Shown here piece by piece: positions 1-64,000 of a stretch of 64,000 nucleotides of DNA. Numbering within the stretch: the stretch's first letter is position 1; every line of letters begins with the position of its first letter. The stretch spans positions 128,001 to 192,000 of the forward strand of contig CAWANJ010000001.1 in NCBI GenBank assembly GCA_963783385.1, given 5' to 3'. The notes beneath the pieces were generated by a model, which saw only the letters and a program-made list of their open reading frames with translations, did not search any database and was not told the DNA's origin. The position numbers were made by a program, and so were the translations under genes. The DNA comes from an uncultured Gemmatimonadales bacterium. Its GTDB lineage: Bacteria; Gemmatimonadota; Gemmatimonadetes; Palauibacterales; Palauibacteraceae.

Positions 1-153
1 TCACGGTGGTGCCGGGGTCGCAGCCGTAGCGCTCCGGGCGGGCGCCTCGAGGCGCTGGCGCGCCAATGGGGGCGCGGATAGCTTGGCCAGCCGCCGGTCC
101 GAAGGCCGGCGGCTGCGCCGCGCTGGAGACGTCCCCAACCCCGTGCCCGAGCG

Positions 154-945
154 ATGAGACAGCCCTCCCGCACCGTACTCCTGGCCGTGGTGGCCGTCCT
201 GGCGCTGGCTCCTGCCGCGAGGGCCCAGGACAGCGCCCCGGCTCCATCGGACTCGGTCGCCGAGCTCACCGGACGGGTGTTCTCGGCCACGACGGGCGAT
301 GTCGTGCGCGGCGCGCAGATCGTGGTGGAGGGGACGGGACTCGGAGCGCTCGCCGACAGCACGGGCCGCTTTCGGATCGCCGGCCTTCCGGCCGGAGACC
401 ACACGATCCAGGTCCGTCGGATCGGGTTCGCCTCCGCCCGGGGGAGGATCCACCTCAAGGCCGGCGCCAGCGTCGACGCGACGTTCGTGCTCGAGGACAC
501 GGTGGTCCAGGTCGAGGGCATCCGGGTCACCGTGAGGCGCGACCCGGCCTCGGCGTTCGGAGACAAGCTCGCGCGCGTCGGCTACTTCCGGCGCAAGGAG
601 CGGGGGCTAGGCTACTTCATGGACCCGGCCCGCGTCGCGGAGCGCTTGCAGCAGTCCCGCGAGACCTCGGATCTGCTGCGCAACGTACCGGGCGTGTCGG
701 TGAGCCGCTCGGTTCTGGGTCAGGCGACCGTGCGCCTGTCACGCGGCCAGTCCTCCTGCGACCCCGTGCTGTACGTGGACGGGAAGCAGTCGCCCGGTCT
801 GCGGGTGGACGACCTTAACCGGGAAGACGTCCTCGCCCTGGAGGTGTACCGGGGTGCCTCCGAGACCCCGCTCTCCTACTCGATGCAGAAGAGCGGCTGC
901 GGCGTGATTCTCATCTGGACCCGGGAGGGCGGCGGCCGGCCGTAG
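154..945 (+). CDS. Exported carboxypeptidase-regulatory-like domain plus TonB plug-like domain protein, no beta-barrel
   Basis: Signal peptide (AARA-QD); 'LTGRV...GALADSTGRFRIAGLPAGDHTIQVRRIGF' CarboxypepD_reg-like; 'DLLRNVPGV...PVLYVDG...DVLALEVYRG...CGVILIWT' plug-like C-terminus, then stop. Confidence 0.8.
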   Translation: MRQPSRTVLLAVVAVLALAPAARAQDSAPAPSDSVAELTGRVFSATTGDVVRGAQIVVEGTGLGALADSTGRFRIAGLPAGDHTIQVRRIGFASARGRIHLKAGASVDATFVLEDTVVQVEGIRVTVRRDPASAFGDKLARVGYFRRKERGLGYFMDPARVAERLQQSRETSDLLRNVPGVSVSRSVLGQATVRLSRGQSSCDPVLYVDGKQSPGLRVDDLNREDVLALEVYRGASETPLSYSMQKSGCGVILIWTREGGGRP

Positions 946-1028
946 CCTCGATGAGGGAGCGGGCCCGGGGGCTCGCGCAGCCCCGGACCCGCCGGCCCGT
1001 CCTCGATGTACCTCGCCTCGACTCCCGC

Positions 1029-2414
1029 TCAGGAACCGTCGACCGGCTGACAGCCCGGGTCGCTGGTAATGCCGCGAGCGTCGCACTCGTCGTCCGTGTA
1101 CGGATAGCGCGGGAACACCTTGTCGAACGACCGCGCGCGCGGGAGCTCGTCCGGGTTGTCGGCCGTGCGTCCGTACTGCCGGGCGTCCAGGTAGGTGAAG
1201 CCTCCCTTGTACATGAGCGAGTAGCGCTTCTCGTAGAGGATCTCCTTGAGCAGGTCTCCGCCGTAGGGGTCGGGGATCGGGTCGAGGCCCCCGTCCTGGG
1301 TCCGGACCTGGTTGATGTCCTGAATGGCCGTCGAGCTGTTGCCCAGGGCGTAGTCCGCCTCGGCGTTGATGAGGAGCAGTTCCACGTTCGTGATGAAGGG
1401 CACGGGATCGGAGAGGTTCACGTAGTTGTTGAACTCCTCCGTCACGGTGATGTTGTCCAGCGTGTAGGACGGGATCGACGTCAGGTTGCGCTGGGCTCGC
1501 AGGTCCCTGGAACCGTCGGACCGCAGTTGCGCATCTCTCCACAGCCGCGGGTGGGCGAACATGTTCGTGCCCCGCTGCTGGGCGAGCGTGTTGACGGCGT
1601 CACCCGACTGGGTGGTGTAGTCGAAGTAAAGCCCCATCTGGAAGTCGCCCGACGGGTCCATGAAGGTGGCCGGCAGGACCGCCTTCACGTCGCTCCAGCG
1701 CCCCATGTACTTGAGCACCCGAACCTTGATGGCCCGGTTCACCTGCAGGAAGGTGGACGGCGTGCTGAAGCCGGCGAAGCCCGGCGGCAGGTCGAAGGGG
1801 AAGGCGCTCCCGCCAGACTGGAGGTGCTGGGCCGCCTCGTCCAGCAGGTTCAGGACGAAGGTGTAGGCGTCCGCGCTGGCCACCAGCGGAGCCAGGTCAC
1901 CCGCCGGATCGCGGTCCACGTCGAGCGGCATGGCCAGCGGATCGTGCATGGTGATGGCTTCCCAGTACGCCTCCGCCATGAAGGTCTGCGCGAAGCCCTT
2001 GGTGGCCTCCTGCTCGGTCGATGACAGCGTGGTGGCCGCATCGGCCGCGTGCACCAGGGTGTAGCCGTTCCGGATCAAGGCGTACTGCGCGTCCCAGAAG
2101 TTGTGGTAGGTGGAGAGGAGCGGGCCCACCAGCCGCTGGGTGATCGTGCGAGGCTCCTCCGGACGCAGGTTGTACACCTCGCGCCCGAACACGCCCAGGT
2201 CCGAAATGAAGCCCCCGGCCCAGTTGCCGCGTTCGGAGCGCACCAGTCCAATGGCCGCGCCCGCGATGGCGGCCCGATCGGGCGTGCTGGTCAGGTTCTG
2301 AACGCTCGGATCGTTGAACGAGGGGGCGTCCAGGCTCTGGCACCCCGCCAGGCTGAGGGCGAGGAGCAGGATTCCGGTCAGGGCCGTGCGCCCGGCGTTG
2401 CTTGCGAACGACAT
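1029..2414 (-). CDS. RagB/SusD-family outer-membrane lipoprotein
   Basis: Lipobox LAGC; 'ELLLINAEA...INQVR...ILYEKRYSLMYKGG' SusD C-terminal motifs; directly downstream of SusC. Confidence 0.9.
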   Translation of the reverse strand: MSFASNAGRTALTGILLLALSLAGCQSLDAPSFNDPSVQNLTSTPDRAAIAGAAIGLVRSERGNWAGGFISDLGVFGREVYNLRPEEPRTITQRLVGPLLSTYHNFWDAQYALIRNGYTLVHAADAATTLSSTEQEATKGFAQTFMAEAYWEAITMHDPLAMPLDVDRDPAGDLAPLVASADAYTFVLNLLDEAAQHLQSGGSAFPFDLPPGFAGFSTPSTFLQVNRAIKVRVLKYMGRWSDVKAVLPATFMDPSGDFQMGLYFDYTTQSGDAVNTLAQQRGTNMFAHPRLWRDAQLRSDGSRDLRAQRNLTSIPSYTLDNITVTEEFNNYVNLSDPVPFITNVELLLINAEADYALGNSSTAIQDINQVRTQDGGLDPIPDPYGGDLLKEILYEKRYSLMYKGGFTYLDARQYGRTADNPDELPRARSFDKVFPRYPYTDDECDARGITSDPGCQPVDGS

Positions 2415-2428
2415 GATCGCCCTCCTCC

Positions 2429-5419
2429 TCAGAAGCTAAGGTCCAGGGTGAGCCACACGCTGCGGCTCGGCGGGAACGGGGCCACGTCCTGCCCCGTGCT
2501 GATGGACTCGAGTCCCCAGTTCGAAACTTCGGGGTCCATCCCGCTGTAGCCGGTGAAACGCAGCAGGTCCCGTCCACTCAGGGTGACGCGGGCCGACCGC
2601 AGCTGGCCCCACAGCGAGCCGAGCAGCGCGGCAGGCACGTCCCAGGAGAGCGACAGTTCCCGGAGCTTCAGGAACGACGCGTCCTCGAGCCAGATGTCGG
2701 TGACCCGGCTCGGGTACAGCCGAAGCCGCATCTCGCCCAATGTCTCCCCGGGCTGGCAGGCCGACACGTTGCACGCGTTGGCGAAGTCCCAGCGGTTCTT
2801 GCTGAGGTCGAAAAGCCAGCCCGTCAGGTTCGCCACCCTGAATCCCTGCTCCCAGTCCAGAAGAGCGTGGAAGGTGATGTCCTTCCATCGCAGGTCGTTG
2901 GAGAAGCCCACCTGGAAGGAGGGACGCGAGCGACCGAGCCGCACGTTCTGGGCGATGCTGCCATCGGCGAGCGTGTCGTTGCCCACCCAGGCGGTCGGAT
3001 CGAAGCCCTGCTCGATCCGGAACGACCCCAGTCCGCCGAAGTTGTTGGGCGGCTGGAAGGGCGGCACGGTCAGCCTGGTGATCTTGGACCGATTCAGCGA
3101 GAAGGTCGTGCGGGTGGTCCAGTTCAGCGTCTTGCCCTTCACGGGCACGGCCGTGAGGTCGGCCTCGAAGCCCCTCTGCCGCATCTCGCCGCCGTTGAAG
3201 TACAGCACGCTGTAGCCGGTCGAGCCCGGCAGATTCCGGCGCACCAGGAGGTCCGAGATGTCCTGCTGGTAGACGGTCAGGGAGAGCTGGGCGCGCTCGT
3301 TCCGGAAGGTGACGTCCAGGCCGCCCTCGTACTCGGTCTGCTTCTCGGGCCGAAGGTCACTGGCCGCCGTGGATCCCGAGATGAGCAGCGTCTGCAGCCC
3401 GCTGTAGTTGGCGCCATTCAGCAGGCTGAACTTCTGCCCGTACTCGGGCTCGTTGCCCGACTGCCCGTACGCGGCCCGCACCTTGACCTCGGCGAGCGGG
3501 TCCGGAAGGCCCGTGATCCGGTACGAAGCCGAGGCCTTGGGATACCAGAAGATCTTGGTCGGGTCGGCGTCGCCGCTGCTCTGGTCGCCGCGGATCCCGG
3601 CGGTCAGGAGCAGCCGCTCCGAGATCAGGACCTCCTCCTGCCCGTAGAACCCGAAGTCCTCGGTTCGCTGCCGGTACTCGACCACGCTGGTGTTGGTGCC
3701 CTTGTCGACGTTGGACAGGCCATCGATGAGGTTGTTGGCGGTGTTGAGGATGTTGTCGGCGTCCCGCCGCTGGTACTCGGCGCCGGCCGAGGTCGTGGCC
3801 CGGACGTTCCCCAGGTAGAGCGTGTGGATGGCACTGAGGCCCGCGTTGGTGAACAGGCTGGTCCCGCCCGCGTTGGACGCGGTGCCCGGCTGGCCGAGCG
3901 TCTGCTCGTACTGCAGGTCTGGCGCCGAGTACAACTTGCCGGTGTGGCCGAACCAGTCGATGCCGCCGGTGAGCTTGATCTCGAGACTCTGCTTGTCACC
4001 GGTCAGCGGGGTGAGGTCGAACGAGCCCGAGCCGAGGAAGCGATTGATGAGCTCGTACTTGTCGACCAGGGTGGCGGTTTGTAGCGGGTTGCTCCTCGAG
4101 AAGGGATTCACCGGGAAGCTGCCGTCGGCGTTCTGCGAGAGGTCCACGAAGGACGGCGAGGACGGCATGGCCATCCAGTAGCTGATGCTGGCGTTGTCGT
4201 TGTTGGTGAGACCGCGCCGCGTCTTGCTGCGAATGTAGTTGGTGTTGACCGAGAGCTGCCCCAGGGTGCCGAACTTCTTCCCGAGGTTGAGGCGCGCGCT
4301 CTCCTTCTCGTAGCCCGTATTGATGATGATGCCGCCGTCGTACTTGCCCAGGCCCGACAGGTAGTACGACGTGTTGTCGAGACCTCCCGAGACGCTGACG
4401 TTCGTCTCGTAGCTCAGCGGCTTGTTTCCGGCCAGCTCCTGCTCGTGGTCGAAGAACGCCCCGGGCTTCCAGTAATCGGCCGCCCGCGGGCCGAACGCGT
4501 CGACCGCCGCCGCCTGCGAACCGAACTTTCGCAGGCCGATCTTGTTGGCGATCCACGGGACACCGGCCGACTGGGTCAGGTGCCAGCGCTGCGTCGCCCC
4601 GAACTGGCCGTGCTTGGTGGTGATGAGAACCACACCGTTGCTGGCCGCGGCGCCGTAGATCGCGGCGGCCGAGGGACCCTTGAGGATCTGGATGCTCTCG
4701 ATGTCGTCGGGGTTGAGGTCCGAGATCCGGTTGGACGAGTTGTCCTCGTGCTCCTGGGGCCCCCGGTCCGCGGCCCGGACCAGTCCCGCCTGTCCTGAGG
4801 GCAGCTGCGCGTTGCTGACGATGACGCCATCGACCACGTAGAGTGGCTGCGAGGTCCCGATGATCGAGCTTACGCCACGCAGCTCGATGCTCATGCCGCC
4901 GCCGGGAGCGCCGCTGTAGCTGCTCACCTTGGCCCCGGCGACCTTGCCGTGCAGCGCATCCTCCATGGTCGTCGCCGCCGGTGCTTCCTTGACGAGCTGG
5001 TCGGCGGTGAGCGTCGAGACCGCGTTGGCCAGGTTGCGCTTCTCGACTCCCGTGGCCCTCCCGCTCACCACGATCTCCTCCATGCCGAGGACGTCCTGCG
5101 TCAGGGTGACCTGTATGCTGGACTGTCCCGCGGGGACGGTCACCACCTTGCGTCGGTAGCCGATGAGCCGGAAAGCCAGCCGTGCGTCACCGGCCGGGAC
5201 GCGGACCCGGAAGGTCCCGTCCGACTCTCCGATCGTACCCAACTGGGTCCCGATCACGCTGATCTGCACCGAGCCGATCGGCTGCGCGGACGTGGCGTCC
5301 ACGACCTTCCCGGTGATGACCCGCGTCTGCTGTCCGGCGGCGCGCCCCGGCAGGACGGCCAGGGCCAGGGCCAGGACGAGGGTCGCGATGATGCGCGTGG
5401 GATCGAACGGTTCTCGCAT
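2429..5419 (-). CDS. SusC/RagA-family TonB-linked outer-membrane transporter
   Basis: Signal peptide, N-terminal extension, plug 'PLYVVDG...DLNPDDIESIQILKGPSAAAIYGAAASNGVVLITTK', 'YSGMDPE', C-terminal Phe. Confidence 0.95.
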   Translation of the reverse strand: MREPFDPTRIIATLVLALALAVLPGRAAGQQTRVITGKVVDATSAQPIGSVQISVIGTQLGTIGESDGTFRVRVPAGDARLAFRLIGYRRKVVTVPAGQSSIQVTLTQDVLGMEEIVVSGRATGVEKRNLANAVSTLTADQLVKEAPAATTMEDALHGKVAGAKVSSYSGAPGGGMSIELRGVSSIIGTSQPLYVVDGVIVSNAQLPSGQAGLVRAADRGPQEHEDNSSNRISDLNPDDIESIQILKGPSAAAIYGAAASNGVVLITTKHGQFGATQRWHLTQSAGVPWIANKIGLRKFGSQAAAVDAFGPRAADYWKPGAFFDHEQELAGNKPLSYETNVSVSGGLDNTSYYLSGLGKYDGGIIINTGYEKESARLNLGKKFGTLGQLSVNTNYIRSKTRRGLTNNDNASISYWMAMPSSPSFVDLSQNADGSFPVNPFSRSNPLQTATLVDKYELINRFLGSGSFDLTPLTGDKQSLEIKLTGGIDWFGHTGKLYSAPDLQYEQTLGQPGTASNAGGTSLFTNAGLSAIHTLYLGNVRATTSAGAEYQRRDADNILNTANNLIDGLSNVDKGTNTSVVEYRQRTEDFGFYGQEEVLISERLLLTAGIRGDQSSGDADPTKIFWYPKASASYRITGLPDPLAEVKVRAAYGQSGNEPEYGQKFSLLNGANYSGLQTLLISGSTAASDLRPEKQTEYEGGLDVTFRNERAQLSLTVYQQDISDLLVRRNLPGSTGYSVLYFNGGEMRQRGFEADLTAVPVKGKTLNWTTRTTFSLNRSKITRLTVPPFQPPNNFGGLGSFRIEQGFDPTAWVGNDTLADGSIAQNVRLGRSRPSFQVGFSNDLRWKDITFHALLDWEQGFRVANLTGWLFDLSKNRWDFANACNVSACQPGETLGEMRLRLYPSRVTDIWLEDASFLKLRELSLSWDVPAALLGSLWGQLRSARVTLSGRDLLRFTGYSGMDPEVSNWGLESISTGQDVAPFPPSRSVWLTLDLSF

Positions 5420-5449
5420 GCTGCGTCCTCCGCTCTCGGTGGTTCACCC

Positions 5450-5475
5450 GCTCGCCGAACCGGAGTTCGGCGAGC
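5450..5475. other. Perfect 11-bp hairpin in the susC leader
   Basis: GCTCGCCGAAC-cgga-GTTCGGCGAGC, about 30 nt upstream of the susC start on the minus strand. Confidence 0.6.
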
Positions 5476-5702
5476 ACGCCTCACGGATCCTGCGGTACGG
5501 ACGCGCCGTCCCGGGGACGGGCGCGTGTGGACGGACTACGATCCAGAAGATCGAGGGCTGGAGAGTCAATGTGGGTCCGGTCGGACGACCGGGGCCGGGA
5601 GCGTGAGATAGAGGCCGGCGCCACCCACCTCGGGGCGGGGACCCGGCCGAAGGCGGCCGCGGACGGCCGCTCGGAAGCGCAAAGCAAGAGTGGGTTAGGG
5701 CG

Positions 5703-5739
5703 ATGCGTATACCGCATAGCGCGCATGGTATACCGCATA
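5703..5739. promoter_or_regulatory. Tandem GntR/FadR-type operator-like palindromes
   Basis: GTATACCGCATA occurs at 5707 and 5728 (21-bp spacing); both copies approximate the palindrome ATGCGGTATACCGCAT; a related TGGCATACCGTGTACGGT lies at 5902-5919. Confidence 0.6.
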
Positions 5740-5753
5740 TTCCTGACTGTCAA
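5725..5753 (-). promoter_or_regulatory. Sigma70-like promoter for susC-susD (pair 1)
   Basis: Minus strand TTGACA (5753-5748), 17-bp spacer, TACCAT (5730-5725). Confidence 0.7.
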
Positions 5754-5872
5754 CCCCGGATATCCGCCATTCGTCGAATCGGGCCGCCGGGATCGATCGT
5801 ACCGGACCGCATTCGACTGGAGGCCGCCCGCGCCCTCATGGGCCATGGACTTACGCCACGGTGGCGCCCCGC

Positions 5873-5901
5873 TTGACGCTCAATGCGGGGGAATCTACGT
5901 T
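5873..5901 (+). promoter_or_regulatory. Sigma70-like promoter for the oxidase operon
   Basis: TTGACG (5873-5878), 17-bp spacer, TACGTT (5896-5901). Confidence 0.6.
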
Positions 5902-6009
5902 TGGCATACCGTGTACGGTCGTCCACTGGCGCCCGCACTTCGTGGTCGCGGGGACTTGTCGACCCGGCCCGGGTGCCCTAGGATCGGGCTTCGCCTCATG
6001 GGAGTCGGA

Positions 6010-6612
6010 ATGCCTGCACCGTCGACGTCATTGGAATGCGCGATCGCGCTGATCGTGCCGCTCATCGCGGCCGTCGGCCCGCTCCCCGGCACCCGGCGGG
6101 ATGTCGCGATGCACAGGGATGCGGCGGTCGTCGTGGCTCGATCCCCGGCTTCCCCCGTCTCGCGCGCGGCCTGCCTACTTCGTCCCCCCCTGTACCGCAT
6201 TCCGCTCAAGGCGGCGGGTTCGGTGACGGGCGCGGAGGGCGCAGCCGTCCTCCACCCGGCCTCCACGCTGTTCGGCGTCTCGGTGACAGCGGATGGTCAC
6301 GACCGGTTCATGGTGGAGGTCACCACGCGGGGCCTGCCGGCACCCGCCAGGCTCGGGGACTTCACGACATACGTGGCGTGGGCGGCTCGCGCCGACCTGA
6401 GCCGGATCGTCAAGCTCGGGGTTCTGGACTCGGAGGGACGTGCCTCCGGGGAGGTATCCTTCGAGAAGTTCCTGGTGTTCGTGACAGCCGAGCCCTCCGG
6501 GGACGTGACGCACAAGTCCGGCCCCATCCTGCTGCAGGGCCTGTCGCCGAGCGGCCAGATGAAGAACATGCTCACCGAGCCTCTCCTGAACGGCGGCATG
6601 CCGCCGTGCTGA
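6010..6612 (+). CDS. Hypothetical exported protein with RskA-like (anti-sigma-K C-terminal) domain
   Basis: ATG at 6010 preceded by GGAG; hydrophobic N-terminus; 'GLPAP...TYVAWA...VKLGVLD...FVTAEP...GPILLQG' resembles the RskA extracytoplasmic pattern; ends in PPC. The ORF-track start at 5527 lies upstream of the promoter and is rejected. Confidence 0.6.
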   Translation: MPAPSTSLECAIALIVPLIAAVGPLPGTRRDVAMHRDAAVVVARSPASPVSRAACLLRPPLYRIPLKAAGSVTGAEGAAVLHPASTLFGVSVTADGHDRFMVEVTTRGLPAPARLGDFTTYVAWAARADLSRIVKLGVLDSEGRASGEVSFEKFLVFVTAEPSGDVTHKSGPILLQGLSPSGQMKNMLTEPLLNGGMPPC

Positions 6613-6637
6613 GCTGTTCCCGGTTCGCTTCATCGAC

Positions 6638-8371
6638 GTGACGTCGAGGAGTCCTTCCCTGCTCGAGTCCCCCCATCTCCGGCCGTGGCTTACCTTGGCC
6701 GCGGCGGCCGTGCTCGCCCTGCAGCCGGCCGCGCTCCGAGCTCAGCATGCCGCGCCGAAGGCACACGACGTGGCGGGCGACACGGCCGAGGTCATGGGCC
6801 GCATGCCCCCCATGCAGGCGGGCATGAACATGCGGCTGGGCCTGGCGAACGAGAGACCCTCCGTGCAGCCCTGGCTGCCGGGCGAGGGCGTCGACCCGTC
6901 GACGCTGCCCGAGGCCGAGCCCAACCACACGATCCGCATGTCGGACGGCGACACCCTGGATCTCACGGCCGGCCTCGTCCGGCGGACTCTCCGGGGCAAG
7001 ACCGTCATCATGTACGCTTTCAACAACCAGTATCCCGGACCGCTCATCCGGGTGAAGCGCGGCACGACCATCGTGGTGCGCTTCCACAACCACCTCGACC
7101 TGCCCTCGACCGTGCACTGGCACGGGCTCCGGATCGAGAACCGGTACGACGGCGTGCCGGGGGTTACTCAGAAGCCCGTACCGCCCGGCGGTGACTTCGT
7201 CTACCACGTGCACTTCCAGGATGCCGGGGTCTACTGGTACCACCCGCACGTCCGGGGCGACATCGAGATCAGCGCCGGCCTGTACGGGAACGAGATCGTC
7301 GACTCGCCGATCTACGGCTTCGACAATCCGGTCAACCGGGAGCAGCAGCTCATGCTCTCGGACCTGCTGTTCGACAAGCACGGGCTCTTCCCTTACGGCA
7401 AGACGATCGCCGACTTCGCCATCATGGGCCGGTTCGGGAATCTGTTCCTGGTGAACGGCGAGCCCGACTTCCACATGAAGATCCACGCGGGAGACGTGGT
7501 CCGGTACTACATCACGGATGTCTCCTCGAGCCGCTCCTACAACGTGGTGTTCGCCGGCGGCAAGACGAAGCTCGTCGGCGCCGACATGGGCGCGTTCGAG
7601 CACGAGGCGTGGGTCCCCTCCATCCCGATCGCCGTCGCGCAGCGTTACGTGGCCGAGGTGCGTTACGACTCGGCCGGTCGCTTCCCGATCCTCAACCGCG
7701 TGCAGGCCATCAACCACGTGAAGGGGACCTTCTTCCCCGAGGTGGACACGCTCGGGATGGTGGAGGTCTCGCCGCAGCCCGCCGACAGCGATTTCTCGAA
7801 GTCCTTCGGCACGCTGCACGACCGCGACTCGGTCCAGGCCGACATCGAGCGGTACCGGAAGTACTTCGACAAGCCCGTGGACAAGCGCCTGGAGCTCACG
7901 GTCAACATCCAGGGTCTGCCGGGCAGGGTGCAGACGCTGATGGCCTCGGACACGATGTACTATCCTCCCGTCGAGTGGAACGACGGGATGCCCAAGATGA
8001 ACTGGATCTCGACCGGTCACGAGGTCCGCTGGATCCTGCGGGATCCGGACACGGGCAAGGAGAACATGGACATCGGCTGGCACTTCAAGACCGGGTCGGT
8101 GGTGAAGATCCGGATCCACAACGATCCCCTGTCCATGCATCCGATGAACCACCCCATCCACTTCCACGGGCAGCGCTTCCTGGTGCTGTCGCGGGACGGG
8201 GTCCCGACCGAGAACCTCGTCTGGAAGGATACCGTGCTCGTCCCGGTGGGCAGCACGGTCGTCATCCTCATGGACGCATCCAACCCCGGCACCTGGTTCG
8301 CGCACTGCCACATCGCGGAGCACCTCGACACGGGCATGAAGATGACCTTCACCGTCGGGCCCTCGCCCTGA
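6638..8371 (+). CDS. Three-domain multicopper oxidase (laccase/CueO-like)
   Basis: All four Cu motifs: HWHG, WYHPH, HPIHFHG, HCHIAEHLDTGM (Met axial ligand); signal peptide; Met-rich N-terminal segment. Confidence 0.95.
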   Translation: MTSRSPSLLESPHLRPWLTLAAAAVLALQPAALRAQHAAPKAHDVAGDTAEVMGRMPPMQAGMNMRLGLANERPSVQPWLPGEGVDPSTLPEAEPNHTIRMSDGDTLDLTAGLVRRTLRGKTVIMYAFNNQYPGPLIRVKRGTTIVVRFHNHLDLPSTVHWHGLRIENRYDGVPGVTQKPVPPGGDFVYHVHFQDAGVYWYHPHVRGDIEISAGLYGNEIVDSPIYGFDNPVNREQQLMLSDLLFDKHGLFPYGKTIADFAIMGRFGNLFLVNGEPDFHMKIHAGDVVRYYITDVSSSRSYNVVFAGGKTKLVGADMGAFEHEAWVPSIPIAVAQRYVAEVRYDSAGRFPILNRVQAINHVKGTFFPEVDTLGMVEVSPQPADSDFSKSFGTLHDRDSVQADIERYRKYFDKPVDKRLELTVNIQGLPGRVQTLMASDTMYYPPVEWNDGMPKMNWISTGHEVRWILRDPDTGKENMDIGWHFKTGSVVKIRIHNDPLSMHPMNHPIHFHGQRFLVLSRDGVPTENLVWKDTVLVPVGSTVVILMDASNPGTWFAHCHIAEHLDTGMKMTFTVGPSP

Positions 8372-8450
8372 ACCGGCGCGGCGTCCTGCAGGAGGCGCGG
8401 CCCACGACGGCCCGCGTCACTTCCTTCTCCCACGAACGAGAGGCGGAACG

Positions 8451-9839
8451 ATGAGAGGAGCGCTACGCAGCGCGGCGGCGGTTGTGGCCGCGGGCCTGTG
8501 GATCGGAGCCCCGATGATGCTCGGGGCCCAGGAGGCCCATCCGGACATGGGCTTCAAGAGCGAGGTCAAGACGGGGGGCAGCCCCAACATCCAGGTGCTG
8601 AGCCACCTCCCGGTGGGCGGCTACTTCGCCGCGGCGGACATCGAGATGGAGCAAGCCCCCGGACGTCCCTACGTATACGTGTCCATGATGGTCGGGACGC
8701 CGGACGGCCCGGGCACGGACGTCGTGGACGTGAGCGACCCGAGCCACGCCAAGGTGATCTACAAGTACCGGATCCCCAACCCCTCCCTGCACCAGGGCTC
8801 GGGCGGCATGGACGGGAAGTACTTCAAGCTGAACGACCACTACTATTACGTGCAGTCGTTCCAGTTTCAGCAGGGAACGCCCGACGCCGACCTCGGCGCC
8901 GTCGTCCTCGACGTAACCGGGCTCCCGGACGCCAAGAAGGTCAAGGTCGTAGCGGAAATCCGGAACCCGGACGAGCCGGGCGGCTTCCACAACATCTTCG
9001 CCTACAAGGCGTCCGATGGCCGTGACCTGCTGTTCACCACGGTCTCCGGCGATCACGCCAACATCTACGACCTGGCCAAGGTCGTGGCCGGGCACCCGGA
9101 CCAGGCGCTGGTCGGCAAGATCCCGGATCCGGTGGGGCAGGCCCAGCGCGCCTTCTATCACGACTTCTACGTGGCCTACGATCCGGCCACGCAGCAGGAC
9201 AAGTTCTACGGCGCCGGGGGGGGCGGTTACTTCGTATACGACGTGACCAAGCCCGAGAGCCCCAAGCTCCTCACCTCGATCCAGGGCGTGGCGGGCGTCA
9301 CCTGGGGTCACACGTTCACCCCCGATCCCAACGGGCGCTTCGCGGTCACCGAGACCGAGTACCAGTACGCGCCGCTCCGCCTGTTCGACCTGCAGCCGGG
9401 TCTCGAGGGCAAGACGTCGACGATCAACCACGCGATCAGCGCGTGGACGGCCGACTGGCGCGACCTCGCGCACAACCACGAGGTCCGCTGGCCGTACGTG
9501 TTCGTCTCCGGGTACGAGGACGGACTTCAGGTGTTCACGATGTACGATCCCTATCACCCCAAGACCGTCGGCTGGCACTACACCTGCGGCTGCAAGCACG
9601 CCGACGGGTACGGTGGTTGGCAGATCCTGCCCAAGCACGGCACCAGCGTGATGCAGGGTGCGTTCGGCGTGGACGTTCGCAATCGGGACGGCCTCATCGT
9701 GCTCAGCGACTCCAACAGCGGACTGTGGGTCTTCCGCATGGACGGATTCACCGGCTGGGATGGCAATGACTGGGGCATGCCTAACATCTCCAGCGTGCAG
9801 GACTGGGATCACGGTCCGGCGTACCAGGCCACACACTAG
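8451..9839 (+). CDS. Exported LVIVD-repeat (choice-of-anchor B-like) beta-propeller protein
   Basis: Signal peptide; repeats 'DVVDVSDPSH', 'VVLDVT', 'FVYDVTKPESP', 'GYEDGLQVF', 'SDSNSGLWVF'; His motifs HNIF, YHDF, GHTF, AHNH. Confidence 0.75.
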   Translation: MRGALRSAAAVVAAGLWIGAPMMLGAQEAHPDMGFKSEVKTGGSPNIQVLSHLPVGGYFAAADIEMEQAPGRPYVYVSMMVGTPDGPGTDVVDVSDPSHAKVIYKYRIPNPSLHQGSGGMDGKYFKLNDHYYYVQSFQFQQGTPDADLGAVVLDVTGLPDAKKVKVVAEIRNPDEPGGFHNIFAYKASDGRDLLFTTVSGDHANIYDLAKVVAGHPDQALVGKIPDPVGQAQRAFYHDFYVAYDPATQQDKFYGAGGGGYFVYDVTKPESPKLLTSIQGVAGVTWGHTFTPDPNGRFAVTETEYQYAPLRLFDLQPGLEGKTSTINHAISAWTADWRDLAHNHEVRWPYVFVSGYEDGLQVFTMYDPYHPKTVGWHYTCGCKHADGYGGWQILPKHGTSVMQGAFGVDVRNRDGLIVLSDSNSGLWVFRMDGFTGWDGNDWGMPNISSVQDWDHGPAYQATH

Positions 9840-9892
9840 CGAGGAAGCGAGTCTCCGGACCGCCCGTCGGCCCGGAGGTCGCCCGGAGCGCC

Positions 9893-11002
9893 GTGTCCGA
9901 CCGCGCGGGTAGCCGCGGTCGGCCGGCACCCGGGAGCGCCGAACATCGCGGCCACGAGGCCGCCGCGCCCCGCACCGGGGCCGCGGCGGCCTCGTCGTAT
10001 CACCCCCTCCCCTTCCATCCGGCGCCCTGGCTCCCGGGCCCGCACGCGCAGACGCTGGCGGGCCGGCTGCTACGCCGGCCCGGGGCGCCCCCCTACCGCC
10101 GCGAGCGCCTGCAAACGCCGGACGGCGACTTCCTGGACCTCGATCGTCTCCACGACGCACCGGCTGCCTCCGACGTGCTGGTCCTGCACGGTCTCGAGGG
10201 CTCCTCGGCGTCGGGGTACGTGCGCGAAGCGGTCATGCGCCTGCGGGAGCGCGGCCTGCACGCTGCCGGCCTGAACTTTCGCTCGTGCAGCGGCGAGCCC
10301 AACCGAGCGCGCCGCTTCTACCATGCCGGCGACACACTCGACCTCGCCTTCGTCCTCGAGCGGCTCGTGGAGGCACGCCGTGGACGGCCCGTCGGACTCG
10401 TCGGCTTCTCCCTGGGCGGCAACGTGTTGCTCCGCTACCTGGAGGAGCGCCAGGCGTCGGCCGCGGAGCAGGTGTCCGCCGCGGTCGCCATCTCGGTGCC
10501 CTTCGACCTGGCCGTGGCCGCCGACAACATGGAGCGACTGCCGGGGAGCCTGTACGGCGCGTCCTTCCTGCGCTCCCTGAGACGCTCGGTCGAGGCCAAG
10601 GTGCGGCGGCGTGGTGTGGACCTTCCCCTGGAAGCCGTCCGCGCCGCCGGCACGCTCCGCGAGTTCGACTGTGCGCTCACCGCCCCGGTGCACGGCTTCG
10701 CGAGCGTGGAAGACTACTACGCCCGGTCCAGCTCGGGGCGAGCGCTGGACCGGGTGCGCGTGCCCACCCTGGTCGTGCACGCTCTCGACGACCCGTTCGT
10801 TCCCGCCTCCGCCCTGCCGGTCGCGGCCCTGTCCGGCAACGCATGGATCCATGCCGCCCTCCACGAGCACGGCGGCCACGTGGGCTTCGTGGAGGGACCG
10901 GCCCCGTGGGAGGCCCTCTTCTGGGCCGAGCGCGAGGCGGCCCGCTTCCTGGCCGCTCCCCCGGCGGCGCCGCCCGACGGTTGTTCGGGTCCCGAGCCGT
11001 AA
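9893..11002 (+). CDS. YheT-family alpha/beta hydrolase
   Basis: 'WLPGPHAQT', 'TPDGDFLDLD', 'HGLEGSS', nucleophile 'GFSLGG', 'DDPF', 'GGHVGF'. Confidence 0.9.
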   Translation: MSDRAGSRGRPAPGSAEHRGHEAAAPRTGAAAASSYHPLPFHPAPWLPGPHAQTLAGRLLRRPGAPPYRRERLQTPDGDFLDLDRLHDAPAASDVLVLHGLEGSSASGYVREAVMRLRERGLHAAGLNFRSCSGEPNRARRFYHAGDTLDLAFVLERLVEARRGRPVGLVGFSLGGNVLLRYLEERQASAAEQVSAAVAISVPFDLAVAADNMERLPGSLYGASFLRSLRRSVEAKVRRRGVDLPLEAVRAAGTLREFDCALTAPVHGFASVEDYYARSSSGRALDRVRVPTLVVHALDDPFVPASALPVAALSGNAWIHAALHEHGGHVGFVEGPAPWEALFWAEREAARFLAAPPAAPPDGCSGPEP

Positions 11003-11009
11003 CTATCCT
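10981..11009 (+). promoter_or_regulatory. Possible sigma70-like promoter for gntR
   Basis: TTGTTC, 17-bp spacer, TATCCT, about 65 nt upstream of the start. Confidence 0.35.
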
Positions 11010-11073
11010 CAAGCCGATCGATTAGCGTCGCCAAACCCCCGGCTCGCGCCGGACATCCACCGGAGTCCACCAC

Positions 11074-11754
11074 GTGCCGACCCTGAGCCACCCGGAGCCG
11101 CTGCGCAACGAGGTCCGCAGGATCGTGCTGGAGAGGGTGCTGAGGGGGGAGCTGGCCCCGGGCGAGGACATCAACGAGACGGAGCTGGCCGAGCAGCTCG
11201 GCATCAGCCGCACGCCGCTCCGGGAGGCCCTCCTGGGCCTGGAGCACGAACGGCTGGTGGGCTCGAGCCAGGGACGCGGCTTCTACGTGTGGCCCCTGAG
11301 CGCCCGCGAGGCTCTCGACCTCTACGACGTCGTGGCCGGACTCGAGGGCTTCGGGCTCCGCAGCCTGGAGGAGGTCCCCGGGGGCCTGGTGGACGACCTG
11401 CGGCGCCTCAACGCCCGACTGGCCGACCTGGACGACGATCCGAGGCAGATGCAGGAGGTCGCGGAGCGCTGGCACGAGACCCTGCTGGCCGCCCTCGACG
11501 ACGTCCCCCTCGACGAGCTCCTCGACCTGGCCCGCAACCGCCTGCACCGCTACGTGCTGTTCGGGTTCGAGTTCGCGGTGGCGTACGGAACGGACGACCG
11601 GGACCTGGCCGTCCGCGAGCACCGCGCCATCGCCGACGCGCTAGAGCGCGGGGAGCTGGAGCGGGCGGCGTCGCTGCTCGAGACGCACCGCCGCCACGGC
11701 ATGGTGCTGCTCGAGCGCTGGCTGGAGGAGGCGAGCGAGACGCGCCCGAACTGA
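11074..11754 (+). CDS. GntR-family transcriptional regulator (FCD domain)
   Basis: wHTH 'GELAPGEDINETELAEQLGISRTPLREAL'; FCD-like 'EHRAIADALERG...H'. Confidence 0.92.
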   Translation: MPTLSHPEPLRNEVRRIVLERVLRGELAPGEDINETELAEQLGISRTPLREALLGLEHERLVGSSQGRGFYVWPLSAREALDLYDVVAGLEGFGLRSLEEVPGGLVDDLRRLNARLADLDDDPRQMQEVAERWHETLLAALDDVPLDELLDLARNRLHRYVLFGFEFAVAYGTDDRDLAVREHRAIADALERGELERAASLLETHRRHGMVLLERWLEEASETRPN

Positions 11755-11805
11755 GTCCCTCCGAGGCGACCTCTCGGCGTTCCGGCCGCGAGGCGACGAC
11801 CGGAT

Positions 11806-11847
11806 GTGACGAAGGGCCGGGGTGATCCCCGGCCCTTTCGTCGTCAC
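11806..11847. terminator. Hairpin terminator between convergent gntR and susD
   Basis: GAAGGGCCGGGG-tgat-CCCCGGCCCTTTC stem with extended flanking pairing. Confidence 0.7.
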
Positions 11848-11913
11848 GAGCCCGGAGCTTGGGCTCCGGCCCGCTTCGTACCCTTCAGTGGCTCCGCTCC
11901 GGGAGCGCGCCCG

Positions 11914-13365
11914 CTACTGCCGGGCGTTCTGCTCGTCGAGCGGCACGGGATACGCCTTGTTCACGTAGCTCTCGTTCGCGCCCTGCGGCAGGTAGGCCGG
12001 ATTGTCCAGCAGGCCGTAGTGCCTGAGATCGATCCAGCGATGCCCTCCCTCGAACAGCAGCGAGAACTGCTTCTCGTACAGAAGCGCGTTCAGGGCCTGG
12101 TCGTGGCTCGTGAACGCGGGCAGCGGATCCAGTTTCCCGGACTTCGTCCGCACCTCGTTGAGGTCCGTCAGCGCCGCCCCGAGGTTGCCGAGCCCAATGT
12201 TGGCCTCGGCCCGCAGGAGGAGGAGCTCCTCGTTGCGGATGATGGGGACGGGCGACGTCAGGCTCGTATACAGGTTGAACCCGATATCCGACCCCGGACC
12301 GCTGAAGCTGCGGAAATTGATCGCGCGCGTCTTGCGAAGATAGCGGTCGTCCATCTGACCGTTGGACTGCATCTGCGCGCTGGCCGAATCGAACGGATTC
12401 GCCCGGATGTTCGGGTCGTCGCTGGGCTGGTACAGACCGTTGGTCTGGTCACCCGATCCGGTACCGTACACATCGTAGGCGCCCAGGTCGAAGGACGCGG
12501 TGCTGTCCACGAACGAATTGGACAGCGCGGTCAGCGCGCCGCTGAAGTCATCCGTGTACACGTCCACCCGCGCCTTGATGGCACGGTTGACGGTAGCGAA
12601 GGTGGCCGGCGTGTCGAAGCCGTCGAAGCCGGTGGTGAGCTGGAACGGGAAGTCCGCGCCGTCCCCGGCCGCCGTCTGGAGCTGCGAATTCGCATCGTCC
12701 AGCAGCGTCTTGATGTGCGCGTACACCGCGGCCTTGTTGACCGCCGGGGCCGGACCCGCGTTCACGTCCGTGCCCACGTCGACCGGGCAGCCCAGGCTGC
12801 CGTCGCAGTTGGTGTCGCGCGTCTCGACGATGACCAGGAAGTCGAGCGCCTGGATCGTCTTCACGAAGCCGATCGTGGCCGCCTTCTCGCCGGCCGACAG
12901 CTGGTCGGTGCCGACCGAGGCCACTCCGTCCAGCACGATGTTGGCCAGCCGGATGTTGGCGTACGGTGCGGCCCAAAGGCCCGCCCCGAAGCCGCCCGCG
13001 TTGAGCGGACCCTGGAGCAGCTCGTTGACGAACCGCGGATCGGCCACGTCGAGGACGTAGGACTCGCGGCCCAGAACGCCCATGGCGGATACCACGCCGA
13101 GCTCGCCGTCCTGGTAACCGCGGTGTCCGATCTCCATCCCCTGGATCGCGGCCGCGATCGAGGCCCGATCCGGTGAGGTCTGGAGGGCGCCCAGGTCCCC
13201 TCCGTTGTAGTTGGGTGTCTCCAGGTTCTTGCAGGCCGCCAGCCCCAGGAGCAGGGCCACGGCCATGACCTGGCTCGCGTGTCTACGCATCGAATGTCGC
13301 ATCGTCGCTCTCCATCCCCCTGAAGTCGTCATCGCCCCTTCGGATCCGCGCGTGTCGGTCCGCAT
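11914..13365 (-). CDS. RagB/SusD-family lipoprotein (paralogue 2)
   Basis: Lipobox LAAC; 'IRNEELLLLRAEA...LNEVR...LLYEKQFSLLFEGGHRWIDLR'; true start may be 13332 or later. Confidence 0.9.
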   Translation of the reverse strand: MRTDTRGSEGAMTTSGGWRATMRHSMRRHASQVMAVALLLGLAACKNLETPNYNGGDLGALQTSPDRASIAAAIQGMEIGHRGYQDGELGVVSAMGVLGRESYVLDVADPRFVNELLQGPLNAGGFGAGLWAAPYANIRLANIVLDGVASVGTDQLSAGEKAATIGFVKTIQALDFLVIVETRDTNCDGSLGCPVDVGTDVNAGPAPAVNKAAVYAHIKTLLDDANSQLQTAAGDGADFPFQLTTGFDGFDTPATFATVNRAIKARVDVYTDDFSGALTALSNSFVDSTASFDLGAYDVYGTGSGDQTNGLYQPSDDPNIRANPFDSASAQMQSNGQMDDRYLRKTRAINFRSFSGPGSDIGFNLYTSLTSPVPIIRNEELLLLRAEANIGLGNLGAALTDLNEVRTKSGKLDPLPAFTSHDQALNALLYEKQFSLLFEGGHRWIDLRHYGLLDNPAYLPQGANESYVNKAYPVPLDEQNARQ

Positions 13366-13368
13366 GGC

Positions 13369-16366
13369 TCAGAACCCCAGGTCCACGCCGAACCAGAAGC
13401 TCCGGCTCGGCGGGTAGGGGGCCACGTCGACGTTCCGACCGACCTGCTGGTTGCCGAAGTTGCTCACTTCGGGGTCGAGGCCCTTGTAGGGGGTGAAGGT
13501 GAACAGGTTGCGACCGCTCGCCGTGAACCGGACGCTCCGGAACGCCCCGCCGAACAGGCTGTGCACGGCGGCGTCCGGAAGCTGGTAGGAGAGCGACACC
13601 TCCCGAACCTTCAGGAACGAGCCCGACTGCGTGTATCCGCGGGCGTAGCCGCCCACGAAGCCGAGCAGGCGCTCGATGCCGTAGCAGTCGGGGAAGCACT
13701 CGGTCACCGGCCGCACGTTGCCGTCCGGCGTCGTGTAGTCCGGGCTGTTCCCGTACGCGTCGTACAGGAGCTGGGTCAGGTTGACGATGTCCTGCCCCTT
13801 GCGCCAGTCGAGCAGCCCGTACAGGCGCAGGCCCGCGTAGCGGAAGTCGTTGGAGAACGAAATCTCGAAGTCCGGGGTCGAGTTGCCCAGCGTCACCAGC
13901 TTCTGGGACCCGTCCGGGTTCGTGCCGGCCGTGCCGACGATCTGCGTGGCCGAGTGGCCCTGCTGAATGTAGAAGGCGCCCAGCGACGTTCCGAACCCGG
14001 CGTTCGACGGAATGAACGCGGGCACCGGCAGCGTCTGCACCCGGCTGCGGTTGAACTGGAAGTTGGTGCGTGACACCCAGCTGAAGTTGCCGGTCGCGAT
14101 GGGCGTGATGCCCAGCGAAGCCTCGCCGCCCCACGTGCGCAGCTCGCCGCCGTTGAAGAACTCGTTGGTGAAGCCCGTCGACGGCGCCACGCGCCGCTGC
14201 AGGATGAGGTCGCTGATCTTGTGGATGTAACCGGTCAGCGACAGCGTGGCGCGGCTGTCCAGGCCCGTGATGTCGGTCCCGAACTCGAACTCCGACTGGC
14301 GCTCGGGCTTGATGGCCGCGTCGCCCACGTTCCCGGGGAGCGCGAAGCCCTGGATCCCCTGAATGTTGCTGGTCACGCCCAGCGTGGTGAACTTCTGCTG
14401 CGCCTGCGGCTCGTTCCCCGTCTGTCCGAACGCGGCGCGCAGCTTGATCTCGTCGAACGGCCCGCCGAGGTTCGGGAACCGGAAGGACGCCGACGCCTTC
14501 GGATAGTAGTACAGGTGGGTGGGATCCCCGTTGGCGCCGCTCTGGTCGGCCCGGACCGCGCCGGTCAGCAGGAGCCGCTGGTTCATCCCCAGGAACTCCT
14601 CCTGGAGATAGAACCCGAAGTCCTTGACCTTGACCCGGTTCTGGAAGACCGCGATCTGTGTCCCCGCGTCGACCTTCCTCAGGCCGCCGTTCAGGTTCTG
14701 GGCCACGGTGCGGTCGATGTTCTGGTCGTTGCTCGAGTAGCTGGCTCCGGCCAATGTGGTGGCCGTGAAGGAGCCTGAGGACGGCGTGTACTTGTAGACG
14801 CCGTTGAGCTGGGCGGTCAGAGCCAGGTTGTTCGACTTGCTCAGCACCTCGGTGCCGGGCAGGCCGTCGGACGGCTCGAAGAAGACGCTCGGCGGAGAGA
14901 ACACGTCGTTCGTCTGGCCGAACCAGTCGGCCCCGCCGTTGAACACGAACTTGAGGTCGTTGTTGTCGTTGGCCACCGGATGGAACTCGGCGTTGGTCGA
15001 GCCCAGCAGGTGCCAGACGTTCTCGTCGTTCTGCAGCAGCGCCGCCGTCTGCAGCGGGTTGCTCAGGTTCCCCTGCGACACGTTCGGGATGAAGTTCCCC
15101 TGCGCGTCCTCCAGGGGCACGAAGCTCGGCGTGGCCGACAACACCATGTAGTAGCTGGTCTGGCTATTGTCGTTGTTGGTCAGGCCGCGGTTCGCCCACG
15201 TGCGGATGATGTTGCTGTTCAGCGTGATGTTGAACAGGTCGCCGAACTTCTGGGTCAGGTTCACCCGCCCCGACTCCTTCTCGAAGCCGGTGTTCTGGAC
15301 GATCCCCTTGTCCTTCCTGGCCAGGAGCGACCCGAAGTACTGCGTCTGGTCCGTGCCGCCGCTCGCCGAGCCGGAGCCCTGCCAGGACGGGTAGTGGTGC
15401 CCGGCCAGCTCCTTCTCGTGATCGAAGAACTTGCCGCCGTTGGCCGTATACACGGCCCCGAGCCCCGTCGCGTCCTGGGCATCCTGGGCGGAAGTGAAGC
15501 GGCGGGCGCCGATCGTGTTGGACAGCGAGTAGGTCCCGAGCTGGCCGCTCGAGCCGCACCCGCGGCTTGCCGGCCGAGCCATGCTTGGTGGTGATGATGA
15601 CCACGCCGTTGGACGCCTTGCCGCCGTAGATGGCCGCCGCGGCCGCACCCTTGAGGACCTCGATGCTGGCGATGTCCTCGGGGTTGAGGTCGGCCAGGCG
15701 GTTGACCGCGTTGTCCTGGCTGGAAGCGTTCTGGCCGCCCGACGCGGACGTGATCGCGTTGGCGTCCGAGGCGATGGCCGCGTCGCTCACGATCTGCCCG
15801 TCGATGACGAACAGCGGCGAGGCGGACGCGTTGATCGAGGAGATGCCGCGCAGCTGCACCTGCACGCCGCCGCCCGGGGCGCCGGAGTTGGAGGAGATCG
15901 TGGCTCCGGCCACCTTGCCGGCCAGCGCCTTGTCCACCGTCTCCTGCGGGACCTCGTTGAGCTGCTCGCTGTTGACCGTCGAGATCGCGTTGGCCGCGTT
16001 CTGCTGCGAGATCTGCGTGGCCTTACCGGTGACGACCAGCTCCTGCACCTGCAGGTAGTCGGTGAACAGCTTCAACGTGATCTGATTCGTTCCGGCCGGA
16101 ACCCTCACCTGGCGGCTCCGGTAGCCGATCCTGGAGATCTGCAGCGTGACCGGACCCGACGGCACGCCGTTGAGGACGAAGGTGCCGTTGTCCTCGCCGA
16201 GCACGCCGATCCGTGTGCCCATGACGATGACGTTCGGATTGGCCACCGGCTGCGCGCTGACGCTGTCGACGACCGTTCCACGGATGGTGCGTTCCTGGGC
16301 GTGCGCGGGTGTGACCGCGAACGCCGCGAGAACGAGTGTTACGAGCAAACCGAGCTTGTACCTCAC
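13369..16366 (-). CDS. SusC/RagA TonB-linked transporter (paralogue 2), +1 frameshift near 15550
   Basis: GTG at 16366 with GGGGAGG RBS; N-terminal part and plug in ORF 15164..16537, barrel in ORF 13369..15648; deleting one base from TCGA at 15549-15552 joins them (RL-SGQLGTY). Confidence 0.9.
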
Positions 16367-16633
16367 GTGCCTCCCCCTGTCCGAGGTTAGGCGGAGCGGG
16401 AGCCCGAAGGGTCCACCAGCCCGGAGGGCCGGGACGGACGCGCGACGGGCAAGCGAACGGGACCGATGTCTATAGCGGAACCGCCCCGGCACCCGGCAAT
16501 TCGGGAGAGGCGGAGCGAGCCATACGTGCAGCCGCACCTCGGCCGAGGGGATCGGCGAGATGGGTCGCTACAGGCCGTGTCGCCGGGGCGACGCGGCGCG
16601 GAAGTGGACGGCACGAACATCAGCATTGCGTGT

Positions 16634-16661
16634 ATATTGTGTTTTACTGGAGGTGTGTCAA
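16634..16661 (-). promoter_or_regulatory. Possible promoter for susC-susD (pair 2)
   Basis: Perfect TTGACA (16661-16656) followed by an AT-rich tract; the -10 is weak (CAATAT at 16-bp spacing). Confidence 0.4.
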
Positions 16662-16723
16662 GACTTCGTAACGGACCGACTGGGACATTTCGTCCTAATC
16701 GGTCCTCGGCGCCGGGGACGCTG

Positions 16724-17212
16724 ATGCCGGGCGAATCGACTGCCATACCGAAGCCTACGGAAGAGGGTCGGGTCACGCTGCGCTGCGGCTTCTGCCGCAC
16801 CCTGAACCAGGTGGAGCTCGCCCGTGCCGACCAACGGCCCCGCTGCGCGGACTGTTCCCGGCCCATGCTCCTGGACCGGCCCGTCCGCCTGGAGGGAGAG
16901 GACTTCACCCGGACCGTCGAGGAAGCCGGCGCTCCGGTCCTGGTCGACTTCTACGCCGACTGGTGCGGTCCGTGCAAGATGATGGCTCCGGTGCTGGACG
17001 ATCTCGCCAGCCGTCACGCCGGCTCCCTGCTGGTCGCCAAGCTGGATACGGATCGCTGGCCCGACGTGGCGGGCCGCTTCGGGATCCGCGGCATCCCCAC
17101 CCTGATCCTGTTCGACGGAGGGCGCGAGGTCGCGCGGGAGACCGGCGCCGTGCCCCGCGAGCGCCTCGAGGCCCTGCTGGCCGCTCACACGCGGATCGTG
17201 CCCTCGAGGTAG
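16724..17212 (+). CDS. trxC: Thioredoxin 2 with N-terminal zinc finger
   Basis: CGFC...CADC zinc finger followed by 'VLVDFYADWCGPCK' and 'IRGIPTL'. Confidence 0.9.
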   Translation: MPGESTAIPKPTEEGRVTLRCGFCRTLNQVELARADQRPRCADCSRPMLLDRPVRLEGEDFTRTVEEAGAPVLVDFYADWCGPCKMMAPVLDDLASRHAGSLLVAKLDTDRWPDVAGRFGIRGIPTLILFDGGREVARETGAVPRERLEALLAAHTRIVPSR

Positions 17213-17976
17213 AGCACGGCCCGGCCGGCCAGGCGGACCCGGTCCGCGACCACCTCGCACAGCACCTCGCCCCCCCGACGCGACAGCTGCCTGGCCCTCA
17301 GGCGGTTCCTGCCCAGCCGATCGGCCCACACGGGCGCCAGCTCGCAGTGGGCCGAGCCCGTGACCGGATCCTCGGGCACGCCGAGCGCCGGTGCAAAGAA
17401 GCGGGACACGAAGTCGATCCCGGGCTCCTCGCTTTCCGCCGTGACGGCCACGCCGCGCCGATCCAGCCGGGCCAGCCCCGCCATGTCGGGCTCCAGGGCC
17501 CGAACGGCTTCTTCCGAGGGCAGGATCGCCACGTAGTCGCTGGCGGCCAGGACTTCGAGGGGCGTGGTCCCGAGCGCCGCGGCCAGTCCCGCGGGTGCCT
17601 CGCACGGCTCCGGCGGCAGCGCCGGGAAGTCCATGACCAGCCGCTCGCCCTCCCGGTGGACCTCCAGCTCGCCGCTGCGGGTCCGGAAGCGTACACCGTG
17701 CAGCGACGGCTCCATGTAGCGCAGGAGCACGTGCGCCGTGGCCAGGGTCGCGTGTCCGCACAGGTCGACCTCGTCCACGGGGGTGAACCACCGGAGGTGG
17801 TACGCGTCCCCGGGGGACTCGGGGACGAAGAAGGCGGTCTCCGACAGGTTGTTCTCGGCGGCGATCGATCGCAGGAGGTCGTCGGCGGGCCACTCCACGA
17901 GCGGACACACCGCGGCCGGATTGCCCGCGAACAGCCGCTCGGCGAACGCGTCGACCTGGAACATCCGGATGTCCAC
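17185..17976 (-). CDS. PhzF-family isomerase/epimerase
   Basis: 'QVDAF...GNPAAV', 'NLSETAF', 'EVDLCGHATLA', 'EDPVTGSAH'. Confidence 0.93.
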   Translation of the reverse strand: MDIRMFQVDAFAERLFAGNPAAVCPLVEWPADDLLRSIAAENNLSETAFFVPESPGDAYHLRWFTPVDEVDLCGHATLATAHVLLRYMEPSLHGVRFRTRSGELEVHREGERLVMDFPALPPEPCEAPAGLAAALGTTPLEVLAASDYVAILPSEEAVRALEPDMAGLARLDRRGVAVTAESEEPGIDFVSRFFAPALGVPEDPVTGSAHCELAPVWADRLGRNRLRARQLSRRGGEVLCEVVADRVRLAGRAVLYLEGTIRV

Positions 17977-18216
17977 GTGCTCCTCTCCTCCGGTGGTGTG
18001 CGCATCGTCCCGGTGACCGGCGCCCGCGGCGCCGGGAGGCTAAGGTACCGCTACGACCGGCCGAATCAACCGGGGCGTCGCGGCGGCCGCCTCTCCTGAA
18101 ACTCCCGGCGGCGCCCAGCCGTAGAGAGGATCGAGGCGGGCGTGCGTCCGCCTCAGGCGCGCATTGTCGCGCCGCGGCGCCCGACCACCGACATCCACCA
18201 GCCCGAGGAAGGGACC

Positions 18217-18540
18217 ATGGCGGAGACTCTCGCCGTATTCATTCCGATCGTGTTCATCCTCTCCGTCGCGGGCGTGCTCATCCTGCGGCCGCTCACCAAG
18301 CGCCTCGGCACCCTGCTCGAGGCCTACGCCCAGGACCGGGTCGCCTCCCGTACCGAGGACCGCCAGCTCGATTCGATGCGGGACCGATTCGAGAGCCTGG
18401 ACCGACGACTGGACGTGCTGGAAGAGCGCATGGGCTTCACCGAGGAGCTGGTCGGTCGCCGGCCGGCCGAGCGGGTCCAGCCCCCCGAGGAAGGGGCGCG
18501 ATCGTCGACGACGGCCGCACGCCTGGCCGGGCACGGCTGA
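18217..18540 (+). CDS. Small membrane protein: one TM helix plus coiled coil
   Basis: RBS GAGGAAGGG before ATG; TM segment 'LAVFIPIVFILSVAGVLIL'; heptads 'MRDRFESLDRRLDVLEERMGFTEEL'. Confidence 0.7.
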   Translation: MAETLAVFIPIVFILSVAGVLILRPLTKRLGTLLEAYAQDRVASRTEDRQLDSMRDRFESLDRRLDVLEERMGFTEELVGRRPAERVQPPEEGARSSTTAARLAGHG

Positions 18541-18593
18541 GCCGCCCCGCCGCCCGACCCCCGGGCCGCGGCCCCGCCGCCGGGACGCCCCCC

Positions 18594-19835
18594 TCAGCGC
18601 ACCAGCGCCAGCCACGCCACGCCCCACCCCAGGGTGAGCAGCGTGACGGGGATCCCCGCCCGGGCGTACTCCCAGTAGCCGAGCTGCACACCGCGCGCCT
18701 CGGCTCGCTCGGCCACGATGAGGTTGGCGACGGAGCCGATGAGGAGGAAATTGCCCGCGAAGGTCGAGCTCATGGCCACGACCTCCCACACGAACCGCGG
18801 GTCGGGGAGCTGGGGAACCACGGTTCGCCACACGAGGACCGCGGGCACGTTGCTGACGAGGTTGGAGAGCACCAGCATCGCGCCGCTCACCACGCCGGCC
18901 TCGCGCAGCCCTCCTCCCGCGCCCAGGACCCCGCGGGCCCCGCGCGTCACCACCTCGAGGATGCCGGTCGCCTCGAGCCCGCCGGTCACCACGAACAGGC
19001 CGGCGAAGAAGACGAGGAGGGACCATTCCACCCGGGCCAGCGTCGGGCCCGGCGACTCTCCGGCGACGACCAGGGAGAGCGCACCAGCGGCCAGGGCCAC
19101 GAGCGGCAGGGACAGGCCCGCCACCCAGGCCACGACCGCCGCCCCGAAGAGTCCCAGGCACCACCCGGCGCGGCGCGGATCGGAAAGGCCCGGCTCCTCG
19201 TCCGCGGCACCCTCCCCGTCCGCGGGCGCCGCCGCGCCCAGTCGGTCCCTGTGCAGCCACCACAGGACGGCGGCCGTGAGGACCAGGCCCCCGAGCACGA
19301 CCGGCGCCATGCGGAGCGCGAACGCGCCGTAACCGATGCCGCTCGCGATCCCGATCAGCATGTTCTGGGGATTCCCGGTGAAGGTCAGGGCGGAGCCCAC
19401 GTTGGAGCCCATGGCGAGACCCAGGAGATAGGGGACCGGCGGCTGCTCCAGGCGCCGCGCCGCCGTGAGCACCACGGGCGTGAACACGAGGCAGACGGTG
19501 TCGTTCACGAACAGGGAGGAGAAGATCCCCGACACGAACACCACCGCCACGAGGAGGCGGCCCGGCGTGCCCGCCCCGGCGGCCGCCCGCCGTGCCGCCC
19601 ACTCGAAGAACCCGGCCCGCTCGAGCTGCGCCACCAGCAGCATGAGACCGAAGAGGAACACCAGGACGTCCAGGTCCACGGCCCGGTAGGCCCCTTCGAG
19701 TCCGAGGCCGCCGACCACGACCATGGCCACGGCGCCGAGCAGGGCGGCGGCCGGTCGGCTCACTCGGATCGAGTGCAGGCGCTGCGTCGCGATCAGGACG
19801 TAGGTCACTGCGAACACGATGATGGCGGGTGCCAG
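18594..19835 (-). CDS. ArsB/NhaD/SLC13-type anion permease
   Basis: Many TM segments; 'FVNDT', 'SNVGSALTFTGNPQN', 'LVSNVPA', 'STFAGN...GSVANLIV'. Start placed at CTG 19835 (GGAGG RBS); the first canonical start is GTG 19817. Confidence 0.88.
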   Translation of the reverse strand: MAPAIIVFAVTYVLIATQRLHSIRVSRPAAALLGAVAMVVVGGLGLEGAYRAVDLDVLVFLFGLMLLVAQLERAGFFEWAARRAAAGAGTPGRLLVAVVFVSGIFSSLFVNDTVCLVFTPVVLTAARRLEQPPVPYLLGLAMGSNVGSALTFTGNPQNMLIGIASGIGYGAFALRMAPVVLGGLVLTAAVLWWLHRDRLGAAAPADGEGAADEEPGLSDPRRAGWCLGLFGAAVVAWVAGLSLPLVALAAGALSLVVAGESPGPTLARVEWSLLVFFAGLFVVTGGLEATGILEVVTRGARGVLGAGGGLREAGVVSGAMLVLSNLVSNVPAVLVWRTVVPQLPDPRFVWEVVAMSSTFAGNFLLIGSVANLIVAERAEARGVQLGYWEYARAGIPVTLLTLGWGVAWLALVR

Positions 19836-19992
19836 GGCGACCTCCGGGCCGTTCGGGACGTGCTGCCGGCCCGCGCAGAGGAGCCGCCGCGTAGGGGCGC
19901 CACCCCTCCTCGCGACGGGGCCGCGAGACCGCTACGGTACCGGCCCGACGCATCCCACGGCAATCGAGGTCCGTACGAGGAGGCGACCGCGC

Positions 19993-20463
19993 ATGGCCCG
20001 ACGACACTGGCTCGTGAAGACCGATCCGGACACCTACGCCATCGACGACCTGGCGCGCGACGGCACCACGGAGTGGTGGGGTGTGCGCAACTACCTGGCC
20101 CGAAATTACATGCGAGACGAAATGAGCCCGGGGGACTCCGTGCTCCTCTACCACTCGAGCACGCCGGTGCTGGGCGTGTACGGCGTCGCCAGGGTGGCCG
20201 GCCCCGCCCATCCGGACTCGAAGCAGTTCGAGGAGGACCACCCGTACGCGGACCCCGATTCGGACCCCGAGGACCCGACCTGGTGGTGCGTGGACCTGGA
20301 GCACGTCGAGACGTTCGACCCGCCCGTCACCCGCGATGCCATGAAGGAGGAGCCTGCCCTCTCCGACATGAAGGTCCTGCAGCGCGGCGTGCGGCACTCG
20401 ATCCTGCCCGTGACCCCGGCGGCGTTCGAAGCGGTGCTGCGCATGGCCCGGCGCGCGGAGTGA
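19993..20463 (+). CDS. EVE-domain (PUA-like) protein
   Basis: 'WLVKTDP', 'WWGVRNYLARNYMRDEM..GD.VLLYHS', 'DPTWWCVD'. Confidence 0.9.
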   Translation: MARRHWLVKTDPDTYAIDDLARDGTTEWWGVRNYLARNYMRDEMSPGDSVLLYHSSTPVLGVYGVARVAGPAHPDSKQFEEDHPYADPDSDPEDPTWWCVDLEHVETFDPPVTRDAMKEEPALSDMKVLQRGVRHSILPVTPAAFEAVLRMARRAE

Positions 20464-20486
20464 GGCTCCGGGCCGATCCGCCGGGG

Positions 20487-20515
20487 TTTACACTCCTGCG
20501 GCTCCCACCTATGGT
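20487..20515 (+). promoter_or_regulatory. Sigma70-like promoter for the lemA operon
   Basis: TTTACA, 17-bp spacer, TATGGT. Confidence 0.6.
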
Positions 20516-20572
20516 GTGGACGCCGAAGATGGAAGACCGATCCGGTCGTCTCCCTCCGCCCAGGAGGACGTC

Positions 20573-21115
20573 ATGTGGCTCCTGATCCTGATCGCCGTCA
20601 TCGTCGTGGGCGGCATCGTGATGTACAACGGTCTGGTACGGCTGCGCGTGCAGGCCGACAACGCGTGGGCCGACATCGACGTGCAGCTCAAGCGGCGGCA
20701 CGACCTCATCCCCAACCTCGTGGAGACGGTCAAGGGCTATGCGGGTCACGAGAAGGAGACGCTCGAGGGCGTGATCGAGGCGCGGAACAAGGCGATGGGC
20801 GCCCAGGGCCCCGCCGCGAAGGGGCAGGCCGAGGGCCAGCTCACCAACGCCCTCAAGTCGTTGTTCGCCCTCTCGGAGTCGTATCCACAGCTGCGGGCAG
20901 TGGAGAGCTTCACGCAGCTCCAGAACACCCTGAACCAGATCGAGGACGCGGTCCAGAACGCGCGCCGGTACTACAACGCGGTCGTGCGGGACTTCAACAC
21001 CAAGATCTCCCAGTTCCCCTCGAACCTCGTGGCCAACGTGTTCGGCTTCCATGCCAAGGAGTTCTTCTCGCTCGGGGACGAGTCCGAGCGCGAGGTCCCC
21101 AAGGTCGACTTCTGA
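20573..21115 (+). CDS. lemA: LemA-family protein
   Basis: N-terminal TM; 'YNGLV...AWADIDVQLKRRHDLIPNLVETVKGYA.HE', 'ARRYYN...FPSNLVA'. Confidence 0.95.
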   Translation: MWLLILIAVIVVGGIVMYNGLVRLRVQADNAWADIDVQLKRRHDLIPNLVETVKGYAGHEKETLEGVIEARNKAMGAQGPAAKGQAEGQLTNALKSLFALSESYPQLRAVESFTQLQNTLNQIEDAVQNARRYYNAVVRDFNTKISQFPSNLVANVFGFHAKEFFSLGDESEREVPKVDF

Positions 21116-21122
21116 GGCCATA

Positions 21123-23006
21123 GTGGACGCGACGCCCGGGACCGCTGGCGAGCGGCCCGTCCGCCGTGCGAGCGAGCGGCCCCGGAGCCGCCTCCTCCCG
21201 CGGTGGACGGCACTGGGAGCCGTCGCGGCCTGCCTGGCCGCCACCCCGGCCGCATTGGCGGCCGGCGCCGTCTCCCCGGGCCCGGTGGCGCGGACCGCCT
21301 CCCGGGCTCCCGCCGCGCCGTCCGTGGCGGCGGAAGCCGCGGCCCGGTCCTGGCACATCCGGGACTTCCACTCGGAGATCCGGGTGTTCCGCACGGGCCG
21401 AATGGAAGTCGACGAGACGCTCCGCATCCAGTTCGAAGGCTCCTTCCATGGCATCTACCGGGACTTTCCGGTCCGCTACAACGGTCCGGGAGGCTTCGAC
21501 TACCGGTTGTTCACGAGCGTGGCGGGGGTCGAGGACGGCCAGGGCCACGACCTCAAGTACGAGACGTCGAAGCACGGTGGGGACCTTCGCATCAAGATCT
21601 ACATTCCCGGAGCGGAGGACGCGACGCGCACGGTGACGATCCACTATCGGATCGAGAACGGATTGCGCTTCTTCGACGACTACGACGAGCTGTACTGGAA
21701 CGTGACCGGCGCTCAATGGCCCGTCCCGATCAATGCCGCATCCACCACGATCCACCTTCCGGTCGAGGTGACGGGCGTACGTGCCAAGGCGTACACGGGG
21801 GCCTTCGGCTCGAAGGCGCAGAATGCCGACGTGCAGGTGTCGGGCTCCATCGTCCGCATCACCTCCACGCGCCCGCTGGACATGCACGAGGGGCTGACAG
21901 CGGACGTCGCCTGGGAGGCCGGTGTCATCCACAGGCCCACCTTCCTCACGAAGGTCGGCTGGTTCCTGAGAAGCAACTGGCCCCTGGGTCTGCCGTTCCT
22001 GGTGTTCCCGGCCATGTTCGGCATCTGGTGGAAGCGGGGCCGCGACCCGCGGCTGCGCCCGATCGCGGCCCGGTACGAGCCGCCCGATGGCCTGACGCCG
22101 GGCGAGGAAGGGGTCCTGGTCGACGACTCGCCGGATATGCGGGACATCACCGCCACCCTCGTCGACCTGGCCGTTCGCGGCTTCGTCACCATCGAGGAGC
22201 ACGACAAGAAGAAGTACCTCGGCCTCATCGGGACCGAGAGGGACTACGCCTTCGACCTGGCGCGCCCCAAGGAGGCGTGGCAGGGGCTCGCGGCCCACGA
22301 GGAAGCCCTGCTGAACGGCATCTTCGACGACGGCACGACGGAGCACGTCGATCTGAAGGACCTCGAGGACAGCTTCTACCGGAAGCTCTCCGGCATCAAG
22401 GATGACCTGTTCGATGCGCTCATGAACCGGGGCTACTACGGCCGCCGGCCGGACCGGGTGCGGGGGATGTGGCTGGGCGTGGCCTTCGTGGGTACGGTCC
22501 TCTGCCTCATCGGCGGCCTCAAGCTGGCCAACCACTTCGCCTTCTCCGCCCTCGCCGTGGGCATCGGCGTGGCCCTGTCGGGGCTCACCGTTGCGGTCAT
22601 CGGCTGGTTCATGCCGGCCAAGACGGCGGCCGGGACGCGGGCGCTGGAGGCCGTGCTCGGGTTCGAGGAGTTCCTGAAGCGCGTCGAGGAGCCTCGCTTC
22701 CAGAAGCTCATCAAGGGTCCGAAGGACTTCGAGCGCTTCCTGCCGCACGCCATGGCGCTCGGGGTCGAGAAGTCGTGGGCCAAGGCCTTCGAGGGCATCT
22801 ACAAAGAGCCCCCCTCCTGGTACAGGGGCACGAGCCCGACCGGCTTCAACACCGGGCTGTTCGTGGCCAGCCTCGGCAACATGTCCGCGCGCACGAGCTC
22901 CGTGATGACCTCACAGCCCCGCAGCAGCTCGGGGAGCTCGGGCTTCGGCGGAGGCGGCGGCTTCTCGGGCGGGGGCTTCGGCGGAGGCGGAGGCGGAGCG
23001 TTCTGA
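21123..23006 (+). CDS. DUF2207-family membrane protein
   Basis: 'FHGIYR', 'YDELYWNVTG', 'ATLVDLAVRG', 'LPHAMALGV', Gly-rich tail 'GGGFSGGGFGGGGGGAF'; next to lemA. Confidence 0.88.
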   Translation: MDATPGTAGERPVRRASERPRSRLLPRWTALGAVAACLAATPAALAAGAVSPGPVARTASRAPAAPSVAAEAAARSWHIRDFHSEIRVFRTGRMEVDETLRIQFEGSFHGIYRDFPVRYNGPGGFDYRLFTSVAGVEDGQGHDLKYETSKHGGDLRIKIYIPGAEDATRTVTIHYRIENGLRFFDDYDELYWNVTGAQWPVPINAASTTIHLPVEVTGVRAKAYTGAFGSKAQNADVQVSGSIVRITSTRPLDMHEGLTADVAWEAGVIHRPTFLTKVGWFLRSNWPLGLPFLVFPAMFGIWWKRGRDPRLRPIAARYEPPDGLTPGEEGVLVDDSPDMRDITATLVDLAVRGFVTIEEHDKKKYLGLIGTERDYAFDLARPKEAWQGLAAHEEALLNGIFDDGTTEHVDLKDLEDSFYRKLSGIKDDLFDALMNRGYYGRRPDRVRGMWLGVAFVGTVLCLIGGLKLANHFAFSALAVGIGVALSGLTVAVIGWFMPAKTAAGTRALEAVLGFEEFLKRVEEPRFQKLIKGPKDFERFLPHAMALGVEKSWAKAFEGIYKEPPSWYRGTSPTGFNTGLFVASLGNMSARTSSVMTSQPRSSSGSSGFGGGGGFSGGGFGGGGGGAF

Positions 23007-23036
23007 TCGAACCGTGAGCACCCGCAGGAGACACGC

Positions 23037-23516
23037 ATGACCGTGGAAATAGGCGACCGCGCGCCCGGATTCGCGCTTCCCTCCGCGCCGGGGCACGAAG
23101 TCGATGTCGGAAGGCTGTTCGGGAGCGAGACGGTCGTGCTCCTCTTCTTTCCTCTCGCGTTCAGCTCCACCTGCACGACCGAGCTGTGCACCTTCAGGGA
23201 CCGGTGGGACGAGTTCTCGGAGCTGGACGCGCGCGTGTTCGCGATTTCGGTGGACAGCCCGTTCGTGACGGACCTGTTCCGGCGCGAGGAGAACATCCCC
23301 TTCCCCGTCCTGTCGGACTTCAACCGCGATGTCGCCGAGCGCTACGGCGTGCTGTACGACGAGCTCCTCGGGCTCGAGGGGGTCGGCAAGCGCTCGGTGT
23401 TCGTGATCGGGCCGGATGGCCGCGTCGAGTATCGCTGGGTCTCCGAGGACCCCGGCGTCGAGCCCGACTACGACGCGGTGCGCGAAGCGGTGCGCGCCGC
23501 GGTGCGCACCGCCTGA
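23037..23516 (+). CDS. Peroxiredoxin (AhpC/TSA family)
   Basis: 'FFPLAFSSTCTTELC', 'ISVDS', 'LSDFN', 'RSVFVI'. Confidence 0.9.
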   Translation: MTVEIGDRAPGFALPSAPGHEVDVGRLFGSETVVLLFFPLAFSSTCTTELCTFRDRWDEFSELDARVFAISVDSPFVTDLFRREENIPFPVLSDFNRDVAERYGVLYDELLGLEGVGKRSVFVIGPDGRVEYRWVSEDPGVEPDYDAVREAVRAAVRTA

Positions 23517-23597
23517 GCCGGGCGCGGCCGAGCCCGACCGACCCCTTGCCCGCCCCCGGACACCCGCTGTCGTTCCGTCGCCCTCCGGAGAGGATCC

Positions 23598-25193
23598 GTG
23601 GAGCTCGATCAGATCGTCCAGGCCCTCCAGGACCCCGCCGCCTTCCCGCATCCGGCCGGTGACCTGGAGCTACACCACACCCACATCTCGGTCGTGGTCC
23701 TGGCGGGAGACTTCGCCTACAAGGTGAAGAAGCCGGTGGACCTGGGCTTCCTGGATTTCACGACGCTGGAGAGGCGCCGCTACTTCTGCTCGGAAGAAGT
23801 GCGGCTCAACCAGCGACTGGCGCCCGATGTCTACCTGGACGTGGTGCCCCTCACGCTCCGGGATGGCGGCCTGCGCGTGGGCGGTGAGGGCGACCCGGTC
23901 GAATACGCGGTCAGGATGCGCCGGCTGGCGCCCGACGCCACGGCCCTGGCCCGACTGGAACGGGGCGACCTCGCCCCGGGCGAGGTCGAGTACCTGGCGG
24001 TCCGCATCGCCCGCTTCCACGGCGAGGCGCCCGGCAGCGAGGGGATCGCGCACTTCGGACGCTTCGAGGTGGTGGCGGGCAACGCCCGCGAGAACTTCGG
24101 TCAGTCCAGGAGCCACGTGGCCCACACCGTCGAGGCCGGGGTGTTCGAGCGGGCCCGTGCCCTGACCGAGGCCGAGCTGGAACGACGACGGGAGCTCATC
24201 GAGGACCGCGCCGGGCGTGGGGTCCCTCGGGACACCCACGGGGACCTCCACCTGGACCACGTCTACTTCCTGCCGGACCGGCCGCCACCCGGCGACGTCG
24301 CCATCGTCGACTGCATCGAGTTCAACGAGCGCTTCCGGTTCGCCGACCCGGTCTCCGACATGGCCTTCCTGGCCATGGATCTGGCCTTCCGCGACCGCCG
24401 CGACCTGGCGGCGCGGTTCACGGATGCCTACCTGGCGGCCGCCGCCGATCCCGAGGGCCGGGCCCTCGTGCCGCTGTACCGCTCCTACCGCTCCGCGGTC
24501 CGGGCCAAGGTGGAGGGCATCGCCTCGCTGGACGAGGAGGTGCCCGAGGCCGCCCGCAGGCGAGCCGCGGAGCGGGCGCGTGCCTACTGGCTCCTCACGC
24601 TCGGCCAGCTCGAGACCCCGGCGAGGCGACCCGGCCTCGTGCTGGTGGCCGGTCTGCCCGCCACGGGCAAGTCCACGCTGGCGGCCGGACTGGCCGGGCG
24701 CGCCAGCTTCGAGGTCCTGGCCAGCGACCGGGTCCGGAAGGAGCTGGCCGGCCTCCCGCCCGATCGTGGTGCCGCCGCGGCCCCCGACGAGGGCCTGTAC
24801 GCGCCCGAGTGGACCGAGCGCACTTACGCGGCGCTCCTGGACCGGGCCTCCGCCACCCTCCGACGTGGGGGCCGCGCCCTGGTGGACGCCTCCTTCCACC
24901 GCGAGGAGCGGCGCCGCCAGTTCGTGGCGCTGGCCCGCTCGCTGGCGGTTCCGGTGCGCATGCTCGTGTGCCGGACCGACCCCGGGAGCGTCCGGAGGAG
25001 GCTGGAGAGTCGAGCCGGGGGACCCTCGGACGCGGACTGGGGCGTCTACAGGACCATGGCCGCCCGCTGGGAGGAGCCCGGCCCCGACACGGCCCGGCAC
25101 GTGGGCAGCATCGACACGACGGTGGAGCCCGGGGACAGTCTCCGTGCGGCCCTGGCCGAGCTCGCGGCGGTCGGCCTCGTCCCCGGGGCATGA
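23598..25193 (+). CDS. APH-like phosphotransferase plus AAA_33 P-loop kinase fusion (Rv2004c-like)
   Basis: 'THIS.V...YKVKKPV.LGFLDF', 'HGDLHLDHV', 'DCIEFN.RFR'; Walker A 'GLPATGKST'. Confidence 0.9.
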   Translation: MELDQIVQALQDPAAFPHPAGDLELHHTHISVVVLAGDFAYKVKKPVDLGFLDFTTLERRRYFCSEEVRLNQRLAPDVYLDVVPLTLRDGGLRVGGEGDPVEYAVRMRRLAPDATALARLERGDLAPGEVEYLAVRIARFHGEAPGSEGIAHFGRFEVVAGNARENFGQSRSHVAHTVEAGVFERARALTEAELERRRELIEDRAGRGVPRDTHGDLHLDHVYFLPDRPPPGDVAIVDCIEFNERFRFADPVSDMAFLAMDLAFRDRRDLAARFTDAYLAAAADPEGRALVPLYRSYRSAVRAKVEGIASLDEEVPEAARRRAAERARAYWLLTLGQLETPARRPGLVLVAGLPATGKSTLAAGLAGRASFEVLASDRVRKELAGLPPDRGAAAAPDEGLYAPEWTERTYAALLDRASATLRRGGRALVDASFHREERRRQFVALARSLAVPVRMLVCRTDPGSVRRRLESRAGGPSDADWGVYRTMAARWEEPGPDTARHVGSIDTTVEPGDSLRAALAELAAVGLVPGA

Positions 25194-25301
25194 CCGGTTC
25201 GAACCCTTGCCAATCAAACCCCTTCTGCCCACTCTTCGGGGTTAGCCGGCCGCGCGCGGCGCGGCCGGGGAGTGCAGCCATGCACCCCGGAGCGCAAGCT
25301 C

Positions 25302-26858
25302 ATGGACGGCCTCGCCTCCCTCTCCGAACTGTACGAGGCGACCCGCGAAATCGGACTGAGCGACGACCTCGACGGTCTCATCGACAGCATTCTCGAGCGC
25401 GCGCAGGAGCTGGTCGGCTTCGAGCACTGCGCCCTGATGCTTCGCGATCCCGAGACCGACGAGCTCGCCGTGGTGCGCGCTCGCGGCTACGGCTCGCGCC
25501 GGGAGGAGGTCCTGGGTCTCAGACTGCGGTCGGGCGATGGCATCTCCGGCCGCTGTGCCAGGGACCGTCAGGCCATCCGGGTCGGCGACGTGCGGGAGGA
25601 TCCCACCTACGTGGTCGGGCTCGACAGCGCACGCTCCAACCTCGCCGTCCCGCTCGTCCTCGGGAAGGACGTGGTGGGCGTGCTCAACGTGGAGTCGGAT
25701 CGACTCGACGCCTTCACGAGGACGCACGAGGAGCTCCTCACGGTGCTCGGCGCGCAGGCCGCCCTGGCCATCTCGGCCGCGCGGGATCGCGACCGGCTCC
25801 GCGACCGCATTCGCCAGCTGGACGCCCTCTACCGGATCAGCCGGGTCTCCAACCAGCAGAGTGACCTTGACGAGACCCTGCGTGCCATCCTCGAGATCGC
25901 GTGTGAGCTGTCCCCCGACAGCGACTGCCACATGGCCTTCCTGCTCGTCGACCCCGAGACCGGGCACCTCCGGGTGCGGGCCGCGCGCGGCTACGGTCCG
26001 GGGCTCGAGGACCTCCGCATCCCCCTGGGTCAAGGCGTGACGGGACGGTGCGCCGCCACGGGTCGGGCGCTCATCGTCGGGGACGTCAGCCGGGAGACCT
26101 CGTACATCACCGGGGTGCCGGGGGGGAGGAGCGAGATCGCCGTACCGCTGGTCGTCGACGGCGAGGTGACGGGGGTGCTCGACGCCGAGTCCCGGCAGCC
26201 ACAGGCGTTCGGGCCGGAAAGCGAACGCACGCTGACCGTGATCGCCCAGCAGGCCGCGGCCGTGATCCAGACCGTGCAGCTCCACGAGGAAGCCCGCCGC
26301 CTGGCCGTGACCGATCCGCTCACCGGCCTCCACAATCGCCGCTTCTTCCTGGATCGTCTCATCGAGCACCTGCAGCGCGCCGAGCGCTACGGCGAGAAGC
26401 TGGCGCTCCTCCTGCTCGACTTCGATTACCTGAAGGAAGTCAACGACTTCCATGGACATCAGGTGGGGGACCGTGCCCTGCGCGCCGTGGGGAGGCTCCT
26501 GGAGTCCTGCCTCCGGGAGAGCGACGAGGTGGCCCGCATCGGCGGCGACGAATTCGCGGCGGTGCTGCTGCAGGCGGACGGAGCACTGATCGAGACGGTC
26601 CACGACCGCATGCGCGCCGCCATCGACGGGCTCGAGCTCCAGGACGACGACGGTCAGCCACTCCAGATCTCGCTGTCGGCCGGCGTCGCTTTCTTCCCGG
26701 ACGATGCCGACGGCCCCGATCTGCTCCTGCAGCGCGCCGACGAAGCGCTGTACCGTGCCAAGCGACGCGGCCGGAACCAGATCGCCGTATACGATCCTAC
26801 CCGAGTGCTCCCCCCGGCGGGAGATGCCGGCCGGGCCGCCCGGCTGCGAGCGGAGTGA
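25302..26858 (+). CDS. GAF-GAF diguanylate cyclase
   Basis: Two GAF repeats ('SNLAVPL...VGVLNVES', 'SEIAVPL...GVLDAES'); 'DPLTGLHNRR'; RESD I-site; intact GGDEF. Confidence 0.93.
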   Translation: MDGLASLSELYEATREIGLSDDLDGLIDSILERAQELVGFEHCALMLRDPETDELAVVRARGYGSRREEVLGLRLRSGDGISGRCARDRQAIRVGDVREDPTYVVGLDSARSNLAVPLVLGKDVVGVLNVESDRLDAFTRTHEELLTVLGAQAALAISAARDRDRLRDRIRQLDALYRISRVSNQQSDLDETLRAILEIACELSPDSDCHMAFLLVDPETGHLRVRAARGYGPGLEDLRIPLGQGVTGRCAATGRALIVGDVSRETSYITGVPGGRSEIAVPLVVDGEVTGVLDAESRQPQAFGPESERTLTVIAQQAAAVIQTVQLHEEARRLAVTDPLTGLHNRRFFLDRLIEHLQRAERYGEKLALLLLDFDYLKEVNDFHGHQVGDRALRAVGRLLESCLRESDEVARIGGDEFAAVLLQADGALIETVHDRMRAAIDGLELQDDDGQPLQISLSAGVAFFPDDADGPDLLLQRADEALYRAKRRGRNQIAVYDPTRVLPPAGDAGRAARLRAE

Positions 26859-26952
26859 CGCCCGCACGTCCTCGACCGGACCGGAACTTGCTAGAACGAG
26901 GCCGAGGCGAGGCGCATCGACCATCGCGGGCCGCATCGATCCGGGAGGACCC

Positions 26953-27282
26953 ATGGCGACACAGCTGGCACAGAAGGAATGCGTGCCCTGCAAGGGGGGC
27001 GTGCCTCCCCTCGAGGGCCAGGAGCTCGCCGAGCTGCTCGAGGAGCTCGGCGGTGGCTGGGACGTCATCGAAGGGCATCACCTCGAGAAGGAGTTCGAGT
27101 TCGAGGACTTCGCCGGAGCCCTCGATCTGGTCAACCGCATCGGTGCCCTGGCGGAGGAGCAGGGGCATCACCCCGACCTCTTCCTGAGCTGGGGCCTGGT
27201 GAGGGTGCAGATCTGGACGCACAAGATCGACGGCCTCACCGAGAGCGACTTCATCCTCGCCGCCAAGATCGAAGAGCTGTAG
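26953..27282 (+). CDS. phhB: Pterin-4-alpha-carbinolamine dehydratase
   Basis: 'CVPC.GG.PPL', 'AEEQGHHPDL', 'WTHKIDGLTESDFILAAKI'. Confidence 0.93.
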   Translation: MATQLAQKECVPCKGGVPPLEGQELAELLEELGGGWDVIEGHHLEKEFEFEDFAGALDLVNRIGALAEEQGHHPDLFLSWGLVRVQIWTHKIDGLTESDFILAAKIEEL

Positions 27283-27301
27283 TCGGTCCGACGAGGGTCC
27301 G

Positions 27302-28432
27302 CTGGCACCTCTTCGCATAGCCTTCCTGGACTCCTGGCACGCCGACCCCGCGCGCGGTAGCGGCTCGGCGGTGGCCATCGGCGGCCTGGGGCGTGCGCTG
27401 GAAGCCCTGGGCCACGAGGTGGTCGTGCACGCCCCGGGGCGCCGCACGGGCCGGACCCTGTCACGGCTTCGCTTCAACCTCGCGCTGAAACGTTTCCGGG
27501 GCCACGACTTCGACCTGGTCGTCGGCTTCGACCTGGACGGTTGCTGGCTGCCCGCGCTGCGGGGGCCCACCCGGGTGACGTCGCTCAAGGGCGTCATGGC
27601 GGACGAGATGCGGTTCGAGCGCGGCCCGACCCGTCTGCAGTTCCGCCTCCTTTCCCGGCTCGAAGGGCGCAATGCTCGCGCCGCGGACGTGGTACTCGTC
27701 ACGAGCCGCTACAGCCGTGAGGTGGCCATCGCAGCGTACCGCCTCGACCCGGACAGGGTGAAGGTCGTCCCGGAGGGCATCGAGCTGGGCCTGTGGCCGG
27801 ATCCCGCCTCCGGGGGCGAGAGCTCGAAGCGGCGCGGGGAGGAGCCCGCCCGCCGCGCGATCGACAGGCGACGTCCGGTGGTCCTCAACGTGGCGCGCCA
27901 CTACCGGCGCAAGGACACCGGCACCCTCCTGCGCGCCATGGTCGGGGTGGTGGACGCCCTCCCGAACGCCGAGCTCCGCATCGTCGGGGCGGGGCCCGAG
28001 CTCCGGGCGCATCGAACGCTGGCCCGCGACCTCGGCCTCACGGATTCGGTCCGGTTCCTGGGCGAGATGGCGGACCGCGACGCCGTGCGGCGCGAGTACG
28101 CGGCCGCCGACGTGTTCGCGCTCCCGAGCCTCCAGGAGGGGTTCGGCATCGTGTTCCTCGAGGCGATGGCCTCCCGCCTGCCGGTCGTAGCGGCCCGGGC
28201 GGGCGCGGCACCCGAGGTGGTTCCCGACGGGGAAGCGGGCCTGCTGGTCCCACCGGGGGATCCCCGGGCCCTCGCCGAGGCCGTCACACGGCTCCTCGGG
28301 GATCCCGAGCTACGGGCGCGGATGGGCGCGGCAGGCCGGCGCCGCGCCGAGACCTTCGACTGGGCGCGAGTGGCGGCCCGATTCCTGGACGCGACGCGGC
28401 TCGTGCGGGAGAGCGCCGCTCCGCGCCCCTGA
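27302..28432 (+). CDS. Glycosyltransferase family 4
   Basis: 'PSLQEGFGIVFLEAMA', 'GAAPEVV', 'FDW'; N-terminal strand 'LRIAFLDSW' lies upstream of the first canonical start (27371), so start placed at CTG 27302. Confidence 0.88.
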   Translation: MAPLRIAFLDSWHADPARGSGSAVAIGGLGRALEALGHEVVVHAPGRRTGRTLSRLRFNLALKRFRGHDFDLVVGFDLDGCWLPALRGPTRVTSLKGVMADEMRFERGPTRLQFRLLSRLEGRNARAADVVLVTSRYSREVAIAAYRLDPDRVKVVPEGIELGLWPDPASGGESSKRRGEEPARRAIDRRRPVVLNVARHYRRKDTGTLLRAMVGVVDALPNAELRIVGAGPELRAHRTLARDLGLTDSVRFLGEMADRDAVRREYAAADVFALPSLQEGFGIVFLEAMASRLPVVAARAGAAPEVVPDGEAGLLVPPGDPRALAEAVTRLLGDPELRARMGAAGRRRAETFDWARVAARFLDATRLVRESAAPRP

Positions 28433-28563
28433 GCGGCAGCCCCGCGACCCGTGGGCTTGTGAGCGGGGTCCGTGGTTCCGAGTTTTCGTGCACGGCGGAC
28501 ACGTTTCGTGAAGGGCACTCTCTCGATCCGCCGATCCAGCCCCCGCACGCGAAAGATACGCCG

Positions 28564-30489
28564 ATGGGCCAGGACGTCAGCGAGGTCACGGGCGGAGGCG
28601 AGGGCCTTCGCCGCTTCACCCGCCACCTGCTGCGCGACATGGAGGCCCTCGAGACCCTGCTGGAGAGCGACCTCATGGAGCGCGGGCTCAGCCGCATCGG
28701 CGTCGAGCAAGAGGCCTTCCTGGTCGATCGCCACTGGCGTCCCGCGCCGGTGTCCGATGCCGTGCTCGCGGCGGTGGATGATCCACGCGTCGTTCCCGAG
28801 CTCGCTCGCTTCAACATCGAGTTCAACGCCGAGCCACTCCCGTTCGAGGGGGACTGCCTGCGCCGTCTGCACGAGCGGATGCGGGTGCTGCTCGGGGAGA
28901 TCCACCGGGCCGCCCACGAGGCGGGCGCCGAGGTGCTGCTCACCGGCATCCTGCCGACCATCAAGCGCTCCGACTTGACGCTGGAGGCGATGACGCCCCG
29001 GGAGCGCTATCGGCTCCTGAACGAGACGCTCACCCGGCTGCAGAAAGGTGCGTTCGAGTTCTACATCCGGGGTCCGGATGAGCTGCAGCTCCGGCACGAC
29101 TCGATGATGGTGGAGGCGGCCAACACGAGCTTCCAGGTCCACTTCCAGGTCGACCCGGAGAGCTTCGCGCGGCTGTACAACGTGGCCCAGGCCGTGGCGG
29201 GTCCCGTGCTGGCCGTATCCGCCAACTCGCCGCTCCTGTTCGGGAAGCGGCTGTGGCGGGAGACCCGCATCGCCCTGTTCCAGCAATCAGTGGACACCCG
29301 CAAGGGCAAGCCCGACCTGCGCGAGATCCCGCCCCGGGTGACGTTCGGGAGCCGCTGGGTGGAGCGTTCGGTCCTCGAGATCTTCCGAGAGGACATCTCG
29401 CGCTTCAAGTCCCTGTTCGGCACCGAGGTGGAGGAGGACCCGTTCGAGGCCATCGAGGCCGGCCGGGCTCCGGCGCTCGAGGCCCTCACCCTTCACAACG
29501 GAACGGTGTACCGCTGGAACCGGCCCTGCTACGGCCTATCGGGCAACGGGCGGGCCCACCTTCGGATCGAGAACCGCATCCTGCCCTCCGGACCCACCCT
29601 CGTAGACGAGATCGCCAACGCGGCCCTGTGGTTCGGGCTGCTCAGAAGCGTGCCGGAGGAGTACGGGGACATCAGCCGGGTCATGGACTTCCACGACGCA
29701 CGGGGCAACTTCATCGCGGCCGCCAAGTTGGGCATCGGAGCCAACCTGTCCTGGCCGGGTGGCGGCGCGGGTGCGGACGCGCTCATGCGAGACCGACTGC
29801 TCCCGATGGCCCGGGATGGGCTCCGGGAAGCGGGCATCGACGACGCGGACGTGGAGCGGTACCTGGGTGCGGTGCGGCAGCGGGTCGAACGCAAGCGCAC
29901 GGGAGCTTCCTGGCTCCTGGAGTCGCTCGGTGGGATGGGCCGACAGGGCACGCCCGAGGAGCGGCTGCGGGCCCTGACCGGAGCGATCGCCGCGCGGCAG
30001 CGGTCCGACACGCCGGTGGCCGAATGGGAGATGGCGACGCTGGACGAGGGAGGGGGCTGGAAGCCGGGCTTCCAGCGACTCGAGGACTTCATGACCACCG
30101 ACCTGCTCACGGTGAACGAGCACGAAGCGGTAGAGCTGGTGGCCAACCTGATGGTGTGGCACAAGATACGATACGTGCCCGTCGAGGATGACGATCACCG
30201 CCTCGTGGGGCTCGTCACGGACCGCACGCTGCTACGCTTCCTGACCGGGGACGGCTACCGGCGAGCCGAGGGCTCGGTCGCGGTGTCGGACGTCATGCAC
30301 GAGGAGCTGATCACGGCCTCGCCCGACACGCCAACCCTGGAAGCGGTCTCCACCATGAGGAGGCACGGCGTGGCCTGCCTCCCGGTCGTGCACGACGGGC
30401 GGCTGGTCGGCCTGGTGACGGAGCGCGACTTCCTCGGCGTGGCGGGACAGCTCCTGGAGAGCGGTCTCGAGGACGGAGGCGATTCCTGA
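28564..30489 (+). CDS. Glutamate-cysteine ligase-like (GCS2) domain fused to a C-terminal CBS pair
   Basis: 'IGVEQE', 'ELARFNIEFN', 'SFQVHFQV', 'SANSP', 'HNGTVYRWNRPCY', 'LRIENRILP'; two CBS repeats after 'LEDFMTTDL'. Confidence 0.85.
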   Translation: MGQDVSEVTGGGEGLRRFTRHLLRDMEALETLLESDLMERGLSRIGVEQEAFLVDRHWRPAPVSDAVLAAVDDPRVVPELARFNIEFNAEPLPFEGDCLRRLHERMRVLLGEIHRAAHEAGAEVLLTGILPTIKRSDLTLEAMTPRERYRLLNETLTRLQKGAFEFYIRGPDELQLRHDSMMVEAANTSFQVHFQVDPESFARLYNVAQAVAGPVLAVSANSPLLFGKRLWRETRIALFQQSVDTRKGKPDLREIPPRVTFGSRWVERSVLEIFREDISRFKSLFGTEVEEDPFEAIEAGRAPALEALTLHNGTVYRWNRPCYGLSGNGRAHLRIENRILPSGPTLVDEIANAALWFGLLRSVPEEYGDISRVMDFHDARGNFIAAAKLGIGANLSWPGGGAGADALMRDRLLPMARDGLREAGIDDADVERYLGAVRQRVERKRTGASWLLESLGGMGRQGTPEERLRALTGAIAARQRSDTPVAEWEMATLDEGGGWKPGFQRLEDFMTTDLLTVNEHEAVELVANLMVWHKIRYVPVEDDDHRLVGLVTDRTLLRFLTGDGYRRAEGSVAVSDVMHEELITASPDTPTLEAVSTMRRHGVACLPVVHDGRLVGLVTERDFLGVAGQLLESGLEDGGDS

Positions 30490-30549
30490 CCGGGTCGTCG
30501 GCGGGACGGCTGGCGCGGCGGCAAGCCGCGCGAGAAGGGAGCCCCGGCC

Positions 30550-31806
30550 TCAGAAGCCGCGTAGCTCGATCGCCTCCTGCACCCGGGACACGGCCAGCTC
30601 GTAGGCCGCCAACCGGTAGTCGACCCCCTCCTCCCGGGCCCGGCCCCTCACCTCCCGCCAGGCCCGCCCCAGGATCCGCTCCAGGTCACCGTTGACGCGC
30701 TCGACGTCCCAGCGCATGCGCTCACGGTTCTGCACCCACTCCAGGTAGGAGACGATCACCCCACCGGCGTTGGCCAGGATGTCCGGGATCACGGGAACGC
30801 CACGCTCCACGAGGATGGCGTGCGCCTCGCAGGTCGACGGAAGGTTGGCGGCCTCGACCACGAGCCGGGCCCGGACATCCCCGGCGTTCCCTCCGTGGAG
30901 CACGCTCTCGATGGCGGCCGGGATGAGGACATCGACATCCAGGGTGAGGAGATCTTCGTTCGAGACAGGCTCCCCGGGCACTCCGGCCTCGGCGATCGGC
31001 AGCTCGCCGTCCCGGGCACGAGCCTCGAACAGGGCATCGATGTCCAGCCCTCGCTCTCGGTAGAGGCCGCCGTGGACGTCGCTGACCGCCACGACGCGCG
31101 CTCCGAGCCCCGCGAGGAAGCGGGCGGCGTGGCTGCCGACGTTTCCGAAGCCCTGGATCGCCACCGCGGCGCTCCCCAGCTCCAGTCCCTCCTCCTCGCA
31201 GGCCCATGCCGTGACCATCGACACGCCCCGCCCCGTGGCCTCGGTGCGGCCGAGGGAGCCCCCGAGCTGGATCGGCTTCCCGGTGACCACGCCGGGCTCG
31301 TAGCCGTGCCGGACCGCGTAGGCATCGAAGATCCACGCCATCTGGCGGGAGCCCGTCCCCACGTCCGGCGCCGGGATGTCGCGGTTCGGGCCGATGACCT
31401 CGTCCATCCTCTCGGTGAAGCGCTTCGTCAGGGTCTCGAGCTCGGAGGCCGTGAGCTCGTGCGGGTCGCAGTCGATGCCACCCTTGGCCCCCCCGAACGG
31501 AATGTCCGCGACGGCCGTCTTCCAGGTCATCACGGCCGCGAGGGCCCGGAAGTGGTCCATGTCGACGGAGGGATGGAACCGGAGGCCGCCCTTGAAGGGC
31601 CCGCGAGCGTTGTCGTGCTGGACCCGGTAGCCCGCGTAGACCCGGAGCTCGCCGCCCTCGCGCACCAGGGGCAACTCGACCATCACCTCGCGATAGGGAC
31701 CGCGCAGGAGCTGGCGCATGGACGGCGTGAGCTCGAGTCGATCCAGGGCCGCATCGAGGAAGGTGTCGCTGCACTCGAGCGGCGAATGCGGGCCGGAGTC
31801 AGGCAT
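30550..31806 (-). CDS. gdhA: Glu/Leu/Phe/Val dehydrogenase (glutamate dehydrogenase-like)
   Basis: 'YRVQH...GPFKGGLRFHP', 'GGAKGG', 'DIPAPDV', 'EATGRG', 'QGFGNVG', 'PDILANAGGV..SY.EWVQN'. Confidence 0.92.
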   Translation of the reverse strand: MPDSGPHSPLECSDTFLDAALDRLELTPSMRQLLRGPYREVMVELPLVREGGELRVYAGYRVQHDNARGPFKGGLRFHPSVDMDHFRALAAVMTWKTAVADIPFGGAKGGIDCDPHELTASELETLTKRFTERMDEVIGPNRDIPAPDVGTGSRQMAWIFDAYAVRHGYEPGVVTGKPIQLGGSLGRTEATGRGVSMVTAWACEEEGLELGSAAVAIQGFGNVGSHAARFLAGLGARVVAVSDVHGGLYRERGLDIDALFEARARDGELPIAEAGVPGEPVSNEDLLTLDVDVLIPAAIESVLHGGNAGDVRARLVVEAANLPSTCEAHAILVERGVPVIPDILANAGGVIVSYLEWVQNRERMRWDVERVNGDLERILGRAWREVRGRAREEGVDYRLAAYELAVSRVQEAIELRGF

Positions 31807-31902
31807 GGAGAGGTCCTCTTCGAAGGGAGCGTGGCATCCGGCGCGGCCGGCTCACCCGGCCGCGTTCGTTCGGGACGGTTCGTCGGCGTCGGAGAATCCC
31901 GG

Positions 31903-33606
31903 TCAGGATCTGTCGCCGGAGGGGCTGCCGCCCGATCGGCGGCCCTTCCAAAGGGCGGCCAGCAATCCCCCCGCGGCCGCGAGCGCCGCCGCCCAGCCGA
32001 CCACGTCTCCCCAGCGGTCGTACAGCGTTCGCCCGTCCGTCGTCCACACGGTGCCCAGGAAAGCGGCGGGGGTGAACAGCCCGGTCTCGTGGCTCACCCG
32101 GCCGAGCGGGTCCACGATCTCGGAGATGCCGGTGTTGGCCGAGCGCACCGCGCCCACGCGGCTCTCGATGGACCGCATCACGAGGTGCGCCGGGTGCTGC
32201 CACAGGGCGCTGGTCCGGCTCCACCAGGGCTTGGCGCGCCCGAACCAGGCGTCGTTCGTGATGTTGACCAGGAAGTCGGCGCCTTCGTTCCTGTACAGCC
32301 GGGCGCGCTGGGCGAAGACGTCCTCGTAGCAGATCAGAACGCCGAAGCGCCCGCCGTCCGAGCGGAACACGGGCGCCGTCTCCCCGCGGGAGAACCACCC
32401 GAAGTACGGGAGCCGGTCCAGCCACGCCGGAGGGATGAACGGGACCCGCTCCACGACCGGCACCAGGTAGTGCTTGTCGTAGCGCCCGATGAGCCGACCC
32501 GCGGTGTCGGTGAGGAAGGCCGAGTTATACAGGGCATAATGGGCATGGTTCAGGTCCTTCGTACCGAACGCCCCGAACAGGAGCTGAACGTCGAGGCCCC
32601 GCGCCACCCGCTGCACGGCGCGCGCGACGTCGGGGCGGCCCGGCCAGCCCACCGACGGGATGCGCTCGATCCGGACCGGGAACACGCCCTCCGGCAGCAC
32701 AACGAGTTGTACACTGTCCGCGTGCGGCAGGAGGCTGTCGGCCGACAGACGGTAGAAGGCCGTCATGCCGGAATCCGTGGCGGCGTCGGACTTCATCTTC
32801 ACGTCCTCCGGCACGTCGGGCTGGATGACCCCGACCCGCGCGGCCGGCCGCAGGTCGAGCGTCGACCAGCGGACGAGGGAGTAGCCGATCGGCAGCGCCA
32901 CCGCCACCACGAGACCGAGGACCGGCCCGCGCAGCCGCCGGCCCGCGCCCGTCATCGCGCCCTCGCCCCCCGATCCCGCCCTGCCGCCCCCGGCGGCCGA
33001 AGCGCGTCCTCCCGGCCCCGCCCCGGAGGACCGCCACGCCAGCCACACCTCGGCCCCCAGCCCGCCGACGAGGGCGAGCCAGAAGGACACGCCGAGGGAG
33101 CCCACCAGGTCGGCCGAGCCGACGAGGCGGGGCGTGGTAGCCAGCGAGTCCCCCAGCTGCATCCAGGGGAAGGATACGGGTCCCAGATGACCGCGCAGCC
33201 ACTCGAGTGCCGTCCAGAACACGGGCAGGGCCACCCACAACGGCCAGCGCAGGCGGCCGCGCACCAGGCGCATCGCCTCGCTCCCCGCCGCCAGGAAGCC
33301 CGACAGGATCAGCACCGGCAGCACGAATGCGAGGACGGCGAGGGGCGTGTAGTAGATCAGCGAGGTGAGCAGCCAGTAGAACACGAGCGTATAGTAGATC
33401 AGACCCAGGAAGAAGCCCCCCCGCAGCGCCTCGCTCCTGCCCTCCGCGTCGTCCGATGGCAGCCCCTCGACCCACACGGCGTAGGGAACCAGCGCCACAA
33501 AAGAGGGGAGCACTAGATGGAAGGGGGGGAAGGCGACGCCCAGCAGGACGCCGCTCAGGAGGAGGGGCCCGGGCCGGCGGGGGACACGCGGTAAGCGGAG
33601 CCTCAC
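31903..33606 (-). CDS. lnt: Apolipoprotein N-acyltransferase
   Basis: TM N-terminus, 'EWLR...FPW', E-K-C triad (LPEG, YDKHYLVP, ICYED), 'NITNDAWF', 'SANTGIS'. Confidence 0.93.
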   Translation of the reverse strand: MRLRLPRVPRRPGPLLLSGVLLGVAFPPFHLVLPSFVALVPYAVWVEGLPSDDAEGRSEALRGGFFLGLIYYTLVFYWLLTSLIYYTPLAVLAFVLPVLILSGFLAAGSEAMRLVRGRLRWPLWVALPVFWTALEWLRGHLGPVSFPWMQLGDSLATTPRLVGSADLVGSLGVSFWLALVGGLGAEVWLAWRSSGAGPGGRASAAGGGRAGSGGEGAMTGAGRRLRGPVLGLVVAVALPIGYSLVRWSTLDLRPAARVGVIQPDVPEDVKMKSDAATDSGMTAFYRLSADSLLPHADSVQLVVLPEGVFPVRIERIPSVGWPGRPDVARAVQRVARGLDVQLLFGAFGTKDLNHAHYALYNSAFLTDTAGRLIGRYDKHYLVPVVERVPFIPPAWLDRLPYFGWFSRGETAPVFRSDGGRFGVLICYEDVFAQRARLYRNEGADFLVNITNDAWFGRAKPWWSRTSALWQHPAHLVMRSIESRVGAVRSANTGISEIVDPLGRVSHETGLFTPAAFLGTVWTTDGRTLYDRWGDVVGWAAALAAAGGLLAALWKGRRSGGSPSGDRS

Positions 33607-34604
33607 ACCTCCACCTCGCGCTGCTCCTCGACCGACCGATAACAGGCTTCGAGCACCTCGAGCAGGTGCACCTGATCGACGGCCGACTCCCGGGGACGCT
33701 CTCCCCGGACGCGGCGCAGGAAGTAGGCCCACTCCTGACGATAGGCGGTCGTGTACAACGCTCCCGGGCTGACATCCAGCGGCGGGGTGACGTCCGTGAG
33801 GCCCGTCTCGAGCTCCCTGATCACCCGGAAGGGCGAGGTCGACGCGGAGCCCATCGTGCCGAGCGCGTAGAGGGAATGCCGATCCCGCTCCTCCATGAGC
33901 TCCCAGGTGACCTCGACGCTGACCGTGCGCCCGCCCTCGACGGACATGAGCACAGCGGCCGAGTCCTCGACCTCATCCCGGAGGTGCACGCGGGCGCTCA
34001 CCCGCTCCACCCTCGCGAAGCCGAGTAGCCACAGCGCCACGTCGATGGCCTGGACCCCCAGGTCCATGAGCACGCCACCTCCCGCGCGGCGTGCCTGGCG
34101 GCGCCAGCCACGCCCGGGACGGCGCATCCTGTGGTTGAGCCACGAGGTGCGGGTGAAGAACACGTCCCCGAGCTCGCCGCTGGCCACGAACTGGCGAATG
34201 GCCCGCGTGTCGTAGCGGAAGCGCTGGTTGAGGGCCACCATGAGCTGGCGCTCGGCCTTCTCCGACGCCTCGATCATGCGGGTCGCCGAGGCACTCGTGG
34301 TCGACAGGGGGCGCTCGCACATCACGTGCAGTCCCATCTCCAGGCACGCGACGGAGACCTCCTCGTGCACGTCGTTGGGGGTGCACACCACCACGGCGTC
34401 GAGGCCGTCGATGGCCTCCAGCTCACCGAAGTCCTCCAGCACCGTGGGAACCCCGAAGCGCTCGGCGATGGTGGACGCCTTGTCCCGATGGGGATCCACC
34501 AGCGCCACGACCTCGAGATCGGGGAGCCTGCGCAGGATGGGCAGGTGTACGACCTGGGCGACGCCTCCGGCTCCGATCACCGCCACACGAACATCTCTCG
34601 CCAT
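33603..34604 (-). CDS. Gfo/Idh/MocA-family oxidoreductase
   Basis: 'VAVIGAGG', 'CTPNDVH', 'CERP' (EKP variant), 'GGGVLMDLGVQAID'. Confidence 0.9.
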   Translation of the reverse strand: MARDVRVAVIGAGGVAQVVHLPILRRLPDLEVVALVDPHRDKASTIAERFGVPTVLEDFGELEAIDGLDAVVVCTPNDVHEEVSVACLEMGLHVMCERPLSTTSASATRMIEASEKAERQLMVALNQRFRYDTRAIRQFVASGELGDVFFTRTSWLNHRMRRPGRGWRRQARRAGGGVLMDLGVQAIDVALWLLGFARVERVSARVHLRDEVEDSAAVLMSVEGGRTVSVEVTWELMEERDRHSLYALGTMGSASTSPFRVIRELETGLTDVTPPLDVSPGALYTTAYRQEWAYFLRRVRGERPRESAVDQVHLLEVLEACYRSVEEQREVEV

Positions 34605-34639
34605 GCGCGTCCTCCCCTGCGAGGGCCTTCCTCGGCCGC

Positions 34640-36070
34640 CTAGTAGGCGGTCCGGAGCTCGGCGCCCGGATAATAGGCCGCCAGAATGTGACCGTACGTC
34701 TGCCCGGCGCGGGCGCGGCCGATGGCACCCCACTGACACATGCCGACGCCGTGGCCGTTGCCGCGCCCGCGGACCGTCAGCCCGCCGGAGCCGGTGTCGG
34801 GCGCCGTTTCGATCTGGAAAAGGGTCGAGGGGAGCACCTTCCCGTCGGGCCGGAGCAGAACGAACCGCACATCGTTGCGCTCGACCACGTAACGGCCGCC
34901 CTCCGTTCGGATCTCCAGCGCGGCGACCCGGCCGCTCGGCGTCCTCCCGAGCACCCTCAGCGCGGTGACCCGGTCCGTCCGGGAGACCGGAGAACCGTAG
35001 TAGGACGACAGGCCCGAGTCGAGGGCGTGCGCCAGCTCCGCGGCCGTCCAGCGCACCTCCCACACGTGTCGCGGGTCGGAAGCCCCCCAGTCCTCTCCGT
35101 TGGAGGCCGTGTCCGCGACCGACTGAAGGTAGGGCGCGTCCGGGAGGTTCCAGACCTCGTCCACCCGCGCGGTCCGACCTCCACCGTCCGCGTGGTAGTA
35201 GGCGCGAATCGGCCGATCGCGCCAGGTGAGCACCTGGCCGCGCGTGGCTCGGACGGCCCGCGTCGCCTCGGGGCGCTCGGCCTCGACCCCGCCGTACACC
35301 TGATCCTCCACGCTCGAGAACAGGTCGAACCCGAGGCTGTCGCGGCGGCCCAGGTTGGCCAGCGCGTACGTGCGGGCCGCCACCGCCTGTGCCCGGACCG
35401 CCGCCTCCTCGGCGGGACCGCGCGGTCCGATCTCGAGCGGGACGACGCCGAGCAGGTAGTGTTCGAGTCGCACGCGATTGATGAGGACCAGGCCCCGGTC
35501 GGGCAGGGCCAGGACCTCGACTCCGCCCCGGTACGTCCGGCCGTCGACACGGACCGCACCGGAATCGCGCCGGGACTCGAACAGCAGGTCCTGCCGGGGC
35601 CCCGCCGCCGCGTCGGCCTGGCCCGGCCCGCCATCTCCCCCGCCCGGCCCCGCACCCGCGGCCGCCACCGGAAGGGCCTCGAGGCCGCCCGGCACCATCC
35701 GGATCGTCCACCGCCCCGACTCGGCTGCCAGCCTCCTGCCCGTAGCCAGGTCCCGGGCCCGGAGGCCGGCCTCCGCGGACACCTCGATCGAGTCCAGACC
35801 CACGGCCAGGCCGACGCGCAGGTAGGGCTGGCGACGGGGAAGACGTGGTTCCGTCTCGCCGGTGGCGGCGCCTGCCCGAGCTCCGGGGGCGGCGCCGCCC
35901 ACCGTACCGCCCGCGCGCGTGGTGTCCGTGGCGGGCGGCGCGGCCCCCGCTCCGCTCGGCCCCGAGGCCGGAGCCAGGCTCGCGCATCCCAGCCCGAGCA
36001 GCGCCGCCAGGACGGCCCCGCTCCGGGCCCGCCCCGAACGCGCCCGGTCAGCCGTCGGCGAGCGCGGCAT
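34640..36070 (-). CDS. SpoIID/LytB-domain lipoprotein
   Basis: Lipobox-like LGLGC; 'YRG...LEHYLLGVVPLEI', 'AQAVAARTYA', 'DQVYGG', 'GNGHGVGMCQWGA...IL..YY'. Confidence 0.9.
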   Translation of the reverse strand: MPRSPTADRARSGRARSGAVLAALLGLGCASLAPASGPSGAGAAPPATDTTRAGGTVGGAAPGARAGAATGETEPRLPRRQPYLRVGLAVGLDSIEVSAEAGLRARDLATGRRLAAESGRWTIRMVPGGLEALPVAAAGAGPGGGDGGPGQADAAAGPRQDLLFESRRDSGAVRVDGRTYRGGVEVLALPDRGLVLINRVRLEHYLLGVVPLEIGPRGPAEEAAVRAQAVAARTYALANLGRRDSLGFDLFSSVEDQVYGGVEAERPEATRAVRATRGQVLTWRDRPIRAYYHADGGGRTARVDEVWNLPDAPYLQSVADTASNGEDWGASDPRHVWEVRWTAAELAHALDSGLSSYYGSPVSRTDRVTALRVLGRTPSGRVAALEIRTEGGRYVVERNDVRFVLLRPDGKVLPSTLFQIETAPDTGSGGLTVRGRGNGHGVGMCQWGAIGRARAGQTYGHILAAYYPGAELRTAY

Positions 36071-37338
36071 CCATGGCCTGTCCGATGACCTCGAGGGTGC
36101 GGTCGATCTCCTCGTCGCCGTGGGCGGTCGACAGGAAGCCCACTTCGAACGCCGACGGCGCGATGAACACGCCCCGATCGAGACACCCGCGGAAGTAGCG
36201 GGCGAAGAAGTCCGTGTCGGTCCCCCGGGCCTCCGCGAAGTTGCGCACGGGTCCTTCCCGGAAATAGACACCCCACATCGAACCGACCGACGAGCCCGTC
36301 ACTGGCACGCCGCGTTCGCGCGCGGCCTCCACGATGCCCCGCACCAGGCGGGCCGTCCGTCGCTCCAGGTCGTCGAACGGATCGTCGCGCTCCAGCACGG
36401 CCAGCTGCGCGTTACCGGCGGCCATGGCCAGGGGATTACCGCTCAGGGTGCCGGCCTGGTAGACGGGACCGACGGGAGCCACGCGCTCCATGAGCTCCCG
36501 CCGGCCCCCGAAGGCGGCGACCGGGAGACCGGCGCCCAGCACCTTGCCCAGCGTGGTGAGGTCCGGCTCGATCCCCCAGCGCTCCTGGGCTCCGCCCCGA
36601 GCCACGCGGAAGCCGGTCATGACTTCGTCGAAGATGAGCAGGGCCCCGTCCTCCCGGGTGACCTCCCGGAGCCCTTCCAGGAACCCGTCCGCCGGCGGGA
36701 TCAGGCCCGCGTTGCCGACCACCGGCTCGACGATCACGGCGGCGATGCGCCTCCGGTAGCTCGCGAACGCTTCGCGTACGGCCTCCAGGTCGTTGTAGGG
36801 GACGGTGACCGTCAGACCGGACAGGGCCGCCGGCACCCCCGGCGAATCGGGGAGCCCCAGGGTCGCCACCCCCGAGCCGGCTTTCACCAGGAAGGAGTCG
36901 CCGTGGCCGTGGTAGCAGCCTTCAAACTTGAGGAGGAGGTCCCGGCCGGTGATGCCCCGCGCCAGACGGACCGCCGACATGGTCGCCTCGGTGCCGCTGC
37001 TCACGAACCGGATCATGTCGATGGACGGGAACCAGCCGACCACGCGCTCGGCCAGCTCGACCTCCCCCGGGACCGGCGTTCCGTAGCTCATCCCGCGGGC
37101 CGCGGCCTCCTGCACGGCCGCCACCACCTCCGGGTGGGCGTGCCCCAGGATCGAGGGGCCCCCACGACAGCACGTAGTCCAGGTAGCGTCGGCCCTCCGT
37201 GTCGATCAGCCAGGCTCCCTCGCCATGCTCGGCGAAGAAGGGCACCCCGCCCACGGCCCGGAAGGCCCGTACGGGCGAGCTCACGCCGCCCGGCAGAAGG
37301 CGGCGCGCCTTCTCCCACAGACGATCCCGACCGGTCAC
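36048..37338 (-). CDS. hemL: Glutamate-1-semialdehyde 2,1-aminomutase, +1 frameshift near 37152
   Basis: '[11 protein letters not shown]...DYVLSWGP' in one frame; 'SGTEATM', 'GCYHGH', 'FDEVMTGFR', 'LGKVLG' in the next; removing one base at TCGA 37151-37154 gives WGPLILGH. Confidence 0.93.
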
Positions 37339-37378
37339 CGATCCCGTCCCCTGCGGGGGAACCCCGCCGCGGGGCGTC

Positions 37379-38140
37379 TCATCCGGAGAACACGTCCACT
37401 CCGGCCGGCGGCGTGAACCGAAACAGCGAGTCCGCGATCGCGACATCCGGGTGGAGGTGGCTCAGGGTCACGGTTCGCACCGTCCCGTTCTCCTCGGTGA
37501 TCTCGAAGCGACGTACCAGGACGTCGTCGGCCCCCACCCATACCCGGACCTTCCTGTAAGTGGTGGAAGCCTGCTCCAGGGGCGTGAGCTCCACCCGGCA
37601 CGTGGTGATCCCGTCGATCGTCTCGGGCCCTTGCGACTTCGCATCGTAGCCGGACCGCGCCTCGCGGAAGATCCGACCCTCCAGGTCCACCATGGCCACC
37701 CCGGTCGGGTCGCCCTCCAGTGTCGTGCGCACGACCTGCCCCGGGTTCGTGCTCGGGTAGTAGAGCCACAGGTGCGCGCCGTCGGCCACGATGAGGTCAC
37801 CGGCCGGCTCGACGAAGTCCATGCGGAAGCGCGCCCTGCCCTCCTGGTACCAGGTGCCGTGGCCCTCGCGGGACTTGTCCAGGAGGGGGATCTCGATCGT
37901 CTGCTCGAACCGAGCCCGCAGGCTGTGGAGCGAATCGTAGCGCGCCTCGGCGCGCCCGAGGAGCGCGTGGACGTCACCCGAGCAGCAGGAGGCCCCGCAC
38001 GGCTGCACGATCGGCCGCCGGTCCGCCGGGCGCGCGGCCAGGGCCGCCGCCGGGACGGCGCTCGCGAGCAGCGCGGCGGCCGCGGCGGCGAGCCCGAATC
38101 CCGTCGCGCGAGCGCGTGCCTCAATCCAACCCATCACCAC
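37379..38140 (-). CDS. lolA: Outer-membrane lipoprotein carrier LolA
   Basis: 'LRARFEQ', 'FRMDF', 'IVADG.HLWLYYP', '[11 protein letters not shown]'; follows ftsK. Confidence 0.85.
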
Positions 38141-40377
38141 CTCCCTCCTCCATCACCCTGTCCAGCTGGTCCAGCGTCACCAGCACGTCCCTGGGCTGCG
38201 AACCCTGCGAGGGGCCCACCACCCCGGCGTGGTGGAGCTGATCGATGATCCGTGCCGCCCGCCCGTAGCCGATCCTCAGTCTGCGTTGCAGCAGGCTGGT
38301 CGACCCGGAGTCGTTGGCGATCACGATCTCGGCCGCCTGGCGGAAGAGCTGGTCGCGGTCCTCCAGCACCTCTTCCACCACGTCCACCCGCGCCTCCAGC
38401 TCGTCGTGCTCCCGGACCACGTCCAGGATGTCCTCCTCCGAGGGCGGACCTTCCGACGTGCTCCGGTCACGGTACCACCGGACCAGTCTCTCGGTTTCGT
38501 CCCCGTCCAGGAACGCTCCCTGGATCCGGACCGGATCGGCCTCCCCGGGGGGCAGGAACAGCATGTCCCCGTTCCCCAGCAGACTCTCGGCCCCGTTCTG
38601 GTCCAGGATCGTCCGGCTGTCCGTCTTCGAGGCCACCCGGAAGGCGATCCGGCTCGGGAAGTTCGCCTTGATGAGCCCCGTGATCACGTTGACCGACGGC
38701 CGCTGCGTCGCGATCACCAGGTGGATCCCGACGGCCCGGGCCTTCTGCGCCAGCAGGGCCAGGGGGCTCTCGACCTCTGCCTGCACCGTCATCGACGAGG
38801 TCGGCCAGCTCGTCGATGAGCAGCACGATGTACGGCAGCCCGCCGTCCTCGTACGGCCGTTCGGAGGAGCCCGGCCGCCGCAGCTCCACCTCCTCGCGGA
38901 CCCGGCGGTTGAACTCCCGCAGGCTCCGGCAGCCGTTGGCCGACAGGAGCTCGTAGCGGCGGTTCATCTCGAGCACCGCCCACCGTAGGATAGACGCCGC
39001 CTCCTGGTTGTCCGTCACCACCGGGTGCCGGAGGTGGGGGAGATCGTCGTACACGCTGAGCTCCACCATCTTCGGGTCGATCATCAGGAGGCGGAGCTGC
39101 GCCGGGGCGTAGCGGTACACGAGGCTGGTGATAATGGTGTTCATGCACACCGACTTGCCCGATCCGGTGGCCCCGGCGATGAGCAGGTGGGGCATACGCG
39201 CCAGGTCGGCGCAGTAGGGCTCGCCGGCCAGGTCCCGCCCCAGGGCCAGAGGCAGCACGGCCCTGGAGCGCTGGTAGGCGGAGGATTCGAGCATCTCCCG
39301 CAGGCGCACGACCTCGGGCTCGGGGTTCGGCACCTCGACGCCGACGGCGCCCTTGCCCGGAATGGGGGCCACGATGCGCACGGACGGAGCCTTGAGGGCG
39401 AGCGCCAGGTCGTCCGAGAGCGCGGCGATCTGCCCCACCTTGATCCCGGCCGCCGGCACGACTTCGAACTGGGTGACCACGGGCCCGGTCGTCCAGCCCC
39501 GGATCTCGCCCTGCACGCGGAAGGTCTCGAGCTTGTCCACCAGGATCCGGCCCAGCGCGCGGAGCTCCCGGTCCGACAGGCCACGCGAAGCCCGCTCCGG
39601 CTTCTCGAGGAGGTCGAGCGGCGGAAGCTCGGTCCGGGTCGGATCGCCGTAGTCGGCCAGCTCGGGCTCGAGCTCCAGCTGCTCGCTCGCAGCCGGAGCG
39701 CCGCCGGTGGCGGCCGGCTCGACCACGGCCGCCCCGGCGGCCTCCTCGGCGCGGGCCCGGACCGTCTCCCACGGCGAGGCCTCGCCCCCGTCGGCCCACG
39801 CTTCCCTCCGCCGATCGGCGGCGTCCCGCCCTGCCTTCAGCAGCCGCCCCGTTCCGCTCCCCGCGGCGCGCGCTCCGCGCAGCAGGCGGCCGAGCCCGCT
39901 GGAAGGCGACCAGCCGAGCGTGAGGACCGACACCGACAGCAGCACCCCGATTAGGATGAGGACGCCGCCCACGGTGCCGAATCCGCCCTCGAGGAGGATG
40001 CCCAGCGTCCGGCCGATCGCTCCAATGCCTTCGCCACGGGCCAGGGCCGCGTCCCCGCGCAACAGCCACACTCCCGCCGGGACGAGGAGGGCCAGGGCGC
40101 CGAGGAAGCCGGACCAGCGGCCCGCCTCCTCCCGGTTGTACAGGCCGAAGCAGTGGAGCCCCCACACCAAGGGGGCGACGGCGACCAGGACGGCGGCGGG
40201 GCCCAGGGCATAGGAGAGCCACCGGTACAGCGCCGCACCCGCCGGCCCGACCAGGTTGGGACCGGGGCCCGCGCTCGACAGGGCCGGAGGCACGATCGCC
40301 AGACCGAGCAGGACCCCGAGGGCCAACAGCCCGACTCCAAGCGCCTCCTGCCGCCGCCGGCTCTCCTGGGCACTCAC
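38121..40377 (-). CDS. ftsK: DNA translocase FtsK, +1 frameshift near 38793
   Basis: N-terminal TM domain, 'GPVVT.FE', Walker A 'GATGSGKS', 'IDELADL' then shift to 'MTVQ...ATQRPSV', gamma domain 'LQRRLRIGYGRAAR'. Confidence 0.95.
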
Positions 40378-41102
40378 GGCCGAACTCCGGCGGGCACGAT
40401 CCCCTCCCCGATCAGCATCGGCACCATCCGGCTGGAGTCCACCGAGGCGCATATCTCGAGGTCGCCTGCCAATCCAATGGGGACCAGGGCGGCCCCGGCC
40501 TCGGTCTTCGCCAGGGCCTCCGGGTCCGGGTCGCCCAGGCCGCGGGCGGTCTCGACGGCCACGCGCGCACCGTCGTCCCGCTGGACCGAGCCCGATCCGT
40601 CCAGCCGGTCGACGAGGAGTCCCGCGCACCACACGTCATCCAGGCCGACGTGCCCCCCTCGACCAGCGCACACCACCAGGACCGGCCGCCCGCAGCGACG
40701 GAGCTCGTCGGCGACGGCTCCCAGGTTCCTGAGGCACGCCACTAGCACGGCCTCGGCACCCCGGACCCGTTCCAGGGCCAGGGTCCCGTTCGTGGTCGTG
40801 ATCACGAGCTCGCGGCCCGCCACCCGCTCGGAGGTGAACTCCCCGGGCGAGTTGCCGAGGTCGAATCCCCGGATGGGCAGGCCGTCGCGCTCGCCGCACA
40901 GGAGAGGCCGGACGTCGTCGCACGAGGCGCTCCGCCGCTCCGCCGCCTCGGTCGAGCCCACGGGCACCAGGCGACGGGCTCCCGCGTCGAGCGCCGCCAC
41001 GATGGTCGTCGCAGCTCGGATCACGTCGATGACGACCGCCACCCGGCCCTGGGGCTCCGTGTCCCCGAGCTCGCCGGGCGCCAGCCGCGTCCGGACGTTC
41101 AT
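40374..41102 (-). CDS. comB: 2-phosphosulfolactate phosphatase (ComB family)
   Basis: '[12 protein letters not shown]', '[13 protein letters not shown]', 'TTTNGT', 'DDVWCAG'. Confidence 0.9.
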
Positions 41103-42442
41103 TCTCCGCCGCGCAGGCGCTCCACGAAGCCCGTGTCGACCCGCCCCGCCACGAAGTCCGGATGCCGCAACACCGTGCGGAGGAACGAAATCGTGGTCGG
41201 GATGCCCTCGATCACGAACTCGCCCAGCGCCTGGTCCGCGCGCCGCAGGGCCTCGTCCCGTGTGGTGTCGTGCACGATGAGCTTGCCGAGGAGGGAGTCG
41301 TAGAAGGGCGGAACCCGATAGCCGGCATACACGTGCGTGTCCACGCGAACGCCGGGCCCGCCCGGGGCGTGGAACGCCGTGATGACGCCCGGGGCCGGGC
41401 GGAAGTCGTGGTCGGGGTCCTCGGCGTTGATGCGGCACTCGATCGCATGGCCGCGCAGCTCCGGCGTCTCGGCCATCGACAGGGACTCGCCCGCGGCCAC
41501 CCGGATCTGCTCCTTCACGAGGTCCGTCGACGTGACCCACTCGGTGACCGGATGCTCCACCTGGATGCGGGTGTTCATCTCCATGAAATAGAAGCAGCCG
41601 TCCGAGCCCAGGAGGAACTCGACCGTCCCGGCGTTACGGTACCCGATCGCCCGCGCACCGGCCAGCGCGGCGTCGCACATACGCTGGCGGAGCTCGGGTG
41701 TCATCACGGGGCACGGCGACTCCTCGATCAGCTTCTGGTGTCGGCGCTGCACCGAGCAGTCGCGCTCCCCCAGCGCCACCACCCGCCCGTGGTTGTCGGC
41801 GATCACCTGGATCTCCACGTGGCGCGGCCGTTCCACGAAGCGCTCCAGGTAGACGGAGGGATCGTCGAACGCCGCTCCGGCCTCGTTCCGGGCCATGCTG
41901 AAGGACTTCCGGAAGTGCTCCATGTCGCGAGCGATCCGCATTCCCTTCCCGCCGCCGCCCGCCGCCGCCTTGATCATGACCGGGAAGCCGATGCGCTCGG
42001 CCTCCCGCTCCGCCTCCTCGGGGTCGTCCACGGTGCCCTCGGTCCCTGGCACCACGGGGACTCCGGCATCCGCCATCGTGCGCCGCGCCTCGGCCTTGTG
42101 GCCCATCTTGCGGATCTGATCGGCGGTGGGGCCGATGAACGTGAAGCCCGAGCGCTCGCACACTTCGGCGAACTCGGCGTTCTCGGCCAGGAACCCGTAT
42201 CCGGGATGGATGGCGTCGGCGCCGGCCACCTCCGCCGCGGCGATGATCCGGGGGATGTTGAGATAGCTCTCCCGACTCGGTGCCGGTCCGATGCAGATGT
42301 CCTCGTCCGAGAAACGCACGTGGAGGGAGTCCCGGTCGGCCTCGGAGTACACGGCCACCGTGCCCACACCCAGCTCCCTGCAGGCGCGGATGACGCGCAG
42401 GGCGATCTCCCCGCGGTTGGCGATGAGGATCTTCTCGAACAT
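41099..42442 (-). CDS. accC: Acetyl-CoA carboxylase biotin carboxylase subunit
   Basis: '[11 protein letters not shown]', '[10 protein letters not shown]', 'GGGGKGMR', '[10 protein letters not shown]'. Confidence 0.97.
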
Positions 42443-42464
42443 CAGGCGATCCGGGTCGAGAGAC

Positions 42465-42965
42465 TCAGCCCGCGCCGTCCGACTCGATGCGGAAGAGGAC
42501 CTGTCCGTACTCGACCGGCTCGGCGTTCTCGACGGCGATCTCGCGGACGACGCCGGCGACTTCGGCCTCCAGCTCGTTCATGAGCTTCATCGCTTCGAGA
42601 ATGCACAGCGTCTGCCCCTTGAGGACGCGATCTCCGACCTCGACGTAAGGCGGCGCATCGGGCGCCGGCGAGCGATAAAAGGTGCCGACCATGGGTGATG
42701 TGATCGGGTGCAGGTCCTCGGCTCCGGTCGACTCCTCGCCCGCCTCCTCGACGGGCTCGGGTGCGCCGCTCGCCGGGGGGCGGGGCGGCGCGGCACCGGA
42801 ATCCGGGCCCGGGGCGCCGGACGAGACCACCCGCACGGCGCCCCCACCCCCGGGCGGACTCTTCGAGACCCGCACCCGGGTGCCGAAGCGGCTCAGCTCG
42901 AGCGTGTCGATGTCGGAGTCTTCGACGAGCTCGAGGAGGCGCCGGATCCAGTCGAGGTCCATCAT
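42465..42965 (-). CDS. accB: Biotin carboxyl carrier protein
   Basis: 'SPMVGTFY', biotinylation motif 'EAMKLM'. Confidence 0.97.
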
Positions 42966-43528
42966 GAGCTCACCCGTTCCAGGTACTTGTCCTCCGTCCG
43001 GTCGACCCGGACCACGTCACCTTCTTCGATGAACAGCGGAACCTGTACAACCGCGCCCGCTTCGAGCCTGGCGGGCTTCGTGGCGCCCTGCGCCGTATCC
43101 CCGCGCACGCCGGGCTCGGTCTCCACCACGCGCTGTTCGACGAACTGCGGCAGCTCCACCGACAGCACGTCACGGTCCCGCGTGAGGCCCTCGCACTCCA
43201 GGTTCTCCGTCAGGTACAGGAGCTGGTCCTCACCGACCGCCTCTCCGGACAGCGGGACCATCTCGTACGTCTCCATGTCCATGAAGTAGTACAGGTGGCC
43301 GTCCAAGTAGCTGTATTGCAGGGGGCGCCGCACCAGGCGTACCTCCTGCACGCGCTCTCCCGCCCGGAACGTGCGGTCCAGCACCGCACCCGTCATCACG
43401 TTCTTGAGCTTGGTGCGCACGAAGGCGCCGCCCTTTCCCGGCTTGACGTGCTGGAAGTAGATGATCGAATACAGCTCGCCGTCGAGCTCGATCACCATCC
43501 CGTTCCGGAAGTCCGATGTGTCCGCCAT
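42962..43528 (-). CDS. efp: Elongation factor P
   Basis: '[17 protein letters not shown]', 'PGVRGDTA', 'VPLFI'. Confidence 0.97.
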
Positions 43529-43566
43529 GTCCCTCGCGCTCGTGGTCTCGACGTGCGATGTGCGCT

Positions 43567-44676
43567 CTACAGCTCCCTCAGGTCGAGCGGGAAGTCCGTG
43601 AGCGGACGCGCGCCGGCTTCCTCCACCCACACGTCGTCCTCCAGCCTCACGCCGCCGCGCCCCGGAAGATACACGCCCGGCTCGATCGTTACCACGTTCC
43701 CGGGCTGCAAGATGGCCTCCGACCGCCGTGACACGGCCGGCTCCTCGTGCACCTCCAGACCGAGGCCGTGACCCGTGGAGTGACCGAAGTGCTCCCCGTA
43801 CCCGGCTTCCGTCAAGCTGTCACGGGCCGCGGCGTCGACATCCGCGGCCGGCGCGCCGGCCGCTACGGCGGCGACGGCGGCATCGTGGGCCGCGAGGACC
43901 GCCCGGTGGACGGCAAGCTGCCACGCGGCCGCAGCGCCCGCCACGACGGTACGCGTGATGTCCGACCTATAGCCGTCGACCACGGCTCCGAAGTCCAGCA
44001 GCAGCAGGTCGCCCTCGCGCAGGGTGCGGGCCGAGGGGCGTGCGTGCGGCAGGGCCGAGCGAGGGCCCACGGCCACGATCGACTCGAACGCGGGACCATC
44101 CGATCCGGCTCGACGGAGCCTGTACTCCAGCTCCGCCGTGATCTCCGCCTCGGAGATGCCCTCCTCGACACGACCCAGGGTCTCCTCGAGAGCTTCGCAG
44201 GCCAGCACGGCCGCGCGGCCGATGCGCGCGATCTCCGCCGCATCCTTGCGCGCGCGGAGCGATTCGACCAGCCCTTCGCGAGCCGTCCAGTCCACCTCGG
44301 GCGCCGCCTGTTCGAGGCGGGCCTTCTCACGGACCGAGACGTGGGCCGGCTCGAATGCGAACCGGGGAGATCCGGGCCAGTCCCGAGCCAGGTCGGACAG
44401 CGCGTCGAACAGCCCATCGCCCGCGATCCGTACCTCGATCGTCGGGTCGACCTCGTCCGCCGCCTGGACCTCGTAGCGCGAGTCGGTCAGCAGGAAACCA
44501 TCGTCCCCGCGCACCACCAGCAGCCCGCTCGAGCCCGAGAAACCGGAGAGGTAGCGCCGATTCGGACCATGTAGGGTCAGGAGGCCGTCGAGCCCGAGTT
44601 CCTCCAAACACCCGCGGAGACGCGCCAGCCTGTCACCGCGCGCCACCGGAGGAAGCGGCGTACCGGCCTCGATCAA
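43567..44676 (-). CDS. Xaa-Pro peptidase (M24 family)
   Basis: 'TDSRY', 'LPHA', 'DFGA..DGYRSDITRT', 'HSTGHGLGLEVHE', 'TIEPG', 'RLEDD'. Confidence 0.93.
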   Translation of the reverse strand: MIEAGTPLPPVARGDRLARLRGCLEELGLDGLLTLHGPNRRYLSGFSGSSGLLVVRGDDGFLLTDSRYEVQAADEVDPTIEVRIAGDGLFDALSDLARDWPGSPRFAFEPAHVSVREKARLEQAAPEVDWTAREGLVESLRARKDAAEIARIGRAAVLACEALEETLGRVEEGISEAEITAELEYRLRRAGSDGPAFESIVAVGPRSALPHARPSARTLREGDLLLLDFGAVVDGYRSDITRTVVAGAAAAWQLAVHRAVLAAHDAAVAAVAAGAPAADVDAAARDSLTEAGYGEHFGHSTGHGLGLEVHEEPAVSRRSEAILQPGNVVTIEPGVYLPGRGGVRLEDDVWVEEAGARPLTDFPLDLREL

Positions 44677-45122
44677 GCGGCGCCCAGGTGGCCGAGGAGG
44701 CCGTCGAGCGCCAGCAGGTAGCTGTCCCCGTGGAATCCCGCGACCACGCCCACTGCCACGTCGGCGAGGAGCGATCGGGCACGGAACGGCTCTCGCGCCT
44801 GGATGTTGGAGAGATGGACCTCCACGAAGGGCCGGCCGCTGGCGACGAGCGCGTCTCGGAGGGACACGCTGGTGTGGGTGAGTCCGCCGGCGTTCACCAG
44901 CCAGCCGGCGACCGCCAAGGCCTGCGACTGAACCCAGTCGATCAAGGCCCCCTCCGAGTTGGACTGCAGGGAGACCATCTGGACACCGCGTTCCTCCGCC
45001 CGCTCGGCCAGGCGCGCCTGGATGTCCTCCAGGGTCTCGGAGCCGTATAGCTCGGGCTCACGACCGCCGAGGAGATTCAGGTTGGGCCCGTGGAGGACGC
45101 CAATGCGGACCAGGGACCCCAT
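44673..45122 (-). CDS. aroQ: Type II 3-dehydroquinate dehydratase
   Basis: 'HGPNLNLLGGREPELYG', 'QSNSEG', 'THTSV.LRDA', 'EVHLSN...RE.FR'. Confidence 0.95.
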   Translation of the reverse strand: MGSLVRIGVLHGPNLNLLGGREPELYGSETLEDIQARLAERAEERGVQMVSLQSNSEGALIDWVQSQALAVAGWLVNAGGLTHTSVSLRDALVASGRPFVEVHLSNIQAREPFRARSLLADVAVGVVAGFHGDSYLLALDGLLGHLGAA

Positions 45123-45135
45123 CAGAACCGCACCC

Positions 45136-46633
45136 TCAATCCAGATCGCCCGCGGACCCGGCGTCCGCCACGGCGTCGCCGCGCAGCAACGCCCGCAGAT
45201 GGTCCCTGACCGGAGGCTCCGCGGGCCCGGCCGGCTCCGTGGGGACACTCTCCCGCACCGCCCACTCCTCCTCCGCCGCCGGGGCCGTCTCCCCGACCTC
45301 CCCGGCCGATCCCGCCCGCACCGGCCCATCGCCCTCGAGCTCGTCCCGGGCCGCCCGCAGACGCTCGGCGAGCGCCTCGTCGTGGGGCCTCCGACGCACA
45401 AGCTCCTCGTAGATCGTCACGGCCTCGCGGTAGAGGCCCTGGGTGGCATACAGCGTGGCCAGGGTCTCCGTCGGAAGATCCGAGTCCGACCGCTCCTCGG
45501 ACGGTCCGGGTTCCTGGACGTCCGTCGCCGCTTCGGGCTCCGGCTCGGGCTCGGGCTCCGCCTCGGGCTCCGCCTCGGGCTCCGGCTCCGGCTCGGGCTC
45601 GGGCTCCGCGGCGACGGGCTGGCTCACCTCGGGCTCCTGGACATCCGTCGCTGCCCCTTCGGCTTCCTCCGCGTCCTGCGGCTCTACGGGCTCCTCGCCC
45701 GTCTTCGCCCACGGGGCGCCGGCTTCCAGGGCCTCCCCACCCCATTCCGGCCAGTACGTCCCGCCAGGCTCGACCGGCTCGACCGGCTCGACCGGCTCCG
45801 TCCGGGTCTCCGCGACCTCTTCCGCGGCGGGCTCCGCGACCTCTTCCGTCCAGCTTCCCGGCTCCCCCGTGTCCCCGGTCACCTCCGGCTCGGGTGCCTC
45901 CTCGCTCCACGGCCAGCCGCTACTGCCGATGGACTCCCACTCGGCCTGGGACCCGGATTCCAGGCCGAAGGCGTCGGTGGGTCCGGTTTCCAACTCCGGC
46001 TCGGGCCCGAATTCCGCCTCGGGTCCGAATTCCGGTTCGGCCTCGCCGTCCGGCTCCCTCGGCTCGCATCCGCCCATCCGTCCCGAACCCGGAGTCCGGC
46101 TCGAGATCGGGCTCGAGGTCGGGCACGGGCTCCGGTTCGAACTCGGGCTCGAGGTCGGGCTCTGGCGGCTCGATCTCCTCTTCGGCGGCCGGCTCGGCCT
46201 CCGGCTCGGACCGCGAACCGGCCCCCCCGGCGAGGCGCTCCAGGGCGGCCTCCGCCTCCTCGTTGCGCGGATCGACCGCGAGCAGCCGCTCGTACCAACC
46301 GGCGGCCCCTTTCCGGTCCCCGCCGGTCTCGGCCATGTGAGCCAGGGCTCGGAGCGCGACCAGGTTCTGGGCGTCCACGTCCAGCACTCCACGGTACGCC
46401 TCTCTGGCCTGCACCTCCCGGCCCATGTCCTCGAAGGTACGCGCATGGACGATGTGGGCGCTGAGGTAGTCGGGGTGCTGGCTCAACCCCTCTTCTACGA
46501 CGTCCAGCGCTCGATCCAGCTCACCCGACTTTCGGAGCAGATCGGCCAGTCGGGCGAACAGGAGGCTCCCCGGATGCGCCGCGAACTGCTCCTCCAGGCG
46601 CTGGATCTCGACTCCGAGGCTGGGATCGCTCAT
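45136..46633 (-). CDS. TPR protein with acidic Glu/Pro linker and C-terminal TPR, frameshift near 46070-46095
   Basis: N-terminus 'FARLADLLRKSGELDRAL...HPDY' (ORF 45920..46633); EP-rich linker and 'TETLATLYATQGLYREAVTIYEEL' (ORF 45136..46446). Confidence 0.8.
45532..45609. repeat. Imperfect 6-bp tandem repeat encoding (EP/EA)n
   Basis: About 13 units of ctcggg/ctccgg/ctccgc; nearby ggctcgacc x3 encodes (EPV)3. Confidence 0.7.
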
Positions 46634-46690
46634 GGCATGTCCGATCGGCTGTGGAGGGAGGGGCTCTCACCCCGGGGATGGAACGCAGCG

Positions 46691-46720
46691 AAGATACCGG
46701 CCCGTTTCCGCACGTGTCAA
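46691..46720 (-). promoter_or_regulatory. Sigma70-like promoter for the TPR-aroQ...lnt operon
   Basis: TTGACA (46720-46715), 18-bp spacer, TATCTT (46696-46691). Confidence 0.6.
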
Positions 46721-46896
46721 CGTGCCGCCGACGCCCCGGGCGTTGCTGCCGTCGCGGACCTCCGGTAGCTTTTCGGGGTTTGCAGACGTCAGTTGGACGG
46801 GCTACACGACGGCGCGGCCGAGGCTCTCGGCCGCGCGCCGTTTCGGGGCCCGCCGCGCAGGCCCGAGGACATACCCAGCCGGGAGGACACCGCCCC

Positions 46897-48726
46897 ATGG
46901 TCATGCGCAAGATGCGCGAGAACATGAAGTCGATCATGCTCATCCTGACCGTGGCCTTCGTGGCCTGGCTGGTGCTCGATTGGGTACAGAGTCGGAACCA
47001 GAGCACCCAGGCCGGCGCGAACCCCATCGTGGGCGTGGTCAACGGACAGGACATCCGCTACGTGCAGTGGAGCCGGTACCTCCAGTCCGAGCTCGACCAG
47101 GCGCGGCAGGGGGCCAGCCAGCCGCTCACGGACGAGGAGACCTACCGGGCCACGGAGCAGGCCTGGAACCAGATGGTCAACCAGATTCTCATCCAGCAGG
47201 AGCTGCAGAGGCTCGGCATCGGGGTGAGCAATGCCGAGATCAAGCAGGCCTTCCGGACGAGTCCCCCACCGGCCCTCAGGAACCACCCGGCGTTCCAGAC
47301 GGACGGGCACTTCGACTACCAGAAGTACCAGGCCTTCTTCGCCAGGCCCGGGGTGGACGTCAACCTCCTCGAGCAGATCGAGCAGTACTACCGTACCGTG
47401 CTCCCACAGTCCAAGCTCGTTCAGCTCGTCTCGCAGGAGGTCGACGTCAGCGATGCGGATCTGTGGGCGGCGTACCGGGACCAGAACGAGACCGCGCGCG
47501 TGAAGTACGTGAGCCTCGATCCGACCACGGTCGTCCCCGACAGCGCGGTGAGCGTCTCGGACCAGGAGATCCAGCAGTACTACGACGGCCATCGTGCAGA
47601 GTTCGAGAGGCCGGCCACCGCCACGGTGGACGTGGTCACCCTGTCCCAGCTGCCCTCGGCGCAGGACACAGCGGCCGCCAGGCGGACCGCCGACTCCCTC
47701 CGGAGCCTGGTGGAGGGAGGCAAGGAGAAGTTCTCCGACCTGGTCCAGCAGCTTTCGGCCGACAGCGCCTCGGGCCTGCAGGCGAGCAACCTCGGCTGGA
47801 TCCATCGGGGCGACCTGGTGAGCGCGGTCGACTCCGTGGCCTTCTCGCTGCGCGGGGGAGGGGTGTCCCGGCCGATCCTCGCGGGCTCCAGCTTCCACCT
47901 CGTCCACGTCGACGCGCGCCGCGGTGACTCCCTGTCGCTCGACCACATCCTGGTGCCGATCCAGCTCTCCACGGAGCACCAGGACAGGATTTTCGACGAC
48001 ATGGACCAGCTCGAGAGCCTGGCGCTGGACGCGGGGCTCGTCCCCGCGGCGGACTCGATGGGGCTCACGGCCCGGAAGGGGATCCAGGTCACCAGGGGTT
48101 CGCAGTTCGTGCCCGGCGCCGGGGCGCTCGGCGTGGCAGTGGAATGGGCCTTCGACCCGGAGACCACTCCGGGGACCGTGAGCCAGTTCTACCAGAACGG
48201 CCTCGGATACCATATCCTGCAGTTCGAGAGCCGATCCGACTCCTCGGTGACTCCTCTGGCCGCGGTCCGCGACCAGATCCGCACCCGTCTCCTGCAGGGA
48301 GAGAAGGCGGACGTCCTGCGCGAACGGATGGACAAGGTCGCCCAGGAGGCGCGGGCCGGCGGTGGGCTCGAGAAGGCGGCGGCCGCCTACCAGTGGAAGG
48401 TACAGGAAAGCCCGACCTTCAGCCGGCAGGACTTCGTTCAGGGTCTGGGTCGCGCCACGCAGGCCGTCGGCGCGGCGTTCGGCCTACCGGTGGGCTCGAT
48501 ATCGGACGCGCTGGACGCGGGCGGCAGGCTCGCGCTGGTCCAGGTGGAGGATCGGACGCCCGCCAACCGCAAGCAGTTCCTCCAGGTGGAGGGTCAGCTT
48601 CGGGCCCAGATGCTGACGCAGCAGCGGCAGGCCTATGTGCAGCAGTGGCTGCAAGCGCTGAGGGACCACGCCGACGTCCAGGACCTCAGGCAACAGCTGG
48701 CGGTGGCGCGCTCGCCCTCGACCTGA
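46897..48726 (+). CDS. SurA N-terminal domain / PpiD-like periplasmic chaperone-PPIase
   Basis: 'MRKMRE' plus TM anchor, 'VNGQDI', 'GIGVSNAEI', parvulin-like 'SADSAS...LGWI...VAFSL...S.PI...FHLV'. Confidence 0.87.
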   Translation: MVMRKMRENMKSIMLILTVAFVAWLVLDWVQSRNQSTQAGANPIVGVVNGQDIRYVQWSRYLQSELDQARQGASQPLTDEETYRATEQAWNQMVNQILIQQELQRLGIGVSNAEIKQAFRTSPPPALRNHPAFQTDGHFDYQKYQAFFARPGVDVNLLEQIEQYYRTVLPQSKLVQLVSQEVDVSDADLWAAYRDQNETARVKYVSLDPTTVVPDSAVSVSDQEIQQYYDGHRAEFERPATATVDVVTLSQLPSAQDTAAARRTADSLRSLVEGGKEKFSDLVQQLSADSASGLQASNLGWIHRGDLVSAVDSVAFSLRGGGVSRPILAGSSFHLVHVDARRGDSLSLDHILVPIQLSTEHQDRIFDDMDQLESLALDAGLVPAADSMGLTARKGIQVTRGSQFVPGAGALGVAVEWAFDPETTPGTVSQFYQNGLGYHILQFESRSDSSVTPLAAVRDQIRTRLLQGEKADVLRERMDKVAQEARAGGGLEKAAAAYQWKVQESPTFSRQDFVQGLGRATQAVGAAFGLPVGSISDALDAGGRLALVQVEDRTPANRKQFLQVEGQLRAQMLTQQRQAYVQQWLQALRDHADVQDLRQQLAVARSPST

Positions 48727-48791
48727 GGGAGCCGGATGGATGAGATCACCAGCCCGCGGCGGTCGATTGGGCCGCGGGCCGGAGGTTCCGA

Positions 48792-49043
48792 TCAGCCCTG
48801 AGGCTGATCCTTGTGCTCGGACGGCTCGTGCGGGCTCTGCTGTGTGCTCGAGCTCGAGCCCCGCGTGTCACCCGGTGGGATTTCCCGGTTGACCTCGTCC
48901 TCGATTCCCTTGAGGGAGTCCTGGAAGTCGCGGATCCCCTTCCCGAGCGACTTCCCGATCTCGGGCAGCCTCTTCGCTCCGAAGAACAGGAGCACGATCG
49001 CGAAGATGACGATCAGTTCGGGAATGCCGATACCACCCAGCAT
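48792..49043 (-). CDS. tatA: Twin-arginine translocase TatA/E subunit
   Basis: 'IGIPELIVIF..VLLFFGAKRLPEIGKSLGKGIRDF'. Confidence 0.95.
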   Translation of the reverse strand: MLGGIGIPELIVIFAIVLLFFGAKRLPEIGKSLGKGIRDFQDSLKGIEDEVNREIPPGDTRGSSSSTQQSPHEPSEHKDQPQG

Positions 49044-49108
49044 GTCAGGTCATCCTTCCGGGTAGGTCGCCCGCAGCGGCCGTCGACCGCCGCCGGGACG
49101 TCCCGGCA

Positions 49109-49411
49109 CTAGAGCAGAGATCTTGAGAACCAGGCCACGAGCACCACGCCTACGACGCTGAGGACATTTACACGGATCAGCAGCGGCCCCAGCGTCAGGG
49201 CCACGACCCGCAAGTCCACCGCCAGCGGTCCGAGCGATGCCGACACCGTCGTCACAAGGAACTGTCGGGCCGCGCTCGGCGGGAACGCGAGGCTCACCAG
49301 CTGGGTGAGGAGCGCGCCCACCAGCAGCCCGCCAGCGACGATGAGCAGCACTCTTCGTCCCGTCTTCTTACGGGTACCCCCGAGCTCCATCTCGCGTGCA
49401 CCTCCTACCAT
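49109..49411 (-). CDS. Small membrane protein (DUF4321-like)
   Basis: Two hydrophobic segments around 'GPLAVDLRVVALTLG...VNVLS'. Confidence 0.6.
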   Translation of the reverse strand: MVGGAREMELGGTRKKTGRRVLLIVAGGLLVGALLTQLVSLAFPPSAARQFLVTTVSASLGPLAVDLRVVALTLGPLLIRVNVLSVVGVVLVAWFSRSLL

Positions 49412-49440
49412 GACGCGTCCTCGAGTCCGGCTTCGATCGG

Positions 49441-50451
49441 TCAGCTACGGCGCGTGACCACGAAGTCCGCTGCCTGCGTCAGCGCCTCCGTGGCGAGTCC
49501 AGACGGCAAATCTTCGAGCCAGCCGGCCGCACGTTCGGCCCAGAAGCGTGCCCGGTCGCGGGCATACTCCAGGCCTCCCCGACGCTCCACGATACCGACC
49601 ACCTCCGCCACCAGTTCGTCACGAGGCTCGGGATGGGCGAACAGCGCGTCGACCCTGGAACGCTCGTCCCGGTCCAGGGAGGGAAGCGCGGCGATCAGGG
49701 GCAGGGTCACCTTGTGCTCCCTCAGGTCCTGGCCGCTCGGCTTCCCCATGACTCGGGAGGAGGCCGTGTAATCCAGCAGATCGTCGGTCACCTGGAACGC
49801 CATGCCGAGGGCGTAGCCATACGACCGCAACGGCTCCCGGAGCTCCGGACACCCGACCAGGGCGCCGAGCTCGCAGGCCGCCGCCATCAGGGAGGCGGTC
49901 TTGCACTCGCACAGCAGCTCGTAGTCCTCCTCCCCAGCATCCAGAGCATCGTGGGCCATGAGCTGGCGCATCTCGCCGACGGTCATGCGATTGGCGGCAT
50001 CCCCGAGGATCTCGACCGCCTCCACGTCCCCGAGCCGCGCCAGCTCCGTGAGCGCTCTCGAGTAGAGGAAGTCACCCATGATGATCGCGACCTGGTGCGT
50101 CCAGCGGGCATTCACGGTGGGCATGCCGCGCCGGCGGACCGAATGGTCGACCGCGTCGTCGTGGACGAGCGTGGCGACGTGAACCAGCTCGACGACGGCC
50201 GCCAGATCCACGGCACGTTCGTCGGGACTGTTCCCCACCTCGTTGGCCAGGAGCAGGAGGGTGGGCCGTACGAGCTTTCCTTCCATGCCCGCCAGATAGT
50301 CCGACACCTCGTCCACGGCCGCGTAGCCGTCGGCCACCATCGCGACGATCCGCCGGCGGACCGCGTCGAGACGCGACCGCACGGGCTCACGCAAGGATCT
50401 GGGAGAAGAAGGGGCGGCCTCGAGCATGCTTTCACGGAGCCAGGGATTCAT
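49441..50451 (-). CDS. Polyprenyl diphosphate synthase (IspB-like)
   Basis: 'GKLVRP', 'LVHDDAVD...RRG', 'GDFL', 'KTASL', 'FQVTDDLLD', 'GKP.G.DL.E.K.TLP'. Confidence 0.93.
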   Translation of the reverse strand: MNPWLRESMLEAAPSSPRSLREPVRSRLDAVRRRIVAMVADGYAAVDEVSDYLAGMEGKLVRPTLLLLANEVGNSPDERAVDLAAVVELVHVATLVHDDAVDHSVRRRGMPTVNARWTHQVAIIMGDFLYSRALTELARLGDVEAVEILGDAANRMTVGEMRQLMAHDALDAGEEDYELLCECKTASLMAAACELGALVGCPELREPLRSYGYALGMAFQVTDDLLDYTASSRVMGKPSGQDLREHKVTLPLIAALPSLDRDERSRVDALFAHPEPRDELVAEVVGIVERRGGLEYARDRARFWAERAAGWLEDLPSGLATEALTQAADFVVTRRS

Positions 50452-50488
50452 CCGGCCGTCCGTGTGGACCGCCGATCGACGGCCGCCC

Positions 50489-50518
50489 AATGTAGACGCC
50501 CCTCGAGGAAGGTGTCAA
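50489..50518 (-). promoter_or_regulatory. Sigma70-like promoter for the polyprenyl synthase gene
   Basis: TTGACA (50518-50513, overlapping the upstream stop codon), 18-bp spacer, TACATT. Confidence 0.55.
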
Positions 50519-52040
50519 AGGGCACAGGCGCGCATGCGATCTCCGACATCCATGAAGTCGATGTCGATGCTGTAGACGCGCTCGAAGCACTCCAGGGCCT
50601 GCTCGGATGCGCCTAGCGCCTGGTGCGCCACACCCAGCTGATAAAGGACGCCGAGCAGCTCCACCTCGGCGTGCCCGGGAAGGCGTAACGCCCGGGTCAG
50701 CACCCGCACGGCGACCCGGTGCAGATCCTCCTCCAGGAAGCACTGTCCCAGGAGCTCGAAGGCACGCACGGGCGGCTCGGGAGCACGGGTCGCCGCCTGG
50801 AACTCACGGATCGCATCCTCCAGTCGACCCATCTGGTGCAGGGCGATCCCGAACTCGCAGTGCGCCGCGGGGTCCGCCTCGTCGTGCGTCGCGTCGATGC
50901 GCGCCCGGAAGCCGACGAGCATGTCGTCGAAGTCCCGTCCCCAGCTCCCGCCCCGGCGGGCGCTCCCGCCAGCTCGGGATCGGAGTCGCTCGGCCCGGCA
51001 TCGGTAGGCTCCGGCGCGGACATCTCCGCCTCCGGGACGGACGCTTCCCGTCCGGAATCCGCTTCGGTGCCCGACCCGGTCGACTCAGACTTCTCTCGGG
51101 CGACGCGAAGGGCCTGACAGGCCTGGTGATGATCCGGTTCGAGCTCGAGGATCCTGCGGTGCACCGTGAGGGCCGCATCGTCGCTCCCCGAGCGCTCCAG
51201 ACAGCACGCCAGCTCCAGATAGCTGCGCACGAGCAGCGCCCCATCTTCCAGCCCGGAGGCGAGCTCGACCCGCTTGCGATAGACGGAGACGCGGTCCGGG
51301 TCTGCCTCGACGAGCGCATCGGTCGCCTCGAGGGCCGCCCGAAGGTCGCCCCGCTCCTCGGCCTCCCGTACGGCCTGCTCGGGATCGAGCGGGGGCTCGG
51401 GGGAGGACGGGACCTCGTCGGGATAGCGGGCGAGGATCTCCGGAGCCAGAGACTCGAGCCTCTCGCGAACTGCCCGGCCGATCGGCCCATCGTGGGCCAC
51501 CCCGTCGTACAGCTGCGCGAGCTCCTCGGTGGCCTCCTCGCGGCGGCCTCCCTGCAGGAGCCGGTCGATCATCTCGAGGTGGAGCTCCCGGTCCGAGGTG
51601 AGGCGGGCCAGCTCCAGGAAGGCCTCGATCGGGCCATCCTGATCGCCCTGCTCCTCGAGCCGCGCCGCGTATTCCAGAAAGTTGGTCCTGGCCTCCGCGA
51701 CCAGGCCGGTCGCCGCGTGGAGTCGCCCCAGGGTGCGGTAGACATCGACCCGTTCCGGCGCCACCCTGAGGATCTTGTCACACAGCGCGATGGCGCCCCC
51801 GTAGAGCTCCTGTTCCGCGTAGCGTTCCACCGCATCCAGATAGGACTTGACCGCTCTGGTCGGGTCGTTCTGGCGCAGATGCAGGTCGCCGATGCGGTTG
51901 TAGAGGCTCAGGTCGGGCAGGCCCTCGCCGGACGCCGCCGACTGCTCCAGGGCCTCCCCGTAGAGCTCGATGGCGCGGGCCCAGTTCTCCCGCTGCTCCT
52001 CGTGGCGCGCCTGGTTCTTGAGGTGCTTTATGCTCGCCAT
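50515..52040 (-). CDS. Multi-TPR protein, -1 frameshift near 50937
   Basis: N-terminal TPRs (MASIKHLK...LYNRIGDLH); after a G-run slip continues 'DFDDMLVGF...HCEFGIALHQMG...LYQLG...FERVYSIDIDFMDV'. Confidence 0.82.
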
Positions 52041-52041
52041 C

Positions 52042-55000
52042 TCACTCGCGCTCGCTCTGGGCCGAGTCGGACTTCCGATCGCGGACAGCGTCGTTGGAAG
52101 CGGGACCCGGGGCGGTGGGCCCCGCATCATCGGATCCGGTCGAGAGCCAGCCCATCGACTCGAGCATCTCCGTCAGGTTGGGCACGTCCTCCTCCTCCAC
52201 GGTCGAATCCGACGCGTCACCGTCCGTGTCACGGCCGCCGGTCGGCGTGGCCGACTTCGCCGTGGCCTTCCACGGACTGGGATGTACCAACTCTCCCTCG
52301 CCGGCCGCCCCCGGCTCCGACTCTCCTTCGGACTCGTCGGCCGCGCCCCCCAACCATCCGAGCTTCTCCAGCATGCCCGTGAGGTTGGGGAAGTCCTCAT
52401 CCCTGTCCCCGGCCGGCGCAAGATAGGACGCCGCCGGCGAAAACGCGGTAGCCTCATCGTCGTCCTCGGCCCGGGCCGCGGCCACATCCGTCTCGCGCGT
52501 CGTGGCCGGGTCCGGCCCGCTTGCCGGAGGCTCGTCTCCCGCGGCGGTCTCTTCCACTTCGGGTTCGGCGGCCCAGCGCCGCCGGAGCACTTCTGTCAGA
52601 CTTCCCGCCGGCGGGGAGGAAGTCGGCTCTGGCTCCTCCTCCGCGGCCTCCACTTCGGCTGGCGGTTCCTCCTCGGCCACGGGCTCGGCCGCCGCCTCCG
52701 CTTCCGCTTCGACTTCTTCCGGGGGTTCGACCTCGGTGGCCGGGCCTCGGGCTAGCGCCCTCCGACTCGCGGCTCCGGCGGCGGCGACGCTCCGGCTGCT
52801 TCGGCTTCGGCTTCCGCCTCGGCCACGGGCTCGGCCGCCGCCTCGACTTCCGCCTCGAGTTCTTCCGGGGGCTCCACCTCGACGGCCGGCTCAGACTCGG
52901 GCTCGACCTCGGCCGCGGGCCCCGCCGCCTCGGGCTCGCGCTCCTCCTCCGCCTCCGCTTCCGCGGCCTCCAGCGGCGGCGACTCGGGCTCGACGGCCGC
53001 TTCGGCTTCGGCTTCCGCCCCGATATCGCCGGCGGGCTCCACCTCGACGGCCGGCTCGGGCTCCTCCTCCCAGGGCGCACGCACGGCGATCAGATCATCG
53101 GACTCCGCCAGCCCAGGCTCCGCCGTCGCGATCGCAACGGGCCGAACGGGGTCGCCCGGAAGCGGCTCGAAGCTCGCCGCGACGCCGGCCATGGGGGACA
53201 GCGTGCCCATCGTCACGATCGCCGGAAGCGCCGTGGCCAGCCCGGGCACCTCGCCCGGCGGATTCGGGTGCCGCACGGGGGCCCCGGAGGGCATCCCCTG
53301 TTCGCTCACGTCCCCGGAACGCCGCAGTCCCTTCAGGAAGCGAAGTCCTCGGAAGACTCCCGCGGGCTCCACGTCCTCATCGGGCTCCTCGGGGGAGACG
53401 GTCGCCGACTTCGGTCGACCGATTTGCAGGTAGTCCGGCGTCGGCACGGGCTCGCCCGCACCGTCCACGGGCGCAGCCGGCGCCGGGATGGCCCGGCCGG
53501 GATCCACCGCCGTGAATACGAAGGCGCTCGCGGCGAGGGGCTCGAACCGACCCCTCTCCCCGTCGGCCCCTATCCTCACCGGAGCCGCCCGCGACGACCC
53601 GAGCTCCACCACCGCCCCGGTGGATCCACCCGACGGGGGGGCGTCTCCGATGGCCGCAGCGAAGTCAGGGTCCCAGGCCGGCGTCCGCATCCCGGCTTCC
53701 GCGAGAGCGGGCAGGGGCCGGGCCGCATCCCCGACCACGATCGCGGGCCAGGAGGCCGCTTCCGGGACGGCGGAATGGACGTCGAAGCCGGTCCGAGCCG
53801 CGAACGTGAGGCTCGCGCCTCCAGAGAACTCTCTGCCGATCGGTTCCGGGGCGGACGGACCCGCCTCGAGTTCCGTCCGAACCGCCTCCCCGACACTCTC
53901 CGCCTCGGCGGGGCGCACCACGCGGAGCGATCCGAGGTGGACCGCTACGGGGCGCGCTCCGTCCACGTGAACGGCCGCCGTGCCGATCGCCGCCAGGGCG
54001 GCACGCACGTCCAGGATTCCGGAAGCCCGGACCCCGCCGGAGTCGGCTCCCGCATGCACGGGCGCCAGGTCGGCCGTCGGAGCGACCACGGCGTCCGTTG
54101 GCGAGATCGGGGCGGGCGTCACGCGCGCGAGTGTATCGGGCTCGCTCCGAACGGGATCCGTCCCGGTTTCGTGTGCGACGAGACGAGCGGTCCACCCGGG
54201 GTCGGCAGCGCCGGTGGCCGCGACCGTGAAGGAACCGGCCCGAATCTGCCTGCGCGCCGCCGGTCGGCTACCCGCGCGCGACACGATCGCGGCGATGGGC
54301 GGCTCCGCCACAGGATTCGACGGAGCGACGGCCGCCACGGCCGGACGAGCGGGCGTCAGGGGCGGGAGCGTCGAGGGCAGCCCCCTGCGGAAGCGCGGCG
54401 TCGGCGGTCGGCTCCGGTTCGGGGACATCCAGAGCAGCGGCCTCGACCTCCGGACGCTTCCGCGGCCGCCGCTCGCGGGCTCGCGAATTCCCGGAGACAG
54501 CTGTCCCGCGCTTGCGGCGGTGCCGGATCGGCTCCTCCACCGTGGCCGGCTCGGGCTCCGCGGCCGGCTCGGGCTCCGCGGCCGGCTCTTCGGCCTCGGC
54601 GGCCGGCGTTGTTTCCCCGGTGGGCTCTTCGGCCTCCGCCACCGGCTCGGACACGAGCTCGGGCGCCAGACGGCGGAGGCGCTCGTCGACGTCGAGGCTG
54701 GTGTCGCCGCGTTCCGCCCGGGCCTCGCGGACCCGCACGAGCTCGCGCACGGCCTCGTCCCGCCGGCCCGCGTCGGCCAGTCGATCCGCCGCTTCGAGTC
54801 GGAGCGTCTCGTCGCCGCTCGCGGCCAAGAACTCGAGGATCGCCAGCAGGCCATCCTCTTCCCTCTCCGACGCATTGGCTCGACGCACGTACTCGAGCAG
54901 CACCTGGCGCGCATCGGCGACCAGGCCGGACGACAGGTGGAGTCGCATGAGGCGAAGCCGGCCCTCGTCCTCGTCCGGAGCCACGCGGAGGATCTTGTTG

Positions 55001-55260
55001 CATAGGGCGACGGCGGGGGCGTGCAGGCCTTCGGCCTCGTAGCGCTCGGCGGCCTCGAGGTAGGAGGCGACCGCCTGCTCGGTGTCCTCGAGACGCAGGT
55101 ACAGGTCCCCGATGCGGTTGTACAGGCCGAGCTCCCGCATCAGGTCGCCCTGTGCGTCGGCTCGCCGCAGGGCCTGCCTGTACAGGTCCACGGCGCGGGA
55201 CCAGTTGCCCCGCTGCTCTTCCTTTCGGGCCCTGTCCTTCAGGCTCGATACCGAGGCCAT
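52042..55260 (-). CDS. Large TPR protein with Ala/Pro/Glu-rich tail, probably two or more frameshifts
   Basis: N-terminal TPRs paralogous to the downstream gene (ORF 54268..55260), continuing in ORFs 52752..54914 and 52042..52680; the joins are inferred. Confidence 0.6.
52671..52890. repeat. Imperfect direct repeat of about 74 bp (EVEPPEE.EAE.EAAAEPVAE)
   Basis: Copies start at 52671 and 52817; the 146-bp spacing is not a multiple of 3, supporting an indel between them; a partial third copy lies near 53037. Confidence 0.7.
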
Positions 55261-55343
55261 CGCCCTTCCACGGTCAGCGGTGTTGCATTCGTGCTACAGA
55301 CGCACGAACGGCAACCTAGAATGTATGGCCGATCGGCCCGTAG

Positions 55344-56897
55344 CTACAATCCCTGATCGTGGAAGACGTGCCGCCGTACGACCGCCGCGAGCGACCCCTC
55401 TCGGAGCAGCCCGACCACCTCCGCGATGTCCGGCGCGAGGGAACGATCCTCGTCGAGGGGTCGGACGCGATCCCGAAGCAGGTCGATCCCCTCCTCCACT
55501 CCGAGCCCCGCCCGAAGGGGCCGCAGGAGGTGGAGAGCCTGGGCGGCGGCGAGCAGCTCGATAGCCAGGACGCGCTCGAGACAGGTCACGGCGGACCTCG
55601 CCTTGTCCGCCGCGTGCATGCCCATGGAAACGTGGTCCTCCTTGGCCGCGCCGGTCGGTATGGTCCCGACGCTGGCGGGCACGGCGAACTGACGACAGGA
55701 AGCCACCTGGGCCGCCGCGGTGACCTGCAGCATCATCATTCCGGACCGAAGACCGGGCTCGGGCGTCAAGAACGCCGGGAGCCCCGAGAGGTCGGGGTTC
55801 AGCAGACGATCGGTGCGGCGTTCGCTGATCGTGGCGAGGATGGTGGCCGCCAGCGCGAGCTGATCGACCGCGCTCGCCACGGGCTGACCGTGGAAGTTGC
55901 CGTTCGACAGGAGCCGGAACGCCCCCTCCTCTCCCGTGACCAGGGGGTTGTCCGTAGCCGAGTTGATTTCCACCTCCAGGACCCGGCGGACGAAGGCGAG
56001 GCTGTCACGGGCCGCGCCGTGCACCTGCGGCATGCAGCGGAGGGAGTAGGCGTCCTGCACGCGCGGATCGCCGTGGCGGTGACTCTCGCGGATCTCGCTT
56101 TCACGGAGCAGGCGGCGGAGACGCAAGGCGCTGGCCGCCTGGCCCGGGTGCGGCCTGAGCTCCTGGATCTCCGGCGCGAAGGGATCGGGCGTGCCGCGCA
56201 GCCCCTCGAGCGACGCCGCGCCGGCCAGGTCGGCCGCATCCGCCAGCGCCTCGGCGCGCAGGAGGGTCAGAGTGCTGACGGCCGTCATCGCCTGGGTTCC
56301 GTTCAGGAGGGCGAGGCCCTCCTTGGCTTCGAGCCGCGTCGGCTCCAGGCCGGACCGGGACAGGGCCTCCGCGCCGCCCATGCGCTCCCCATCCACCGTC
56401 GCCTCGCCCTCGCCCACCAGCACGAGTGCCATGTGCGCGGCCGGAGCCAGGTCTCCCGAAGCGCCCACGGAGCCTTCTCGGGGCACCACGGGAGTCACGT
56501 CGCGGTGGAGGAGCTCCAGGAGCAGGTCCACGAGCTCGGGCCTCACGCCGGTGTGGCCCGAGGCGAGGACGTTGGCGCGCAGGAGCATCATCGCCCGTGT
56601 CTCGTCCCTGCCGAGCGGCTCGCCCACGCCGCACGCGTGGCTGCGGATCAGGTTGAGCTGGAGCTCCCGCAGACGTTCCCGGGACACCCGCACGTCCGAG
56701 AGCTTGCCGAAGCCCGTGTTGATCCCGTACACCGCCCGGTCGCCCAGCACGATGCCTTCGACGGCGGCCCGGGTCGCGCGCATGCGCTCCCGGGCCGGGC
56801 CCGCCACCAGGAGCCGGACGCCCGCTCCCCCCGCCACCTCCGCCACGTCTCGGAGGGCCAGCGACCTTCCATCGATCTCGAGCGACCGTTCGGTCAT
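55344..56897 (-). CDS. hutH: Histidine ammonia-lyase
   Basis: 'VYGINTGFG', 'LIRSHACG' (SH, His-specific), MIO motif 'GASGDLAP', 'QDAYSLRC.PQVHG', 'GNFHG', 'EDHVSMG'; ATGA overlap with the lptD stop. Confidence 0.95.
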   Translation of the reverse strand: MTERSLEIDGRSLALRDVAEVAGGAGVRLLVAGPARERMRATRAAVEGIVLGDRAVYGINTGFGKLSDVRVSRERLRELQLNLIRSHACGVGEPLGRDETRAMMLLRANVLASGHTGVRPELVDLLLELLHRDVTPVVPREGSVGASGDLAPAAHMALVLVGEGEATVDGERMGGAEALSRSGLEPTRLEAKEGLALLNGTQAMTAVSTLTLLRAEALADAADLAGAASLEGLRGTPDPFAPEIQELRPHPGQAASALRLRRLLRESEIRESHRHGDPRVQDAYSLRCMPQVHGAARDSLAFVRRVLEVEINSATDNPLVTGEEGAFRLLSNGNFHGQPVASAVDQLALAATILATISERRTDRLLNPDLSGLPAFLTPEPGLRSGMMMLQVTAAAQVASCRQFAVPASVGTIPTGAAKEDHVSMGMHAADKARSAVTCLERVLAIELLAAAQALHLLRPLRAGLGVEEGIDLLRDRVRPLDEDRSLAPDIAEVVGLLREGSLAAVVRRHVFHDQGL

Positions 56898-59752
56898 TGT
56901 GAGAGCCCGCTCCTCTGGTCGTAGTTCACATGCAGCTGGGGAACATCGGTCAGGGACACCTGGAAGTCGAACAAGAAGTTGCCGTTGGGCGACTTGGTGA
57001 AGTCGAAGCGCGCTTCCCAGCGGTGTAGCGTGCGGACGAGCGAGACCTGCTGCTGCTCGAACTGTCGGTCGGTGAGATTGTAGGAGGTCGACCACTGCAC
57101 CCGCCAGTTGGGGGTCGGCTGCAGGCTGAAGTTGCTCTGGAGCGTCTGGTTGTTCTGCCCGAACTCGCCGGGACGGTAGCGGTTGAGCGAGTAGCTGAGG
57201 CTCAGGTTCCACGGGCCCCCGCGGCGCTCCTGTGTGTCTCCCTCCGGCGAGCGCTGTGTGCGGGGCGGCTGGGCCCTCGACGCCCCCCCCGACCCGAGAC
57301 CCACCAGCGACCCGAGGCTCATGCCGGAGGAGATCGTGAAGCTGGCGTTGAGTCGCGTGAGAAACGGCGAGAAGTGACGGTCCGGACCGGTCCCCTCGAA
57401 CAGGTCATGGGTCATGTTGAGCGAGAAACCCCTGAGGAGATCCGAACTGAAGGAGTTGGTGAGGGTCTCGGTCTGCAGCACGGGCTGCCCGCGCGACGAA
57501 GCCGCGAAATCGAAGGTCAGCGGCGTGCTCGTCTGGATGGAGAGGAGCATGACCTTGCGCTCCTGGACGGCCGATGCCGGAGCCGGCGGGCCGCCCTGGA
57601 CGGCAGCGCCAGCCAGCGTGCTGCCCGGCGCCGCCGAGCTGTCGGTCGCCGGCGCCGCGGTCAGGGTCGTATCCATCGCCGCCCCGGTGGTGTCGACGCC
57701 CGTCGTGTCGCCCGGGGCCGCCGCGCGGCCGGCCGAGTCGGAAGAGGCCCGGGGGGGCGGCGCGGCCCGGACCTTGGCCTCGAAGGTCTGCGAGATGCTG
57801 ATGCTGAGCCGGTTGTGGGGGTCGGAGCTTCCGCCGGGGTAACCGGGGATCTGGCTCAGAGAATCCGGCGTGGAGACCGCGGGCGTGTAGGTCCAGGTGA
57901 AGCGCGGCGAGATCTTGTGACGGATGCGTGTGAACGGCCCGAACCCGGGGAAGAAGGCGTACACGTCGGTCGACAGGGTCGCTCCGAAGCTGGCCCGCGC
58001 GGGCGCCGTCAGGTACTGGCCCCGCGTGTCCGGAACGGAGTCGGCCCGGTCCAGGGACCGGAACATCCCCCCGCTCACCGAGACGGTCGGACGCAGCGTC
58101 GTGCCCCCCATGAGCCCCACCTGGTAGTCGGCGCCCGCATTCCAGGTCAGGGCCGTCTGACTGAAGGCCGGCTGGTCGTTACCGAGGCTGTCGACCGGGG
58201 TCCTCAACTGGTCGTTGTAATTGGCCGACCCCTGGAGGTTGAGGCCGCCCAGGCGAAGCGACTGGTTGGCGGAGGCGGTGGTCTGGCGGGTATCGGTGCC
58301 GAAGTTCACGGACTGCGTCTGGCGCTGGAAATTCACGGCGGCCGACCACACGAGGTTGTTGAACAAGCCGGCGCGATCGCTCGGCGCCCGGAACAGGGTC
58401 ACCAATGGAAAGGATGCGCTGACGGACGGCAGCGTGTACTGGAGCTGGCTGTTGGGCCCGAGGAATTGTCGGCGTCGTGCCCCCAGCGTGAGGTTGACCC
58501 ACGAGAGCTGCTTTCGAAGGGACACGTTGGAGTCGATCGTCTGCGTCTGCTGGTTGGGGTCGAAGCTCCGGTTCAGGTAGGTGCCCGGGCTCTGGACGTA
58601 CTGTGCGCTCACGTCCACGTGTGTCCCGGGGCTGAGATCCTGCTGATGGTGGACGTTGAAGCTCAGGTTCCGGCCCGTCTTCCCGAACTGCTCGGCCGCC
58701 TGGAGGCTCCCCTGGAAGTGCTTCTTGATGTCGTTGTACCGGTACCTGCCGTTGAGCTGCGTATACTGCCCGCTGTACCAGTCCACGGTGAACTCGGCGT
58801 CCATGAACCGATTGATCGCCCAGTAGTAGCCGAAATCCCTGACGTTGCGGCTGTAGCCGCGTCCGGTCCGCACGATGTCGTTGATCCCGAACTGCGGCGG
58901 CAGGATGCCGCTCCGCCGGTCCGGGCGGATGTCCTGGGCGAAGAAGGGGAGCCAGAAGACCGGCACGTGCTCGATGTACAGGGTCACCGGCCAGGCCACG
59001 ATGACGTCCTGGTTCACCATCTTGATCTGACCGGCCTGGAACCAGTAGTGGGGCTGGTCCAGGTCACAGGTGGTGAACTGGCCCTTGCTCACGAACAGGG
59101 TGTCCGTGCCGACCGGCACCGCGTTTCCGTTCACGATCCAGTCGGCGCCCTGGGCCGCGAACTGCGTGCGCGCGTCCATGACCGTCCCCTTGCGCCTGGA
59201 GACGTCGTAGTAGAGCACGGAATCGCTCTTCACCTGGCGCTGGTCGGGACTCATGAGCAGCAGGTGTCCCCGCGCCGCCAGGAAGGCGAGGCGCGACCGG
59301 TAGGTGATCGAATCGGCCTGCAGCGCGGCATCGCCGTAGTTGGCCTGGGCCGAATCGTTGAGCCGGATGACCCGGTCCGGCACATCGAGGCCGACCTTCC
59401 GGCCGCGATACTCCACGATCCGGAAGCCCTCGAGATTCATGAGCCCCTGGAAAAGCGAGTCCCGCTTCGGGAAGGACCCTCCCGCCAGGCCCTGGCGCAT
59501 CTGGGCCAGCTGGGCGGCGGGCAGGGTGTCCACGGCCGCCGAGTCGGCGGCCGCCGTGTCCCGTCGCGCGGGGGGCGTCGTGTCGGCCCGAGCCGGGGGC
59601 GTCGTGTCCGGCCGGGCGGGCGGGGTGGGTTCGGTGGCCGTGGCCCGCGGAGCACCGGCCTGGACGGGGGAGGCCTGCGCGGGCCGGGCGATCAGGAGGA
59701 GCACCGCCCACGCCGCCAGGGCGTAGCGCGCCGCTCCGCCCGCCGATCTCAC
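56894..59752 (-). CDS. lptD: Putative LPS assembly protein LptD
   Basis: Signal peptide, beta-jellyroll 'FTTCDL..PHY', 'P.FWLPF...RRSGIL.P', barrel strands, 'HRWEARF'. Confidence 0.8.
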   Translation of the reverse strand: MRSAGGAARYALAAWAVLLLIARPAQASPVQAGAPRATATEPTPPARPDTTPPARADTTPPARRDTAAADSAAVDTLPAAQLAQMRQGLAGGSFPKRDSLFQGLMNLEGFRIVEYRGRKVGLDVPDRVIRLNDSAQANYGDAALQADSITYRSRLAFLAARGHLLLMSPDQRQVKSDSVLYYDVSRRKGTVMDARTQFAAQGADWIVNGNAVPVGTDTLFVSKGQFTTCDLDQPHYWFQAGQIKMVNQDVIVAWPVTLYIEHVPVFWLPFFAQDIRPDRRSGILPPQFGINDIVRTGRGYSRNVRDFGYYWAINRFMDAEFTVDWYSGQYTQLNGRYRYNDIKKHFQGSLQAAEQFGKTGRNLSFNVHHQQDLSPGTHVDVSAQYVQSPGTYLNRSFDPNQQTQTIDSNVSLRKQLSWVNLTLGARRRQFLGPNSQLQYTLPSVSASFPLVTLFRAPSDRAGLFNNLVWSAAVNFQRQTQSVNFGTDTRQTTASANQSLRLGGLNLQGSANYNDQLRTPVDSLGNDQPAFSQTALTWNAGADYQVGLMGGTTLRPTVSVSGGMFRSLDRADSVPDTRGQYLTAPARASFGATLSTDVYAFFPGFGPFTRIRHKISPRFTWTYTPAVSTPDSLSQIPGYPGGSSDPHNRLSISISQTFEAKVRAAPPPRASSDSAGRAAAPGDTTGVDTTGAAMDTTLTAAPATDSSAAPGSTLAGAAVQGGPPAPASAVQERKVMLLSIQTSTPLTFDFAASSRGQPVLQTETLTNSFSSDLLRGFSLNMTHDLFEGTGPDRHFSPFLTRLNASFTISSGMSLGSLVGLGSGGASRAQPPRTQRSPEGDTQERRGGPWNLSLSYSLNRYRPGEFGQNNQTLQSNFSLQPTPNWRVQWSTSYNLTDRQFEQQQVSLVRTLHRWEARFDFTKSPNGNFLFDFQVSLTDVPQLHVNYDQRSGLSQ

Positions 59753-60516
59753 CCCGACGACTCCTCCGGGGCCCCGACCTCACGGGCGCGCCGCGACCGC
59801 GTGACCAGGCGCACGAGCCAGATCGACACCTCGTACAGCAGGAACATGGGCGTCATCATCATGAGCTGCGTCCCGACGTCGGGCGGGGTGAAGATGGCCG
59901 AGAGCGTCGCGATGAGGACGAACGCATGCCTGCGGTACTTCGAGAGGAACTCCGGCGTGACCAGACCCATGGCGCCCAGGACCACCATCACGACCGGCAT
60001 CTCGAAGATGATCCCGAATCCGAGCAGCAAGCGGGTGGCGAACTTGAGGTACTCGTCTACCGTGATGATCGGCGACAGGGTCTGGCTCTGGATGCCCAGG
60101 AGGAAGCGGAGGCCCAGCGGCAGCACCATGAAGTAGGCCATGGCGATGCCGGCCAGGAAGAGCAGGAAGGATACCCAGATGGCCGGAATCACGTACTTGC
60201 GCTCTTCGTCCTGGAGAGCCGGCGCCAGGAAGGCCCACACCTGGTAGGCGATGAAGGGGAGCGCCAGGACGATGCCGACCACGATCGCCAGCTTGATCGT
60301 GATGATGAAGGGGGTGGTCGGGCTGGTGAACATCAGCTTCTGGTCGGGGATGAGGTCCATGATGGGGCGCTCGAGCAGCCCCAGCACGTTCAGCTTGGTG
60401 ACCAGAAGCAGGCCGATGACGGCCCCGACCAGGAGCGCAGCCAGGCTCCAGATCAGCCGCCACCGGAGCTCCTCCAGGTGGTCGAGGAAAGGCATTTCCG
60501 CCGCGCCGCGGGCCAT
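59749..60516 (-). CDS. tatC: Twin-arginine translocase TatC
   Basis: 'MPFLDHLEELRWRL', 'YQVWAFLAPAL...E', 'FEMP', 'TPPD', 'LLYEVSI'. Confidence 0.96.
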   Translation of the reverse strand: MARGAAEMPFLDHLEELRWRLIWSLAALLVGAVIGLLLVTKLNVLGLLERPIMDLIPDQKLMFTSPTTPFIITIKLAIVVGIVLALPFIAYQVWAFLAPALQDEERKYVIPAIWVSFLLFLAGIAMAYFMVLPLGLRFLLGIQSQTLSPIITVDEYLKFATRLLLGFGIIFEMPVVMVVLGAMGLVTPEFLSKYRRHAFVLIATLSAIFTPPDVGTQLMMMTPMFLLYEVSIWLVRLVTRSRRAREVGAPEESSG

Positions 60517-61032
60517 CTACCCCTCGTCGTCGCCTTCGTCGCCTTGGAACATGTCCACCTGACCTACGGCCTCGTAGCCGGCCCGGCGAACGAGCTCCCG
60601 GATCTCCTCCATGAACTCCGTGGTGTCCTGGAAGTTTCGGTATACGGAGGCGAAGCGCACGAAGGCCACCTGGTCGAGGCTCCGGAGCCGGGTCATGACC
60701 AGCTCGCCGATGCGGAGGCTGTCCACCTCGCGGTCGTCCGCGGCCTCGAGCGTGGACTCGACCTCGTCGACCAACGCCTCGATCTCCGACCGTGACACGG
60801 GTCGCTTGGCACAGGCGATCCGGATGCTCTCCAGCAGCTTGCCGCGTTCGAACGGCTCGCTGCTGGCGTCGCGCTTACGGACGGTGAGGGGCTCCTCCTC
60901 CACCTGCTCGTAGGTGGTGAAGCGTCGGCCGCAGCGCGCGCACTCGCGCCGGCGTCGGATGGCCCGCCCCCCACGGCTCAGGCGCGAGTCGACCACCCGG
61001 CTGTCCGGGTGTTGGCAGCCCGGACACAGCAC
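60517..61032 (-). CDS. nrdR: Transcriptional repressor NrdR
   Basis: 'CPGC...SRVVDSR...RRRRECARCGRRFTTYE', ATP cone, 'VRFASVY'. Confidence 0.97.
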   Translation of the reverse strand: MLCPGCQHPDSRVVDSRLSRGGRAIRRRRECARCGRRFTTYEQVEEEPLTVRKRDASSEPFERGKLLESIRIACAKRPVSRSEIEALVDEVESTLEAADDREVDSLRIGELVMTRLRSLDQVAFVRFASVYRNFQDTTEFMEEIRELVRRAGYEAVGQVDMFQGDEGDDEG

Positions 61033-61081
61033 GACTCAGGGCCTCGAGGCGGTTCCGCCGGGGGAGGGGGCGCGAGTCACG

Positions 61082-61915
61082 TCAACCCTTGAGCTTCCCG
61101 AGCTGCTGGCGCGCCAGGCCCGCTTCGTCGCTGTCGGGATAGCCGCGCACGACGCGGGAGAAGTACGTGCGCGCATCCTGGACGTTGCCACGCTGGAGCT
61201 CCAGGAGACCGCTCTTGTAGAGGGCCGCCGGCGCGCGACGCGAGTTCGGGTACAGCTGGAGGACGCGGGCGTACGCGTCCAGCGCCTTCTCCGGCTGCGA
61301 CTGCTGTGCGTAGGTCTCGCCGATGTAGTACTGCGCGTCGGGAGCGAGCTGGTGGTCCGGGTACCGCTGCAGGAAGGCCTCCAGGCCCGAGCGCGCCGTC
61401 CCGTACGCCCCGCGCCGATACTGCTGCATGGCCGTCTGGTAGAGCTGCCCGGCCTGGCCTACCGAGGCGCTCGTGTCCGCGGAGGTGCCGGTCGGCGTCT
61501 CCTGCTCGCCGCCCGCCGCACCTCCGCCGGCGGGTTGAGACGTCACAGAGCCACCGGACGTGTCCGCTCCCGCGGTCCCGCCCCGGCCCTGGAGCCCCGC
61601 CAGCATGCGCTGGTTCTGTCCGACCAGGGCCATGACCTGGGATAGCTGGTCCTGAAGCGACTGGAAGCGGCGGGCCAGCTCCCCGCGTCCGGTGAGCGAT
61701 GCCTGGTCGCGCTGACCCAGGGTGTCCAGGAGGACCTCCCGGAGCTGATTCATGCTGGCCGTCAGGGAATCCTGACGCGCGCGCAGAGCGTGCATTTCCG
61801 CCAGCATGGTGGCCTCCATGTCCTGCACGTCGCTCTTGGAGGCGCACGCCGGGAGGAGGGCGACGGCCAGGACCGTCAGCCACCTCCTCCGGAGCCCCGC
61901 TCCGGGCCTCCTCAC
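61082..61915 (-). CDS. cpoB: Tol-Pal system protein YbgF/CpoB
   Basis: Lipobox-like LPAC, coiled coil, three TPRs ('YPDHQLAPDAQYYIGE', 'YPNS..AP.ALYK', 'YPDS'); follows pal. Confidence 0.9.
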   Translation of the reverse strand: MRRPGAGLRRRWLTVLAVALLPACASKSDVQDMEATMLAEMHALRARQDSLTASMNQLREVLLDTLGQRDQASLTGRGELARRFQSLQDQLSQVMALVGQNQRMLAGLQGRGGTAGADTSGGSVTSQPAGGGAAGGEQETPTGTSADTSASVGQAGQLYQTAMQQYRRGAYGTARSGLEAFLQRYPDHQLAPDAQYYIGETYAQQSQPEKALDAYARVLQLYPNSRRAPAALYKSGLLELQRGNVQDARTYFSRVVRGYPDSDEAGLARQQLGKLKG

Positions 61916-61919
61916 AGCG

Positions 61920-62615
61920 TCAGTCCTGCGAGCCGGAAGCCGACAGGTTCTGGATCACGAAATCGTCACGCCGGTTCATGGCCCACGCCTGTTCGTTCTG
62001 CCCCTGCGCGATCGGCCGCTCCTCTCCGAAGCTGATCGTGGACAGGCGATCCGGCGAGATGCCCAGACTGACCAGGTATTTCCTGACCGACTCGGCTCGA
62101 CGCTGACCCAACGCGAGGTTGTACTCGTTCGAGCCGCGGTCGTCGCAGTTGCCCTGGATCTGGATCTTGAAGTTGGCATACTGCCGCAGCGCCTGCGCCT
62201 TGCGCTGAAGGACCTGTGCCGACTGGTCCGTGATGTTCGACTTGTCGAAGTCGAAGTGGACTCGCTGGGCGATGATCTCGATCCCGTCCAGTCGCTGCAG
62301 CTCGGACGCCGCGCGATCCCCACACGCCGTGCCGGGATACTGGCTCTGAGCCTGCTTGTAGAGGGAGCGGGCCTGGTCGTAATTGCCGGCCGTGATCGCC
62401 GCCAGGGCTCGATTGCAGAGCTCGGCCGACGCCTGGTCGCGCTGCTGCGCTCGACGCAGGGAGTCGGCTCGTGCGATCGAGTCCTCACGCGCGCGGGCGG
62501 CCGCCAGGGAGTCCTGGTTCACCTGGGGCCCCTGCTGCGGGGGCGGATTGCCGCCGCAGGCCACGGCGGCGGCCAGGACGAGGACCAGCGGGCTCAGTCG
62601 AAGGCTGCGACGCAT
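61920..62615 (-). CDS. pal: Peptidoglycan-associated lipoprotein with an extra helical insert
   Basis: Lipobox AVAC; OmpA domain 'VHFDFDKS...GNCDDRGSNEYNLALGQRRA...SFGEERP...NRR'. Confidence 0.93.
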   Translation of the reverse strand: MRRSLRLSPLVLVLAAAVACGGNPPPQQGPQVNQDSLAAARAREDSIARADSLRRAQQRDQASAELCNRALAAITAGNYDQARSLYKQAQSQYPGTACGDRAASELQRLDGIEIIAQRVHFDFDKSNITDQSAQVLQRKAQALRQYANFKIQIQGNCDDRGSNEYNLALGQRRAESVRKYLVSLGISPDRLSTISFGEERPIAQGQNEQAWAMNRRDDFVIQNLSASGSQD

Positions 62616-62711
62616 GGCAGGCTCCTTTCGGTGTTGATGCCGGGTCCGGTCGGCCCGGTCGGGGCCCGGAATCCCGGCCTATCGAACTCTTCCACTCGTA
62701 CGCGTTCGGTC

Positions 62712-62740
62712 AAGCTATGCGGCGCGAGGGTCCTTGCCAA
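62712..62740 (-). promoter_or_regulatory. Possible internal promoter for pal
   Basis: TTGGCA, 17-bp spacer, TAGCTT in the tolB-pal gap. Confidence 0.45.
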
Positions 62741-62787
62741 CCGGCTCGCCCGCGCCCTCCACGCCGTCGTCGCGGCGCCGCCGCCGA

Positions 62788-64000
62788 CTAGGGCCTCCCG
62801 GCCCCGATCGGGCCCGACCACGCCGGCATCTGGTCGATGTGGTTCTCCGCGAGGCGTCGCACCCGCCCGGTCACCGTGTCGAGCACCCAGAGCGCGTGAT
62901 AGCCCTCGCGGGTGGACGAGAACACAATGTGGCGGCCGTCCGGCGCGAACGCCGGGTCCTCGTTGGACCCCTTCAATGTCAGGACCCGCCGATCCGACCC
63001 GTCCGGATTGACGGTCACGATCTGGAACACCCCGTCCACCCAGCCCTGATAGACGATCCGGTCCCCGCGCGGCGACCAGTCCGGTGAGGTCGCGTAACCC
63101 TGCTCGCCGTAGACGTAGCGGCTGATGAGCCCTGGCCCGCCCCCGTCGATGTTCTGCACGAACACCTGGGGCTGGCCCAGCGAGGTGGACGTGTAGGCGA
63201 TCCGCTGCCCGTCGGGGGAGTAGCTGGGGTTCAGCGCGTCCCCAGGGTCCGTGAAGGTGATGCGCCGGGCGCCGGAGAGGCTTGCCGCATCGAGCTCGAA
63301 GATGTCCGTGCCCCCTCCCCCGACCGTCCGGGCCACCGCGATCTTCGCGCCATCCGGGCGGAACACGGGGGTGAGGTTGACGCCGGGCACGGCCGAGACG
63401 GTGCGGCGCCGTCCGCTCGCGAGGCCGAGCTCGTAGGCCTCCGGCCTGCCGCTCACGTAGGAGACGAACAGGAGCTCCGTCCCGTCGGGAGAGAAGGCCG
63501 GAGAGTAGACGATGCTGCTGTCGTGGGTGACGCGGTGGAGGTCGGAGCCGTCGCTGTCGATCATGTACAGATCCGACGCCCCGTCACCCTCCTTGCGGCG
63601 GAAGGCGATGCGCGTCGCGGCCATGCCGCTCTCGCCGGTGGCCCAGTTCACCACGGAGTCGGCGATCCGGTGTACCGCCATTCGGAGAGCCTCGCCGTGG
63701 TCGGCGGGGAGCGTGAACGCCTGGACGTTACGAAGGTTTCCGTACACGACGTCGTGCAGGCTGACGCGCAGCAGCGGCCGGTCGGCGGGGCCCTGGAGCT
63801 GCGTGGCCACCAGCCACACCGCGCCGAGCTGGTTCCACAGGCCGTAGTTGATGGCCCCACTGGTATGCAGGGAATCCGGAACGGGGAGGATGTCGAAGCG
63901 GTCGGAATAGTCCAGGTCGCGGCGCAGGATCGTGTCGACGCTCGCTGCGACCGTCGCCAGGTCGCTCCCCGTGCCTCCCAGGGTCGACGGGGGAAGCGCC
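62788..64000 (-). CDS. tolB: TolB, 5' end outside the window
   Basis: 'DLDYSDRF', 'VHRIAD...TG..G.A.TRIAF', PD40 repeats 'SPAFSPDG', 'PSYSPDG', 'PDWSPRG'; upstream of pal. Confidence 0.92.
   Translation of the reverse strand, partial: ALPPSTLGGTGSDLATVAASVDTILRRDLDYSDRFDILPVPDSLHTSGAINYGLWNQLGAVWLVATQLQGPADRPLLRVSLHDVVYGNLRNVQAFTLPADHGEALRMAVHRIADSVVNWATGESGMAATRIAFRRKEGDGASDLYMIDSDGSDLHRVTHDSSIVYSPAFSPDGTELLFVSYVSGRPEAYELGLASGRRRTVSAVPGVNLTPVFRPDGAKIAVARTVGGGGTDIFELDAASLSGARRITFTDPGDALNPSYSPDGQRIAYTSTSLGQPQVFVQNIDGGGPGLISRYVYGEQGYATSPDWSPRGDRIVYQGWVDGVFQIVTVNPDGSDRRVLTLKGSNEDPAFAPDGRHIVFSSTREGYHALWVLDTVTGRVRRLAENHIDQMPAWSGPIGAGRP

Follow-up and report, generated by a model that had tools for sequence, protein, structure and literature searches.

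A small, faintly RskA-like domain, a multicopper oxidase and one of two alternative hydrolase-like partners in Gemmatimonadota, Rhodothermales and Acidobacteriota

Three adjacent genes, encoding a small domain (hereafter X), a multicopper oxidase (MCO) and a propeller protein, form a conserved core across Gemmatimonadota, Rhodothermales and Acidobacteriota. They lie within a block of about 15 kb (positions 1029-16366) of the window, the 64,000-nt stretch of DNA that was analyzed and to which all positions refer; this block is not itself one conserved locus. The core exists in two architectures, one with X and the MCO as separate proteins next to a propeller, the other with X fused to the MCO next to an amidohydrolase. 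These architectures are a new finding: searches of titles and abstracts on LVIVD, Sb-PTE, choice-of-anchor B, Gemmatimonadota MCO and MCO-amidohydrolase-propeller operons, with most subscription papers and the supplements outside their scope, returned no description of the module.

An open reading frame check and profile searches confirmed the gene positions proposed in an earlier note on this DNA, as well as its operon gaps of 25 and 79 bp. The features are as follows.

154-945, + strand: protein with CarboxypepD_reg and Plug domains only, part of an island that also holds susCD1 and the trio
1029-2414, - strand: SusD1 lipoprotein (PF07980, 24.5 bits, cut-off 23.1; lipobox Cys)
2429-5419, - strand: SusC1, a TonB-dependent transporter of the SusC/RagA family (TIGR04056, 481.7 bits, cut-off 368.25)
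5998-6612, + strand: X, a small predicted-exported domain, faintly RskA_C-like (start codon at 5998 or 6010)
6638-8371, + strand: three-domain MCO (Cu motifs; signal-peptide-like N-terminus)
8451-9839, + strand: predicted seven-bladed propeller, likely a metallohydrolase (structure model, conserved residues)
9893-11002, + strand: YheT-like alpha/beta hydrolase (NF008218, 228.7, below the cut-off of 267)
11074-11754, + strand: GntR/FCD regulator of the FadR subfamily (GntR HTH and FCD domain both matched)
11914-13365, - strand: SusD2 lipoprotein (38% identity with SusD1; translation probably starts downstream of 13365)
13369-16366, - strand: SusC2, in two frames in the assembly (TIGR04056 on the separate pieces, 209.1 and 232.6)

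An S15 peptidase gene ending at about 157 lies upstream of the first of these genes and shares the island with susCD1 and the trio. A single extra base at 15551 splits susC2 in the assembly, and the gene is intact in genomes G003 and G002 and in near-identical contigs of runs X1 and X2. A programmed frameshift was ruled out because the extra base is missing from all four, and an assembly error is the likely cause.

Conservation of the trio was followed in a sample of 150 genomes of the phylum and in 79 propeller loci drawn from records of Gemmatimonadota, Rhodothermales and Acidobacteriota. X lies near 61 and an MCO near 60 of these loci; all 41 propeller-bearing genomes among the 150 also hold X, which is at most 7 kb away in 40 of them. 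After de-duplication 127 X domains remained, 76 split and 51 fused in frame with the MCO as judged by HMM matches. A propeller adjoins 69 of the split pairs and an amidohydrolase only one, whereas no fused protein adjoins a propeller; instead, an amidohydrolase follows within 1.3 kb in 41 of the 51 and lies within 3.5 kb in 44. The sample was partly chosen by partner (loci L063-141 by presence of the propeller, L155-194 by its absence), and 28 loci picked by the MCO alone gave the same pattern. Four changes of architecture were counted on the MCO tree; the two arrangements are thus largely lineage-bound, and the swap may therefore reflect one or a few events rather than many. All 49 amidohydrolases retain HxH, and 44 of them the C-terminal Asp motif; among known enzymes they are similar to phenylurea hydrolase, Arg carboxypeptidase and Xaa-Pro dipeptidase. 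Some propellers have neither X nor MCO close by, and arrays of as many as 10 propellers occur; at loci L070 and L126 a single X-MCO serves as neighbor to several of them.

The names "RskA-like" and "LVIVD", given earlier to X and the propeller, hold as resemblances only, as neither protein of the window matched Pfam. X shows a faint profile and embedding likeness to the C-terminal domain of the anti-sigma-K factor RskA (PF10099): 2 of 25 members gave a weak RskA_C match (best E 0.0014), an Atlas embedding placed X in the RskA_C cluster at 0.83, which serves as a lead only, and a PDB profile search returned nothing useful. Unlike RskA, X has no ECF sigma factor beside it among the window ORFs or the recurring neighbor clusters scanned, and it travels with, and fuses to, the oxidase. 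Many split X proteins end in an MHTMAGHG...C tail; those of the window's genus are without it. The fusion in paralogous loci marks X as a dedicated partner of the MCO, which it would contact physically.

The copper oxidase recognized earlier appears intact from its ligand motifs, as all four Cu motifs (HWHG at 160, WYHPH at 200, HPIHFHG at 505 and HCHIAEHLDTGM at 556) and the T1 axial Met are present. Its three Cu-oxidase domains and T1 Cys, His and Met residues are those of a three-domain MCO, and the motifs are complete in 120 of 127 MCO-homologous ORFs. The three cupredoxin domains, the T1/T2/T3 ligands and the axial Met are shared with CueO, the Thermus laccase and MCOs of Pseudomonas and Paenibacillus (6VOX, 6VOW, 4F7K), but the window protein stays under the CueO, CopA and laccase cut-offs; its nearest NCBIfam models, CueO (138.9, cut-off 525) and CopA (132.1, cut-off 478.95), are both far from being reached. 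It also differs from such enzymes in having an obligate X partner, separate or fused, and a fixed neighbor, either propeller or amidohydrolase. The N-terminus includes a Met-rich segment, and the protein would be exported from the cytoplasm.

The propeller was modeled with AlphaFold from 110 sequences, and the model has seven blades with a pLDDT of 95.1. Asp63, Asp121, His180, His237, His287 and His341 are conserved at the starts of successive blades, in addition to Glu303, and the four His residues are present in 107-109 of the 110 sequences. No Pfam family matched, PF08309 (LVIVD) included, and the score against TIGR04312 (choice-of-anchor B) was 24.3 with a cut-off of 100, although Atlas clusters and some NCBI names use the LVIVD label. 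The haloalkylphosphorus hydrolase Sb-PTE of Sphingobium sp. TCM1, also a seven-bladed propeller, reportedly houses a binuclear metal center within that fold, to go by the title of its structure paper; we know of no MCO partner for it. Sb-PTE (5HRM, 5IOJ) is the sole PDB sequence-profile match, with E values of 0.0032, 0.00067 and 2.5e-5 as the profile widens. The match is partly generic to the repeat, because an unrelated LVIVD-like protein of the same genome also matches 5HRM (E 0.0015). In fold searches with the model, generic WD40 propellers ranked first; 5HRM was rank 7 in Foldseek, with an rmsd of 11.6 and 14% identity, and was not in the top 50 of either VIA list. Blade 6 is the only blade alignable by eye, and there GSHFNDV of 5HRM stands opposite AHNHEV of the window protein. 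The propeller is likely a two-metal, metal-dependent hydrolase. Of the earlier proposal that copper enzymes carry out oxidation in the periplasm, the MCO stands, but for the propeller a metallohydrolase is a better fit than another copper oxidase.

Related operator-like sites had been noted at two divergent promoters. The sites are real, four in three promoters, but the second divergent partner is trxC, which lies outside the unit.

5873-5916, + strand: predicted trio promoter TTGACG-17-TACGTT, read by eye and under the scanner threshold, followed by an operator-like site at 5905-5916
5707-5753, - strand: susC1 promoter TTGACA-17-TACCAT, overlapped by two operator-like sites (5707-5718 and 5728-5739)
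16624-16661, - strand: predicted susC2 promoter TTGACA-16-CAATAT, read by eye and overlapped by an operator-like site (16624-16635)

The trio promoter and its operator are conserved in G003 and G002 although the flanking DNA diverges. With a matrix built from the four sites alone, the four best matches in the 19.9-kb locus of G002 are the orthologous promoter sites. By this matrix two further susC promoters rank 6 and 7 of 1786 and the S15 peptidase ranks 14; the adjacent gntR has no such site upstream (rank 988 of 1786). The susC3 site is also conserved in G002. Since the site marks distant susC loci too, it would describe a regulon and not a locus. The pattern is not enriched genome-wide (21 observed vs 15.5 expected) and occurs as well at conserved promoters of unrelated genes. 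The FadR-subfamily consensus is GTM-N0-1-KAC (PMC4494728); two of the four sites contain GTATAC and the other two deviate. The adjacent GntR is one among several paralogs in the genome, and the phylum sample holds no GntR more than 38% identical to it outside G000. RNA run X20 covers only short pieces of the locus. The co-regulation suggested earlier is best worded as a prediction within the genus, where one GntR-type operator would tie the trio to susCD1, susCD2, a peptidase and other SusCD pairs associated with peptides. The regulator would be some GntR-family protein acting as a repressor, with the adjacent GntR as one candidate beside its paralogs.

The importers were thought to carry a non-carbohydrate substrate, and the surroundings agree. 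No glycoside hydrolase, lyase or CAZyme esterase family was found in 17 of the 20 ORFs of 1-25190, the set scanned on the correct strand, and no glycoside hydrolase in 64 ORFs flanking SusD1-clade loci; peptidases flank 10 of the 18 such loci examined (a raw count), and in G000 the other susC loci have S58, M1, S15 and M28 peptidases beside them. SusCD pairs without CAZymes are the rule in the window's genome, and this feature by itself is not unusual in these genomes. The 15-kb block resembles the polysaccharide utilization loci of Bacteroidota in its tandem susC-susD, nearby regulator and predicted-exported enzymes, but it differs in being free of CAZymes and in that neither the enzyme module nor the regulator is stably linked to the importer across genomes. 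Another parallel is RagAB of Porphyromonas gingivalis, for which peptide import is established (10.1101/755678), and which likewise combines a SusC/RagA-family transporter and a SusD lid without CAZymes; RagAB belongs to another phylum and has no oxidase module, and the ligand of the SusCD pairs here is read from neighboring genes. By this context, the SusCD importers likely carry peptides.

The earlier note went further and took the full 15-kb block, YheT and local GntR included, to be one dedicated locus for an imported non-carbohydrate substrate, which is now distinctly unlikely. Its gene order is preserved in G003 and G002, an operator is common to its three promoters, and the SusC clade found here adjoins the propeller in 6 of the 7 loci with susC; in L065, L069 and L082, which belong to other genomes, it is co-oriented with the trio and immediately upstream. 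The clade and a propeller lie within 15 kb of each other in 3 of 19 genomes having both. However, just 7, 1 and 1 of the 79 propeller loci have susC, gntR and yheT, respectively. The conserved locus is unsupported because the trio is so seldom beside susCD or gntR, which is what the note had named as evidence against it. SusD1-clade copies are near X or a propeller in 9 of 92 cases, all within 3 genomes, and over the 150 genomes propeller and SusD1 clade show no association (Fisher p 0.58). The same-genus genome G001 has yheT-gntR with neither susCD nor the trio at that place; both genes are backbone neighbors outside the conserved module, close homologs of the regulator are, within the phylum sample, confined to G000 as described above, and the operator recurs at distant susC loci. 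The link between SusCD and the trio is mostly local to the window's genus.

Other readings concern the chemistry. The module could handle copper, with the MCO as a cuprous oxidase, X handing over copper, the propeller as a metal sink and the SusCD link incidental; CueO and CopA as nearest models, the Met-rich segment, the Met/His/Cys tail of many split X proteins and the movement of the trio independently of susCD all point this way. This remains unlikely, since the MCO scores are far under the cut-offs (138.9/525 and 132.1/479), the X of this genus lacks the tail, the recurring neighbor clusters scanned include neither a copper ATPase nor a Cus or CueR family, and the amidohydrolase partner and the GntR-type sites common to susC would be left unexplained. 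Nitrous-oxide reductase and methanethiol oxidase draw His ligands from inner propeller strands. The propeller could likewise be the copper or redox enzyme, with X-MCO as its electron sink or maturation partner, as would suit the four near-invariant His residues placed by the model on the propeller axis, the tight linkage to a Cu enzyme and the arrays sharing one X-MCO. Yet no copper propeller enzyme is among the sequence or fold matches listed, the mixed His/Asp/Glu set suits a binuclear hydrolase and the alternative partner has a hydrolase fold, so that this reading is as improbable as the dedicated locus. Still less probable is metal scavenging, in which SusCD would import a metal chelate, the hydrolase cleave the chelator and the MCO change the oxidation state of the metal. 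The parts for this, a TonB-dependent importer, a hydrolase and an oxidase, are present, and MCOs acting as ferroxidase or Mn-oxidase are known; against this, SusC1 scores as SusC/RagA and far below the cut-offs of siderophore, heme and B12 receptor models, the surroundings are rich in peptidases, and the operator sites resemble the GntR consensus more than that of a metal regulator.

The explanation that we prefer, held tentatively and at somewhat under an even chance, is an exported MCO with X and a likely two-metal propeller hydrolase that perform consecutive hydrolysis and oxidation and, in this genus, are switched together with peptide SusCD. X would partner the MCO, and both would work outside the cytoplasm together with the propeller, or with the amidohydrolase as an interchangeable metallohydrolase. 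One substrate would be hydrolyzed and then oxidized; the likeliest candidate is an aromatic or amine compound with an amide or peptide linkage, whose released phenol or aniline would be the substrate of the MCO. Within the genus the module is predicted to switch on with the importers. The gene linkage, the fusion of X and MCO in paralogs, the alternation of propeller and amidohydrolase and the conservation of ligands and promoter sites are observed; export, X-MCO contact, hydrolase activity, the shared substrate and GntR-family repression are all parts that we infer. The wider claim is of a two-part exported X-MCO oxidase not described before, present across Gemmatimonadota, Rhodothermales and Acidobacteriota, with an obligate metallohydrolase of either of two unrelated folds, a seven-bladed propeller or an amidohydrolase barrel; it is possible but more doubtful.

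X and the propeller are both unannotated at present, and the fusion and partner swap lead to two assignments open to testing, namely that X is a subunit of the MCO and that the propeller is a metallohydrolase. X was detected in 68 of the 150 genomes, and the module is therefore common in a widespread, poorly cultured phylum. If the wider claim is true, the native role of the propeller family that gave rise to the flame-retardant-degrading Sb-PTE would come to light, a dedicated SusCD clade would feed the X-MCO module in some lineages, and abundant uncultured bacteria would have a hydrolyze-then-oxidize step in the turnover of peptide-linked or aromatic-amide compounds.

Sequence and profile searches placed the nine genes of 1029..16366 where the earlier note had located them, and its 25- and 79-bp gaps were confirmed:

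1029-2414, minus strand, susD1
2429-5419, minus strand, susC1
5998-6612, plus strand, X
6638-8371, plus strand, multicopper oxidase (MCO)
8451-9839, plus strand, propeller (the trio with X and MCO)
9893-11002, plus strand, YheT-like hydrolase
11074-11754, plus strand, GntR/FCD regulator
11914-13365, minus strand, susD2
13369-16366, minus strand, susC2

The parent genome G000 (3.54 Mb, 71% GC, 9 contigs; the window is C1:128001-192000) was the reference; near-identical DNA comes mainly from salt-marsh and sediment metagenomes. SusC1 passes the TIGR04056 cut-off, and SusD1 and SusD2 pass that of PF07980. The MCO contains three Cu-oxidase domains, all four ligand motifs and an axial Met, and its copper motifs are intact in 120/127 homologous ORFs; a Pfam search gave no family match for X or the propeller. 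One extra base at 15551 puts susC2 in two frames. The gene is intact in the relatives G003 and G002, and contigs from sequencing runs X1 and X2, which may represent the source population of the G000 assembly, cover the 16 kb with differences at 13 further letters and without this base, which is most likely an assembly error and may otherwise be a strain-specific lesion. At G000 C1:527184-537450, two of three clustered susC also appear split between frames, consistent with indel errors of the assembly. Beyond the block, 16721-25193 holds backbone genes (trxC, PhzF-like, CitMHS-like transporter, EVE, LemA, DUF2207, AhpC-like, AAA_33 kinase-like) syntenic across G001-G003.

The nine genes had been read as one candidate oxidative utilisation locus. 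Among 28 loci from relatives centred on the MCO (L031-L058), susCD, yheT and gntR lie near it solely in two same-genus genomes. Around the propeller (best 79 of 699 GTDB stretches; flanks of at most 10 kb, often truncated where a contig stops, with several loci taken from a single genome), X occurs in 61/79 loci, MCO in 60, susC in 7, susD in 6, and gntR and yheT in one each, both in L063, a duplicate of the same-genus L031. In a 150-genome sample of the phylum, 41 genomes have the propeller, all 41 have X, and in 40 the two are at most 7 kb apart. A SusD1-clade gene is present in 64 genomes and accompanies the propeller in 19 (Fisher p 0.58, kin not being independent), within 15 kb in 3/19; 9/92 SusD1-clade copies lie near X or the propeller. 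For the propeller and SusD, no more than 11 candidates per genome were scored, so that array sizes are lower bounds. Outside G000, this sample yielded no GntR above 38% identity. On a single contig of G001, a 92%-complete genome of the same genus, the gene that in G000 precedes the S15 peptidase leads directly to yheT, gntR and trxC, without the peptidase-plug-susCD1-trio block and without susCD2 at that place; a search of this genome found no MCO or propeller ortholog. Given this arrangement, yheT-gntR is backbone and the rest, judged from gene order, is two inserts, with gain or loss both possible. The single conserved locus including yheT and gntR is thus not upheld.

The conserved element is smaller. 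Of 127 de-duplicated X domains, a set partly picked by partner gene, 76 are encoded separately and 51 are fused in frame to the MCO N-terminus. Separate X has a propeller within 1.3 kb in 69 cases, an amidohydrolase in 1 and neither in 6 (3 at contig ends); fused X-MCO has a propeller in 0/51 and an amidohydrolase within 1.3 kb in 41/51 and within 3.5 kb in 44/51. The 28 loci picked by MCO alone follow the same rule. On a midpoint-rooted tree of 117 MCO cores the form changes 4 times, versus at least 27 in 200 shuffles, so that split and fused forms are largely separate lineages and represent few events; they are neighbours within one genome at L120, L125, L140 and L159. The amidohydrolases have signal-peptide-like ends, retain their metal motifs and distantly resemble phenylurea hydrolase, arginine carboxypeptidase and Xaa-Pro dipeptidase. 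Because of the fusion, X is likely a structural partner of the MCO. Its RskA-like label keeps a faint RskA_C resemblance (2/25 members, E 0.0014; Atlas 0.83) and no adjacent sigma factor. The C-terminus of many separate X proteins is a Met/His/Cys tail (MHTMAGHG...C) that is missing from the fused form and could possibly bind metal or form a disulfide link to the MCO; X of the window's genus ends in NGGMPPC.

The propeller model (pLDDT 95.1, pTM 0.94) matches seven-bladed propellers with Z ~31 and rmsd 2.4-3.4 over about 290-325 residues. Asp63, Asp121, His180, His237, His287 and His341, conserved in 105-109 of 110 sequences, are modelled on or close to the opening strand of each of six consecutive blades and, from secondary structure, would cluster at the axis mouth. 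The sole PDB sequence-profile match is Sb-PTE, the phosphotriesterase of Sphingobium sp. TCM1 (E 0.0032, falling to 2.5e-5 with a widening profile). Its 'GSHFNDV' (5HRM) aligns by eye with 'AHNHEV' of the propeller, and its histidine, which we take to be a metal ligand, has number 475 in 5IOJ. Foldseek listed WD40 proteins, with 5HRM at rank 7 (14% identity, rmsd 11.6), and 5HRM was absent from both VIA lists. The Sb-PTE structure paper, cited in PMC11656708, names in its title a binuclear centre within a propeller of seven blades. The resemblance is suggestive, short of proof, since part of the score comes from the repeat as such. This is a large family (2465 among 8000 proteins scored), and the consensus of its more remote full-length relatives is without the histidines. 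One sister subfamily (25-38% identity; P0129, P0132, P0137, P0138, P0143, P0148, P0151, P0158) has lost the blade histidines in consensus; its divergent copies at array edges (L070:1856-3169, L088:4859-6097) are possibly non-catalytic partners. Tandem arrays reach 10 paralogous propellers (L070, L126, L074, L106, L214 of G161, L208/L212/L213 of G081), some sharing one X-MCO and some interleaved with SusC1-clade susCD pairs, which suggests substrate diversification.

The proposed coupling of SusCD to the trio survives in part: the same clade adjoins the trio in a few genomes, and linkage is not general. Among those best 79 propeller loci, 6/7 susC belong to the SusC1/2 clade, the copies outside the genus being 39-48% identical, versus mostly 24-32% identical to the other five G000 susC. 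In L065 and L069 susCD immediately precedes X-MCO-propeller in the same orientation, L082 has one extra propeller between, and G081 and G161 interleave such pairs with propeller arrays; the link is real but loose. Near the other five of the 7 G000 susC are S58, M1, S15, M28 and M50B peptidases and an amino-acid permease, with no glycoside hydrolase among the 69 ORFs scanned out of 106. The 64 ORFs nearest to SusD1-clade pairs at 18 loci include peptidases in 10/18 (a raw count), arginase/deiminase/amidohydrolase sets in 2/18 and no glycoside hydrolase. RagAB is a SusCD pair with established peptide import (10.1101/755678); by this precedent and the peptidase neighbours, the pairs here likely carry peptides. 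As in the window, SusD1-clade pairs adjoin an S15 (CocE/NonD-like) peptidase at L227 (G001 C6:9055-15913) and L202, and amidohydrolase, arginase-family and agmatine-deiminase-family genes flank susCD at L210 and L211. Short CarboxypepD_reg plus Plug proteins without a barrel (window 154-945; G000 C1:524701, C1:530868, C9:884641-887147) are frequent neighbours of susC loci.

Related operator-like sites had been reported, and four, of the form YATnnnGTRTAY, indeed lie across or downstream of the -10 boxes in three promoters:

susC1 promoter, TTGACA-17-TACCAT, the sole scanner match (1.1 expected by chance)
trio promoter and susC2 promoter, both predicted by eye

The pattern, derived from these four sites themselves, is not enriched genome-wide in G000 (21 observed vs 15.5 expected). 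A better test is a matrix trained on them only: its top 4 matches at the G002 locus are the promoters of the trio, the S15 peptidase, susC1 and susC2. Among 1786 G000 upstream regions, two other susC rank 6 and 7, the S15 peptidase 14, the remaining three susC 251, 813 and 882 (two of them with erroneous start calls), and the local gntR 988. The susC3 site is retained in G002, as are similar sites upstream of unrelated genes. The GTATAC core agrees with the FadR consensus GTM-N0-1-KAC (PMC4494728). A GntR-type regulon is predicted, its candidate binder being one of several paralogs. The best non-training match (G000 C6:132794-135248, kept in G003) lies between a divergent gene for a 327-aa GntR-HTH protein, a candidate alternative regulator, and a gene for a saccharopine-dehydrogenase-like protein. 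At G000 C7:117477-120190 (L149), a DUF305 gene accompanies a 627-aa LVIVD-like protein with a weak Sb-PTE match, and the upstream region holds an operator-like site ranked 12 of 1786.

Other readings of these genes carry less weight. Copper handling by the X-MCO/propeller trio is unlikely; the propeller itself being a redox protein is doubtful, and equally so a dedicated locus made of the whole block with YheT and GntR; metal-chelate uptake is the least probable. The component parts are of known kinds, and no description of the X-MCO unit with its partner swap was found in literature searched by title and opening lines of the abstract, or in passages of PMC11277490 and PMC11656708. We tentatively favour, from sequence and models, an exported X-MCO and an exported metallohydrolase that would act in sequence on a single substrate, probably one with an amide or peptide linkage; the MCO would transfer the electrons to oxygen. 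Within this genus, de-repression of the trio operon would coincide with that of a peptidase and of SusCD pairs that likely carry peptides.
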